A program made the position numbers and the translations under genes. A model generated the notes under the pieces. It made no database searches and was not told the DNA's origin. It was given only the letters and a program-made list of their open reading frames with translations. DNA of 40,530 nucleotides from an uncultured Planctomycetales bacterium (GTDB lineage Bacteria > Omnitrophota > Gorgyraeia > Zapsychrales > Zapsychraceae): positions 1 through 40,530 of the forward strand of contig CAZIRV010000002.1 in the NCBI GenBank assembly GCA_964541845.1, in the 5' to 3' direction. Positions 1 through 40,530 of this stretch are shown here, one piece after another; the stretch's first letter is position 1; the number at the start of each line of letters is the position of its first letter.

Positions 1-75
1 TTATTTTATTGTGCTAAAACGTGTGCTGGAAAGGGGTTGTAATGCGTTTTTATCGACGAGAAATATGTAAAAAAA

Positions 76-159
76 TGCTGGAGGAGGGAATCGAACCCTC
101 ATGGCCTTGCGACCGCTGGATTTTGAATCCAGTGCGTCTACCAATTTCACCACTCCAGC
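76..159 (-). tRNA. tRNA-Leu (anticodon CAA), class II with long variable arm
   Basis: The reverse complement folds as a cloverleaf. The acceptor is GCTGGAG/CTCCAGC and the anticodon stem is CTGGA/TCCAG with loop TTCAAAA (CAA). There is a long variable arm and a T-arm GAGGG-TTCGATT-CCCTC. The discriminator is A and no CCA is encoded. Confidence 0.93.
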
Positions 160-193
160 AAATTTATTTAATGATGTCAAATAATTATTTATT

Positions 194-269
<76 letters not shown>

Positions 270-322
270 GAATAATGTCCCCCAATATATCACCGTACTT
301 TATCCTTGTCAATAATCCAGAG

Positions 323-354
323 TTGTAAACTGTGTTTTGGTTGCAGGTTGACAA
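323..354 (+). promoter_or_regulatory. Candidate BirA operator (TTGTAAAC-N16-GTTGACAA) overlapping the -35 box
   Basis: This is an imperfect inverted repeat of TTGTAAAC (323-330) and GTTGACAA (347-354), with one mismatch between the half-sites. The half-site sequence and spacing resemble known BirA operators. A BirA with an N-terminal HTH is encoded in the operon. Confidence 0.5.
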
Positions 355-376
355 TGAAAGATGGAAAGAGTAATAT
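348..376 (+). promoter_or_regulatory. Sigma70-type promoter of the nifS-birA-bio operon
   Basis: The -35 is TTGACA (348-353), followed by a 17-nt spacer and a -10 TAATAT (371-376). Downstream are GAGGAGG (391-397) and the ATG at 403. Confidence 0.55.
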
Positions 377-402
377 TGAAAAAATTTAGAGAGGAGGGGG
401 AT

Positions 403-1545
403 ATGAAAAATATTTATTTTGATTACGCTTCGACAACGCCTGTTGATCCTGCAGTGATTACAGCCATGGAGCCGTATTTTTATGATAAATTTGGAAATGG
501 GTCTAGTTCTCATGTTTTCGGTCGAGAGGCCGGTAAAGCATTGGAAGGATCTCGCGAGATATTGGCTGGGTTTATTGGAGCTAAACCAGAGGAAGTTATC
601 TTTACTTCAGGGGCTACGGAGGCGAATAATTATGCCATTATTGGGACCGCGCGAAGTTTAAAGGATAAAGGAAACCATATTATTGTTTCGGCTATTGAAC
701 ATCCTTCTATTTTGGCTCCAGTGGAATATTTAGCAAAAGAAGAGGGTTTTCAGGTCACATTTATTGGCGTAGATGAGTATGGAGTGGTTGATCTTCAGGC
801 GATTAAAGAGGCCATAACTGATCAAACGATTTTGATTTCTGTGATGTATGCCAGTAATGAAATCGGTACTGTTCAGCCAGTTGCTGAAATTGGAAAAATT
901 GCTAAACAGAGCAGTGTTTATTTTCATGTGGATGCGGTGCAAGCTATTGGGCATGTTCCGGTGAATGTCGATGAGATTGGCGCGGATTTATTTTCTTTAT
1001 CCGCGCATAAATTTTATGGGCCAAAGGGCATTGGCGCGCTTTATCTCCGTAAAGGAGTGGAGATAACTTCTTTATTAATGGGGGGGGATCAGGAACGAGG
1101 GCATCGGGCATCAACACAGAATGTTGCCGGAGCCGTTGGATTGGCTCGGGCGATTGAAATCTGTCGGAATAATATGGAAGAGGAAATGTGTGTACAAAGT
1201 CAATGGCGGGATAAATTATTTGAGGGAATTTCTCAAAGGATTGAAGGGGTTGTGATTAATGGTCATCGGATGCAGCGTCTGCCGAATAACGCACATTTTT
1301 CTTTTGAAAGGGTTCAGGGAGAAGCTCTTTTAATGAGTTTGGATATGGAAGGATTTGCGGCTTCCATGGGATCGGCTTGCCATTCCGGGGCCATGGAACC
1401 GTCGCATGTTTTACGGGCGATTGGATTATCAGATGAGTTGGCCTTTGGCGCGTTGCGTATAACGGTTGGACGATGGACGACAGAGCAACAAATTGATGCT
1501 TTGTTAGATAAGCTGACAAGGATTATTTCAGGATTAAGGATGTGA
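403..1545 (+). CDS. nifS: Cysteine desulfurase, NifS/IscS family (class V aminotransferase)
   Basis: The PLP-lysine motif SAHKFYGPKG and the active-site Cys loop MGSACHSG are present. The start is set at ATG 403, behind the strong SD GAGGAGG. The ORF-track ATG at 361 lies between the predicted -35 and -10. Confidence 0.9.
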   Translation: MKNIYFDYASTTPVDPAVITAMEPYFYDKFGNGSSSHVFGREAGKALEGSREILAGFIGAKPEEVIFTSGATEANNYAIIGTARSLKDKGNHIIVSAIEHPSILAPVEYLAKEEGFQVTFIGVDEYGVVDLQAIKEAITDQTILISVMYASNEIGTVQPVAEIGKIAKQSSVYFHVDAVQAIGHVPVNVDEIGADLFSLSAHKFYGPKGIGALYLRKGVEITSLLMGGDQERGHRASTQNVAGAVGLARAIEICRNNMEEEMCVQSQWRDKLFEGISQRIEGVVINGHRMQRLPNNAHFSFERVQGEALLMSLDMEGFAASMGSACHSGAMEPSHVLRAIGLSDELAFGALRITVGRWTTEQQIDALLDKLTRIISGLRM

Positions 1546-1601
1546 AACAGGCATGACCTTCTGTTACAAACGGTTATGATTAATCAAGTGGGGATTTTCA
1601 G

Positions 1602-2555
1602 GTGAAAAGTAAAATTATTCAATTTTTAAAAGAGAGTGAGGGCTATATTTCCGGGGAGGAAATTAGTCGGCGGCTTCAGATTAGTCGTGCGGCTATTTGG
1701 AAACATATTCAGGAATTGCGCGGGACCGGTTATGTTATTAGTGCTGTTAAACCATTAGGATATCATTTAGACTCGTCTCCGGATAAATTATTTCCTGAAG
1801 AGATTGGATATGGATTGAAGACGACATTTATAGGGAAGAAAATTTATTATTATGATTTGATTAATTCAACTATGGATGTCGCGTTTCGATTAGGGTTGGA
1901 TGATGAACCGGAAGGTTCGGTGGTGTGTGCCGAAGGGCAAACAAAGGGAAAGGGGCGGTTGGGGCGTGTTTGGAATTCTCCAAAGTCTAAGGGAATTTAT
2001 ATGTCAGTGATTCTTCGTCCGAATTTTTCTCTGACGGATACAGTAAAGTTAACGTTATTAAGCGCGGTGGCCGTGTGTGAGGCGATCAGGAATGTGACCG
2101 CGATTCCAGTAAGTATAAAATGGCCGAATGATGTGTTATTAGGAAATAAAAAAATAGCGGGGATATTAACGGAGTTAAACGCGGAAACAGAAAGAGTTCG
2201 ATTTATTGTTATTGGGATTGGGATTAATGTGAATACGTCCGTAAGCGTTTTACCGGAAAACGCGACTTCTTTAAAAAAGGAGTTTGGAAAGAAAATTTCA
2301 AGAGTAGTTCTTGTTCAGGAAGTTTTGAGATGTTTGGAGAAGTGGTATGAAAATATGCAATTGAATGGATTTTTGCCGATGATTGAGCAGTGGAAGGAAT
2401 TTTCATGCACGCTTGGAAGACGTGTCCGTGTTACAAATTTTGGAGGAGATATTGAGGGGGTGGCCGTGGATATTGATGAATATGGGGGGCTGGTTGTGCG
2501 GAGTGAGCAGGGAGATTTAGTTAAAAGGATGTCAGGAGATGTGGTGTTGTTATAG
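1602..2555 (+). CDS. birA: Bifunctional biotin-[acetyl-CoA-carboxylase] ligase / biotin operon repressor
   Basis: There is an N-terminal HTH (ISGEEISRRLQISRAAIWKHIQELR), a biotin-binding loop GKGRLGRVW and the KWPNDVL motif. The start is GTG. The TAG stop lies inside the 95-nt repeat. Confidence 0.92.
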   Translation: MKSKIIQFLKESEGYISGEEISRRLQISRAAIWKHIQELRGTGYVISAVKPLGYHLDSSPDKLFPEEIGYGLKTTFIGKKIYYYDLINSTMDVAFRLGLDDEPEGSVVCAEGQTKGKGRLGRVWNSPKSKGIYMSVILRPNFSLTDTVKLTLLSAVAVCEAIRNVTAIPVSIKWPNDVLLGNKKIAGILTELNAETERVRFIVIGIGINVNTSVSVLPENATSLKKEFGKKISRVVLVQEVLRCLEKWYENMQLNGFLPMIEQWKEFSCTLGRRVRVTNFGGDIEGVAVDIDEYGGLVVRSEQGDLVKRMSGDVVLL

Positions 2556-2645
2556 CGCAGAGCAGAAGTTCTGCAACACCGAACATGGGATGGGCTTGTC
2601 GAGAAAAAGAATCTAAATGTCGCAAAACTTTTGTACTGAGCTATA
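2551..2645 (+). repeat. 95-nt palindromic element, family 2, copy A
   Basis: The arms are TATAGCGCAGAGCAGAAGTTCTGCAAC and GTCGCAAAACTTTTGTACTGAGCTATA. A second copy lies at 38973-39067 with about 12 substitutions and no indel. Confidence 0.85.
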
Positions 2646-3814
2646 TGAAGAAATATTTTAAAAAAGAGTTAGAGGTGTTAGAAAAAAAGGGGCTTAGACG
2701 GGCTTTGCGTCAGCAAGAAGGGACTCAAGGAAGAAAGATTACGGTTAATGGTAAGGAAGTATTGAATTTTTGTTCTAATAATTATTTGGGCCTAGCAGGA
2801 GATGAGCGTTTATGTGAGGCCGCGAAAAAGAGTTTGGAATTAGAAGGGTTTGGTTCCGGAGCGTCAAGACTTATTTGTGGGAATATGGAGTCCCATCAAA
2901 AATTGGAAAAGGCTATCGCGGAGTTTAAGGGAACGGAAAGTTGTTTATTGTTTAGTTCAGGATACATGGCGAATGGTGGAATTATTTCGAGTTTATTTGA
3001 TCGGGGAGATATTATTTTTTCAGATAAGCTCAATCATGCTTCAATTGTTGATGGTATATTGTTAAGTCGAGCCGATTTTAAGCGGTATCCGCATCGGGAT
3101 ATGAAAGTATTGGAAAAGATGTTGAAGGGTTCAGATAAGTGTAAGAAACGGATAATTATCACAGATAGTGTTTTTAGTATGGATGGAGATATAGCCCCTT
3201 TGGATAAAATTGTAGCGTTGGCACAGAAGTATTATTGTTTAGTCATGGTCGATGAGGCCCACGCTTTGGGCATCATGGGAAAGTCTGGAAAAGGATTGGT
3301 TGAGCATTTTGGTGTTGAGGATAAAATTGATATTCAAATGGGAACCTTATCTAAGGCGGCGGGTTCCTTTGGGGCGTATTGTTGTGGATCAAAGGAATTA
3401 GTTGAGCTTTTAAAAAATAAGGCGCGTAGTTTTATTTATACGACGGGCTTACCACCATCAGTGGCGGCAGCTTCACAAAAAGCAATTGGCATTATTAAAG
3501 AAGATGAAGGTTTAAGAAAGCAATTGTGGAAAAATACGGTTTATCTCCATGAAGCATTAAGAAATTCAGGTTTTGATACGATGAATTCAGAAACACCCAT
3601 TATTCCTATTTTAGTAAAGGATTCTAACGTAGCTGTCGAATTTTCTAAACGGTTGTTTGATGAAGGCATTTTTATCAGCGCGATTCGCCCACCGACGGTT
3701 CCACACAATATGGCACGGTTGCGTTTGACTGTAATGGCAACGCACAACCAAGATGATTTAGATTTTTTATTGAAAAAAATGCAGAAGATTGGAAAGGAAT
3801 TATGCCTTATCTAA
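2645..3814 (+). CDS. bioF: 8-amino-7-oxononanoate synthase
   Basis: This belongs to the alpha-oxoamine synthase family, with DEAHA and the PLP lysine in GTLSKAAG. The start is moved to ATG 2645 (MKKYFKKELEVLEKKGLRR), because the ORF-track N-terminus is translated repeat sequence. Confidence 0.9.
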   Translation: MKKYFKKELEVLEKKGLRRALRQQEGTQGRKITVNGKEVLNFCSNNYLGLAGDERLCEAAKKSLELEGFGSGASRLICGNMESHQKLEKAIAEFKGTESCLLFSSGYMANGGIISSLFDRGDIIFSDKLNHASIVDGILLSRADFKRYPHRDMKVLEKMLKGSDKCKKRIIITDSVFSMDGDIAPLDKIVALAQKYYCLVMVDEAHALGIMGKSGKGLVEHFGVEDKIDIQMGTLSKAAGSFGAYCCGSKELVELLKNKARSFIYTTGLPPSVAAASQKAIGIIKEDEGLRKQLWKNTVYLHEALRNSGFDTMNSETPIIPILVKDSNVAVEFSKRLFDEGIFISAIRPPTVPHNMARLRLTVMATHNQDDLDFLLKKMQKIGKELCLI

Positions 3815-4608
3815 AGACGCAAAGTAATATTGATTGGCATTATCAGATTCAGGGGGAGGGAGAATCTCTTTTATTTCTACATGGATGGAGTGTGGATAGC
3901 CGGATATGGCGTCAGCAGTTGAAGTTTTTTAGAGAGCATTTCAGAGTGATTGCTGTTGATCTTCCGGGGCATGGAAAAAGTAGTTGGCAGAAGGTTTCTT
4001 TAGGTGAAATGGCTGAGGATATTGGGCATATTCTTAATCAGGAAAATGTTAAGGAGTTAAGTGTTGTAGGGAGTTCCCTGGGTGGATTGGTAGCGTTAAA
4101 ATTTTATGCTATTTTTTATGCAAATATTAAACAGATGACGTTTGTAGGGACTATGCCAAACTTTGTTAAATCTGAACAACAACCTTACGGTCTGGATATC
4201 GAAAAAATTCGGAAATTATCCGGACAGCTTGAGACGGATTATACAACAATCCTCAGTATTTTTTTTCGGTCTCTTTTTACGAAAGAAGAGCGGGCGACTC
4301 GACGGTTTAAATGGATTCAGAAATTTCGTAAGGCAGAAGAGCCTCCCATGAAAGCAGCTATGGCAGAATATTTGGATATTTTAGAGCAGGAAGATTTAAC
4401 GGAAGTTTTAAAGAGTGTTCAATGTTCGATGCAGTTTATTAATGGGGATGGAGACGAAATTTGTAATCAAGAGGCGGTGGATTATTTAAAGACAATAGTC
4501 TCTCAGGCACGTTTTGATACGATGATTAAACGGGGACATCTCCCTTTTTTAAGTACACCGGAAGAGTTTAACGAAGTTTTGCATGAGTTTTTAGGTGACA
4601 GTAAATAA
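3802..4608 (+). CDS. bioH: Pimeloyl-ACP methyl ester esterase (alpha/beta hydrolase)
   Basis: It has the HGW oxyanion region, the nucleophile elbow GSSLGG and a C-terminal GHLPF histidine. It sits between bioF and bioC and overlaps the bioF end by 13 nt. Confidence 0.8.
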   Translation: MPYLKTQSNIDWHYQIQGEGESLLFLHGWSVDSRIWRQQLKFFREHFRVIAVDLPGHGKSSWQKVSLGEMAEDIGHILNQENVKELSVVGSSLGGLVALKFYAIFYANIKQMTFVGTMPNFVKSEQQPYGLDIEKIRKLSGQLETDYTTILSIFFRSLFTKEERATRRFKWIQKFRKAEEPPMKAAMAEYLDILEQEDLTEVLKSVQCSMQFINGDGDEICNQEAVDYLKTIVSQARFDTMIKRGHLPFLSTPEEFNEVLHEFLGDSK

Positions 4609-4615
4609 AGTGTAA

Positions 4616-4641
4616 CCGTTCACGGCATATCCCGTGAACGG
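4616..4641 (+). repeat. Perfect 10-bp hairpin CCGTTCACGG-catatc-CCGTGAACGG in the bioH-bioC spacer
   Basis: The stem is read directly from the sequence. It shares the GTAACCGTTCACG motif with the outer arms of the 13889-14040 element. No T-tract follows it. Confidence 0.8.
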
Positions 4642-4653
4642 GCACAATAAAGT

Positions 4654-5430
4654 ATGTTTAATCTTATTGATCAGAAAATTCGGAAGGCATTTTCTAACGC
4701 GGCGATGCAGTATGATGTATTGACAGGCTTGCATAAGGAGATTGGACGGGAGTTAATTGCCAGGGTTGCTTTGCGGGACAATTGTTCAGCAGTTCTGGAT
4801 GTTGGGATGGGGCCGGGGTGGTTGACGAATCGGTTGACGCGTGTATTTGAAAATGCAGGGACTGTTGGGGTCGATTTTTCTTTGGGGATGATTGGGGAGG
4901 CTAAGAAAAAAGAAGGGAGTTTTAAAATTGTACAGGCGCACGCGGAGAATTTACCATTTAAAGATAGTACGTTTGACGTTGTTGTTTCGAATTTAGCCTA
5001 TCAATGGGTTGATGATTTATTGCGAGCTTTTAAGCAATGTTATTTGGTTTTAAAAGATGATGGTCTATTTTGCTGTACATTGTTTGGGCGCAATACTTTT
5101 GAAGAATTGTTTATTTCATTAGAATCGGCGACAGATCGTAATGTGTTGCCGATCGATAGGTTAACGGGACAAGAAGAAATTTCGAGAGCTGTTTGTGAAG
5201 CAGGATTTAGTGATATAAAAATAAATAGCGAGCTGATCAAGGCGCGTTTTCCCGGTATGATGGCATTGCTTAAATGGATAAAAGATATTGGAGCAAATGC
5301 TTTGCCGCGAGACTTTTTTGTCGGAAAAGAGTTATTAAGTCGAGCCAATGAATATTATGAACAGAATTTCCGAGATAGATTAGGGGTTATTGTTACTTTT
5401 GAAGTGATTTGGGTTGAGGTAAAGCGATGA
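4654..5430 (+). CDS. bioC: Malonyl-ACP O-methyltransferase
   Basis: It carries the class I SAM-binding motif VLDVGMGPG and sits in the biotin operon. Its stop overlaps the next start (ATGA). Confidence 0.85.
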   Translation: MFNLIDQKIRKAFSNAAMQYDVLTGLHKEIGRELIARVALRDNCSAVLDVGMGPGWLTNRLTRVFENAGTVGVDFSLGMIGEAKKKEGSFKIVQAHAENLPFKDSTFDVVVSNLAYQWVDDLLRAFKQCYLVLKDDGLFCCTLFGRNTFEELFISLESATDRNVLPIDRLTGQEEISRAVCEAGFSDIKINSELIKARFPGMMALLKWIKDIGANALPRDFFVGKELLSRANEYYEQNFRDRLGVIVTFEVIWVEVKR

Positions 5431-7475
5431 GTAAAGGGGTATTTATAACAGGGACAGATACGGGGGTTGGAAAAACAATGGCCACTTTAGTTCTTGGAGC
5501 CTTGATGAAGGACCAGAATATTGATGTGGGGGTAATGAAACCCATTCAATGTGGTGGAGAAGATGCGGCATTATTAAAAATAATGCTTGGGATTGAAGAT
5601 TCCCTTGAGGAAATTAATCCCTATTTTGTAAAAGAGCCTTTGTCTCCGAATGGGGCATTTGCTCGACAGAAAATAGTTATTAGGATTAATAAAATTATTT
5701 CCGGTTACACAAAGTTAAGCGCACGGCATGAGTTCATGTTAGTTGAGGGGGCAGGAGGTTTACTGGTGCCTCTTAAAAAGGATTATTTTATTGCTGATTT
5801 GATTAAAGATTTGGATTTAGATGTGGTTATTGTCAGCCGTTTGGGTTTGGGAACTATTAATCATACGTTGCTGACGATTAATCAGGCTCGGAGTTCGGGA
5901 TTGAATGTGCGGGGAGTTATTTTTAACCAGACTAAAAATCATACGCCAGGGGTTCCGGAAGAAACAAATCCGGATATTATTCGAACGTTTGGAAAGGTTC
6001 CGGTGTTAGGGATGATTCCCTATTTAAAAAGTGCAAATTTTAAGAAGATTGTTAAAAAATGCAGGGGACAAATAAATTTTAATGATTTTGTAAAGACGCC
6101 CCAACGGGGCGTCTTTACCACAGAACAATATATCCATGATGATAAAAAATATTTATGGCACCCTTTTACGCAGATGAAGGATTGGCTTGAGCAAGAGGTT
6201 TTAATTATTGATAAAGCTAAAGGAAGTTATTTAATCGATACTCAAGGAAATCGTTATCTTGACGGGGTGTCCAGTCTTTGGGTGAATGTGCATGGTCATG
6301 GTAAAAAGGAAATTGATGAAGCTGTTAAACAACAGATTAATAAGTTGGGGCATTCAACGTTGCTTGGTTTGTCCAGTACCCCGGCTATTGCGTTGGCAAA
6401 GGCGTTGGTTGATATTGTTCCTAAAGGACTGGAAAAGGTTTTTTATTCAGATAGTGGTTCAACGTCTGTTGAAATTGCTATTAAAATAGCTTATCAATAT
6501 TGGCAAAATATCGGACAAAAGAAAAAGATGAATATTGTTCATTTGGCGAACTCGTATCATGGAGACACATTGGGCAGCGTGAGTGTCGGAGGGATTGATT
6601 TATTTCACGAGGTTTATCGAAACCTGATTTTTAAGACGATAAAATTAGATTTTCCGGATTGCTATCGCGCGCCTAAAGGAAAGAAGTATCCGGATTATGC
6701 GTTTGAGTGTCTTGGGCAATTTGAGGTGATGCTAAAGAAGAAGCGTGACGCGATAGCTGCTTTTGTTGTTGAGCCGATTGTACAGGGAGCAGCGGGAATG
6801 ATTATGTGGCCGAAAGGGATTCTTAAGCGGATGGCGGCGTTGTGTAAAAAATATGAGGTAATTTTTATTGTGGATGAGGTGGCAACGGGCTTTGGACGGA
6901 CAGGAACCATGTTTGCTTGTGAACAAGAGAACGTTCGTCCTGATATTTTGTGTTTGGCTAAGGGAATGACAGGGGGGTATTTGCCGTTAGCCGCGACATT
7001 GACGACTAAAAAAATATTTGATGGATTTTGTTTTGATTACAAAGAACAGAAAACTTTTTTTCACGGACATACGTACACAGGGAATCCGTTGGCTTGTGCG
7101 GCAGCTTTGGCTAATCTTGAGGTTTTTAAGAAAGAAAAAACATTAGTTAAGTTACAGCCGAAAATTAAATTTTTTCATCAGAGGCTTCAGAGGTTTTATG
7201 ATTTTTCGTGTGTTGGAGATATTCGTCAACGAGGTTTTATGGTGGGGGTTGAATTAGTAAAGAATAAAGAGACGAAAGACCCTTATCCTTGGGAGGAGCA
7301 AATAGGCGCAAAGGTTTGCCGGGAGGGTCGTAAGCACGGTGTTATTTTAAGGCCATTAGGTGATGTCATTGTTTTGATGCCGCCATTGTCGGCGAGTAAA
7401 AGTGAGTTAAAAAAATTATTGGATGTGACGTATAATGCGATTGAAAAGGTTGCAGGGAGTAGAGCAAGCATTTAA
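5427..7475 (+). CDS. bioDA: Fused dethiobiotin synthetase (N-terminal) / adenosylmethionine-8-amino-7-oxononanoate aminotransferase (C-terminal)
   Basis: The N-terminal part carries GTDTGVGKT and EGAGG, as in BioD. From about residue 235 the sequence is a class III aminotransferase (DEVATGFGRTG, HGHTYTGNP), as in BioA. The ORF is a single uninterrupted 682 codons. Confidence 0.88.
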   Translation: MSKGVFITGTDTGVGKTMATLVLGALMKDQNIDVGVMKPIQCGGEDAALLKIMLGIEDSLEEINPYFVKEPLSPNGAFARQKIVIRINKIISGYTKLSARHEFMLVEGAGGLLVPLKKDYFIADLIKDLDLDVVIVSRLGLGTINHTLLTINQARSSGLNVRGVIFNQTKNHTPGVPEETNPDIIRTFGKVPVLGMIPYLKSANFKKIVKKCRGQINFNDFVKTPQRGVFTTEQYIHDDKKYLWHPFTQMKDWLEQEVLIIDKAKGSYLIDTQGNRYLDGVSSLWVNVHGHGKKEIDEAVKQQINKLGHSTLLGLSSTPAIALAKALVDIVPKGLEKVFYSDSGSTSVEIAIKIAYQYWQNIGQKKKMNIVHLANSYHGDTLGSVSVGGIDLFHEVYRNLIFKTIKLDFPDCYRAPKGKKYPDYAFECLGQFEVMLKKKRDAIAAFVVEPIVQGAAGMIMWPKGILKRMAALCKKYEVIFIVDEVATGFGRTGTMFACEQENVRPDILCLAKGMTGGYLPLAATLTTKKIFDGFCFDYKEQKTFFHGHTYTGNPLACAAALANLEVFKKEKTLVKLQPKIKFFHQRLQRFYDFSCVGDIRQRGFMVGVELVKNKETKDPYPWEEQIGAKVCREGRKHGVILRPLGDVIVLMPPLSASKSELKKLLDVTYNAIEKVAGSRASI

Positions 7476-7675
7476 TTTTTTGAAAAAGATAAGGACTCAG
7501 CCGTTAAGGCACTGTACAACAATAAATTGCCGATAATTATAAAATTTATCCTCGAAGAACATAATATTATTCGGTAGTTAATTTGTACGCAGGCCCTAAG
7601 AAGAGTTTTTAGCCAATGCATTGGGATCTTTTTCAAAAATTAAATATTTGCTCAACACAAAAATTGGTGTAACAC

Positions 7676-8764
7676 ATGATAAATAAAAATAAAAAAGTTT
7701 TTGTGGCGATGAGTGGAGGGGTGGATTCTTCTGTGGTGGCTGGGCTCATGAAGGAACAGGGGTATGATGTGGTGGGGGTGACGATGTGTTTTAGTATTAC
7801 ACATCTAAATTCCAAAAAACCATCGTGTTGCGGGGTTGATGGTATTGCCGATGCCAGGCGCGCGGCGCAAATTTTAGATATTCCTCATTACGTTTTAGAT
7901 TTTGCCGAGGATATTCAAGAGTACGTTATTGACGATTTTGTGAGTGAGTATCTGAATGGACGTACGCCTAATCCTTGTGTGCGGTGTAATCAATATTTAA
8001 AATTCAGAACGCTTTACAAAAAAGTAATGGCCCTTGGGGCGGATTATTTGGCCACAGGGCATTATGTCCAGCTTGAATTTTTCCAGGAGGGAGATCATAC
8101 ATATAAAATGAAGAAGGCGGTGGACGCACGGAAAGATCAGTCTTATTTTTTGTATAGTATTAAGAAAGAAACGTTATCTCATTTGTTATTTCCTCTTGGA
8201 AAAATGGTTAAAGATGAAGTAAGAGCGTTAGCCCGAAAATACGATTTAAATACAGCAGACAAGCCGGAAAGTCAGGATATTTGTTTTGTGTCGGATACAG
8301 GATACAAGCAGTTTATTAAAGACCGTGTTGGGGAAGAGTCTTTTATTCCAGGCGATTTTATTAATGAAGAGGGGAAGGTTGTGGGTCAGCATAAAGGGAT
8401 TGCTAATTACACAATTGGTCAAAGAGATAAGCTTGGCATTGCGTTAGGAGTGCCTGTTTATGTTTACAATATTGACAAGGAAAAAAATACGGTTCATGTT
8501 GGACCCAAAGAGTGTCTGTATTCACAAGGTCTTGTAGCAAAACAAGTTAATTTTTTAAAGAACATTTCTCAGGAAAGAATGGAAATTGACGCGCGGATTC
8601 GTTATAATGCGCCGGAAGTTAAAGGTTATTTAATCTGCTTAGATAAGGATAAAATTCGTGTTGACTTTGCTGAACCGCAAATGTCTGTAACGCCGGGGCA
8701 GTCTGTGGTATTGTATGATGGGGATGTGGTTATTGGCGGAGGGATTATTAAAGAAAGGATATAA
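7676..8764 (+). CDS. mnmA: tRNA 2-thiouridine(34) synthase
   Basis: It has the PP-loop AMSGGVDSSV, the catalytic Cys region NPCVRCN and QDICF. Confidence 0.92.
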   Translation: MINKNKKVFVAMSGGVDSSVVAGLMKEQGYDVVGVTMCFSITHLNSKKPSCCGVDGIADARRAAQILDIPHYVLDFAEDIQEYVIDDFVSEYLNGRTPNPCVRCNQYLKFRTLYKKVMALGADYLATGHYVQLEFFQEGDHTYKMKKAVDARKDQSYFLYSIKKETLSHLLFPLGKMVKDEVRALARKYDLNTADKPESQDICFVSDTGYKQFIKDRVGEESFIPGDFINEEGKVVGQHKGIANYTIGQRDKLGIALGVPVYVYNIDKEKNTVHVGPKECLYSQGLVAKQVNFLKNISQERMEIDARIRYNAPEVKGYLICLDKDKIRVDFAEPQMSVTPGQSVVLYDGDVVIGGGIIKERI

Positions 8765-8766
8765 AT

Positions 8767-10041
8767 ATGGATATTAAATTAGATAGAGAACATCTTAAAG
8801 GGTTCATTGAAGAAAGGGATTATGAAAATCTTTTGCCGGCTATTGAGAAAGCGCATGACGATTTAGAAAATAAAACAGGTAAAGGTGCGGAGTTTACGGG
8901 TTGGCTTGATCTTCCTCAGAAAACAGAAGATAGTTTTTTAGATGAACTTACGCAATTAGGGGAAGAGGTTCGGCAAAATTCTGACTGTTTAATTAGTATT
9001 GGGATTGGAGGATCTTATGTTGGTGTTCACGCGACATTGGAGTTTCTTATTGGGGAACAAAAGCTTCCTGTTTATTATGCAGGGCATAATTTGAGCTCAG
9101 GGTACTTGTATCATTTATTAGAAAAATTGAAAGATAAGAGGATAACCGTGGTTGTGATTTCAAAATCAGGAACAACCACAGAACCGGCCTTAGCCTTTCG
9201 TGTTGTAAAAAAATTTATGCGGGAAAAATATTCACCAGAAGAATTGAAGGAGCGTATTATTTGTATTACAGACGCAAATAAGGGGGCTTTAAAGACGATT
9301 GCTGATCGGGAAGGGTTCAGGACGTACGCTATTAATGATGATGTCGGCGGGAGGTTTTCTGTTTTAACATCAGCGGGGCTGGTTCCATTAGCTATTGCCG
9401 GCATTAATATTAAAGAGCTTATCAAAGGCTCGCGTAAGGCGCAGGAGCATTGTTCCATAATGAATTTAGACACTAATATCGCGTATCAATATGCGGCAGC
9501 ACGCTTTATTCTTCAAGGGAAAGGAAAAGATATTGAGGTGTTATCGACATTTTATCGGCGCTTGACATTAGTTGACGAATGGTGGAAGCAGCTTTTTGGA
9601 GAGAGTGAGGGCAAAGAAGGCAAGGGGATTTTTCCAACATCATTAAATTTTACAATGGATCTTCATTCAATGGGGCAGCTTATTCAGGAAGGCCAGAGGA
9701 ACATGTTCGAAACTTTTTTAGTTGTTGAAAATTCAGGGCAGGAAATGATTATTCCGGAAGATTCTGATGATTTGGATAATTTTAACTGTGTGGCAGGAAA
9801 GGGTTTGGATTACGTGAATAAACGGGCATACAGGGCAACAGCTATGGCCCATTATGAAGGCGGGGTTCCAAATATGACTATTACAATAGCGCGGTTTGAC
9901 GCTAATTCTCTTGGGCAATTATATTATTTTTTCGAAAAAGCCGTAGCAATAAGGGGATATCTTTTAGGGGTTAATCCGTTTAACCAGCCAGGAGTAGAGG
10001 CATATAAGAATAAGATGTTTGAGTTGTTGGGGAGGAAGTGA
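8767..10041 (+). CDS. pgi: Glucose-6-phosphate isomerase
   Basis: The PGI signatures ISKSGTTTEP and DDVGGRFSVLTSAG are present, and the size is typical of the short bacterial type. Confidence 0.9.
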   Translation: MDIKLDREHLKGFIEERDYENLLPAIEKAHDDLENKTGKGAEFTGWLDLPQKTEDSFLDELTQLGEEVRQNSDCLISIGIGGSYVGVHATLEFLIGEQKLPVYYAGHNLSSGYLYHLLEKLKDKRITVVVISKSGTTTEPALAFRVVKKFMREKYSPEELKERIICITDANKGALKTIADREGFRTYAINDDVGGRFSVLTSAGLVPLAIAGINIKELIKGSRKAQEHCSIMNLDTNIAYQYAAARFILQGKGKDIEVLSTFYRRLTLVDEWWKQLFGESEGKEGKGIFPTSLNFTMDLHSMGQLIQEGQRNMFETFLVVENSGQEMIIPEDSDDLDNFNCVAGKGLDYVNKRAYRATAMAHYEGGVPNMTITIARFDANSLGQLYYFFEKAVAIRGYLLGVNPFNQPGVEAYKNKMFELLGRK

Positions 10042-10058
10042 GGGTATTTAAATAAAAA

Positions 10059-10091
10059 CGGCACCCTGTTTCATATCCGGGCGCCGATTTT
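10059..10091 (+). terminator. Probable intrinsic terminator after pgi
   Basis: A GC-rich stem CGGCACCC/GGGCGCCG with one mismatch is followed by ATTTTA. Confidence 0.5.
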
Positions 10092-10248
10092 ATAAGGTGA
10101 TAGGCCTTGAACATGCTTTCGCTATCAAACTATCCTCCCTATTCAATCATTAGTATGCCATAAAATGAGAGAAATTTCAAGGGGGAGGGATCCTAAAAAT
10201 TAGGGAAATCATTTTTACTTAAAGCCTGATTGACAACCTTAAAGTTGT

Positions 10249-10779
10249 GTGTTAAAAAAATTTATGCCTAAGAAGAATGTTAGAAAAATAATTATTGGTT
10301 TGGTTTTAATTGTTTTTGGAGTCGGTCTTTTCGCGACAGCCGTATTTTATTATTTAGAAGTTAAGCCGGAATTAGCCAAAAGGGAGCAGATTAAGGTTAA
10401 AAAGATTAAGGCCAAAGAGACTAAAATTGAACAGAGAGTTTTGGCGAGTCAAAAGGAAGGTTCATTTTCGGGTTCTGGTGCTTCAGATGGCGTTAGCCTT
10501 AAAAGACTTGTAGCACAATCGGAAGAAATCTACGGTAAAAACGAAAAGAGTCGAAAAGAAGGATTTTTGTGGGTTGACCAGCAGGCTTCACAATATGTTG
10601 TTACGTTAGGGGCGATCAATAATTTATTCCCAGGCGATTATTTAACTGTTTACGATGGGGATAAAAAAATAGGTCAGGTTAAAGTCGAATCCTCGTTTGA
10701 TATTATTTCTTACGTTCAGCCTCTTGAGAAGATAAATAGAATTTTTCAAAAAGATTATTATCGTGTTGTTATTGAGTAG
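10249..10779 (+). CDS. Hypothetical membrane-anchored protein
   Basis: It has one N-terminal TM (IIIGLVLIVFGVGLFATAVFYYL), a charged linker and a C-terminal beta-rich domain. No motif is recognised. The start may instead be ATG 10264, which sits 6 nt after a TGnTAAAAA extended -10 with TTGACA at 10230-10235. Confidence 0.6.
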   Translation: MLKKFMPKKNVRKIIIGLVLIVFGVGLFATAVFYYLEVKPELAKREQIKVKKIKAKETKIEQRVLASQKEGSFSGSGASDGVSLKRLVAQSEEIYGKNEKSRKEGFLWVDQQASQYVVTLGAINNLFPGDYLTVYDGDKKIGQVKVESSFDIISYVQPLEKINRIFQKDYYRVVIE

Positions 10780-10817
10780 GGGGCGATTGGTTGCCTGTAT
10801 GATTAAGGAGATTTTTT

Positions 10818-11009
10818 ATGTGGAATATGGGGATGCCGGAAATTATTTTTATTGCTTTGGCAATTATTGTTCTTTTTGGGGCAAAAAAACTTCCGGAAAT
10901 TGGAAGTTCATTAGGTAAGGCCATTCGAGAGTTTAAGAAAGCAGGGAAGGAAATTCAGGATGATGTAAAAAAAGTTGTTGAAGATAAGGATGATGAGCGA
11001 AAATCCTAG
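10818..11009 (+). CDS. tatA: Twin-arginine translocase subunit TatA/E
   Basis: The protein has a TM helix followed by FGAKKLPE, an amphipathic helix and an acidic tail. An AAGGAG SD lies 7 nt upstream. Confidence 0.9.
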   Translation: MWNMGMPEIIFIALAIIVLFGAKKLPEIGSSLGKAIREFKKAGKEIQDDVKKVVEDKDDERKS

Positions 11010-11709
11010 GCATCTTTCTTGGGGGGGGCATCTGGATGAATTGCGTGGACGGTTACTTAAGATTATTATTACAGTAGTCTTAATGTCGATTATTGTTTAC
11101 AGATTTATTGATAAAATTTTAGTTTTTATTATTAAGCCTGTTGGGCAATTAGTGTTCACATCTCCTGCCGATGCGTTTCTGGCACGCATTACACTTGTTT
11201 TTTTTGTTGGTTTATTTTTATCATTTCCTGTTACACTTTATCAAATCTGGAAGTTTGTTGCGGTCGGATTAAAACAAACAGAGATTAAATATGTTTATTT
11301 TTTTGGACCGTGTTCGTTTTTTCTTTTTGTTTTGGGTGGCCTATTTGCTTATTTCATCACGATTCCTATTTCGATCCGATTTCTTTTAAGCTTTTCTTCT
11401 GATTTTATTGTTCCCATGATTACCATTAAGAGTTACATTTCTTTTATTGGAACCATGATTCTTGCTTTTGGCGTTGTTTTTGAATTACCATTAGTATTGA
11501 TGTTTTTAACAAAAATTGGCATAGCGACTCCCGATTTTTTGGCACAAAAACGAAGATATGCGGTTGTTTTAATCCTCATTGTTAGTGCCATCATTACACC
11601 TCCGGATATAATTACGCAGTTAATTATGGCCGGACCGTTGATAGTTTTGTATGAAGTTGGCATCCTTGTTTCAAGGATAACATATAGGGAAGGAAGAGAA
11701 TCAGTATAA
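10990..11709 (+). CDS. tatC: Twin-arginine translocase subunit TatC
   Basis: It has the HLDELRGRL N-terminal motif and six predicted TM segments. The start is uncertain (10975, 10990 or 10993) and overlaps the tatA end. Confidence 0.88.
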   Translation: MMSENPRHLSWGGHLDELRGRLLKIIITVVLMSIIVYRFIDKILVFIIKPVGQLVFTSPADAFLARITLVFFVGLFLSFPVTLYQIWKFVAVGLKQTEIKYVYFFGPCSFFLFVLGGLFAYFITIPISIRFLLSFSSDFIVPMITIKSYISFIGTMILAFGVVFELPLVLMFLTKIGIATPDFLAQKRRYAVVLILIVSAIITPPDIITQLIMAGPLIVLYEVGILVSRITYREGRESV

Positions 11710-11767
11710 TCAGGATCTGCCCATAAATAATCTGGACAATTTTATGCGCAGATCCTTAGGAGGGGAT

Positions 11768-12013
11768 ATGGATATTTCAGAATCAAAAGATCTTTTGCGG
11801 GATAAGAAGGTGGTTGAAGCTATTAATAAACATCTTTGGATTGAAAGCCAAAAGGCTGGGTATAGTATTGGAATTGAACGGGCTACTGAGGAGTGGTTGA
11901 GATTATACGCATTAGAATGGATGAAATATAATATGGTCGATCGGTATGCGCAAATAAAGAGAAAAAAAAGGGTTAAAAAAGCTGCTTTAAAAAAAGTCAG
12001 GGTTTGTAAATAA
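11768..12013 (+). CDS. Small hypothetical protein with basic K/R-rich C-terminal tail
   Basis: The ORF has an SD (AGGAGG, 11758-11763) before ATG 11768. It has a helical core (NKHLWIESQKAGYSIGIERATEEWL) and the tail KRKKRVKKAALKKVRVCK. I cannot assign a family. Confidence 0.6.
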   Translation: MDISESKDLLRDKKVVEAINKHLWIESQKAGYSIGIERATEEWLRLYALEWMKYNMVDRYAQIKRKKRVKKAALKKVRVCK

Positions 12014-12102
12014 TACTAATTCCATTAAATAAGTACTCATTTAAAAAGCTTACTTACTCGCAAAAACGTCGAGGTAAGTAAAATTAAATCAGGAATTAAT
12101 AC
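12013..12102 (+). repeat. Family-1 hairpin element, X subtype
   Basis: The arms are ATACTAATTCCATTAAATAAG and CAGGAATTAATAC. The inner stem is CTTACTTACTCG/CGAGGTAAGTAA and the loop is CAAAAACGT. It abuts the stop codon of the upstream gene. Confidence 0.85.
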
Positions 12103-12203
12103 CAAATTCATTAAATAATTGCTCTATTTTAAGGTTGCTGTGTCTCGTTGAATCGTCGAGACAAGCAAAATGAATTTTGGTCATTATTTAATGAAATTGG
12201 TAT
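12099..12203 (+). repeat. Family-1 hairpin element, Y subtype (copy Y1)
   Basis: The arms are ATACCAAATTCATTAAATAATT and CATTATTTAATGAAATTGGTAT. The inner stem is TTGCTGTGTCTCG/CGAGACAAGCAA and the loop is TTGAATCGT. It differs from 38781-38885 at 6 of 105 nt. Confidence 0.9.
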
Positions 12204-12235
12204 AACCGGGACATTTTAACTTATTTGATCAATGA

Positions 12236-12249
12236 TGCTCTGCGCTATA
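12236..12249 (-). repeat. Solo terminal fragment of the family-2 element
   Basis: TGCTCTGCGCTATA is the exact reverse complement of the first 14 nt of the 95-nt element. Confidence 0.5.
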
Positions 12250-12279
12250 TTAAGGATGAATTGAGAAATATTTTATAAT

Positions 12280-12316
12280 AAAAAAACCCTCCGAGTTATC
12301 GCAGAGGGTTTTTTTA
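12280..12316. terminator. Bidirectional intrinsic terminator
   Basis: AAAAAAA-CCCTC..loop..GAGGG-TTTTTTT has an A-run and a T-run flanking a GC stem. It lies 3' of the minus-strand lysine-rich gene and of the plus-strand gene at 11768-12013. Confidence 0.7.
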
Positions 12317-12332
12317 CTGGAGAAATCTTAAG

Positions 12333-12503
12333 TTATTTTTTCTTTTTGGTTGCTTTTTTCTTCACAACCTTTTTAGTCGCTTTTTTTACAGCTTTTTTTT
12401 TCACAACCTTTTTAGTTGCTTTCTTCACAACTTTTTTTGGAACAGCTTTTTTGGTCACTTTTTTTTTGACAACTTTTTTTGTTGTTTTCTTTTTGATTGG
12501 CAT
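12333..12503 (-). CDS. Lysine-rich histone H1/Hc1-like small basic protein (56 aa), absent from the ORF track
   Basis: Hand translation of the minus strand gives MPIKKKTTKKVVKKKVTKKAVPKKVVKKATKKVVKKKAVKKATKKVVKKKATKKKK*. The SD AAGGAGG lies 7 nt upstream of the ATG (start codon 12501-12503), the stop is TAA and a terminator follows. The plus-strand F/T-rich ORF at 12346..12537 is its mirror image. Confidence 0.75.
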   Translation of the reverse strand: MPIKKKTTKKVVKKKVTKKAVPKKVVKKATKKVVKKKAVKKATKKVVKKKATKKKK

Positions 12504-12729
12504 TAAGTATCCTCCTTTGCAAAAAGATTTTTTATAACAATTAAATTAATAATAACATAGAGTTTTTTTGATGCAAAAAATAATTAAGTTATTTATCAGA
12601 TAAAATAAAAAAATATTTGTAATGATTGTGCCGGATTCCCGACGAGATTTTTAATATTGGCCTGGTGAAATTTTTTTTTTAAAAAACAAAATTAAAAACA
12701 ATCAGTAATTAATATTAAAAATTTTCAAA

Positions 12730-13833
12730 ATGACAACTCTTTACATCCATATTCCATTTTGCAGACATAAATGTTTTTATTGTTCTTTTGTTGTTTCCGT
12801 CGGACAAGAAGAAAAAATAGGTCTGTACTTAGATTGTTTAAAAAAAGAAATGCAATGGTTTAAGGATACAAAAATTAAGTCTATTTATATCGGAGGGGGG
12901 ACCCCAACATTGTTAAGTACAAAATATATCGAAATATTGGCGCGTATGATTAAAGAAAATTTTCTTTTTGAAGAGGGTATTGAGTGGACAATAGAGGCCA
13001 ACCCCGACGGAATAAATGTAGAAAAAATTAAAATTTTAACAAGGGTTGGGATTAATCGTGTAAGTTTAGGAATTCAGTCATTGCAAAATAAATATTTAAA
13101 ATTTTTAGGAAGAAATCATGATCAACACAAAGCAAAGGATATTTTTTATTTGTTAAGGGACAAAGGGATAGAAAATATTAATTTAGATTTGATGTATGAT
13201 TTTCCAAATCAAACGATGGGTGAATTACAGCAAGATGTTCAAGAGGTTGTAAAGTTGGGAAGTGAACATTTATCTTTATACGCGTTAACGCCTGAAGAAG
13301 GGAGTCGGTTTTATACAAAAAAAATTTTTCTTTCAGATAATCAATCACAAACAGAAAAATATATTTTTGTCACAAAGTTTCTTGAGGATCATGGGTTGAA
13401 TCAATATGAGGTAAGTAATTTTTCTAAAGAAGGAAAAGAGTCGGAACATAATAAACATTATTGGTTAGGGGGAGGCTACATTGGACTGGGTGTTGGGGCC
13501 CACTCATATATTAAAGGGAAGCGTTACTGGAATGTTTCACGTTTGACGAAATATATTAAAGGGATTAAGGAGGGAATATCTGTGGTTGATGGGAGTGAAT
13601 TTTTAACTGAAGAGCAGAGGTTAATAGAAAATTTATTGTTTAGATTGAGGATGAATCAAGGGGTTGATGTCTCTTTTATTGAAAAAAAATTTCAGTGTTC
13701 TATAGGAGAAGAACGGAAGCTCTGTATTAAAAGATTTGTAAAAAACGGGTTTCTTGAGCAAGAGGGAGTATTTGTAAAAACGACTTTGAAGGGAAGGCTG
13801 GTTTTAGATGAGCTAAGTATTAAATTAATATAA
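12730..13833 (+). CDS. hemW: Radical SAM heme chaperone / oxygen-independent coproporphyrinogen oxidase-like protein
   Basis: It has the CxxxCxxC motif (FCRHKCFYCSF) and GGGTP, and its length of about 367 aa is typical of HemW rather than HemN. Confidence 0.85.
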   Translation: MTTLYIHIPFCRHKCFYCSFVVSVGQEEKIGLYLDCLKKEMQWFKDTKIKSIYIGGGTPTLLSTKYIEILARMIKENFLFEEGIEWTIEANPDGINVEKIKILTRVGINRVSLGIQSLQNKYLKFLGRNHDQHKAKDIFYLLRDKGIENINLDLMYDFPNQTMGELQQDVQEVVKLGSEHLSLYALTPEEGSRFYTKKIFLSDNQSQTEKYIFVTKFLEDHGLNQYEVSNFSKEGKESEHNKHYWLGGGYIGLGVGAHSYIKGKRYWNVSRLTKYIKGIKEGISVVDGSEFLTEEQRLIENLLFRLRMNQGVDVSFIEKKFQCSIGEERKLCIKRFVKNGFLEQEGVFVKTTLKGRLVLDELSIKLI

Positions 13834-13888
13834 TAATTTGTTTTTTTCTTGTTGAAGAGAAATGAACACGGTAAAATAAATAAAATTG

Positions 13889-14040
13889 GTAACCGTTCAC
13901 GCCTTCATTGTGTCATTGCGAGAAGCCAATCAATTAATCAGGGTGACGAAGCAATCTTGGGTCAGCATAAAAGATTGCCGCGTCGGCTTGAATATTTTGA
14001 ATGCCTTCTCGCAATGACACAGAGAGGCGTGAACGGTTAC
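13889..14040. repeat. 152-nt nested palindromic element
   Basis: The outer arms are GTAACCGTTCACGCC and GGCGTGAACGGTTAC. A perfect 16-bp stem is formed by GTGTCATTGCGAGAAG and CTTCTCGCAATGACAC. An inner hairpin is formed by GCAATCTT and AAGATTGC. Confidence 0.85.
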
Positions 14041-14051
14041 GAATTTTTATT

Positions 14052-14079
14052 GTAGGGGGCATACACTCTGTGCCCCTAC
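14052..14079. repeat. GC-rich hairpin GTAGGGGGCA..TGCCCCTAC
   Basis: The stem is read directly from the sequence and lies immediately 3' of the 152-nt element. Confidence 0.7.
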
Positions 14080-14117
14080 GAACCGTACTGTTACGTAAAC
14101 GGGTAAAATTAGCATAA

Positions 14118-14483
14118 ATGAAAAAAATTCTTGTTGTTGATGATGACCGGATTCAAATAAGGCTTCTGGAAGGGGTTCTGGGGGATAGTGGGTATAAAGT
14201 TACTACAGCCTGTGAAGCGGCCGAAGGTCTGCAGTTAGCCATGGACAGTGGGCCTGATTTGATTATTCTTGATGTGATGATGCCTATTATTAATGGTTAT
14301 AATTTTTGTCGTCTGCTTAAATCAGAAGAACAACAAAAGCACATTCCTATTATTTTTCTTACTTCAAGAGATGAAGAAGATGATATTCAAATTGGCCGTG
14401 AGATGGGGGCAGAGGCTTATCTTACTAAACCTGTGAATGTAGGGGAGTTATTAGAGAAGATAAAAGATTTAATTCAAAAATGA
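14118..14483 (+). CDS. Single-domain response regulator (CheY-like receiver)
   Basis: The DD pair, phospho-Asp in LDVMMP, T in LTS and K in TKP are all present. There is no output domain. Confidence 0.9.
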   Translation: MKKILVVDDDRIQIRLLEGVLGDSGYKVTTACEAAEGLQLAMDSGPDLIILDVMMPIINGYNFCRLLKSEEQQKHIPIIFLTSRDEEDDIQIGREMGAEAYLTKPVNVGELLEKIKDLIQK

Positions 14484-15277
14484 TTCCTTTCTTTGAACAT
14501 ATTGGTAGAACTTGTAAATGTTGGGTATCAGTAGTCTTTGATTTTTTCCGCCTTTTTTTGGAAACGGCCTATTGGACCGTTGCCAGCCCTTTTAAGAAAA
14601 AACCACTCTATTTTAAATCTATATTGGAACAAATGGTTTTTATGGGGGTTAACTCTATTATCATTGTTTTTTTTGTTATTTTTTTTACGGGGGTTGTATT
14701 AGCGATGCAGTCCGCGCCCCAGCTACGTCAAATGGGAGCGGTTTTTTATGTGGCCGGGTTAGTAAGTGTTTCGATTTGTCGAGAGTTGGGCCCTGTCTTA
14801 ACGGCGCTGGTTATTGCGGGACGCATTGGAGCGGCGATTACGGCAGAAATTGGTTCCATGAAGGTTAATGAACAGATTGAAGCCCTTGATACTATGGCGA
14901 TCAATCCGATACGGTATTTAGTTGTTCCAAAGTTTTTGGCCTTATTGATCATGCTTCCTTGTTTAACAATTATTGGAGATGCATCCGGAATACTGGGGGG
15001 GTATCTTATTGGTATTGGAAATTTAAAAATCAACTCGGGGTTGTATATACAAACAGCGGTGAAATTTTTAACGATGAAAGATATTTATACAGGGCTATCC
15101 AAGTCATTTGTTTTTGCCATGATCATTACGATGGTTGGCGCGTATCAAGGGTTAAAAACACGTGGAGGAGCAGTGGGGGTAGGGCGTGCTACAACAAACA
15201 GTGTGGTCGCAAGCTTTATTCTGATTATTGTCGCGGATTGTATTTTAACCGCGATCTATTTTTTTTCGGATTATTAA
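14480..15277 (+). CDS. mlaE: Mla-type ABC transporter permease
   Basis: It is a multi-TM permease of the MlaE/YrbE/Ttg2B type. It sits directly upstream of the cognate ATPase and the MCE protein, and its start overlaps the receiver stop (ATGA). Confidence 0.85.
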   Translation: MIPFFEHIGRTCKCWVSVVFDFFRLFLETAYWTVASPFKKKPLYFKSILEQMVFMGVNSIIIVFFVIFFTGVVLAMQSAPQLRQMGAVFYVAGLVSVSICRELGPVLTALVIAGRIGAAITAEIGSMKVNEQIEALDTMAINPIRYLVVPKFLALLIMLPCLTIIGDASGILGGYLIGIGNLKINSGLYIQTAVKFLTMKDIYTGLSKSFVFAMIITMVGAYQGLKTRGGAVGVGRATTNSVVASFILIIVADCILTAIYFFSDY

Positions 15278-15280
15278 ATT

Positions 15281-16039
15281 ATGCATACACCAGCCCTATG
15301 CGTTAAAAATATTAAAAAAATTTTTGGAGAAAGGACTGTTTTAGATGATGTCTCTCTTGAGGTCCATAAGGGAGAGACGTTTGTGATTATGGGAGGATCA
15401 GGGAGTGGAAAGAGCACTTTATTAAGGATTATGGCTGGAGGGATTATTCCCAATGTCGGTGAGGTTTATTTTAATGGAAATAATGTGGGCGTTTTGAGTC
15501 AGGAGGAAAAGGAAAAAGTAAAACAAAAATTCGGCATGAGTTTTCAATCAGCAGCATTATTGGATTTTTTAAGTGTCGAGGAAAATGTGAGCCTTCCTTT
15601 AAGAGAACATACGAGGTTAAGTGATAAAATTATTAGTATTATTGCGCGGATGAAATTAAATTTGGTTGGTCTTCAAGGGTTTGAGAACTATTTGCCAAGC
15701 ATGCTTTCCGGGGGGATGAAAAAGCGTGTGGGATTAGCGCGTGCGATTGCGATGGACCCGGAAATCGTGTTTTATGATGAACCAACGGCTGGATTGGACC
15801 CTGTTGCCTGCGCGATGGTAGATCAATTGATTTTAGATTTAACAAAGAAGTTAAAACTAACATCAATAGTAGTGACACATAATATGGAAAGTGTTTTTCG
15901 GATTGCAGATCGTGTCGCCATGCTTTATCAGGGAAGACTTTTAGAAGTAGGAACTCCAAAACAAATAAAAAATTCTTCTAATGCCATTGTTCAGCAGTTT
16001 ATTAATGGAAATATTGAAGGCCCTATACAATTAGGGTGA
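15281..16039 (+). CDS. mlaF: Mla-type ABC transporter ATP-binding protein
   Basis: It has Walker A GGSGSGKST, signature LSGGMKKR and Walker B VFYDEPTAGLD. Confidence 0.9.
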   Translation: MHTPALCVKNIKKIFGERTVLDDVSLEVHKGETFVIMGGSGSGKSTLLRIMAGGIIPNVGEVYFNGNNVGVLSQEEKEKVKQKFGMSFQSAALLDFLSVEENVSLPLREHTRLSDKIISIIARMKLNLVGLQGFENYLPSMLSGGMKKRVGLARAIAMDPEIVFYDEPTAGLDPVACAMVDQLILDLTKKLKLTSIVVTHNMESVFRIADRVAMLYQGRLLEVGTPKQIKNSSNAIVQQFINGNIEGPIQLG

Positions 16040-16050
16040 ATAAGTTTTTT

Positions 16051-16116
16051 CCCCTTTGGAAAAGGGGGGATTTGTACAGGATAAATTGTAGAGACGCAAG
16101 ATTTTGCGTCTCTACA
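16051..16116 (+). repeat. Two hairpins inside the mlaF-mlaD spacer
   Basis: The first is CCCCTTT-gga-AAAGGGG (16051-16067). The second is a perfect 13-bp stem TGTAGAGACGCAA-gatt-TTGCGTCTCTACA (16087-16116). No T-tract follows either. Confidence 0.8.
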
Positions 16117-16142
16117 GGTCAATCCCTTGTGGAGGATAATGA

Positions 16143-16877
16143 ATGAAATTAAATAATGAAATTAAAATTGGAGTAATGGTTGTTGGGGCACTTATTTTAT
16201 TAGCTATTATGACGTATAAGGTGAAAAATTTAAGTTTTTCAAAAAAAGGATATATTGTCAAAGTTCAATTTGACGATATTAATGGGGTTGACTTAAGTTC
16301 TCCGGTTATGTTTAATGGGTATAAAATGGGCGTGGTTAAGGATATTGTGATTAAAGATGATTCCGATAAGATTAAAATGGAACTAACTTTGTGGCTTGAT
16401 GCGCGTGCTCGTCTTCGAGAAGATTCTAAAGCTTATGTTAAAAATTTGGGATTAATGGGGGAAAAATATGTAGGTTTAACGTCAGGGCTTAAAAGTAGTC
16501 CTTATTTGTCGCCGGGATCAATTATTTTAGGAGAAGAGTCCCCGGATTTTGAAAAACTTGTTGAAGATGGCCAGGAGATTGCCGGGGAATTAAAGGGGAT
16601 TGTCAAAAATGTTAATGAACGCTTGGAAACGAGTAAGGAAATAGTAGATGAGATTTTAGTTAGTATTAATATGGCCTTGCGAAACATTGTTTCTATTGCT
16701 GATAATGTTGATCAACGTTTGAATGTGAATAAAGAATATATTGATAATATGGTGGTTAATTTGGAAGCGACATCAAAGAATTTGGAAGAAATGAGTCGGG
16801 ATTTAAAGTTGCATCCTTGGAAAATTATGTATAAGGGGAAAGAAAATAAAAAAGGGAAAGAAGATGTTGAAAAATAA
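16143..16877 (+). CDS. mlaD: MCE-domain outer-membrane lipid asymmetry protein
   Basis: It has an N-terminal TM, an MCE domain (VMFNGYKMGVVKDI) and a long helical C-terminal extension. A GGAGG SD lies 7 nt upstream. Confidence 0.85.
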   Translation: MKLNNEIKIGVMVVGALILLAIMTYKVKNLSFSKKGYIVKVQFDDINGVDLSSPVMFNGYKMGVVKDIVIKDDSDKIKMELTLWLDARARLREDSKAYVKNLGLMGEKYVGLTSGLKSSPYLSPGSIILGEESPDFEKLVEDGQEIAGELKGIVKNVNERLETSKEIVDEILVSINMALRNIVSIADNVDQRLNVNKEYIDNMVVNLEATSKNLEEMSRDLKLHPWKIMYKGKENKKGKEDVEK

Positions 16878-18453
16878 ATTAGTTCATAATATGGGAGTAG
16901 ACAGCGAGGAAAAGGAAAAAGTTTTAATATCTATTACCCGGGAACTACGGGCTTCTTTAACCGCTATTCTTGGATTCGGAGGTCTTTTAAAAAACACCCC
17001 TTTGGATGATCAGCAAAAAGGTTATCTGGAATCAATGCTAACGGATGGGCGCTCTCTTTTAGAGCTAGTGGATAATATGGCACAGTTTTCTCTTTTAGAA
17101 CAAAATCAGAGCGTCCAAGAGCTTATTGATTTTGATGTAGAATTTTTAGTCAATGATGTTTTTAGAATGGTGGACAAGAAGTCTTCGTATAGACCGGTAA
17201 GCAAATACGTCGATGTTGCCCAAGGATTTTCTCACTATTTTAAAGGAGATCCGGAAAAATTAAGAAGAGTTCTTTTTAACCTTTTAGATAACGCTATTAA
17301 GCTAAGTGTTAAGGGTGAGGTTTGTGTTGTTGTCACGGAAGTTAAGATAGAAGAAAATGCAGAAGAAAATACAGAAGAAACCATTTTGAGGTTTACAGTC
17401 AAAGATACAAGTGGAGGCATCTCTAAGCAGAAGCAAAAAGAAATAGAGTCTTTATTCAATCATGTTGGAGTGCCTTTTCAAACTAGTGAGGATATGGGGT
17501 TAGTTGTGAGTAAGTCTTTAGTGGAGGCGATGGGCGGTAAAATCTGGATGGAATCAGAAGAAGGGAAAGGAAATCGGTTTAGTTTTACGGCAAGGTTTCA
17601 AAAGGGGGGTTCTATTTTTCAAAATAAAAAGTTAGAGGGAATAAAGGCGGTCATTATTGATGATAATCAAGGATCAAGGACTGTCGCGCGAAGATATTGT
17701 GAAGAGCAGGGAATAGAAGTTTTAAGTGTGGTAGATTCTGTTGGAGAGGTTTTTGAAGTAGTAGATAAGTTGATTGTCGGAAAAAATTTTCCCGAAGTGA
17801 TTTTAAGTGATGTGGTTTTAGCCGGGGTCCCGGGATGGATGTATGGATATGAGTTAGTTAAAAAAATTCAGGAAGATGAAAGGTGGCAGGACATAAAAAT
17901 AATCGCGATGACTTCAGATATTCGGTATGGCGCAATGTCCGGAGTGGAAGAAGGGGGTTTTGATGGTTGTTTGGCGAAACCTTTTTCTCGACAGGAATTG
18001 TTAAAGGTTTTTGAAGTGGTGTTAGGTTTGAGAGAAAAGGAGGCGCAGGCCGGTTCTCATGAAGGGAGAGAAGAAGGCTGCGTCGGTATTAAGGTATTGG
18101 TTGTGGAAGATGATATTTCTAATCAGAGATTAATTAAAGCTTGTTTTAATGTTCTTGGATGCAGGGGAGATTATGCCTCTAATGGGAAAGAAGCTATTGA
18201 GAAGTTAGAATTAAATGTTTATGATATGTGTTTGATGGATGTGATGATGCCGGTGATGAATGGAATAGAGGCGACCAAGATGATAAGAGAAAAAATTTCT
18301 AAAGATTTTCCTATTGTTGCTTTAACAGCCGCGACAACAGAATTCAGTCGTGAGACCTGTTTAAACGCCGGGATGAACGATTATATGATAAAACCGTTAG
18401 ATATTTTAAAGCTTGAGGAGAAAATTTTGCAATATGGAAGATTACGATGGTAA
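16864..18453 (+). CDS. Sensor-less hybrid histidine-kinase paralog with degenerate H-box and ATP lid, plus two receiver domains
   Basis: It aligns with the next gene from the HisKA domain onward. The H-box reads [15 protein letters not shown] against [15 protein letters not shown], so Arg26 (codon 16939-16941) replaces His. G1 reads DTSGGI and G2 reads EDMGLV against GTGLGL. Both receivers keep their Asp. Confidence 0.8.
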
Positions 18454-21400
18454 GAAGGAATAAAACAAAAAAATTTCAATCTATTTCTATCCAGATTCTA
18501 ACCGCTATTTTAGGAATTATGGTTATCGGTATTTTTGTTATGGGATATTTTTCTTATCTCAGGGCAGATCGACTCTTAACAAAGAATGCCGTTACTTCAA
18601 TGAAAAATCATCTTGTTTATTCACAAAATTTTTTTCAAAAGCAAATTGTGGCATTCCGTCAGGAGGTGACTTTTCTTTCAAAGGTTCCACCGATTCAGGG
18701 AATTATTCGTACGCGTAAATTTAACGGAATAGATTTTAATGAAATTACGACGGAAGATTTATGGAAAAAACGGTTGGAGAGTATTTTTTTAACGATGCTT
18801 AAATCGAGGCCGGAATATCAGCAGGTCCGTTTTATCAGTAAGGCTGATAATGGACGTGAGATTGTTCGGGTAGATAAAACCTCGGAAGGGAATATTGTAC
18901 AGAGAGAAAAGGCTCTTCAGAAAAAAGGAAATAGGAATTATTTTTTCGAGACGCAAAAACTCAAAAAAGGAGGGATTTATTTAAGCGAGATTACATTAAG
19001 TCGGGAGAACGGAAAGATAAGCGTTCCCTACCAGCCAATGTTAAGGATTGGGACTCCTGTATATGATCAGGCAACAGGAGAGCTTTTTGGCATGGTTGTT
19101 ATTAATGTGAATATTCAAGCTATTTTTCGTCAACTTTTTCAAAAAACAGACAGCTATCATTTTATTGTAACTAATCAGGATGGCTATTATTTGTATCATC
19201 CGGATTCTTCCCGTATTTTTGGATTTGAATTAAAGCATGATTACAGAATGACAAAGGATTATCCTCAAACAGTAAAATTTTTTAAAAAAGAAGCGGAAGA
19301 AGCTACGGCGAAACGAGAAGACAAAGATATTCGTCAGTTTGCTGTGAAGAAAGAAGAGGAGATTCTACTCGTAAAGGTTTTTCATTTTGATCAGGATCGC
19401 CCCAGACGGTTCATGATGATTTCTTTGGTAGCGGGGGAAGAAACTATTTTTGAGCAATCCAAAGGTTTTCGGAATGAAATATTTCTTGTTGGGGGAGTTC
19501 TTACAATTTTTCTTATTGGAGGAGCCTATTGGAACACAAAAAAAATTATTTATCCCATTGCGCAACTTACCAAATATGCTCAAACATTGGCTTCGGGAGA
19601 GTCTTTCGAGGGATATTTGTCCTCTGACCAAAATAATGAAATCGGAGAATTAACAGAATCACTTAATGTCATGACGAACAATTTACAGGAAGCCATTAGG
19701 GCCCTGGAATATGAGAAAATAAATTTAGAGAATACGGTTAAAGAAAGAACATTGTATTTAAGGAAAGAAATTGATGAGCGAAAAAAAATTCAGGAAGAAT
19801 TAGCGAAAAACGCGAAAAAAATGCAAAAAGCGCATTTAGCTACTCTTAATATTATGCGGGATCTTAAAGAGGAGCGTGAGTTGGCTATGGAACTAAGTAA
19901 AAAAGCACAGGCATCTGCGCAGGCTAAAAGTGACTTTTTAGCGAATATGAGTCATGAAATCCGAACCCCTATGAACGCGATTATGGGATTCAGTGATTTG
20001 TTGAGAAAAACTTCATTAGATGAAACCCAAAATAAATTTTTAAATACAATTACTTCCAGTGGAAAGCTTTTGCTTAGTGTCATTAATGATGTCCTGAGTT
20101 TTTCAAAACTGGAATCAGGTAAAATTATTTTGGAAATGATTGAATTTGATCTGGAATATTTGGTAGGAGATGTTTTTAAAATGATCACATCTCATCCACA
20201 GGGAGATCGTTCCAGTAGCACGTATATTGATATTGATAAAAATATTCCTCGAAGTGTTATGGGGGACCCTACGCGTCTTAGGCAAATATTGGTTAATCTT
20301 TTAAATAACGCTGAGAAGTTTACATCTCAAGGAGAAATCGGCATTGTTGTGCGTAAGGATGGCACGGAGATTTCGGAAGAGGATATCAGTCTGAAATTTA
20401 TTGTTAAGGACACAGGGATTGGAATTCCGGAAGATAAACAGGATTCTATTTTTGAATCTTTTAATCAGGCGGATACTTCGACCACACGAAAGTATGGAGG
20501 AACAGGGCTGGGGCTTTCTATTTGTCGTTCGTTAGTCAATGTTATGGGAGGGAAGATATGGGTGGAGTCAAAGGAAGGAAAGGGTTCTGAATTTATTTTT
20601 ACGATAAGGCTAAAGAAAGGGAAGGAGGTATCCAAAAATCAAATTCATCCCGTATCTAAAAGAGAGTTAGAAGGAAGATCAGTAATGATTCTAGATGATA
20701 ATGAGACATCCAGAATTATTCTTAAACGTTATTGTGAAGAAATGGGGACGAATGTTTTGTCCGCAATGTCTTCCCCGAAAGCCGCATTGCAAAAGCTGGA
20801 CGAATTTATAGAGAAGGGAACTCTCCCGGAGATGATATTTTCTGATATTATGATGCCGGAAATGGATGGGTATGGATTTGTTAAAAAAGTAAAGTCTCAT
20901 AAAAAATTTGACACAATTAAGTTCATCGCGACGACTTCTGATGTACGTATCGGAGTCGCGCATAAAGCTGAAGAGAAAGGGTTTGATGCTTTTTTACCAA
21001 AGCCAATTTCCAGAAAAGAGCTTGTTTCTGTCATGGCTATGGTGTTAGGAGACCAAAGAAAAGAAGGACAGCAGATTATTACCCGGCATATGGCCGGCGA
21101 AATGGGTTGCAAGGGAATTAAAGTATTGGTTGTAGAAGACAGCCTTCCAAATCAGGAATTAATTAAAGCCTATTTTGATATTTTGGGATGTGAAGGAAAT
21201 TATGCTAATAATGGACAGGAGGCGATTGAAAAATTAAAAATGGGGAAGTATGACCTATGCTTAATGGATGTAATGATGCCGGTTATGGGAGGGATTGAGG
21301 CTACAAAAATGATACGGAAAGAAATTTCTAAGGACATTCCTATTGTTGCATTAACAGCCGCTGTCTTGGATAAAGATAAAGAAAAGTGTTTTGAAGCGGG

Positions 21401-21482
21401 GATGACGGATTTTCTTTCCAAGCCGGTGGATATGAATAAGTTAAAGGAAAAAATTATTAAAGCTGTGCGGGGCTATGTTTAA
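18447..21482 (+). CDS. Hybrid sensor histidine kinase (TM, Cache-like periplasmic domain, TM, HAMP, HisKA, HATPase, REC, REC)
   Basis: It has a canonical H-box [12 protein letters not shown]-box [10 protein letters not shown]1 DTGIGI and G2 GGTGLGL, plus two receivers ([11 protein letters not shown] and [11 protein letters not shown]). Its start overlaps the stop of the previous gene. Confidence 0.9.
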
Positions 21483-21507
21483 AAAAAATTAAAGAATAGG
21501 GGTTAAT

Positions 21508-22173
21508 ATGGATAAAATTGATATGCAGTCAATGTGGCAGTCAATGTCACTTCTTTTACGATCACATCCCTGGCATGGGATTCCTATTGGAGAAGATGCT
21601 CCGAATATGGTTAATACCTATATTGAAACTGTCCCAACGGATACTGTGAAGTATGAAATTGATAAAAAAAGCGGGTTTTTAAAAGTAGATCGTCCTCAAA
21701 AGTATTCCAGCATATGCCCAACGCTTTATGGATTTATTCCACAGACTTATTGTGGAAAGCGAATTGGGGGCTATTGCGCGAAAGAAACAGGGCGCAGTGA
21801 GGTTGTGGGAGATGATGATCCATTGGATATTTGTGTTTTAACAGAAAAAACAATAAGTCATGGTGATATTATGGTACGGGCTATTCCTATTGGAGGATTT
21901 CGAATGATTGACCGGGGACAGGCCGATGATAAGATTATTGCTGTCATGCACGGAGATGGATTATACAGCTGTTGGAATAATATTGAAGACTGTCCAGAAG
22001 CCTTTATTGATCGTTTAAGGCATTATTTCCTTACATATAAAGATCTTCCTGATTCAATAGATCCGACTTGTGAAATTACGCATACTTTTGGTAAAGAAGA
22101 GGCTCTAAAAATTATTCAGTTCAGCAGGGAAGATTATAAGGATCATTTTGGGCAGTTATCCCAATTTTATTAA
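21508..22173 (+). CDS. ppa: Inorganic diphosphatase, family I
   Basis: It carries an acidic metal-binding signature DDDPLDICVL and has PPase-like length and composition. The stop codon lies inside an arm-like repeat fragment. Confidence 0.8.
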   Translation: MDKIDMQSMWQSMSLLLRSHPWHGIPIGEDAPNMVNTYIETVPTDTVKYEIDKKSGFLKVDRPQKYSSICPTLYGFIPQTYCGKRIGGYCAKETGRSEVVGDDDPLDICVLTEKTISHGDIMVRAIPIGGFRMIDRGQADDKIIAVMHGDGLYSCWNNIEDCPEAFIDRLRHYFLTYKDLPDSIDPTCEITHTFGKEEALKIIQFSREDYKDHFGQLSQFY

Positions 22174-22179
22174 ATAATT
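22161..22179 (+). repeat. Solo arm fragment of the family-1 element
   Basis: CCAATTTTATTAAATAATT resembles the left arm CCAAATTCATTAAATAATT. It contains the ppa stop codon. Confidence 0.5.
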
Positions 22180-22195
22180 TCTTAAAAATAAACTT

Positions 22196-22392
22196 ATAAC
22201 CAAATCTATTAAATAAGTACTCATTTAAAAGGCTTACTTACTCGTAAAATCGTCGAGATAAGGAATCGTTCAAAAATAACCTCGACAATCATAACATAAG
22301 TCTTGTCGGGTTGAGATATATAGTTGTCGAGGTTATTTTTGAGCCGATCCTAAGTAAAACTAATATCAGGAATTAATTAGTGGAATTGGTAT
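22196..22392 (+). repeat. Family-1 hairpin element (X subtype) interrupted by a nested element
   Basis: The left half matches 12013-12070 (ATTAAATAAGTACTCATTTAAAAGGCTTACTTACTCGTAAAATCGTCGAG). The right half is TAAGTAAAACTAATATCAGGAATTAATTAGTGGAATTGGTAT. Confidence 0.85.
22263..22350. mobile_element. 88-nt MITE-like hairpin inserted into the family-1 element, flanked by a TAAG duplication
   Basis: The 27-nt inverted arms are GGAATCGTTCAAAAATAACCTCGACAA and TTGTCGAGGTTATTTTTGAGCCGATCC. A direct TAAG lies at 22259-22262 and again at 22351-22354. The uninterrupted copy has a single TAAG at 12075-12078. Confidence 0.7.
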
Positions 22393-22436
22393 TATTAGAA
22401 GATTTATTAAAAAGGCACAATGCATGGGTTCTTCTC

Positions 22437-22465
22437 TTGTCTAATACATAATTTTTCGATATAAT
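22437..22465 (+). promoter_or_regulatory. Sigma70-type promoter upstream of the receiver/ABC operon
   Basis: The -35 is TTGTCT (22437-22442), followed by a 17-nt spacer and a consensus -10 TATAAT (22460-22465). It is flanked by the inverted repeat ATGCATGG and CCATGCAT. Confidence 0.5.
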
Positions 22466-22503
22466 CCATGCATTATTCATTTTTTAGAAAAGGATGATTA
22501 TAT

Positions 22504-22878
22504 ATGTCTAAAAAAATTCTTGTTGTTGATGATGATCCCACAACGAATCAGCTGATATGTTCTCTTTTAAAAGCTAAGGGGTATGTTGTTGTTTCAGCTA
22601 TTGATGGACTGGATGCTTTAGCGAACATTCAAAGAGAGTCTCCTGATTTAGTAGTGTTGGATGTGATGATGCCGGAAGTTGATGGGTACGATGTGTGCTA
22701 TCAATTACGGTTTAATGATAATTTTGATAAGGTTCCGATTGTTCTTTTAACTGACCGATGTCAAGAACTTGATGAAAGTATTGGGAAACGTGTTAATATT
22801 GAATATGTTTCAAAACCAGTAGACAGTAAGAACCTTTTTGAAAAAATTGAGTTGTTTTTGGGTAAGGAAACATCCTGA
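22504..22878 (+). CDS. Single-domain response regulator (CheY-like receiver)
   Basis: The DDD, LDVMMPEVDG, LLTD and SKP motifs are present. There is no output domain. Confidence 0.9.
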   Translation: MSKKILVVDDDPTTNQLICSLLKAKGYVVVSAIDGLDALANIQRESPDLVVLDVMMPEVDGYDVCYQLRFNDNFDKVPIVLLTDRCQELDESIGKRVNIEYVSKPVDSKNLFEKIELFLGKETS

Positions 22879-22900
22879 TAGTTGGGATATTAAATTCATT

Positions 22901-23629
22901 ATGATTATCACAGAGCATGTTACCAAATTCTTTGGGAAAGTTCAGGCGTTAGAGGATATTTCTTTTGAGATTCATAAAGGGGAAATAGTCGGTTTTCTTG
23001 GACGAAATGGTGCCGGTAAAACAACATTGATGCGGGTTCTCACGTCTTATCTTTCAGCTTCTTCCGGCAAGGTGATTATCTGCGGTGAATGTTTGTCCAC
23101 GAATTCTCTGGCTATCCGGCGGAAGATAGGATACCTTCCCGAGACCCCCCCGTTATATTTAAATATGTATGTACGGGACTATTTAAAATTTTCCGCGCAA
23201 CTTAAAGATGTTTCACCTAAACAGCAGGTTATTCAGGTCGACCGGGTTTTAGAGGAATGCTGCTTGAAAGATGTTCAGAAGAATTTGATTCGTAATCTTT
23301 CGAAAGGGTATAAACAACGCGTCGGGATTGCTCAAGCCATTATTAACAACCCGGAACTCCTGATTTTAGATGAGCCGACCAGCGGGCTTGATCCTGTGCA
23401 GATTCGTCAGGTGCGTAAATTGATTAAAAATGTGGAACACAAGAGAACAGTCCTTTTAAGCACGCATATTTTATCAGAGATTGAAAATTTAGCACATCGT
23501 GTTTTGATGATTAAATCCGGAAAAATTATTGCGGACGATTCTTTGGATAATCTTTTACGCTCTTCAGATGGGGAACAGCGCAGTTTGGAAGAAGTATTTT
23601 TTCAATTAAATGGAATGGATAATGAGTAA
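22901..23629 (+). CDS. ABC transporter ATP-binding protein (ABC-2/GldA-like)
   Basis: It has Walker A GRNGAGKTT, signature LSKGYKQR and Walker B LILDEPTSGLD. The start is set at ATG 22901 (MIITEHVTKFFGK), because the ORF-track extension overlaps the receiver gene. Confidence 0.88.
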   Translation: MIITEHVTKFFGKVQALEDISFEIHKGEIVGFLGRNGAGKTTLMRVLTSYLSASSGKVIICGECLSTNSLAIRRKIGYLPETPPLYLNMYVRDYLKFSAQLKDVSPKQQVIQVDRVLEECCLKDVQKNLIRNLSKGYKQRVGIAQAIINNPELLILDEPTSGLDPVQIRQVRKLIKNVEHKRTVLLSTHILSEIENLAHRVLMIKSGKIIADDSLDNLLRSSDGEQRSLEEVFFQLNGMDNE

Positions 23630-25694
23630 GATTTTTTCCATTGCTAAAAAAGAATTATCCTCATACTTCCGCTCACCCATTGCCACCATTATTTTTGTCC
23701 TCACAATTTCTATTTTTAATATTTTCTTTTTTATGATTATTGATGAAAATCAGGAAGCCTCGTTGCGTGATGTCTTTAAGGTGATGGAGTTTATGTTTGT
23801 ATTTTTTGTTCCGCTTTTGACAATGAAAATTTTTGCGGAAGAAAAATCGGCTGGAACCATGGAGTTTCTCATGACAACGCCGACGTCTAATGGCGTGATT
23901 GTTTTGGGGAAGTATTTGGGTTGTTTGATATTTTTTTCAACTATTATCGTCTTGACAACACCCTATTATTTTATCATTGAATTTTTTGGTTCTCCTGACA
24001 GGACCGCTGTTTTGGTGGGATATCTAGGGATTTGGTTGGAAGGCGCTTTATTTTTGGCGATGGGCATGTTGGCTTCTTCATGGACGCGTAATCAAGTTGT
24101 CGCGGCAATCATATCTTATGGTGTTTTATTTCTACTCTATTTTTCAACGAGTTTTATTCACTATGTGGATGGGGTTACGGAAGCGGTTGTTCGTTACGTC
24201 AGCCTATTAAGTCATTCTGAAAATTTCAGTGTTGGATTATTGACAAGTGCGGATGTGAGTTATTATATCGGAGGGATTATGTTTTGTTTATTTGTCACGC
24301 AATTAAGTATTTGTGTGGAAAAACGGCCGCATCATTTTATAAGAATTTTATTTGCTGTTATTCTTTTGATCGAAGTTGGGTATCTCACGCAAAAATATTC
24401 TGTTCGATGGGATTTGACAAAAACGAAACAGCACACGTTAAATGAACGTACATTGCATTTTATTAAAGATTTGAAGCAGGATGTTCAACTGACTGCTTTT
24501 TATAGTGGTTTGCCGCCTAAATATTTAGAAGATTTATTGAAAGAATACGAACGATCTTCCAAAGGGCGTATTGCAACAGAAATTATTGATCCGGTGCGTC
24601 AGATAGGATACGCGGCGCAATTTGGACGGGTTATTAATTCAGGAGAGAATAAGGTCATTGTTCAGTCCGGAAAGGAACGTCGAGATATTGATTTTACAAA
24701 AGAGTCTTTATCTGAAGAACAATTAACCAATGCCCTTGTTCGTGTCACACGAAAAAAGCGTACGGTATATTTTTTAACAGGCCATGGGGAGTATTCTCTT
24801 CAGGATAAAGGAAATACAGGATTAACGACGTTTAGAAAATTATTAGAGGAGAATAATATTGTTACGAAAACGTTGATGCTTGGTATTCGGGAAGGGATTC
24901 CAGAGGATTGTGACGCGTTGGTGATTGCCGGGGCACAGGAAGAATTAACGGAGAAGGAAACGGTTAGTATTAAAGAATATTTACGTAAAGGGGGCGACGC
25001 CCTTTTTTTAATAGAACATGTCCTTGTGACGACACCGGATAAGCCGTTGACAGAGAAAGAGAAAATGAAAAACCCATCTTTAAATAGTATTTTAGGGGAT
25101 TGGGGCGTACGAGTGGCGAGTGATGTGGTGGTAGATTTAGAGAGTCATGCCGGCGGGGATGTGGGCAGCCCTGCGACACGCAATTACATGGCTCATAAAG
25201 CCATTGTGAAGAATCTGGATTACACTTTTTATGTTCGACCCCGTTCTATTTCTGTTTCAAGAATCCGTCGTCCAACGATCAAAGTCGCGCCCATTGTTTT
25301 AACCGCGTCTTCTGAGCAGAGTTGGGGAGAGACGGATAGAACCCTGCGGATAAAGTTCAACGCGGGGGTTGATCGTGCCGGTCCGGTTCCCATTGCCGTT
25401 GTTATCTGGGAAGCGCGAGCCAAGAATAAACCGTCAGACACACGTTTAATAGTTTTTACTGACGCGGATTTTATTTCTAATGCTTATATCAGCCAGTACA
25501 GTAACGCGACCATGGGACTTAATGTGATGAAATGGATTTCAGAATTAGATTATGAAGTGTTTCTTAATAAAAAAGATATTAAAGTTGAACGGCTAAATCT
25601 CACCAGTCATCAAAAACGCACCATCGCCCTCCTTCTTATTCTCATGCCGAGTTTAATTATTTTGAGTGGAATTGGAATTAATTGGAAAAGATAG
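23622..25694 (+). CDS. Fused ABC-2 family permease (GldF-like) and GldG-like auxiliary domain
   Basis: The N-terminal roughly 240 aa have six TM helices typical of ABC-2 permeases. A large extracytoplasmic domain with GldG-like features follows (VYFLTGHGE, LVIAGAQEELT), and the protein ends in a C-terminal TM anchor. Confidence 0.75.
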   Translation: MSKIFSIAKKELSSYFRSPIATIIFVLTISIFNIFFFMIIDENQEASLRDVFKVMEFMFVFFVPLLTMKIFAEEKSAGTMEFLMTTPTSNGVIVLGKYLGCLIFFSTIIVLTTPYYFIIEFFGSPDRTAVLVGYLGIWLEGALFLAMGMLASSWTRNQVVAAIISYGVLFLLYFSTSFIHYVDGVTEAVVRYVSLLSHSENFSVGLLTSADVSYYIGGIMFCLFVTQLSICVEKRPHHFIRILFAVILLIEVGYLTQKYSVRWDLTKTKQHTLNERTLHFIKDLKQDVQLTAFYSGLPPKYLEDLLKEYERSSKGRIATEIIDPVRQIGYAAQFGRVINSGENKVIVQSGKERRDIDFTKESLSEEQLTNALVRVTRKKRTVYFLTGHGEYSLQDKGNTGLTTFRKLLEENNIVTKTLMLGIREGIPEDCDALVIAGAQEELTEKETVSIKEYLRKGGDALFLIEHVLVTTPDKPLTEKEKMKNPSLNSILGDWGVRVASDVVVDLESHAGGDVGSPATRNYMAHKAIVKNLDYTFYVRPRSISVSRIRRPTIKVAPIVLTASSEQSWGETDRTLRIKFNAGVDRAGPVPIAVVIWEARAKNKPSDTRLIVFTDADFISNAYISQYSNATMGLNVMKWISELDYEVFLNKKDIKVERLNLTSHQKRTIALLLILMPSLIILSGIGINWKR

Positions 25695-25814
25695 CCACCG
25701 AAAGCCTTATTGATCTAAAACGTAGAAAAACATTAGAAAAAAGAAAGAAGTGTCCTTGTATTTAATAATGAACTAAATTAAAATATCTTTTATATAAATT
25801 TATATTATATTAAT

Positions 25815-25993
25815 GGGCTGTAATGAAATAACTTCACTACTTCTGCCACTCATCTTCAGGGCAGATTTGACCGATTTTCAATCACGATTTCCTCAACGTA
25901 CGTCAAGTACGCCTCGAAAATCGTCCAATCAGACCGGTCAAATTTGCCCTAAATCTGAGGGCATAAATAGTAAAATTATTTCATTATAGACCC
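25815..25993. repeat. About 180-nt imperfect long hairpin upstream of the carbonic anhydrase gene
   Basis: The left arm GGGCTGTAATGAAATAACTTCACTAC...GGGCAGATTTGACC pairs with the right arm GGTCAAATTTGCCC...TAGTAAAATTATTTCATTATAGACCC. The arms are roughly three quarters complementary by hand alignment. Confidence 0.75.
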
Positions 25994-26010
25994 TAACACA
26001 GGAGAAAAAA

Positions 26011-26772
26011 ATGAATAAAATATTCGGCATTGCTTTAGCTATCTTTTTCGTAAGTACGTTGCCAGCATTTTCCGAGGACGCGACAGGAGAACATAAAAGT
26101 CCTCACTGGACTTATGAGGGGGAAACCGGTCCTGAATATTGGGGGAGTATTGACCCATCATTTTCAGCCTGCCAGAATGGGGTGAACCAATCTCCTATTA
26201 ACGTCACTAAGGCCACTTCTGCCTTATTAGGAGACATCATTTTCAATTATAATGATGTTCCGTTAAGTTTGATCAATAACGGGCATACGATCCAACTCAA
26301 CTATGCTCCCGGGAGTTCAATAACTGTGAATGGTCAGACATTTAATGTGTTACAATTTCATTTTCATAGCCCCAGTGAAAATAATATCGATGGAATGTCC
26401 TACCCCTTAGAAATGCACATTGTTCATAAAGATAAGAACGGAAAACTAGGTGTGATCGCGGTTATGTTTAAAGAAGGCCGCGAAAATCCTGTGATCACTG
26501 GTTTGTGGAGTCATTTAAAAGAAGCTACCGTCGGGAAGACAGTTAATAAAGACGATATTTCTATTAACGTGTACGCGATGCTTCCAGCTAACAAAGAATA
26601 CTATCGTTTTAATGGTTCTTTAACAACACCCCCTTGCTCTGAAGGAGTGCAATGGATGTTAATGAAAACCCCTCTTGAGGTTTCACCGGAACAAATCACC
26701 CAGTTTGTTAATCTAATCGGGCATAATAATCGGCCTATTCAAGCCCTTAACGCGCGAGTCATATTAAAATAA
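26011..26772 (+). CDS. cah: Alpha-class carbonic anhydrase, secreted/periplasmic
   Basis: It has a signal peptide (ALAIFFVSTLPAFS), QSPINV, zinc histidines in FHFHSPSEN and HIVH, and SLTTPPCSEGV. Confidence 0.92.
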   Translation: MNKIFGIALAIFFVSTLPAFSEDATGEHKSPHWTYEGETGPEYWGSIDPSFSACQNGVNQSPINVTKATSALLGDIIFNYNDVPLSLINNGHTIQLNYAPGSSITVNGQTFNVLQFHFHSPSENNIDGMSYPLEMHIVHKDKNGKLGVIAVMFKEGRENPVITGLWSHLKEATVGKTVNKDDISINVYAMLPANKEYYRFNGSLTTPPCSEGVQWMLMKTPLEVSPEQITQFVNLIGHNNRPIQALNARVILK

Positions 26773-26804
26773 TTGTATTTTTTACGGAGGTTTATTAAAA
26801 AATA

Positions 26805-29216
26805 ATGCGAAATTTAAAATTTTTAATTGTCATTATATTTTTATCTGTCGGTTCCATATCCTTGGGAAATACAAATATAGCGTATGCCGCAACCTATGGT
26901 CATGGAGCAGGTTATTCAAATTTAGTTAAGAAAAAGGAATCCCCGAAGCATGTTGCCTATCAAGTTCAGAAAACTATAAAAACATTTTCAGAAAAAACGG
27001 GGACAACAACACTCAATAAGCATAGCCCCCCTAAGTCTTCTCTATCGTCACTTTCGCGTGAGACTTCGCAAAAACACAAAACTAAAACATCACATAAATC
27101 TTCTCGTGCAAAAACGCAAAAAAATTCCCATGCTTCAAAAAAAACAAAACAGCTTATTAAATCCACTACTCTTGAACGGTTAGACCAAGCCCGCCAGGAT
27201 AGGAATATTATTACCCCGCTAATAGAGATAAAAGTTAATAATATTAATTCGAACAGCATTTTTAAAATTATTGGAATCTTTGTTTTTGTTATTTTGCTAG
27301 TCCTTGGATTAGCATTCCAATCCGGTATTTTTATTAGAATAAGCTTAAGTAGGAAATTATACGCAGGATTCGGGTTTATAATTCTTTTGATTATTGCGCT
27401 CGGTGTATTTAACAAATACTCTTTAAACAGCGTTAATGCTCAAAGTCATTTATCAGAAACTTTTTTAGACTTAAATACTTTAGTTACAGAAATGGAGGCC
27501 CTACAAAACGAATTTTTGCTTGTAGGAATAGAAGACAGAACTAAGGGTGAAACTTTGTTGCTGGAGCACCAAGCATCTTCTACAAAAATTCATGAAATAC
27601 TCACTGATGTTCAACGCGCGGAAATTGATACAATTGAACAGCGTGCTCTCGAAGCAATCACTGCTTCCTTTAAAAAGTATGTCCGTCTCTATGAAGGATT
27701 AGTTCGTAATTATCATGTCATTGAAGAAGATAAAGAAAAACTTGAAGAAGAAGCCTTGTCAATGGAGGGGTCCCTGGAAGCTATGCTTCAGGAGCATAGA
27801 AAAGATTTAGCCCGCTTACGTTCTAGGGGTGAAATAGGTGAAGAAGTAGACAAACAAGCTCGATTGGTCGGAGAACTTGCGGAAGCAGAACGTTTAATGT
27901 TAAGGCTTAGTCTTTCCGAGGTTGAATTTTTAAATGATAAACAGATCGACAGCGTCCATTCGATGGAACAATATTCCGGAGAATTAGAGTATACTTTAGA
28001 AACCATTGAATCTCATTTGAAAAATGTTGCAATTAATGGGAATAAGTTTAAAGAGGATCAAAAAAAATTACAACATGTACAGAAACAAGTAGAAAAATAT
28101 GAACAACTATTAGTTAAAATAATTACAGATCAATTATTAATTGAAAAAGAAAATTTAGATTCAATGGGACTTTTAAAACGCATAAATGCAACTGTTTCTC
28201 TATTATCTAAACGGGCTAATAATAAATCCAATACGGAAAAAACAAGTGCGGGACAAAAATCTATTGCGATTATTTTTGTTATTGCGTTATTAAGTTGTGG
28301 GCTTTCGATTGTTATATCAAAAAATGTAGAGAACTCTTTGATAAAAGTTGTTCAGGAACTCACGACCAATTCTGAGCAAGTTGCCGCGACTTCATGGCAA
28401 GTATCGCAGTCAAGCCAATCGTTATCTCAGGGAGCAACCGAACAAGCTGCCAGTCTGGAAGAAACCTCTAGTTCCATGGAAGAAATAGGATCTATGGTAA
28501 AACGTAACGCTGAGTTTGCCCAAAAAGCTAACCAAAAAGCCCAAGAATCACAGAGTCAGGCAGAACAAGGGGCCGGGGCGATGCAAAATATGGAAATCGC
28601 TATGGAAGACATTTCAGACTCTTCCAACAAAATTGGAAAAATTATTAAAACGATTGAAGAAATTGCCTTCCAGACAAATCTCCTTGCCTTAAATGCCGCT
28701 GTTGAAGCAGCACGTGCCGGCGAGCATGGAAAAGGATTTGCCGTTGTGGCTGATGAAGTGCGTAATTTAGCGCAACGCTCGGCTGTGGCCGCAAAAGATA
28801 CAGCCCAATTAATTGAAACAAGTATACAAAATTCTAAAAATGGAGTCGATATCGCCAATCAGGCAAGTGAAACATTGAATCATATCCTAGAAAATTCTAA
28901 AGAAATGACAGGAATTATTACTGATATTGCAGCTGCGAGTAAAGAACAATCTGATGGAGTATCTCAAGTCAGTACTGCAATAACTCAAATGGATCAAGTG
29001 ACACAAACCAATGCGGCTACTTCTGAAGAAAGTGCCGCGGCTGCTGAGCAACTCAATGCCCAGGCTGCCGGTTTGAAAGATGTTGTTACTATTCTTAAAG
29101 GGGTTGTTAAAGGGGCTAATGCTACAAATGATCGGTTCCTCTCGCATACTAATGCGTTGCCACAACTTCAAAAACGTTCTGCAATTTCTATGAATAATAC
29201 CCGTTCCATTAAATAA
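26805..29216 (+). CDS. Methyl-accepting chemotaxis protein with atypical N-terminus
   Basis: It carries the conserved signalling hairpin [41 protein letters not shown]. The N-terminal part has a signal peptide, a basic S/T/K-rich low-complexity stretch, three TM segments and a long helical ectodomain. Confidence 0.9.
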
Positions 29217-29301
29217 TTGTTCTATTTTTAACTCTGCTATTCTCGTTAAATCGTCGAGAAAAGCAAAATCGGTTTTGGTCATTATTTAATGGAATGGGTA
29301 T
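29197..29301 (+). repeat. Family-1 hairpin element (copy Y3) bridging two convergent genes
   Basis: The arms are ATACCCGTTCCATTAAATAATT and CATTATTTAATGGAATGGGTAT. The inner stem is CTGCTATTCTCG/CGAGAAAAGCAA and the loop is TTAAATCGT. It contains both stop codons (29214-29216 on the plus strand, 29282-29284 on the minus strand). Confidence 0.9.
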
Positions 29302-30778
29302 TATTTAATAGAAATTTTTTTAGGTTAGCTTTTTTATGCAGGTCTTCCAGAAAGGCGCCGTAGGCCTCATCCTTTTTTTCTTCCATCATGCGTTCGGCAA
29401 AGGAACGGCTGTTTTTTCCAAATGCAGACATATCTGCAGGGATTAATTCATCAAGGTGCAAAATCGCGTAACCTTTGGTGGTAGACGCGAGACCACTTAA
29501 AGGATTTTGAGTTGTTAACGCGAAAAGTGTATCCCGGGATTTTTTTTGAATACCAAGAATAAAAAGAATTTGCCTCTGAGGGAGCAGAGCGGTCTGTTCA
29601 GAGGTTAATCCCAGAGATTTAAGAGATTCCACAAAGTCCTGCTTTTTTTGAATTTTTGTTAAATATTCTCGCGCCTTGATTTCAGCCATATCTCCGGATT
29701 TTTTGCGTGTTAGAATAGAAACAATTTTTTCTTTAGCCTCGGCAAAATCCGGAATGTATGAAGGCCGTTTTTCTTTAAGCTTTAAAACTAAATATCCTTT
29801 TTCCCATTCGGCGGGGCCAACTACTTGCCCAACTTCGAGTGTAAAAAGATTTTTGAGAAGGGTGTAAGATTCCTTTATTTTTAATCCTTTGCCGCTTTCT
29901 GTATTTCCAAGAGGAAAGTCAAGCTGTTTACGGTGGAAATAGCCGCTTTCATGAACAGAGAATTTAAATTTTTTCGCAAGGGCTTTAAAGTCCGGATTCT
30001 CGGGATATTCTTTGATAATGGCCTTGGCTTTAAATTTTGTCTCTACTCTTTTCTGTACACCAGCACCTTTAGGATAATCCGCGCGGATGTATTCAACTTT
30101 TACAGTTGGGGGCACAAAGAAATCGTATTTGTGTTGTTCATAATAACCGTGCATCTCTTTATCCGTGAGGAGAATTTCTTTTTCATAATCAGAAGCTAAA
30201 ATTTGTACATAAGTAACTTCGATTTTTGTATTTTGTTTTTGGTATTCTTCCCGAATTTGTGGCATGGAAAAGGTGATGGGACTGGTAATTTTTGTGCGTA
30301 ATTGATCAGTGATTAGAGATTCACGAATGGCCTCTTCAAAGTTTTTGATTTCAGATTGAAGAGATGTACGGATAATTTGTTTGTAGAGGAGATCATTGAA
30401 TTTATTTTTTCGAAAAAATATTTTGTATTGCGCGATGGCGTTAATGACCTCTTTATCAGAAACTTTAATTTTATGATTCTTTGCTTCACGCAGAAGAATA
30501 AGTTGGTCCCATGTTTGTGTGTCTAAATTTAATAATGGTTCAACGTCTTCAAACATGCGGCCATAGCGAAATTTAGTCAGAGTAAGATTGTGGCGGTAAA
30601 CCTTTTGAAACGCTTCGGCGGTTATTTTTTTCCCAAAAATCTCGCCGACATAGGATTTTGGTTTGAAAAGAGAGGGGATTTTGGACACAACTGTAAGAAT
30701 AATAGCGGCCCCAATAACTGCTCCAATAAGCCACACTAATTTTTCTGGTGTATTTTTTTTACGAAATTGTTCCAGCAT
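29282..30778 (-). CDS. PpiD/SurA-like periplasmic chaperone (peptidyl-prolyl isomerase family), membrane anchored
   Basis: It has an N-terminal TM (LVWLIGAVIGAAIILTVV), a SurA-N-like helical region and a parvulin-like segment (EVGQVVGPAEWEKGYLVLKLKE). Confidence 0.75.
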   Translation of the reverse strand: MLEQFRKKNTPEKLVWLIGAVIGAAIILTVVSKIPSLFKPKSYVGEIFGKKITAEAFQKVYRHNLTLTKFRYGRMFEDVEPLLNLDTQTWDQLILLREAKNHKIKVSDKEVINAIAQYKIFFRKNKFNDLLYKQIIRTSLQSEIKNFEEAIRESLITDQLRTKITSPITFSMPQIREEYQKQNTKIEVTYVQILASDYEKEILLTDKEMHGYYEQHKYDFFVPPTVKVEYIRADYPKGAGVQKRVETKFKAKAIIKEYPENPDFKALAKKFKFSVHESGYFHRKQLDFPLGNTESGKGLKIKESYTLLKNLFTLEVGQVVGPAEWEKGYLVLKLKEKRPSYIPDFAEAKEKIVSILTRKKSGDMAEIKAREYLTKIQKKQDFVESLKSLGLTSEQTALLPQRQILFILGIQKKSRDTLFALTTQNPLSGLASTTKGYAILHLDELIPADMSAFGKNSRSFAERMMEEKKDEAYGAFLEDLHKKANLKKFLLNNTHSIK

Positions 30779-30799
30779 AAAATTTTCTTTGTACGTATT

Positions 30800-31201
30800 T
30801 TAAGACTTTTTGGTCCAATTTTGAATTTCGAGTCCTTTTACGCGTTTGTAATGTTTTTCGTTATTCGTTACGAGCGTGTAGTTAAGATACATTGCGATTG
30901 AGGCATTGAGGAGGTCAAAGTCATCAAAGGGGGATCCTTTTTTTTGAAGGTCGGCCTTGAGTTCTCCAAAAATATCCATAATTCCTTTTTTAAGTCCGAT
31001 AACAGGAAATAGTTCGGCAATACGTTTGACGGTCGCGAGATTTTTTGTTTTGTGTTTGGATTTAGCAGCCCCAAAACGGAGTTCACCATAAGTAATAACA
31101 GAAATAGCTTTTGGCTCTTGAGCGGTTCGGACAATATTTTCCTGAACAGCAGGCATTCCTGAGAGGCTGTAGATGATGATATCGGTGTCAATTAAATACA
31201 T
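30800..31201 (-). CDS. vapC: PIN-domain ribonuclease toxin
   Basis: It has the MYLIDTDIIIY N-terminal acidic motif and conserved D/E positions typical of VapC. It overlaps the upstream antitoxin gene by 14 nt. Confidence 0.88.
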   Translation of the reverse strand: MYLIDTDIIIYSLSGMPAVQENIVRTAQEPKAISVITYGELRFGAAKSKHKTKNLATVKRIAELFPVIGLKKGIMDIFGELKADLQKKGSPFDDFDLLNASIAMYLNYTLVTNNEKHYKRVKGLEIQNWTKKS

Positions 31202-31469
31202 TCTTAAGAGTGTCTTTTGTGTTGTTGCTTCGTTTTCGGCTTGACCGGATTTCAGTGATGAGTGTATCCGCAGATTTTTTAGACTTCCACTTTGCTGACA
31301 ATTTCAAAAATTCTTGAGTAGCTTTTTCAGTTTGTTTTACGGGACGAGAAAGATAGTCCTGAATAATAGAAATAACTTCCTGGCTGATAGACCTATTGTC
31401 TATTTCAGCTCTTCGCCGAAGAGTCTCATAAATTTGATTGTCCATACCTTTTACTTGTAACGTGGCCAT
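31188..31469 (-). CDS. vapB: Ribbon-helix-helix antitoxin (VapB/FitA-like)
   Basis: The product is 93 aa and starts at MATLQVKGMDNQIYETLRRRAEIDNRSISQEV, a beta-strand plus helix RHH pattern. An AAGGAGG SD lies 4 nt upstream. The longer ORF-track version runs into the addA promoter region. Confidence 0.8.
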   Translation of the reverse strand: MATLQVKGMDNQIYETLRRRAEIDNRSISQEVISIIQDYLSRPVKQTEKATQEFLKLSAKWKSKKSADTLITEIRSSRKRSNNTKDTLKNVFN

Positions 31470-31595
31470 TTGACCTCCTTTTATATTACTGATCAACCAA
31501 AATAAGTATAAATCATATTCATGAATAAGCAACCATATTTCATGATTCTCTTTTGATCTTTCGTTTTTCTTTTCATAAGGTATAATATTTTTCTT

Positions 31596-34500
31596 ATGAA
31601 CTCTGATAATATTCAAAATTTTTCTTCCCCCGAAGTTCGTGTGGTTGAGGCGTCTGCGGGTTCCGGTAAGACGTATGCCTTGGCCAAGCGGTATGTGCAA
31701 TTGGTGTTGAGCACGGCTAAGGAAGACGTATCTGAACGCGTTCCTATCCGAAATATTTTGGCCTTAACGTTTACGAATAAAGCGGCTTTTGAGATGAAGG
31801 TGCGGATTTTGGAGTTTCTTAAGCGCATTGCCTTTAAGATGCTCTCGGATGCGGAAGTTGAAGATATTTTGATCCCTTTAGGGCTTGATGTTGAGCAAGG
31901 AAGGGTGAAGGCTTTTGAGGTGATGGAGGGGATTATTCATCAATACAATTTTTTTCAGGTACAAACCATTGATAAATTTATTAACGCATTGTTGTCGGGA
32001 TGTGCCTTTAAAATCGGTCTGACCGCTAATTTTAAAATCAAGACCAACGCGCATGATTATCTGCAATACAGCCTGGATCAGCTTATTGACCGCGCCCATT
32101 ATGAAAAAGATGTATTTAAAATTTTTGAAAAATTCCTTCACAATTATTTATATTTAGAGAATAGGACGGGTTGGTTTCCGAAGGAAGATATGCTTAATAT
32201 TATTAATACATTATTTCATCAGAATAATGCCTATGGATATGATTTCAGAGAAAGTCCGTTTAAAGCTGAGGAGATCATTAAAAATAAAAAAATAATTTTA
32301 TCTGAAATGAAGGCCCTGGAGGAAATTCTTCCGGAAAAAATACACGCGCAGTTTTCTAAAATCTTGGTCAAGTTTTTGGAAAACCATCCTAATGGGTTTG
32401 ATATCGATAGTATTTCTGATTATTTTGCTCGTGAAGAAATTCCAGTTCGCAAGGGAGGGAATGTGTCTGCTGAGGGTGAACAGTTATGGATGCTTATTCG
32501 AATAAATTTACGTCAATTGTGTCTGCAAGAGGCCTATTCATTGTTTAACCCGTACATTCAGATTTTTCAATCTGTTATGCGTGGATTTTACGCGGCAGCG
32601 GTTAAAGATGACTGTTTGTTTTTAGGGGAATTGAATAAAAAAGCCGGCGCATTATTTGATGATGACAGGATTACCGTCGAAGAGCTTTATTATCGTTTGG
32701 CCACACGGTTTAAGCATTATCTGATTGATGAGTTTCAGGATACGAGCCGTTTGCAATGGCATAATCTGGAAAAGATGGTAGAAGAAGCGTTATCTACGGG
32801 AGGGACATTATTTTATGTTGGGGATCGGAAACAGGCGATTTATGGATTTCGGGGAGGGGATGCAAGGCTGTTTGATGATGTGAAGCAGGAGTTTAATCCT
32901 TTTAATGTCTGTGTTGAGCGTTTAATCAGGAATTGGCGAAGTCAAAAAGCGGTGGTGGAGTTTAATAATACCATTTTTTCAATGGATAATCTCCGGCGGT
33001 TTATTAGGCAGAAAGAACTCTATGAGAAAGATAAAAGGAAAAAGAATCCGGTGATATTCAGTGAAAAAGATATGCGAAAAATTGAAAATATTTTTGAAGG
33101 GGCACGGCAGGATTTTCAACCGCGGAAAGATGGGGGATACGTTAAAGTTGAATATGTGGATATTACGGATAAAGAAGAACGGGATGACTTTATTCGATGG
33201 ACATTGATTGATCTGCTTAGAGATCTTCGGCAGAGATTTGCTTTGGGAGATATCGCGATTTTAACACGAGGGAATCAGGAAATTGAGCGGATGACGAATT
33301 GGTTATTAGAGGAAGGTATTTTAGTGGAGTCAGAGCGGACGTCCAATATTCAGGAGAATTTTCTCATTCAGGAATTGATCGCGTTTTTACAATTTTTGGA
33401 CTCTCCCATTGATAATCTGGCATTCACCACATTTATCCTTGGAGAGATTTTTTCTAAGGCTACAGGATTAAAAACAGAAGAGCTGCACAGGTTTGTTTTT
33501 AGTTTGCGCGAAAAGTCGCGTAAGCAGAATGATGTGTATGTTTACATGGAGTTTCGAGGACAATATGGGGAAATTTGGGAGACGTTTATTAATGAATTTT
33601 TTAAAAATGTCGGTCTGTATCCTCTCTATGAATTAGTTGTGACTATTTACAGCAAGTTTCAGTGTTTGCAAAATTTTTCAGAATATCAGGTTTTTTTTAT
33701 GCATTTTCTGGAATTGATAAAAAAACAGGAAGAAGAGCATTCTGATATTACTTCATTTTTAGAGTATTTTGAAAAATTACAGGGAGAAAATCTGTATGTT
33801 CATATCACCGATAGTAACGCGGTTAAAATTTTAACGATTCATAAGTCCAAGGGGCTTGAATTTCCAGTGGTAATTTTGCCGTTTCTTGGAATGGATGTTC
33901 AGGTTGGCGCGGGAGGCTCAAATAATCAACAGTCCTATATTATGCAGAGAGAGGAAGAGTCCATGGAGTTATTGCGTTTAAAACTTAAATATTTAAAGTT
34001 TTCTGAGGAGTTGTATCACATCCACGCGCGAGAATATAAAGAGTCATTTTTATCGGAACTGAACAATATTTACGTCGCCCTTACGCGTCCGGAAAAAGAG
34101 CTGTATGTTTTTATTCCAAAGAAGGTGGGCCAGAGCTTTAATTTATTGCGATTTTTAATTCCGGAAGAAATGTATGAACAAGGTCAAAAGGGCGTGGGAA
34201 GTCTTTTGCGGGAAGAGAATGAAGAAGGGGAAATTAGCCGGTCCCCTTTTTTACCTTTATCGAATTATCAGGATTGGATCGGGTATTTGAAAGAAGAGTT
34301 TTGCCATTATGACCAGTTTAAAAATCGCGCGCAGCGCTTTAAGGGAGAGGTGACGCATTGTGTTTTATCTTTGATAGGGGATTTGACACGGAAGGATACA
34401 CGGAAAGTTGTCCAAGAAGCGATTGAGGAGGCACGGCATAAATTTCCGGAAGTTTCTGACTGGGGAGAATATGAACGCGATATTTTAAAATTTTTGGAAC

Positions 34501-34751
34501 GGGAAGACATTAAACCGTTTTTTTACTGTGAAAAGGCAGAGGTTTTTACGGAAAAAGAAATTATTAATGCTGTTGGACATACCAAACGGATTGACCGATT
34601 GATTATTACAAGTGAAGACGTATGGATTGTTGACTACAAAACAGGTCAGGATGCTGAGGGGCGTAACGCACAGCAGATAGAAGAATATGAAAGAATTCTT
34701 AAAGAGATGTATCCGGATAAAAAGGTGAAAGGGTTTTTGGTGTATTTATGA
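31596..34751 (+). CDS. addA: AddA/RecB-type UvrD-family helicase with C-terminal PD-(D/E)XK nuclease
   Basis: It has Walker A ASAGSGKT, motif II IDEFQDTS, LTIHKSKGLEF and a C-terminal nuclease motif IDRLIITSEDVWIVDYKTG. Confidence 0.85.
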   Translation: MNSDNIQNFSSPEVRVVEASAGSGKTYALAKRYVQLVLSTAKEDVSERVPIRNILALTFTNKAAFEMKVRILEFLKRIAFKMLSDAEVEDILIPLGLDVEQGRVKAFEVMEGIIHQYNFFQVQTIDKFINALLSGCAFKIGLTANFKIKTNAHDYLQYSLDQLIDRAHYEKDVFKIFEKFLHNYLYLENRTGWFPKEDMLNIINTLFHQNNAYGYDFRESPFKAEEIIKNKKIILSEMKALEEILPEKIHAQFSKILVKFLENHPNGFDIDSISDYFAREEIPVRKGGNVSAEGEQLWMLIRINLRQLCLQEAYSLFNPYIQIFQSVMRGFYAAAVKDDCLFLGELNKKAGALFDDDRITVEELYYRLATRFKHYLIDEFQDTSRLQWHNLEKMVEEALSTGGTLFYVGDRKQAIYGFRGGDARLFDDVKQEFNPFNVCVERLIRNWRSQKAVVEFNNTIFSMDNLRRFIRQKELYEKDKRKKNPVIFSEKDMRKIENIFEGARQDFQPRKDGGYVKVEYVDITDKEERDDFIRWTLIDLLRDLRQRFALGDIAILTRGNQEIERMTNWLLEEGILVESERTSNIQENFLIQELIAFLQFLDSPIDNLAFTTFILGEIFSKATGLKTEELHRFVFSLREKSRKQNDVYVYMEFRGQYGEIWETFINEFFKNVGLYPLYELVVTIYSKFQCLQNFSEYQVFFMHFLELIKKQEEEHSDITSFLEYFEKLQGENLYVHITDSNAVKILTIHKSKGLEFPVVILPFLGMDVQVGAGGSNNQQSYIMQREEESMELLRLKLKYLKFSEELYHIHAREYKESFLSELNNIYVALTRPEKELYVFIPKKVGQSFNLLRFLIPEEMYEQGQKGVGSLLREENEEGEISRSPFLPLSNYQDWIGYLKEEFCHYDQFKNRAQRFKGEVTHCVLSLIGDLTRKDTRKVVQEAIEEARHKFPEVSDWGEYERDILKFLEREDIKPFFYCEKAEVFTEKEIINAVGHTKRIDRLIITSEDVWIVDYKTGQDAEGRNAQQIEEYERILKEMYPDKKVKGFLVYL

Positions 34752-34783
34752 ACAGGAATTTTAAAGGTTTTTTAATAATGTGT

Positions 34784-34914
34784 TTTTTTCCTCTCCCTAT
34801 GGGAAAGGACTTTGCCGAAGGCAAATAGGTGAGGGTTTGCGGTTTTTGAGAAATTAATATTACCCTCACCTTTCTGCTTGCAGCAGAGGCCTTCTCCCTG
34901 AGGAGAGGGGAAAA
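34784..34914 (+). other. 131-nt cloverleaf-like nested palindrome in the addA-addB spacer
   Basis: P1a pairs 34784-34796 with 34902-34914 (CCTCTCC/GGAGAGG core). P1b pairs 34801-34808 with 34890-34898. P2 is TTTGCC-gaa-GGCAAA (34811-34825). P3 is AGGTGAGGGT-25 nt-ACCCTCACCT (34827-34871). P4 is CTGCT-tgc-AGCAG (34874-34886). Confidence 0.7.
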
Positions 34915-34959
34915 CGATGATTTAGTTTAAGGGGCGCTGAATGTAGTGAAGCTTAATTT

Positions 34960-37755
34960 ATGATTCCACTAGAAAATAAAATCATGACAACCAGTTTTTG
35001 TGACAGCTTTATGGGTAAGCTGACAGATTACATTGAGGAGAATTATCTTAAAAAGGGTAAGGGGCTTGAGCGGTTGGCGATTGTGTTTGGGGGGCGTCGC
35101 CCATCGTTATTTTTGAAAAGGGAGTTGGCGAGGCGTATTAAAAAAAGTTTTTATCCTCCGGTATTTTTTACGATTGATGAGTTCATTCGATTCATTATTC
35201 ATAAACAGGAGCATTTTCAGGAGGCGACAGATTTAAATAATTGTTTTTTATTGTATCAACTTGCTAAGAAAGTGACTCCGGAAATTTTAAAAGGCCGTGA
35301 AACATTCGCGCAATTTTTGCCCTGGACACGCGAGATCCTTTCCTTTATTGATCAGTTGGATTTAGAAAAAATAGAGGATAAGAGGCTGCTTAATATTCAA
35401 TCCAACGCGCAGATCGGTTATGCGGTTCCAGAGGACATTAATGTGTTATTGGCACACATTGTGGCGTTGCGTAAGGCCTATCATCAGGAATTGAAGAAGA
35501 ATCAAGATTATTCCCGGGGGCTGCAGTATTTAAGGGCTTCGGAGATTGTTCATGAAATCAGCTTTGATGAATTTGATGAAATTATTTTTGGCAACTTTTT
35601 TTATTTCAATCACGCAGAAGAAGCCGTTGTCAGGAATTTGTATGATCGCGGCAAGGCAACGTTTATTTTTCAGGGGGATCAACGGAAATGGCCGGTGTTA
35701 AAACGTATGGCGCGTAGACTTTCTTGCGCGATTAAAGAAGGAAAAGAGCTGGAGGTTCCCCCATTTACTTTACATCAGCATGTTGGTTTTGACGCGCATT
35801 CACAGGTAGGGTTGGTGCGTAAAATATTAAGTGATATTGAGAATAAAAATAATACCGTTATTGTTCTGCCTAATCCGGATAATATTATTCCCCTCCTCTC
35901 AGAAATCAGCGCGGAGATAAAAGATTTCAACATTTCCATGGGTTATCCCCTAAAGCGAAGCAGCCTGTATTCAGTGTTCACATTTATTTTTCAGGCGCAG
36001 TTATCACGAAAAGGAGAGCGTTATTACGCCAAAGATTATCTTAAGGTTTTGCGCCATCCTTTTATCAAGAATTTACAATTATCAGAAAATAGGGCGGCCA
36101 CACGTATTCTCACGCATAAAATTGAAGAGGTTTTAACGGGAAAGGAAAAAACAACAATGTCGGGGAGTTTATTTTTCGGGTTAAAGGATATGGAAGCATT
36201 AGACGACATTTACGCGTTAACATTAGAGATGTTAGAACGTCTGCGTATTCAAACAACCCGAAAAGAATTGGAATCTATTCTCATACAGATGCATCAATGT
36301 TTTTTCAGGGCATGGGAAAAGGCGGATAATTTTTGTATTTTTTCTAAAACGTTAGGACAGGTTTTAGATGTATTGGTTTACAAGAGTTTTTTAAAAAATT
36401 ATCCGCTGAATCTTAATATCGCGACAAAAATGGTCGCGATTAAGGATGAATTTCAACAGGCCCATTTTTCTCAGGAAGTGTTTCCACAGGAGGAGTTATT
36501 TCGTATTTTTGACAGTAAGATGGCACGGGAAATGGTGGCTTTTATTGGTTCTCCGTTGAAGGGTCTGCAAATTTTGGGATTGTTTGAAACACGCTCTTTA
36601 AATTTTGAAAATGTTATTGTGCTGGATGTTAATGAAGGCGTTTTGCCAAGGCTCAGTATTTATGAGCCATTGATTCCCCGGGAGGTGATGTTGAGTTTAA
36701 ATCTGGATCGTCTGGAATTGGAAGAAGAAATTCAGCGGTATCAATTCATGCGATTGATTTCCTCGGCAAAAAATGTGCATTTGGTATATCAGGAAAGTAA
36801 GGATAAAGAAAAGAGCCGGTTTGTCGAAGAGCTTATTTGGGAAGAAGAAAAAAAAGAACAAAAAAGTATCCCGTCTCCTCTCAAGGCAAGTTTTGAGGTT
36901 AAGGTTGCACCGCACAAAATTGTGATTCCCAAAACACAGGAAATGATTGCATTTCTTAAGAATCATACGTATTCCGCGTCGAGCATTAATACGTATTTAC
37001 GTAATCCATTAGATTTTTATTACAATTATGTTTTGGGATTAAGAGAGCAGGAAGATATGCTGGGTGAACCGGAGGCGCGTCATGTCGGAACATTTATTCA
37101 TGAATTGTTAGAAGAAGCCTTTAAACTATTTCTTAAAAAAGAACCTGTGATTGATGCGGCTTTTCGCAATCGGTTTGCCAAAATTTTTGAACAGCGATTT
37201 AATGATGTCTTTGGAAGGAGTATGAAATCAGACGCTTTTTTATTAAGGTCTGTTATGGTTGAGAGATTAAACCGTTTTTTAGATAATGAGCAATCAAGTC
37301 CGGATCGTAAAGTAGAACAAATTTTGTATTTAGAAAACCGGTTTCAGGATATTATTCCGTTATCATGTGGTCCTGTTAAATTTGGATATATCGTGGATCG
37401 TGTCGATAAAATGAAGGATGGAACTGTCATGATTGTGGACTACAAAACCGGCGGGGTTGATCAAATGCCCAAGGCGATCGACCGCATTGCACACATGATG
37501 TTGTCGCGAGAGTCTATTTTTGAAAACATTCGTTCTTTCCAGATCCCTTTGTATTTTTATTATTTGAATAAACAGTTCCCCGATGTTCCCATCAACGCGG
37601 CCCTTTACAATCTGCGCACGCTTAAAATAAGTACCTTTTTAGATAAAAAAATGTCCTTTTCAAGAGATCAAATCAACGGAGCTTTTCTCAAGGCATTAGA
37701 TTTTATTCTTACCGAAATTTTAGATCCTAAAGTAGGGTTTGAGGAGGGGGAATAG
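34960..37755 (+). CDS. addB: AddB-like PD-(D/E)XK nuclease subunit (helicase-like scaffold without Walker A)
   Basis: It has a C-terminal RecB-type nuclease motif YIVDRVDKMKDGTVMIVDYKTGG and pairs with addA. The N-terminal position that would hold a P-loop reads FGGRRPS. Confidence 0.8.
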   Translation: MIPLENKIMTTSFCDSFMGKLTDYIEENYLKKGKGLERLAIVFGGRRPSLFLKRELARRIKKSFYPPVFFTIDEFIRFIIHKQEHFQEATDLNNCFLLYQLAKKVTPEILKGRETFAQFLPWTREILSFIDQLDLEKIEDKRLLNIQSNAQIGYAVPEDINVLLAHIVALRKAYHQELKKNQDYSRGLQYLRASEIVHEISFDEFDEIIFGNFFYFNHAEEAVVRNLYDRGKATFIFQGDQRKWPVLKRMARRLSCAIKEGKELEVPPFTLHQHVGFDAHSQVGLVRKILSDIENKNNTVIVLPNPDNIIPLLSEISAEIKDFNISMGYPLKRSSLYSVFTFIFQAQLSRKGERYYAKDYLKVLRHPFIKNLQLSENRAATRILTHKIEEVLTGKEKTTMSGSLFFGLKDMEALDDIYALTLEMLERLRIQTTRKELESILIQMHQCFFRAWEKADNFCIFSKTLGQVLDVLVYKSFLKNYPLNLNIATKMVAIKDEFQQAHFSQEVFPQEELFRIFDSKMAREMVAFIGSPLKGLQILGLFETRSLNFENVIVLDVNEGVLPRLSIYEPLIPREVMLSLNLDRLELEEEIQRYQFMRLISSAKNVHLVYQESKDKEKSRFVEELIWEEEKKEQKSIPSPLKASFEVKVAPHKIVIPKTQEMIAFLKNHTYSASSINTYLRNPLDFYYNYVLGLREQEDMLGEPEARHVGTFIHELLEEAFKLFLKKEPVIDAAFRNRFAKIFEQRFNDVFGRSMKSDAFLLRSVMVERLNRFLDNEQSSPDRKVEQILYLENRFQDIIPLSCGPVKFGYIVDRVDKMKDGTVMIVDYKTGGVDQMPKAIDRIAHMMLSRESIFENIRSFQIPLYFYYLNKQFPDVPINAALYNLRTLKISTFLDKKMSFSRDQINGAFLKALDFILTEILDPKVGFEEGE
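37733..37754 (+). repeat. Direct repeat R2 (3' end of addB)
   Basis: TAGGGTTTGAGGAGGGGGAATA recurs as TAGGGTTTGAGGAGAGGGAATA at 39634-39655. Confidence 0.8.
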
Positions 37756-37780
37756 GAAAGACGAAGACGAGGTGTAGATT

Positions 37781-38035
37781 TTGAGTGCTAATAAGACCCG
37801 AACGATATCTATTTATTGCGCAGGATGCAAGACTCTTTTATATAAATACCATAAGGGTGGACGGGGGGGATTAGTGAAGTGTCTTGTGGATCGCATTGCG
37901 GAAGACCACACTAAAGGTGATTTGAAATGCCAAAAATGTCAGCAAGAATTTGCCCGGAAGCAGATGATAGGAGGGCGACCGGCACACAAAATTATTCAGG
38001 GAAAAATTTACACTAAACATATGTTGAGGAAGTAA
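37781..38035 (+). CDS. Small zinc-ribbon protein, unknown function
   Basis: The product is 84 aa with a TTG start and a GAGGTG SD 7 nt upstream. Two CxxC pairs (CAGC and CQKC) are separated by 33 residues, and the composition is basic. Confidence 0.6.
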   Translation: MSANKTRTISIYCAGCKTLLYKYHKGGRGGLVKCLVDRIAEDHTKGDLKCQKCQQEFARKQMIGGRPAHKIIQGKIYTKHMLRK

Positions 38036-38049
38036 AATATAAAAAATTC

Positions 38050-38063
38050 CAGATACGTATCTG
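38050..38063. promoter_or_regulatory. Perfect 14-bp palindrome CAGATACGTATCTG
   Basis: The palindrome is read directly from the sequence. It lies 14 nt after the zinc-ribbon stop and 29 nt before the lexA -35. It has no loop and no T-tract, so it is more operator-like than terminator-like. Confidence 0.4.
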
Positions 38064-38091
38064 AACTCGAATAGATTTAATAACATAATTC

Positions 38092-38121
38092 TTGACATAC
38101 CATACAAATATATGGTATATA
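38092..38121 (+). promoter_or_regulatory. lexA promoter with embedded palindromic operator candidate
   Basis: The -35 is TTGACA (38092-38097). The palindrome is ATACCATA-caaata-TATGGTAT (38097-38118). The -10 is TATATA (38116-38121). The ATG at 38128 follows 6 nt later with no SD. Confidence 0.55.
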
Positions 38122-38127
38122 AAGATT

Positions 38128-38727
38128 ATGAACAATAAAGGTGATCTCACCGATAAACAGTTTCATCTCCTCAGATTCATCTGCAAATCCATCCGCGAGG
38201 ATAATCTGCCGCCCACCATCCGCGAAATCTCTGATCATTTTAAACTTTCCATCGGGACCGTTCAAGACCACATAAAAGCACTCGTTAAAAAAGGTTTTAT
38301 CTCCGTTACCAAAAACACATCCCGCGGGATCAGTCTGGTTCGTGAGAATCTTTTTAAGGTGCCTGTTTTGGGGCAAGTTCAGGCCGGGATGCCGATTTTT
38401 GCAGTGGAAGATTTAGAAGGATACCTTGATTTCGATGAAGTGATTTTTCCGCAGGAGGGTGTTTTTGCTCTCAGGGTCAAGGGAGACAGCATGATCGGTG
38501 CCGGAATCCTTCCCGATGATTTTATATTGATGAAGAAACAGGAATTTGCTGAAGTAGGGGATATCATTGTCGCGCTGATAGGGGAGGACGTCACCGTCAA
38601 AACTCTTAGAAAGCGCAATGGCAGCTATTTTTTGGATCCCGCCAATGACGCGTATCAGCCCATTCCTGTTGACGGCGAAGTTTCGATTGTCGGAAAAGTA
38701 ACAAAGGTCCTGCGGAATTATAAATGA
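38128..38727 (+). CDS. lexA: LexA repressor (S24 peptidase)
   Basis: It has an N-terminal winged HTH (LTDKQFHLLRFICKSIREDNLPPTIREISDHFKLSIGTVQDHIKALVKKGFI), an Ala-Gly cleavage site in VQAGMP, the catalytic Ser in KGDSM and Lys in VKTLRK. The ORF-track TTG start at 38092 is the -35 hexamer. Confidence 0.9.
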   Translation: MNNKGDLTDKQFHLLRFICKSIREDNLPPTIREISDHFKLSIGTVQDHIKALVKKGFISVTKNTSRGISLVRENLFKVPVLGQVQAGMPIFAVEDLEGYLDFDEVIFPQEGVFALRVKGDSMIGAGILPDDFILMKKQEFAEVGDIIVALIGEDVTVKTLRKRNGSYFLDPANDAYQPIPVDGEVSIVGKVTKVLRNYK

Positions 38728-38761
38728 TAATGAAGAATTTTTAGCCATACATTACTTCAGA

Positions 38762-38781
38762 ATTCTGGGACATCATACTTA
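38762..38781 (+). repeat. Direct repeat R1
   Basis: ATTCTGGGACATCATACTTA recurs as ATTCTGGAGACATCATACTTA at 39612-39632. Confidence 0.8.
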
Positions 38782-38885
38782 TACCAAATTCATTAAATAA
38801 TTGCTCTATTTTAAAATTGCTGTGTCTCGTTGAAGCGTCGAGACAAGCAAAATGGATTTTGGTCATTATTTAATAGAATTGGTAT
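38781..38885 (+). repeat. Family-1 hairpin element (copy Y2)
   Basis: It is near-identical to 12099-12203, differing at 6 of 105 positions. Confidence 0.9.
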
Positions 38886-38972
38886 TAATTCAGAGATAAG
38901 TACTGTGTTCCTAGAATTGGAATTGTGACAATTAAGGGAGATTGAAATGAGAAAAATAACATTTGGTATAAC

Positions 38973-39067
38973 TATAGCGCAGAGCAGAAGTTCTGCAACG
39001 CCGAACATAGGGTTGGCTTGTCGAGAAAAAATGCCTAAATGTCGCAAAGTTTTTGCACTGTGCTATA
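38973..39067 (+). repeat. 95-nt palindromic element, family 2, copy B
   Basis: It matches 2551-2645 with about 12 substitutions and no indel. It contains the ATG at 39031. Confidence 0.85.
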
Positions 39068-39609
39068 TTATTGTATTTTTTTTATGTTCTTCAGCTTTTG
39101 GTCAAGAAGATGGTGTTAATAGGGAGTATTATGATAGTGGTGGTGTGCACTATGAGCGAACGTTTAAGAATGGGCAGAAGGATGGGCAGGCAAGGGAATA
39201 CTATGAAGATGGAACCGTGAAACGAGAAGTCATATATGTGAAAGATAAAAGGCAAGGAGTACTTACAGAGTATCATCCGAATGGAGTGTTAAGAACTACA
39301 ATTGAATATATTGATGATTTTGCTAATGGTGTTGTGGATAGATATGATGAGAAGGGAAGGCTTCGTCATTCAAGCATATATGAAAATGATAAACCTAATA
39401 ATAAAGAGGTCAAACAATTTGATTATTTTGATGGGGGTCAGTTGAAGTATGAATATTATTTTAATGAGGATGAGGGAGGATATTCAAAAACATATTATGA
39501 AAATGGTCAGGTGTCATTGGACATAATTATCGATTGGTTGGGGCTCTACGAGTGTAAAAATTATGATAAAGAAGGTAATTTTATTTCTGACGAATGCCCC
39601 GAAGAGTAG
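39031..39609 (+). CDS. Secreted MORN/YwqK-like repeat protein
   Basis: From ATG 39031 there is a signal peptide (MPKCRKVFALCYIIVFFLCSSAFG/QEDG). Repeated YYxxGxxxxExxYxxGxxxG-type units follow (EYYDSGGVHYERTFKNGQKDGQAREYYEDGTVK...). An alternative upstream start at 38947 has a better SD (AAGGGAG) but would bury the signal peptide. Confidence 0.75.
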   Translation: MPKCRKVFALCYIIVFFLCSSAFGQEDGVNREYYDSGGVHYERTFKNGQKDGQAREYYEDGTVKREVIYVKDKRQGVLTEYHPNGVLRTTIEYIDDFANGVVDRYDEKGRLRHSSIYENDKPNNKEVKQFDYFDGGQLKYEYYFNEDEGGYSKTYYENGQVSLDIIIDWLGLYECKNYDKEGNFISDECPEE

Positions 39610-39611
39610 GG

Positions 39612-39655
39612 ATTCTGGAGACATCATACTTAATAGGGTTTGAGGAGAGGGAATA
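39612..39655 (+). repeat. Composite junction R1'-R2' (copies of 38762-38781 and 37733-37754 placed side by side)
   Basis: The sequence is ATTCTGGAGACATCATACTTA-A-TAGGGTTTGAGGAGAGGGAATA. Both halves have near-identical partners upstream. Confidence 0.8.
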
Positions 39656-39710
39656 AGGGTGGTATACTTAAATTAGAGATAAAAAAGATTGTTTTTATAA
39701 TAGTAGTATT

Positions 39711-39814
39711 GTATCACTTACATTAAGTAATTGTCCCATTTGAAAGTTGCTATTCTCGTAGAATCATCGAGAAAAGCAAAATGGATTTTGGTAATTATTT
39801 AATGTAATTGATAC
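39711..39814 (+). repeat. Family-1 hairpin element (copy Y4, diverged arms)
   Basis: The arms are GTATCACTTACATTAAGTAATT and AATTATTTAATGTAATTGATAC. The inner stem is TTGCTATTCTCG/CGAGAAAAGCAA and the loop is TAGAATCAT. Confidence 0.85.
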
Positions 39815-39849
39815 TGCCTAAGCGATTGTCGTCATTAAGTTAGGGGGGG

Positions 39850-40419
39850 ATGATGGGCAAGACTCAGGGGAAAACTTTTTTAGCCGGTCCGGAAGGTCTC
39901 ATTTTTGTAATGGGATTAGGATTGGCTTTTTTATTTTTAGCGGCTTTAGGATTGAGTGGAACTTTGTTTCCGGGGAAGGCGCATTTGGTTCTTTCTGCCG
40001 TAACTGGAAGGCTTGTCCTTGGGCGTCCGGTGGGGATATATTTTGGATATGCCATTGGCCTTGGGCATAGATTTATTATTCCCATGAATATGTGTATTGA
40101 CGCGATCGCCGTATTTCTTATTTATCCATTATTTGTGTTTAGTTTTCATCACGCATTAAATATTAAATTGCTTAAAAGTTTTATGGACCGTCTTTTTGAA
40201 AAAGCCAAAGCAAAACAAAAGATGATTCAAAAGTATGGCGTGCCGGGTTTATTTATTTTTGTTTTTTTTCCACTGTGGGGAACAGGCCCTCTTGTCGGAA
40301 GTGTCATAGGATTTTTATTGAATTTGCGTGCAGGATTAAATTTAAGCATTGCGTTGGGCGCAACGTTTTTAGCGATCGGGTGTTGGGCATTGGTTTTACC
40401 AAGTTTTAAGATTTATTAA
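39850..40419 (+). CDS. Small polytopic membrane protein (possibly small multidrug-export-like, COG2426-type)
   Basis: It has four to five hydrophobic helices and a glycine-rich motif PLWGTGPLVGSVIGF. The family call is from memory of that motif only. The stop codon lies in the following repeat. Confidence 0.55.
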   Translation: MMGKTQGKTFLAGPEGLIFVMGLGLAFLFLAALGLSGTLFPGKAHLVLSAVTGRLVLGRPVGIYFGYAIGLGHRFIIPMNMCIDAIAVFLIYPLFVFSFHHALNIKLLKSFMDRLFEKAKAKQKMIQKYGVPGLFIFVFFPLWGTGPLVGSVIGFLLNLRAGLNLSIALGATFLAIGCWALVLPSFKIY

Positions 40420-40530
40420 ATGACATCAAATTCATTTAATAAATCTTAAAACAATTTCGGCTTTTCTCGACGTTTTAACGAGAATAGCAGAAGCAAATTA
40501 AGATTTATTAAATGACATCAAATTCATTTA
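40408..40530 (-). repeat. Family-1 hairpin element in reverse orientation, flanked by 31-nt direct repeats that are themselves hairpins (cut by the window end)
   Basis: The core GCTTTTCTCGACGTTTTAACGAGAATAGCAG is the reverse complement of CTGCTATTCTCGTTAAAACGTCGAGAAAAGC. AAGATTTATTAAATGACATCAAATTCATTTA occurs at 40408-40438 and at 40500-40530. A hairpin GATTTATTAAATGA-catcaaat-TCATTTAATAAATC lies at 40410-40445. Confidence 0.8.

Follow-up and report, generated by a model that had tools for sequence, protein, structure and literature searches.

What kind of element is a hairpin of roughly 100 nt that recurs again and again along one stretch of bacterial DNA? The original prediction for this locus was that selection on a folded RNA or single-stranded DNA, or homogenization of the two arms, had shaped the repeats, rather than recognition of their ends by a transposase. 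We analyzed the whole stretch of 40,530 nt (the window) together with related loci from other genomes and metagenomes. The window is 38% G+C with a strongly positive GC skew, and its plus strand holds nearly all genes.

The repeat family occupies seven places in the window

We searched the window with a profile HMM and a covariance model and found the family at seven places and no others. The family matches had nhmmer E values of 1e-26 to 1e-29, and the covariance model gave 104 to 117 bits for the four full copies (copies B, D, E, and F). The features are as follows.

12011-12013: TAA, left flank of copy A and also the stop codon of the open reading frame (ORF) at 11744-12013
12014-12099, plus strand: copy A, A-subtype; ends within its right arm, at the TAA that received copy B; 33.7 bits over model positions 17-86
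12100-12202, plus strand: copy B, full, Y1 subfamily, flanked by TAA (12097-12099) and TAA (12203-12205); 112 bits
22159-22193, plus strand: remnant left arm (TCCCAATTTTATTAAATAATTTC...), directly before copy C
22197-22391, plus strand: copy C, A-subtype, flanked by TTA (22194-22196) and TTA (22392-22394); interrupted
22263-22350, unstranded: nested 88-nt element within copy C, from an unrelated second MITE-like family
29198-29300, plus strand: copy D, full, Y2 subfamily, between convergent genes; flanks TAA and TTA; 117 bits
38782-38884, plus strand: copy E, full, Y1 subfamily, downstream of lexA; flanks TTA and TTA; 106.9 bits
39712-39813, plus strand: copy F, full but diverged (TATCAC...GTAATTGATA); flanks degenerate, TTG and CTG; 104.4 bits
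40406-40530, minus strand: copy G, an atypical relative ended by the window edge; 56.4 bits

A repeat scan, nhmmer, and the covariance model all bore out the presence of a repeat family where one had been described. The count of seven copies stands as a count of places (7 copies in 40.5 kb), but only four of these are full (102 to 103 nt); one is truncated, one is interrupted by a nested element, and one is atypical. Copies A and B had been taken for tandem copies (12013-12102 and 12099-12203) sharing 4 nt. We found instead that copy A is cut inside its right arm exactly where copy B inserted. An arm fragment proposed near 22161-22179 corresponds to the remnant left arm before copy C, and the region at 38886-38930, where another had been proposed, gave no family match. 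Copy G is indeed reversed and ended by the window edge, though its arms are atypical: it shares the core hairpin, CTCG-N9-CGAG with its flanks, but in place of the usual arms it has on either side one of two identical 33-nt direct repeats, each palindromic. The 88-nt element nested in copy C has 27-nt inverted ends (GAATCGTTCAAAAATAACCTCGACAA...) with TAAG at either side, and its ends recur at 6 other loci.

In the predicted fold of a full copy, an outer stem of 20 bp is followed by a middle that is conserved and asymmetric and then by an inner stem of ~12 bp that ends in CTCG/CGAG and carries a 9-nt loop. Folded as DNA, they have energies of -18 to -21 kcal/mol (z = -4.9 to -7.5), and 0 of 200 dinucleotide shuffles were as good; copy B, for example, folds at -21.3 kcal/mol (z = -6.9). 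We also found that copies B and E, which lie 26 kb apart, are 94% identical. Near identity of two copies at this distance had been noted originally, and it points to recent spread or conversion. Because the folds beat dinucleotide shuffles, copies B and E are 94% identical, and the family was found at the noted places, we concluded that the hairpin repeats are real and not a product of chance.

The family is abundant in Omnitrophota genomes

A scan for the exact pattern in one genome per GTDB species returned 12 contigs of one MAG and 2 chance matches. The carrier genome is Candidatus Omnitrophota MAG SMBSF21 (JAIORP01). A looser pattern, applied to metagenome contigs, returned 58 further loci, and Omnitrophota was the source of most of the related contigs that could be assigned. 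In the 507 kb formed by the window and the related loci, we found 98 copies by nhmmer, or ~1 per 6 to 7 kb, which confirms that the family extends beyond the window. The MAG loci contain 24 copies in 84 kb; the 12 beyond the anchoring copies correspond to ~1 per 7 kb. Identical copies occur at separate loci, namely, three 80-nt copies on three contigs of one MAG and two more identical pairs. Many dispersed copies, near-identical ones among them, are characteristic of MITEs.

The LexA protein encoded in the window is 86 to 87% identical to its best database relatives, and the named ones among these are Omnitrophota/Omnitrophica MAGs. No protein in this search was 100% identical, and an exact look-up of a window protein gave no record; the genome of the window thus seems to be missing from the protein collection. 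The closest relative with a long contig (GCA_029261055.1; 86% LexA identity) has 0 copies in 20.6 kb; therefore, carriage of the family is patchy.

The family had been put forward as one without a known name, and our searches agree. Rfam, searched at gathering and E-value thresholds, returned no family for the element, only tRNAs and a chance miRNA-hairpin match far below threshold. A plasmid collection contained nothing similar to the element, and viral contigs queried with a 19-nt element end gave a single chance match, within a gene. In the literature, we found no paper describing the hairpin-repeat family and none connecting Omnitrophota and MITEs.

Copies are flanked by a TNA target-site duplication

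When the element is taken as TACC...GGTA, the 3-nt flanks are identical in 44 of the 64 copies that have both ends. In 55 copies, TNA stands on either side, and 44 of these 55 have an equal middle base left and right, versus 37% expected from base frequencies (p = 8.7e-11). The direct pairs are TTA/TTA (26 copies), TAA/TAA (9), TCA/TCA (6), and TGA/TGA (3), while inverted-type pairs are rare (TAA/TTA, 4; TTA/TAA, 1). The flank repeats are direct, not inverted, and are therefore not extensions of the arms. Such a fixed-length target-site duplication (TSD), here a 3-bp TNA, is found at the borders of MITEs. Beyond it, the flanking DNA is rich in A on the left side and in T on the right.

At L014 (5456-5621), an 80-nt copy lies within the left arm of another copy, and taking out the 80-nt copy together with one TAA regenerates the family consensus TTAAATAATTG. 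The nested insertion at L014 is therefore a paralogous empty site. New copies often have a TAA or TTA within or next to an older copy as their insertion site, as with copies A and B in the window and at L028, L036, L061, and L064. We found no orthologous empty site by way of LexA homologues; the relatives that we fetched are not syntenic.

The standard reading of the TNA duplication is a 3-bp staggered cut. Formally, if the element is instead delimited as ATACC...GGTAT, duplication of 1 bp inside a T-N-A target would leave an identical sequence.

Variants of the element have only their ends and the duplication in common

The unit is 102 to 103 nt in its full form and 80 to 105 nt across copies. 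It has terminal inverted repeats of ~20 bp (consensus TACCAATTCCATTAAATAAT), another property of MITEs, and the element ends with the target duplication read TNA-TACCAATTCC...GGAATTGGTA-TNA. Arm positions 5, 7, and 9 are variable and alternate with invariant positions. The CTCG-N9-CGAG apex with its 9-nt loop, described originally as invariant, holds without exception in the window and almost without exception across the wider family. Subfamilies differ chiefly in the inner stem and the middle: Y1 has GCTGTGTCTCG, Y2 has GCTATTCTCG, and Y3 has GCATTTCTCG, and the A type has a different middle and the right arm AATTAATTAGTGG. By subfamily, the paired inner stems read GCTGTGTCTCG/CGAGACAAGC, GCATTTCTCG/CGAGAAATGC, and TTACTTACTCG/CGAGATAAGTAA. 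Two A/Y chimeras (L045_1041 and L070_13658) are joined at the inner hairpin.

An 80-nt form, from which the inner hairpin has been precisely lost (TATTCTCGCTAAATCGTCGAGA deleted), is the most frequent one in the MAG. Since this hairpin-less form has spread, the inner CTCG hairpin is dispensable for spread. Longer variants also exist. A 209-nt element (L026, 7429-7637) has only the ~12-nt ends and the TSD in common with the family, and the same is true of composites with extra hairpins (L010, L014, and L067).

We found no conserved ORF in the element. In many Y copies, a frame of 29 codons starts at a minus-strand ATG immediately inside the right arm, but other subfamilies do not keep it open. 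The peptide of this frame, searched against the protein database, matches only ORFs of 31 to 70 aa called across copies, and those that we traced belong to the metagenome assembly GCA_006243085.1. We rejected a coding element because no reading frame stays open across subfamilies. MITEs measure less than ~300 to 500 bp and have no coding capacity, and the element is like them in both respects.

A MITE probably moved in trans by a DDE transposase

The TNA duplication, the ~12-nt termini that alone are common to variants with different interiors, and the dispensable inner hairpin are hallmarks of a DDE transposase and not of a REP/RAYT system or a structured RNA. They argue against the original view of a hairpin selected for its structure rather than a terminal repeat recognized by a transposase. 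It is very probable, in our view, that we are dealing with a MITE and that a DDE transposase cutting TNA with a 3-bp stagger mobilizes it in trans. That this enzyme might be of the PIF/Harbinger-IS5 (PHIS) type is a guess, because among the features found only the TSD points to it and the TACC termini are unlike the listed IS5 ends.

In the mechanism that we propose, a transposase encoded elsewhere in the genome would bind both element ends and insert the element at AT-rich TNA sites, with TTA favored, through a 3-bp staggered cut, and repair of this cut would duplicate the TNA. The hairpin potential would be a by-product of the inverted ends and of the internal palindromic module (CTCG-N9-CGAG), and this module would be unnecessary for movement. 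Copies would persist only where a compact genome tolerates them, that is, between genes and at gene 3' ends.

The absence of a transposase from the window, noted originally, holds for the 10 MITE-flanking ORFs there, among which a Pfam scan found none. In the 507 kb of window and related loci, we found no autonomous element or transposase with matching ends and no end pairs 0.25 to 4 kb apart that enclose an ORF. Solo element ends were examined for a parent element, and none was found. No transposase-like protein was repeated across loci; the repeated proteins were GAF, ANTAR, and GGDEF proteins.

Near-identical copies show an excess of matched arm changes

The original prediction also held that the two arms change together between copies. 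We examined this over the whole alignment by comparing 52 distinct full copies with 500 shuffles. The named structure was paired in 88.6% of cells, versus 86.6% in shuffles, and there were 29 double-change cells, versus 11.6 in shuffles. Pairs with double changes numbered 9, versus 6.6 ± 1.4 in shuffles, and this difference was not significant (38 of 500 shuffles were as high). A few subfamily-level events, such as TACCC.../...GGGTA, account for the bulk of the covariation signal.

We also counted events by comparing each copy with its nearest relative, which gave 29 pairs at ≤8 differences. Here, the outer arms had 4 compensated double changes, versus 0.52 expected under random placement (P about 0.002). 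Three of the 4 occurred at pair 9/103 in three different subfamilies; this pair went from CG to TA in two of them and from CG to AT in the third. In the comparison of winB with L064_4493, pair 9/103 was the sole difference. Single-sided, pair-breaking changes were far commoner than compensated ones (49 in all). The arms are thus neither purely decaying independently nor tightly maintained, and the covariation claimed originally is weak over the whole alignment but holds for near-identical copies.

Simple sequence-specific recognition of the ends does not predict this excess of compensated changes. The matched changes may come from quasipalindrome template-switch correction, an established replication process, or from selection for matched ends in active source copies. 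Homogenization of the arms, one of the original suggestions, is viable because near-identical copies show the excess.

These data bear on an alternative in which the element is a transposon whose DNA hairpin itself matters. A cruciform or single-stranded stem-loop would be used in transposition or excision, or template switching would copy changes from arm to arm. The compensated changes, including the switches at pair 9/103 in three subfamilies, are in keeping with this alternative, as are the pairing of 92.6% of outer-arm cells over the 52 copies and the placement of the variable arm positions among invariant ones. However, the count of covarying pairs was not significant, unmatched intermediates are frequent, as the 49 pair-breaking changes show, and hybrid arms occur (e.g., L010_7522, L047, and L070). 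Families with hundreds of copies were also sampled sparsely, and therefore one copy may represent a whole subfamily that spread after one event. We regard this alternative, in which the DNA hairpin itself matters, as possible but doubtful.

A related reading goes further from known elements. The mover may be a transposase of a type not yet tied to 3-bp TNA duplication, a thought that arises because no known IS5 or Harbinger element has ends like these, or movement may require an end-to-end DNA hairpin. The arms would then be actively kept complementary, and CTCG-N9-CGAG, at which the chimeras cross over and which copy G has in another setting, would be a site with a function of its own or a separate site of recombination. 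We consider this unlikely.

A structured RNA or a REP-like element fits poorly

Another explanation is a structured RNA (a regulatory or stabilizing hairpin, a terminator, or a small RNA) kept by selection on its fold, with duplication or recombination as the means of spread. The predicted RNA folds are strong (-31 to -39 kcal/mol), the majority of copies lie directly after genes, and the inner stem is kept with differing sequences among subfamilies. In contrast to what a selected RNA would lead one to expect, we found no bias in orientation, with 24 copies co-directional with and 21 opposite to the flanking genes (p = 0.77). The arm mismatches had no wobble signature on either strand (14 G·T versus 16 A·C). 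RNAalifold gave a consensus of only -4.09 kcal/mol with a covariation term of -0.39, and the Rfam search described above gave no match. The family thus shows weak covariation, no strand specificity, and no match to a curated family, unlike a structured noncoding RNA. Moreover, a structured RNA leaves unexplained both the TNA duplication and the spread of the hairpin-less 80-nt form. We therefore disfavor selection on an RNA fold, which had been offered alongside arm homogenization, and consider it improbable.

We also examined the copies for roles at transcript ends. No terminator-like T-run was called at any copy, and no terminator-like site coincides with one, so a terminator role was rejected. 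A promoter role was rejected as well: the one promoter-like match, which leads outward from copy D's right arm (TGGTCA-17-TATTAT), was weak and did not exceed background. Read together, the right arm, TSD, and flank frequently give TATNAT 17 nt downstream of TGGTCA; because the copies have no preferred orientation, selection on this pattern is unsupported.

A REP/BIME-like element moved by RAYT (Y1 HUH), or a palindrome-associated element of the IS200/IS605 type, would likewise give abundant palindromes between genes, and near the copies we saw no DDE transposase. However, the substrate of REP/RAYT and IS200/IS605-type systems is a single-stranded hairpin, and these systems duplicate no target site; they do not fit this family because its copies have a target-site duplication. 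In addition, the unit is ~100 nt with 20-bp terminal inverted repeats, not a 20- to 40-nt REP, and there was no Y1 or RAYT gene among the scanned ORFs. We consider this explanation highly improbable. We dismissed an integron attC site, since copies in both orientations lie scattered among housekeeping genes.

Copies lie between genes and at gene 3' ends

All the window copies are intergenic or overlap gene 3' ends. In the wider set, 13 of 64 copies adjoin or overlap a gene 3' end. In these cases, the stop codon belongs to an arm or coincides with the TSD; often it is provided by the arm sequence TTAAATAA or by a duplicated TAA or TGA. Copy D provides the stops of both convergent genes, that of the MCP gene in its left arm (29214-29216) and that of the SurA-like gene in its right arm (29282-29284, minus strand). 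At one MAG locus (L012), a copy lies in frame inside a tyrosine-recombinase gene, where 102 nt plus the 3-nt TSD make 35 codons. Several metagenome contigs start or stop within a copy (e.g., L004, L009, L019, and L060), as would be expected if the repeats break assemblies.

Omnitrophota are uncultured, mostly very small cells whose mobile DNA is essentially undescribed. Extrapolation from ~1 copy per 6 kb suggests hundreds of copies, or a few percent of the genome. If this is true, the family would help explain the break points of these assemblies and would account for spurious small ORF calls in public annotation. Gene 3' ends would have been rewritten, and in-frame insertion in genes would be possible, as at L012. 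The family is also a marker for strain typing and a handle for locating the active transposase. It leaves the understanding of how MITEs work unchanged.

Comparison with known systems

The original prediction likened the family to REP, Correia, and Rickettsia palindromic elements (RPE). REP/BIME elements with RAYT are also abundant intergenic palindromes with compensatory stem changes. In contrast to the present family, REPs are 20 to 40 nt long and RAYT associated, and they have neither transposon-type inverted repeats nor a target duplication. RPE are palindromic, are ~100 to 150 bp long, and can lie in frame within genes. In the present family, in-frame insertion is exceptional (1 clear case in 98 copies), the TSD is clear, and there is no sequence similarity to RPE.

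Correia elements (CREE/NEMIS) of Neisseria are ~100 to 155 bp long, occur in hundreds of copies, and have 26-bp inverted ends. They exist in long and short forms through internal deletion, lie at gene ends, and form a strong hairpin when transcribed. To our knowledge, no transposase for them is known in the host. The family described here resembles them in size, abundance, inverted ends, long and short forms, gene-end location, and hairpin and in having no known host transposase. However, Correia elements duplicate TA, whereas the duplication here is TNA, the ends are unrelated, and there is no sequence similarity. Correia elements also have functional promoter, IHF, and RNase III sites. The likeness to Correia elements holds for a dense, dispersed family, and the likeness to REP/RAYT does not, since a TSD is present.

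The closest parallels are Tourist/PHIS MITEs, including the IS5-family-derived Neisseria ATR (ISNme1) and Porphyromonas gingivalis MITEs. These are small, AT-rich, and noncoding and have terminal inverted repeats, as does the present family (PMC4122938, PMC4482050, PMC2213677, PMC4596501). PHIS elements make 3-bp TSDs in AT-rich targets (PMC4122938, PMC2213677), TNA-type TSDs are found within the superfamily (PMC4482050), and IS5-family-derived MITEs exist in bacteria (PMC4596501). Again, the family has a 3-bp TSD in AT-rich DNA, centered on TTA, TAA, or TNA, and it has the high copy number and frequent mutual nesting of such MITEs. It differs in its termini (TACCAATTCC), which do not resemble the GAGAC-type ends that PMC4596501 lists for IS5-family elements, and in that no cognate transposase was found in 507 kb. 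It also differs in having a new host phylum (Omnitrophota), a new sequence, and an extra conserved inner hairpin module. By analogy, the suggestion that the family would work like Tourist/IS5-derived MITEs is supported. The element is of a known type, a MITE, and its family is an apparently undescribed one that is very abundant in Omnitrophota genomes.

Other small repeat families

The genomes that carry the main ~100-nt MITE family seem to harbor many small palindromic repeat families. In the window and in related contigs outside it (L numbers), we found the following:

Window 22263-22350, within main-family copy C: 88-nt element of a second MITE-like family, its 27-nt inverted ends reading GAATCGTTCAAAAATAACCTCGACAA...
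Window 13909-14021: member of a third family of hairpin repeats, bounded by TGTGTCATTGCGAG...CTCGCAATGACACA
Window 2550-2650 and 38972-39072: further ~100-nt repeat, with TIR-like ends TATAGCGCAG...CTG.GCTATA
L050 ~1700-1775, L026 ~7400-7428, L061 ~3580-3640, and others: fourth short hairpin motif, CCCCGAGGCTTGCCTCG...

The 88-nt family occurs again in L029, L034, L035, L036, L045, and L050. Its window copy has TAAG on either side, which suggests that its target duplication differs from that of the main family and that it was perhaps moved by a different transposase. We also found the third hairpin family in L013, L048, L049, L051, L054, L067, and L070. Its window copy lies between a HemN-like gene and a response-regulator gene, and its copy in L067 (3543-3754) is nested within a main-family copy.

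The two window copies of the further ~100-nt repeat are 81% identical to each other, and the repeat is found in L026, L048, and L062 as well. These copies are located at gene 5′ ends. In the MORN-repeat gene (38947-39609), the repeat is in frame in the signal-peptide region, MRKITFG[ITIAQSRSSATPNIGLACREKMPKCRKVFALCYI]IVFFLCSSAFGQ. The fourth motif, which is GC-richer, adjoins main-family copies in seven loci.

Insertion of main-family copies into a gene and into older copies

A main-family copy can lie in frame within a gene:

L012 3708-3809: full main-family copy, inside ORF 3283-4848 (minus strand)

This ORF has Phage_integrase and Phage_int_SAM_4 domains. Together with its target-site duplication, the copy spans 105 nt, or 35 codons, is stop-free, and contributes IPNPLINCSISILIFSLKRREKQNWFWSLFNGIG between conserved blocks of the predicted protein.

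Newer copies also lie in the arms of older ones. At the junction of window copies A and B (12097-12205) and at L061 3332-3525, the older arm lacks its distal part on one side of the newer insertion. This suggests that main-family insertion is linked to adjacent deletions or one-ended events. L028 1520-1674 also has a newer copy in an older copy's arm, and the contig ends before the point at which arm loss would show.

Genes and composition of the window

Nearly all window genes are on the plus strand, the exception being 29282-31700, and receiver, CheA, and MCP genes are numerous. GC skew is strongly positive across positions 1-40530 (0.02-0.40 per 2 kb). Within a single 1011-aa ORF, two paralogous segments account for the repeat pair 18076-18332 and 21105-21361. 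A 56-aa lysine-rich ORF (12333-12503, minus strand; MPIKKKTTKKVVKKKVTKKAVPKK...) is made of 39-, 27-, and 12-nt periodic repeats (12343-12486) and may encode a histone-like or nucleoid protein. Downstream of it, on its own minus strand, a hairpin is followed by a T-run (~12277-12316).

Architecture of copy G

The layout of copy G, an atypical minus-strand relative cut by the window end, is unlike that of all other main-family copies. Its core hairpin is bracketed by two identical 33-nt direct repeats (40406-40438 and 40498-40530), each itself palindromic (TAAATGA-N8-TCATTTA within TTAAGATTTATTAAATGA...). This architecture may derive from template switching.

Follow-up and report, generated by a model that had tools for sequence, protein, structure and literature searches.

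The hairpin between the inorganic pyrophosphatase and response-regulator genes of this uncultured Omnitrophota is likely a non-coding IS1182-type MITE of 89 nt nested in a second MITE (family-1), the two having reached the locus together as one composite, and this is the best explanation of the evidence as a whole. The window, the complete stretch of 40,530 nt analyzed here, is contig C2 of the draft genome G000 (2.16 Mb in 184 contigs, 93.8% complete), and C-numbers refer to contigs of that genome throughout. The 89-mer represents an undescribed family of ordinary mobile DNA, a putative bacterial IS1182-type MITE, whose mechanism is not new. It provides a well-resolved case of bacterial MITE-in-MITE nesting, in which the nested element can be carried by its host element.

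Structure of the Locus

The first-pass annotation of this DNA had described an inverted-repeat insert with TAAG on both sides in a family-1 copy and a single TAAG in an uninterrupted paralog, and the sequence is as described. The inner site (22259-22354) reads ...TCGTCGAGA-TAAG-[88 nt]-TAAG-TAAAACTAATATCAGG, with TAAG at 22259-22262 and 22351-22354, and the paralogous repeat at 12014-12099 has one TAAG only, at 12075-12078. The insert is a DNA hairpin with a 19-bp perfect stem (DNA MFE -19.4 kcal/mol, z = -6.5, equaled by 0 of 200 shuffles); the hairpin reported earlier is real, but its 27-nt arms are complementary at only 23 of 27 positions, with the mismatch in the outer 8 nt (GGAATCGT versus GGATCGGC). 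The insert is 100% identical to the copy at C119:4115-4203. The composite of insert and host (22197-22391) has a fold z of -5.7, carries one additional A (position 22199) compared with the family-1 consensus, and lies in a spacer of 330 nt between the two genes (Table 1).

The logic of comparing filled and empty sites is valid, as the empty paralogs carry a single target. The copy first used as the uninterrupted reference also has a single target; however, it is itself truncated, its right terminus being missing and a family-2 element starting at 12100. Copies of the same host haplotype at C107:2647, C10:23373, and C58:1216 are better examples of empty sites. The resulting 189-nt pair of a family-1 left part and a family-2 element (12014-12202) has TAA at both sides, as if it were a mobile dimer with one end contributed by each element.

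Table 1. Features of the nested element, its host and the reference copy in the window.
Feature	Position	Strand	Details
89-nt MITE, subfamily A, "C34" nested lineage	22262..22350	.	GGAATCGTTCAAAAATAACCTCGACAA ... TTGTCGAGGTTATTTTTGAGCCGATCC; 49 genomic copies, 42 near full length
Left terminal inverted repeat	22262..22280	+	19-nt core GGAATCGTTCAAAAATAAC, common to subfamilies A and B
Right terminal inverted repeat	22332..22350	-	Minus strand reads GGATCGGCTCAAAAATAAC
Inner target-site duplication, left copy TAA	22259..22261	.	3-bp direct match in 37/42 copies; covariation p = 1.7e-7
Inner target-site duplication, right copy TAA	22351..22353	.	G22354 is the host base of the C-TWA-G-type target
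Composite: family-1 MITE with nested 89-mer	22197..22391	.	TA[A]CCAAATC...GGAATTGGTA; family-1 termini and haplotypes
Outer target-site duplication, left copy TTA (family-1 host or composite)	22194..22196	.	Outer TNA duplications at every composite locus
Outer target-site duplication, right copy TTA	22392..22394	.	
Inorganic pyrophosphatase gene (ppa), upstream	21508..22173	+	Pfam PF00719, E = 1.4e-42; stop 24 nt before composite start
Single-domain response regulator gene, downstream	22504..22878	+	Pfam PF00072, E = 8.3e-23; start 112 nt past composite end
Family-1 copy first taken as empty	12014..12099	.	Single TAA at 12075-12077; right terminus missing
Family-2 MITE abutting the truncated family-1 copy	12100..12202	.	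Unit 12014-12202 bounded by TAA (12011-13 and 12203-05)

Copy Number, Boundaries and Target Duplication

The suggestion that the insert is mobile, has inverted repeats and duplicates its target is borne out by about 66 elements and by the covariation of their flanks (p = 1.7e-7). A BLAST search found 49 copies of at least 60 nt in G000, 42 of them near full length, and the pattern GGAWYSGYTCAAAAATAAC marks 133 termini in the genome (~66 elements), compared with 0-2 per genome in 400 other genomes of the phylum, each with one mismatch and near the level of a reversed-pattern control. The 89-mer has no ORF and its interior measures 35-51 nt; the inverted repeats, with their conserved 19-nt core, extend to the very ends of the element (GGAATCG.../...CGATCC). 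Several contigs of G000 end within 89-mer copies.

The further copies looked for, with a TA-containing duplication, are thus present, and they revise the boundaries first given to the element. The left flank of the 42 copies is T-W-A-G, with the G constant in 41 of them, and the right flank is T-W-A followed by G in 32 of 42 only; the flanking direct repeat matches over 3 bp in 37 of 42 copies versus 28 of 42 for a 4-bp match. Because the G at 22262 is constant while the G after the right duplication is not, it is taken as the first base of the element, which then spans 89 nt (22262-22350, GGAATCG...CGATCC). The insert and its duplication are real, but the element has 89 nt rather than 88 and the duplication is the 3-bp TAA; TAAG seems duplicated in the window because the triplet of this particular target is, by chance, followed by a G.

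The middle base of the left and right triplets covaries across 41 independent sites (13 AA, 23 TT and three mixed; Fisher p = 1.7e-7), and CAA/CAA and TTG/TTG flanking pairs are also present, which together indicate a true target duplication rather than a motif owned by the element. The target consensus, symmetrized over 31 independent sites, is C-TWA-G, with a flanking C/G frequency of 42% versus 19% in the background.

It had also been proposed that the insert targets other hairpin elements, and it is indeed found repeatedly inside hairpin repeats; structural targeting, however, is unsupported. In a test of this hypothesis, prompted by IS1272, the empty sites folded no better than random TWA sites: 42 reconstructed independent empty sites and 1500 random intergenic TWA sites had medians of -1.7 and -1.7 kcal/mol (Mann-Whitney p = 0.26). 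The insertion preference is the sequence C-TWA-G; that 89-mers so often lie within other repeats is more readily accounted for by the AT and TWA richness of these repeats and by the lack of harm from insertion there.

Two further residences were observed. A small number of 89-mers are located in hairpin loops; the one at C44:15291-15378 interrupts a perfect palindrome of 12 bp (GTTTATACCCTG-TTA-CAGGGTATAAAC) in its loop. Its left flank is TTA and its right flank TAA, and it is among the few copies with non-matching duplications. Six 89-mers (C160:2990, C123:1373, C42:4693, C56:7980, C24:1406, and C20:2583) share one insertion point, a TTA within another dispersed repeat, ...CCTCGTTTGTAAATGC-TTA-GGTCAATACCTCGTGGG..., which has small CGAGG/CCTCG hairpins at its flanks and may be a third host repeat family or a second composite.

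Subfamilies Sharing the Termini

Besides subfamily A, to which the insert belongs, about 17 copies form a subfamily B that matches it in the 19-nt termini and in the length of 89 nt but has an unrelated interior (...CTTTCAGGTTAATTTAAACTCCATTGAGGAGGGTTCAATCATAAGCCTTCAAG...). These include C5:7263-7351, C19:20947-21035, C48:5151-5239, C55:4968 and 7237, and C98:7424, among others. Mini-variants of 45 and 68 nt share the termini as well, and the 19-nt termini are all that subfamilies A and B and the mini-variants have in common, as predicted if a transposase recognizes the ends. The CTCGAC/GTCGAG motif, to which attention had been drawn as a feature shared with family-1 and family-2, is present in the insert but missing from subfamily B; as subfamily B retains the same termini, the motif is dispensable for mobility.

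Transposase and Relation to IS1182

A transposase with matching terminal repeats, which the first-pass annotation had suggested searching for, was not found in G000. No match was obtained to DDE_Tnp_1, DDE_Tnp_4, DDE_Tnp_1_2, DUF4096, DDE_Tnp_1_6, DUF772, or the NCBIfam IS1182 model, which in a fragmented MAG of 93.8% completeness is weak evidence of absence, and no transposase of IS1182, IS5 or Harbinger type was detected in this genome. Likewise, no full-length element with exactly the termini of the 89-mer occurred in 400 genomes of the phylum or in scans of a wider collection, so the parent is unobserved.

The 19-mer terminus does occur after TTA or TAA in many phyla, including Saprospiraceae, Planctomycetota, Clostridia, Desulfobacterota, Anammoxibacter, and another Omnitrophota MAG, mostly in short elements, and at loci L043 and L267 it adjoins DDE_Tnp_1_6-type ORFs. 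In the Saprospiraceae MAGs SRP065251_co1_7 and co1_20 (L049-L140), dozens of copies start with TWA|GGAACGGTTCAAAAATAACTTTACATTTTAAAATTGCAACTTATTGATTGTCAGTAG... beside unrelated genes, and they probably constitute another MITE family of the same terminus type.

The link to a transposase family comes from a Planctomycetota MAG (MFD09964.bin.2.7, G422), in which L263:196-2007 is a complete IS of 1812 bp. This IS has inverted repeats of 22 nt (GGAACCGGGGAAAAATAACTTC / GGATCGGGGGAAAAATAACTTC) and lies between duplicated triplets (TAA/TAA) in a C-TAA-G context. Its transposase is split into two ORFs matching the IS1182-family model NF033551 (E = 1.6e-64 and 1.5e-14, together covering model positions 56-485 of 488) and PF13751 (E = 3.5e-26). 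The right inverted repeat of this IS (IRR, GGATCGGGGGAAAAATAACTTC) is identical at 19 of 22 positions to the right end of subfamily B (GGATCGGCTCAAAAATAACTTG), and at 18 of 22 to the right end of the subfamily A copy in the window (...AACCTC), the IS being from another phylum and not an exact partner. Alongside a single copy of the IS, the same genome, G422, contains 39 or more MITEs of 99 nt (L263, L324-L334). These reproduce the left end of the IS with 100% identity over their first 59 nt and match its right end over their last ~40 nt; they are flanked by 3-bp duplications (TTA, TAA, TAG, TTG, and CAA) in C-TWA-G. The IS and its 99-nt MITEs form a textbook case of an autonomous element with non-autonomous derivatives; they resemble the 89-mer in end type and agree with it in duplication length, target and size class.

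Full-length IS1182 transposases are also present in four relatives of G000 (G394, G019, G026, and G017), none of them bounded by the 89-mer terminus. Judged from its end similarity (19/22) and from the duplication and target shared with an IS of another phylum, and not from a matching parent, the 89-mer is a candidate IS1182-type MITE. Its IS1182-type partner may be unassembled, lost, or elsewhere in the community.

Several parent candidates were rejected. The pair of termini 1354 bp apart in L171 turned out to be two separate 89-mers around an ordinary lipoprotein-like gene, and the 396-aa ORF of L240, located beyond the end of a G000 contig and with an HTH-like N-terminus, was single-copy and had no transposase signal. 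L048 belongs to a related Omnitrophota MAG; its terminus, located 654 nt from the end of the contig, is a relic beside rplS and not an IS. The Clostridia loci L043, L098, and L121 have only ~85 nt in common, and the transposase ORF of L043 is truncated. In L295, an IS1182 gene stands between perfect family-1-type repeats, which proved to be two complete MITEs with their own duplications and not the ends of an IS. At this last locus (G394, of the same family as G000), the family-1/2-type MITEs at 965-1067 and 3246-3325 have TAA or TTA duplications and surround a full-length IS1182 transposase gene (401 bits), and the ends of the IS itself look like CTCC(T)AGGAGGCTGTCCGAGAA in a palindromic context.

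The Family-1 Host and Spread of the Nested Lineage

Family-1 is an element of ~101 nt with terminal inverted repeats (TACCAATTCCATTAAATAAG...GGATTTGGTA) and outer TNA duplications, represented by 48 uninterrupted (empty) and 12 interrupted (filled) paralogs. Thirteen 89-mers lie at the same TAA of family-1, and 12 of these 13 carry an A-to-C change at alignment column 34 (C34) that is found in none of the 29 other copies (Fisher p = 1.2e-9). Each composite occupies a distinct locus and has family-1 termini and an outer duplication of its own (TTA/TTA, TAA/TAA or TCA/TCA). As the ends are the same in all lineages, no private target would be expected for any of them, and the occurrence of C34 only in nested copies thus indicates that this lineage propagates with its host. 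The 89-mer of the window probably did not insert at this locus, the ~195-nt composite most likely having arrived as a unit.

The course of events proposed here begins with an IS1182-family DDE transposase, presumably supplied in trans, that would bind the 19-nt termini (GGAWYSGYTCAAAAATAAC) and join the element to a C-TWA-G target, cutting with a stagger of 3 nt whose repair would leave the TWA duplication. One such insertion would have landed at the right-arm TAA of a family-1 MITE, an unrelated-looking terminal-inverted-repeat element that also makes 3-bp TNA duplications, after which the nested C34 lineage, with its private A-to-C change, would have spread only with family-1 hosts. The simplest route for this spread would be mobilization of the whole ~195-nt composite via the family-1 termini, and the copy at 22197-22391 between ppa and the response-regulator gene would represent one such arrival.

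It is unlikely that the 89-mer instead inserted alone into a family-1 copy already at the locus, the ~13 nested copies being independent hits on a hot spot. The GAGA-TAA-G site has been struck more than once, as a different A haplotype (C20:1484) and subfamily B (C22:2005 and C80:8512) each reached it independently, and three or more host haplotypes include both filled and empty family-1 copies; nevertheless, C34 is confined to nested copies (12/13 versus 0/29, p = 1.2e-9) although the termini, and hence the transposase, are common to all lineages, and the copies without C34 mostly land elsewhere. The shared haplotypes, together with the composite in C119, which is chimeric in having a family-2-like left arm, imply that clonal amplification of a composite is insufficient by itself. 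The best fit is composite mobilization accompanied by some recombination, precise excision or hot-spot re-insertion.

A broader version of the composite reading, which we put forward tentatively and consider doubtful, is that two sequence-distinct MITE families are served by one IS1182-type transposase, or by two close ones, and may exchange ends; a nested insert would then pass through its host family by hitch-hiking together with recombination or precise excision. The examples cited for an exchange of ends are the hybrid unit at C80:8512, formed by an 89-mer and a family-1 right arm between TTA and TTA, and the dimer at 12014-12202 between TAA and TAA. The termini of family-1 and of the 89-mer differ (TACCAATTCCATTAAATAAG versus GGAATCGTTCAAAAATAAC, ~7/20 identical). 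If true, such sharing of a transposase and of ends would amount to a small self-organizing ecosystem of non-autonomous elements that has no resident autonomous copy.

Nesting is also reciprocal, with family-1 located inside subfamily B copies at C119:515-706, C18:21113, C84:6185-6379, and C113:7186-7295. Additionally, three 89-mers adjoin only half of a family-1 element (C80:8512-8600 with ~40 nt rightward, C22:2005, and C4:6474). The TTA on both outer sides of the C80 unit hints at hybrid units, a match that would arise by chance about half the time.

Spread of the insert between family-1 paralogs by homologous recombination or gene conversion, in a homing-like manner and in place of composite transposition, is quite improbable. 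The ~60 and 40 nt of flanking homology it would use are present, at least three of the host haplotypes that carry C34 inserts have identical empty counterparts, and the chimeric host in C119 is of the kind that it would produce; however, frequent co-transfer of nearby host SNPs would be expected and none was seen in F1a-type hosts, and the outer duplications of the composites show that the hosts transpose anyway. The composite reading is preferred also over that of a REP/REPIN- or IS200/IS605-type (PATE) hairpin moved as ssDNA by a Y1/HUH transposase, with TWA as a one-sided fixed target, which is extremely improbable despite the strong hairpin and the 3-4 Y1_Tnp genes encoded in G000, given the true duplication (covariation p = 1.7e-7; CAA/CAA and TTG/TTG pairs), inverted repeats that are terminal and not subterminal, termini matching those of a DDE-type IS1182 IS, and the absence of all four repeat families from the vicinity of the Y1 genes. 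These Y1/HUH transposase-like genes (PF01797) are located at C29:1370-1678 and 2015-2317 (in tandem, ~90% identical over 603 nt), C28:12566-12802, and C22:120-245, and they are not multi-copy IS200.

Comparison with Known Elements

Plants offer the classical examples of nested Tourist-like MITEs with TWA duplications; Tourist-type MITEs belong with the elements of the PIF/Harbinger-IS5 superfamily (e.g., mPing). The 89-mer resembles them in its 3-bp TWA (TAA/TTA) duplication, in inverted repeats starting with GG, in a length of ~100 nt and in nesting within MITEs, and differs in its bacterial host, in ends that are like those of IS1182 and not of Harbinger, and in the lack of a DDE_Tnp_4 gene in G000. 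Precise excision via the duplicated triplet, described for mPing (PMC4561436), is a further possible likeness.

The closest counterparts are the IS1182 IS and MITE derivatives of L263/G422, which have a similar terminus (GGAnnnGnnnAAAAATAAC, 19/22 to the L263 IRR), the 3-bp duplication and the C-TWA-G target. The MITEs of G422 are also of similar length (99 versus 89 nt), high in copy number and without coding capacity; unlike them, the 89-mer has no matching autonomous partner in its own genome or in relatives, and its interior is unrelated. MITEs derived from an IS of this family, ISMac2, have been reported in Methanosarcina acetivorans (PMC3852290). The terminus type GGAnnnGnTCAAAAATAAC, with its TWA duplication and C-TWA-G target, recurs across many phyla and is tentatively linked to the poorly characterized IS1182 family.

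Insertion of IS into REP elements is known (PMC1525189), and IS1272, a member of the IS1182 family, inserts in stem-loops without a duplication, some IS1182 members being said to target palindromes (PMC5678879). The 89-mer is like these in being a mobile element found repeatedly inside hairpin repeats, and IS1272 is of the same IS family; however, IS1272 replaces the hairpin and makes no duplication, whereas the 89-mer makes a clean 3-bp duplication and the host hairpin is kept. Within G000, the family-1 and family-2 MITEs are likewise abundant hairpins of ~100 nt with terminal inverted repeats, 3-bp TNA duplications and reciprocal nesting. A literature search retrieved no paper combining Omnitrophota and MITE terms.

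Distribution and Effect on Genome Assembly

Among ~400 genomes of the phylum, a single Omnitrophota lineage has the 89-mer family. The family was present in 0 of 40 relatives of G000, all of other genera, in which the locus is not syntenic, and the proteins flanking the composite had no record elsewhere. Family-1/2-type elements are present in a related genus (L295), and the 89-mer in no relative searched. The Candidatus Omnitrophota MAG of L048 shares proteins with G000 at 61-79% identity, far above the loci of other phyla, in support of the placement of G000 in Omnitrophota.

Metagenome contigs of VAPK01 derive from the same population as G000 (99.9-100% identical), and no insertion polymorphism was seen between them at the 17 loci sampled. 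The MAG assembly is broken up by the ~66 copies of the 89-mer and by the family-1/2 elements, which are more abundant, and masking is needed before intergenic "hairpins" of Omnitrophota are read as regulatory RNAs or terminators. The VAPK01 contigs L171, L174, and L248, which come from an independent assembly, bridge the G000 breaks C102/C28, C54/C36, and C145/C84, all at MITE copies, which indicates that these repeats are a main cause of the fragmentation.
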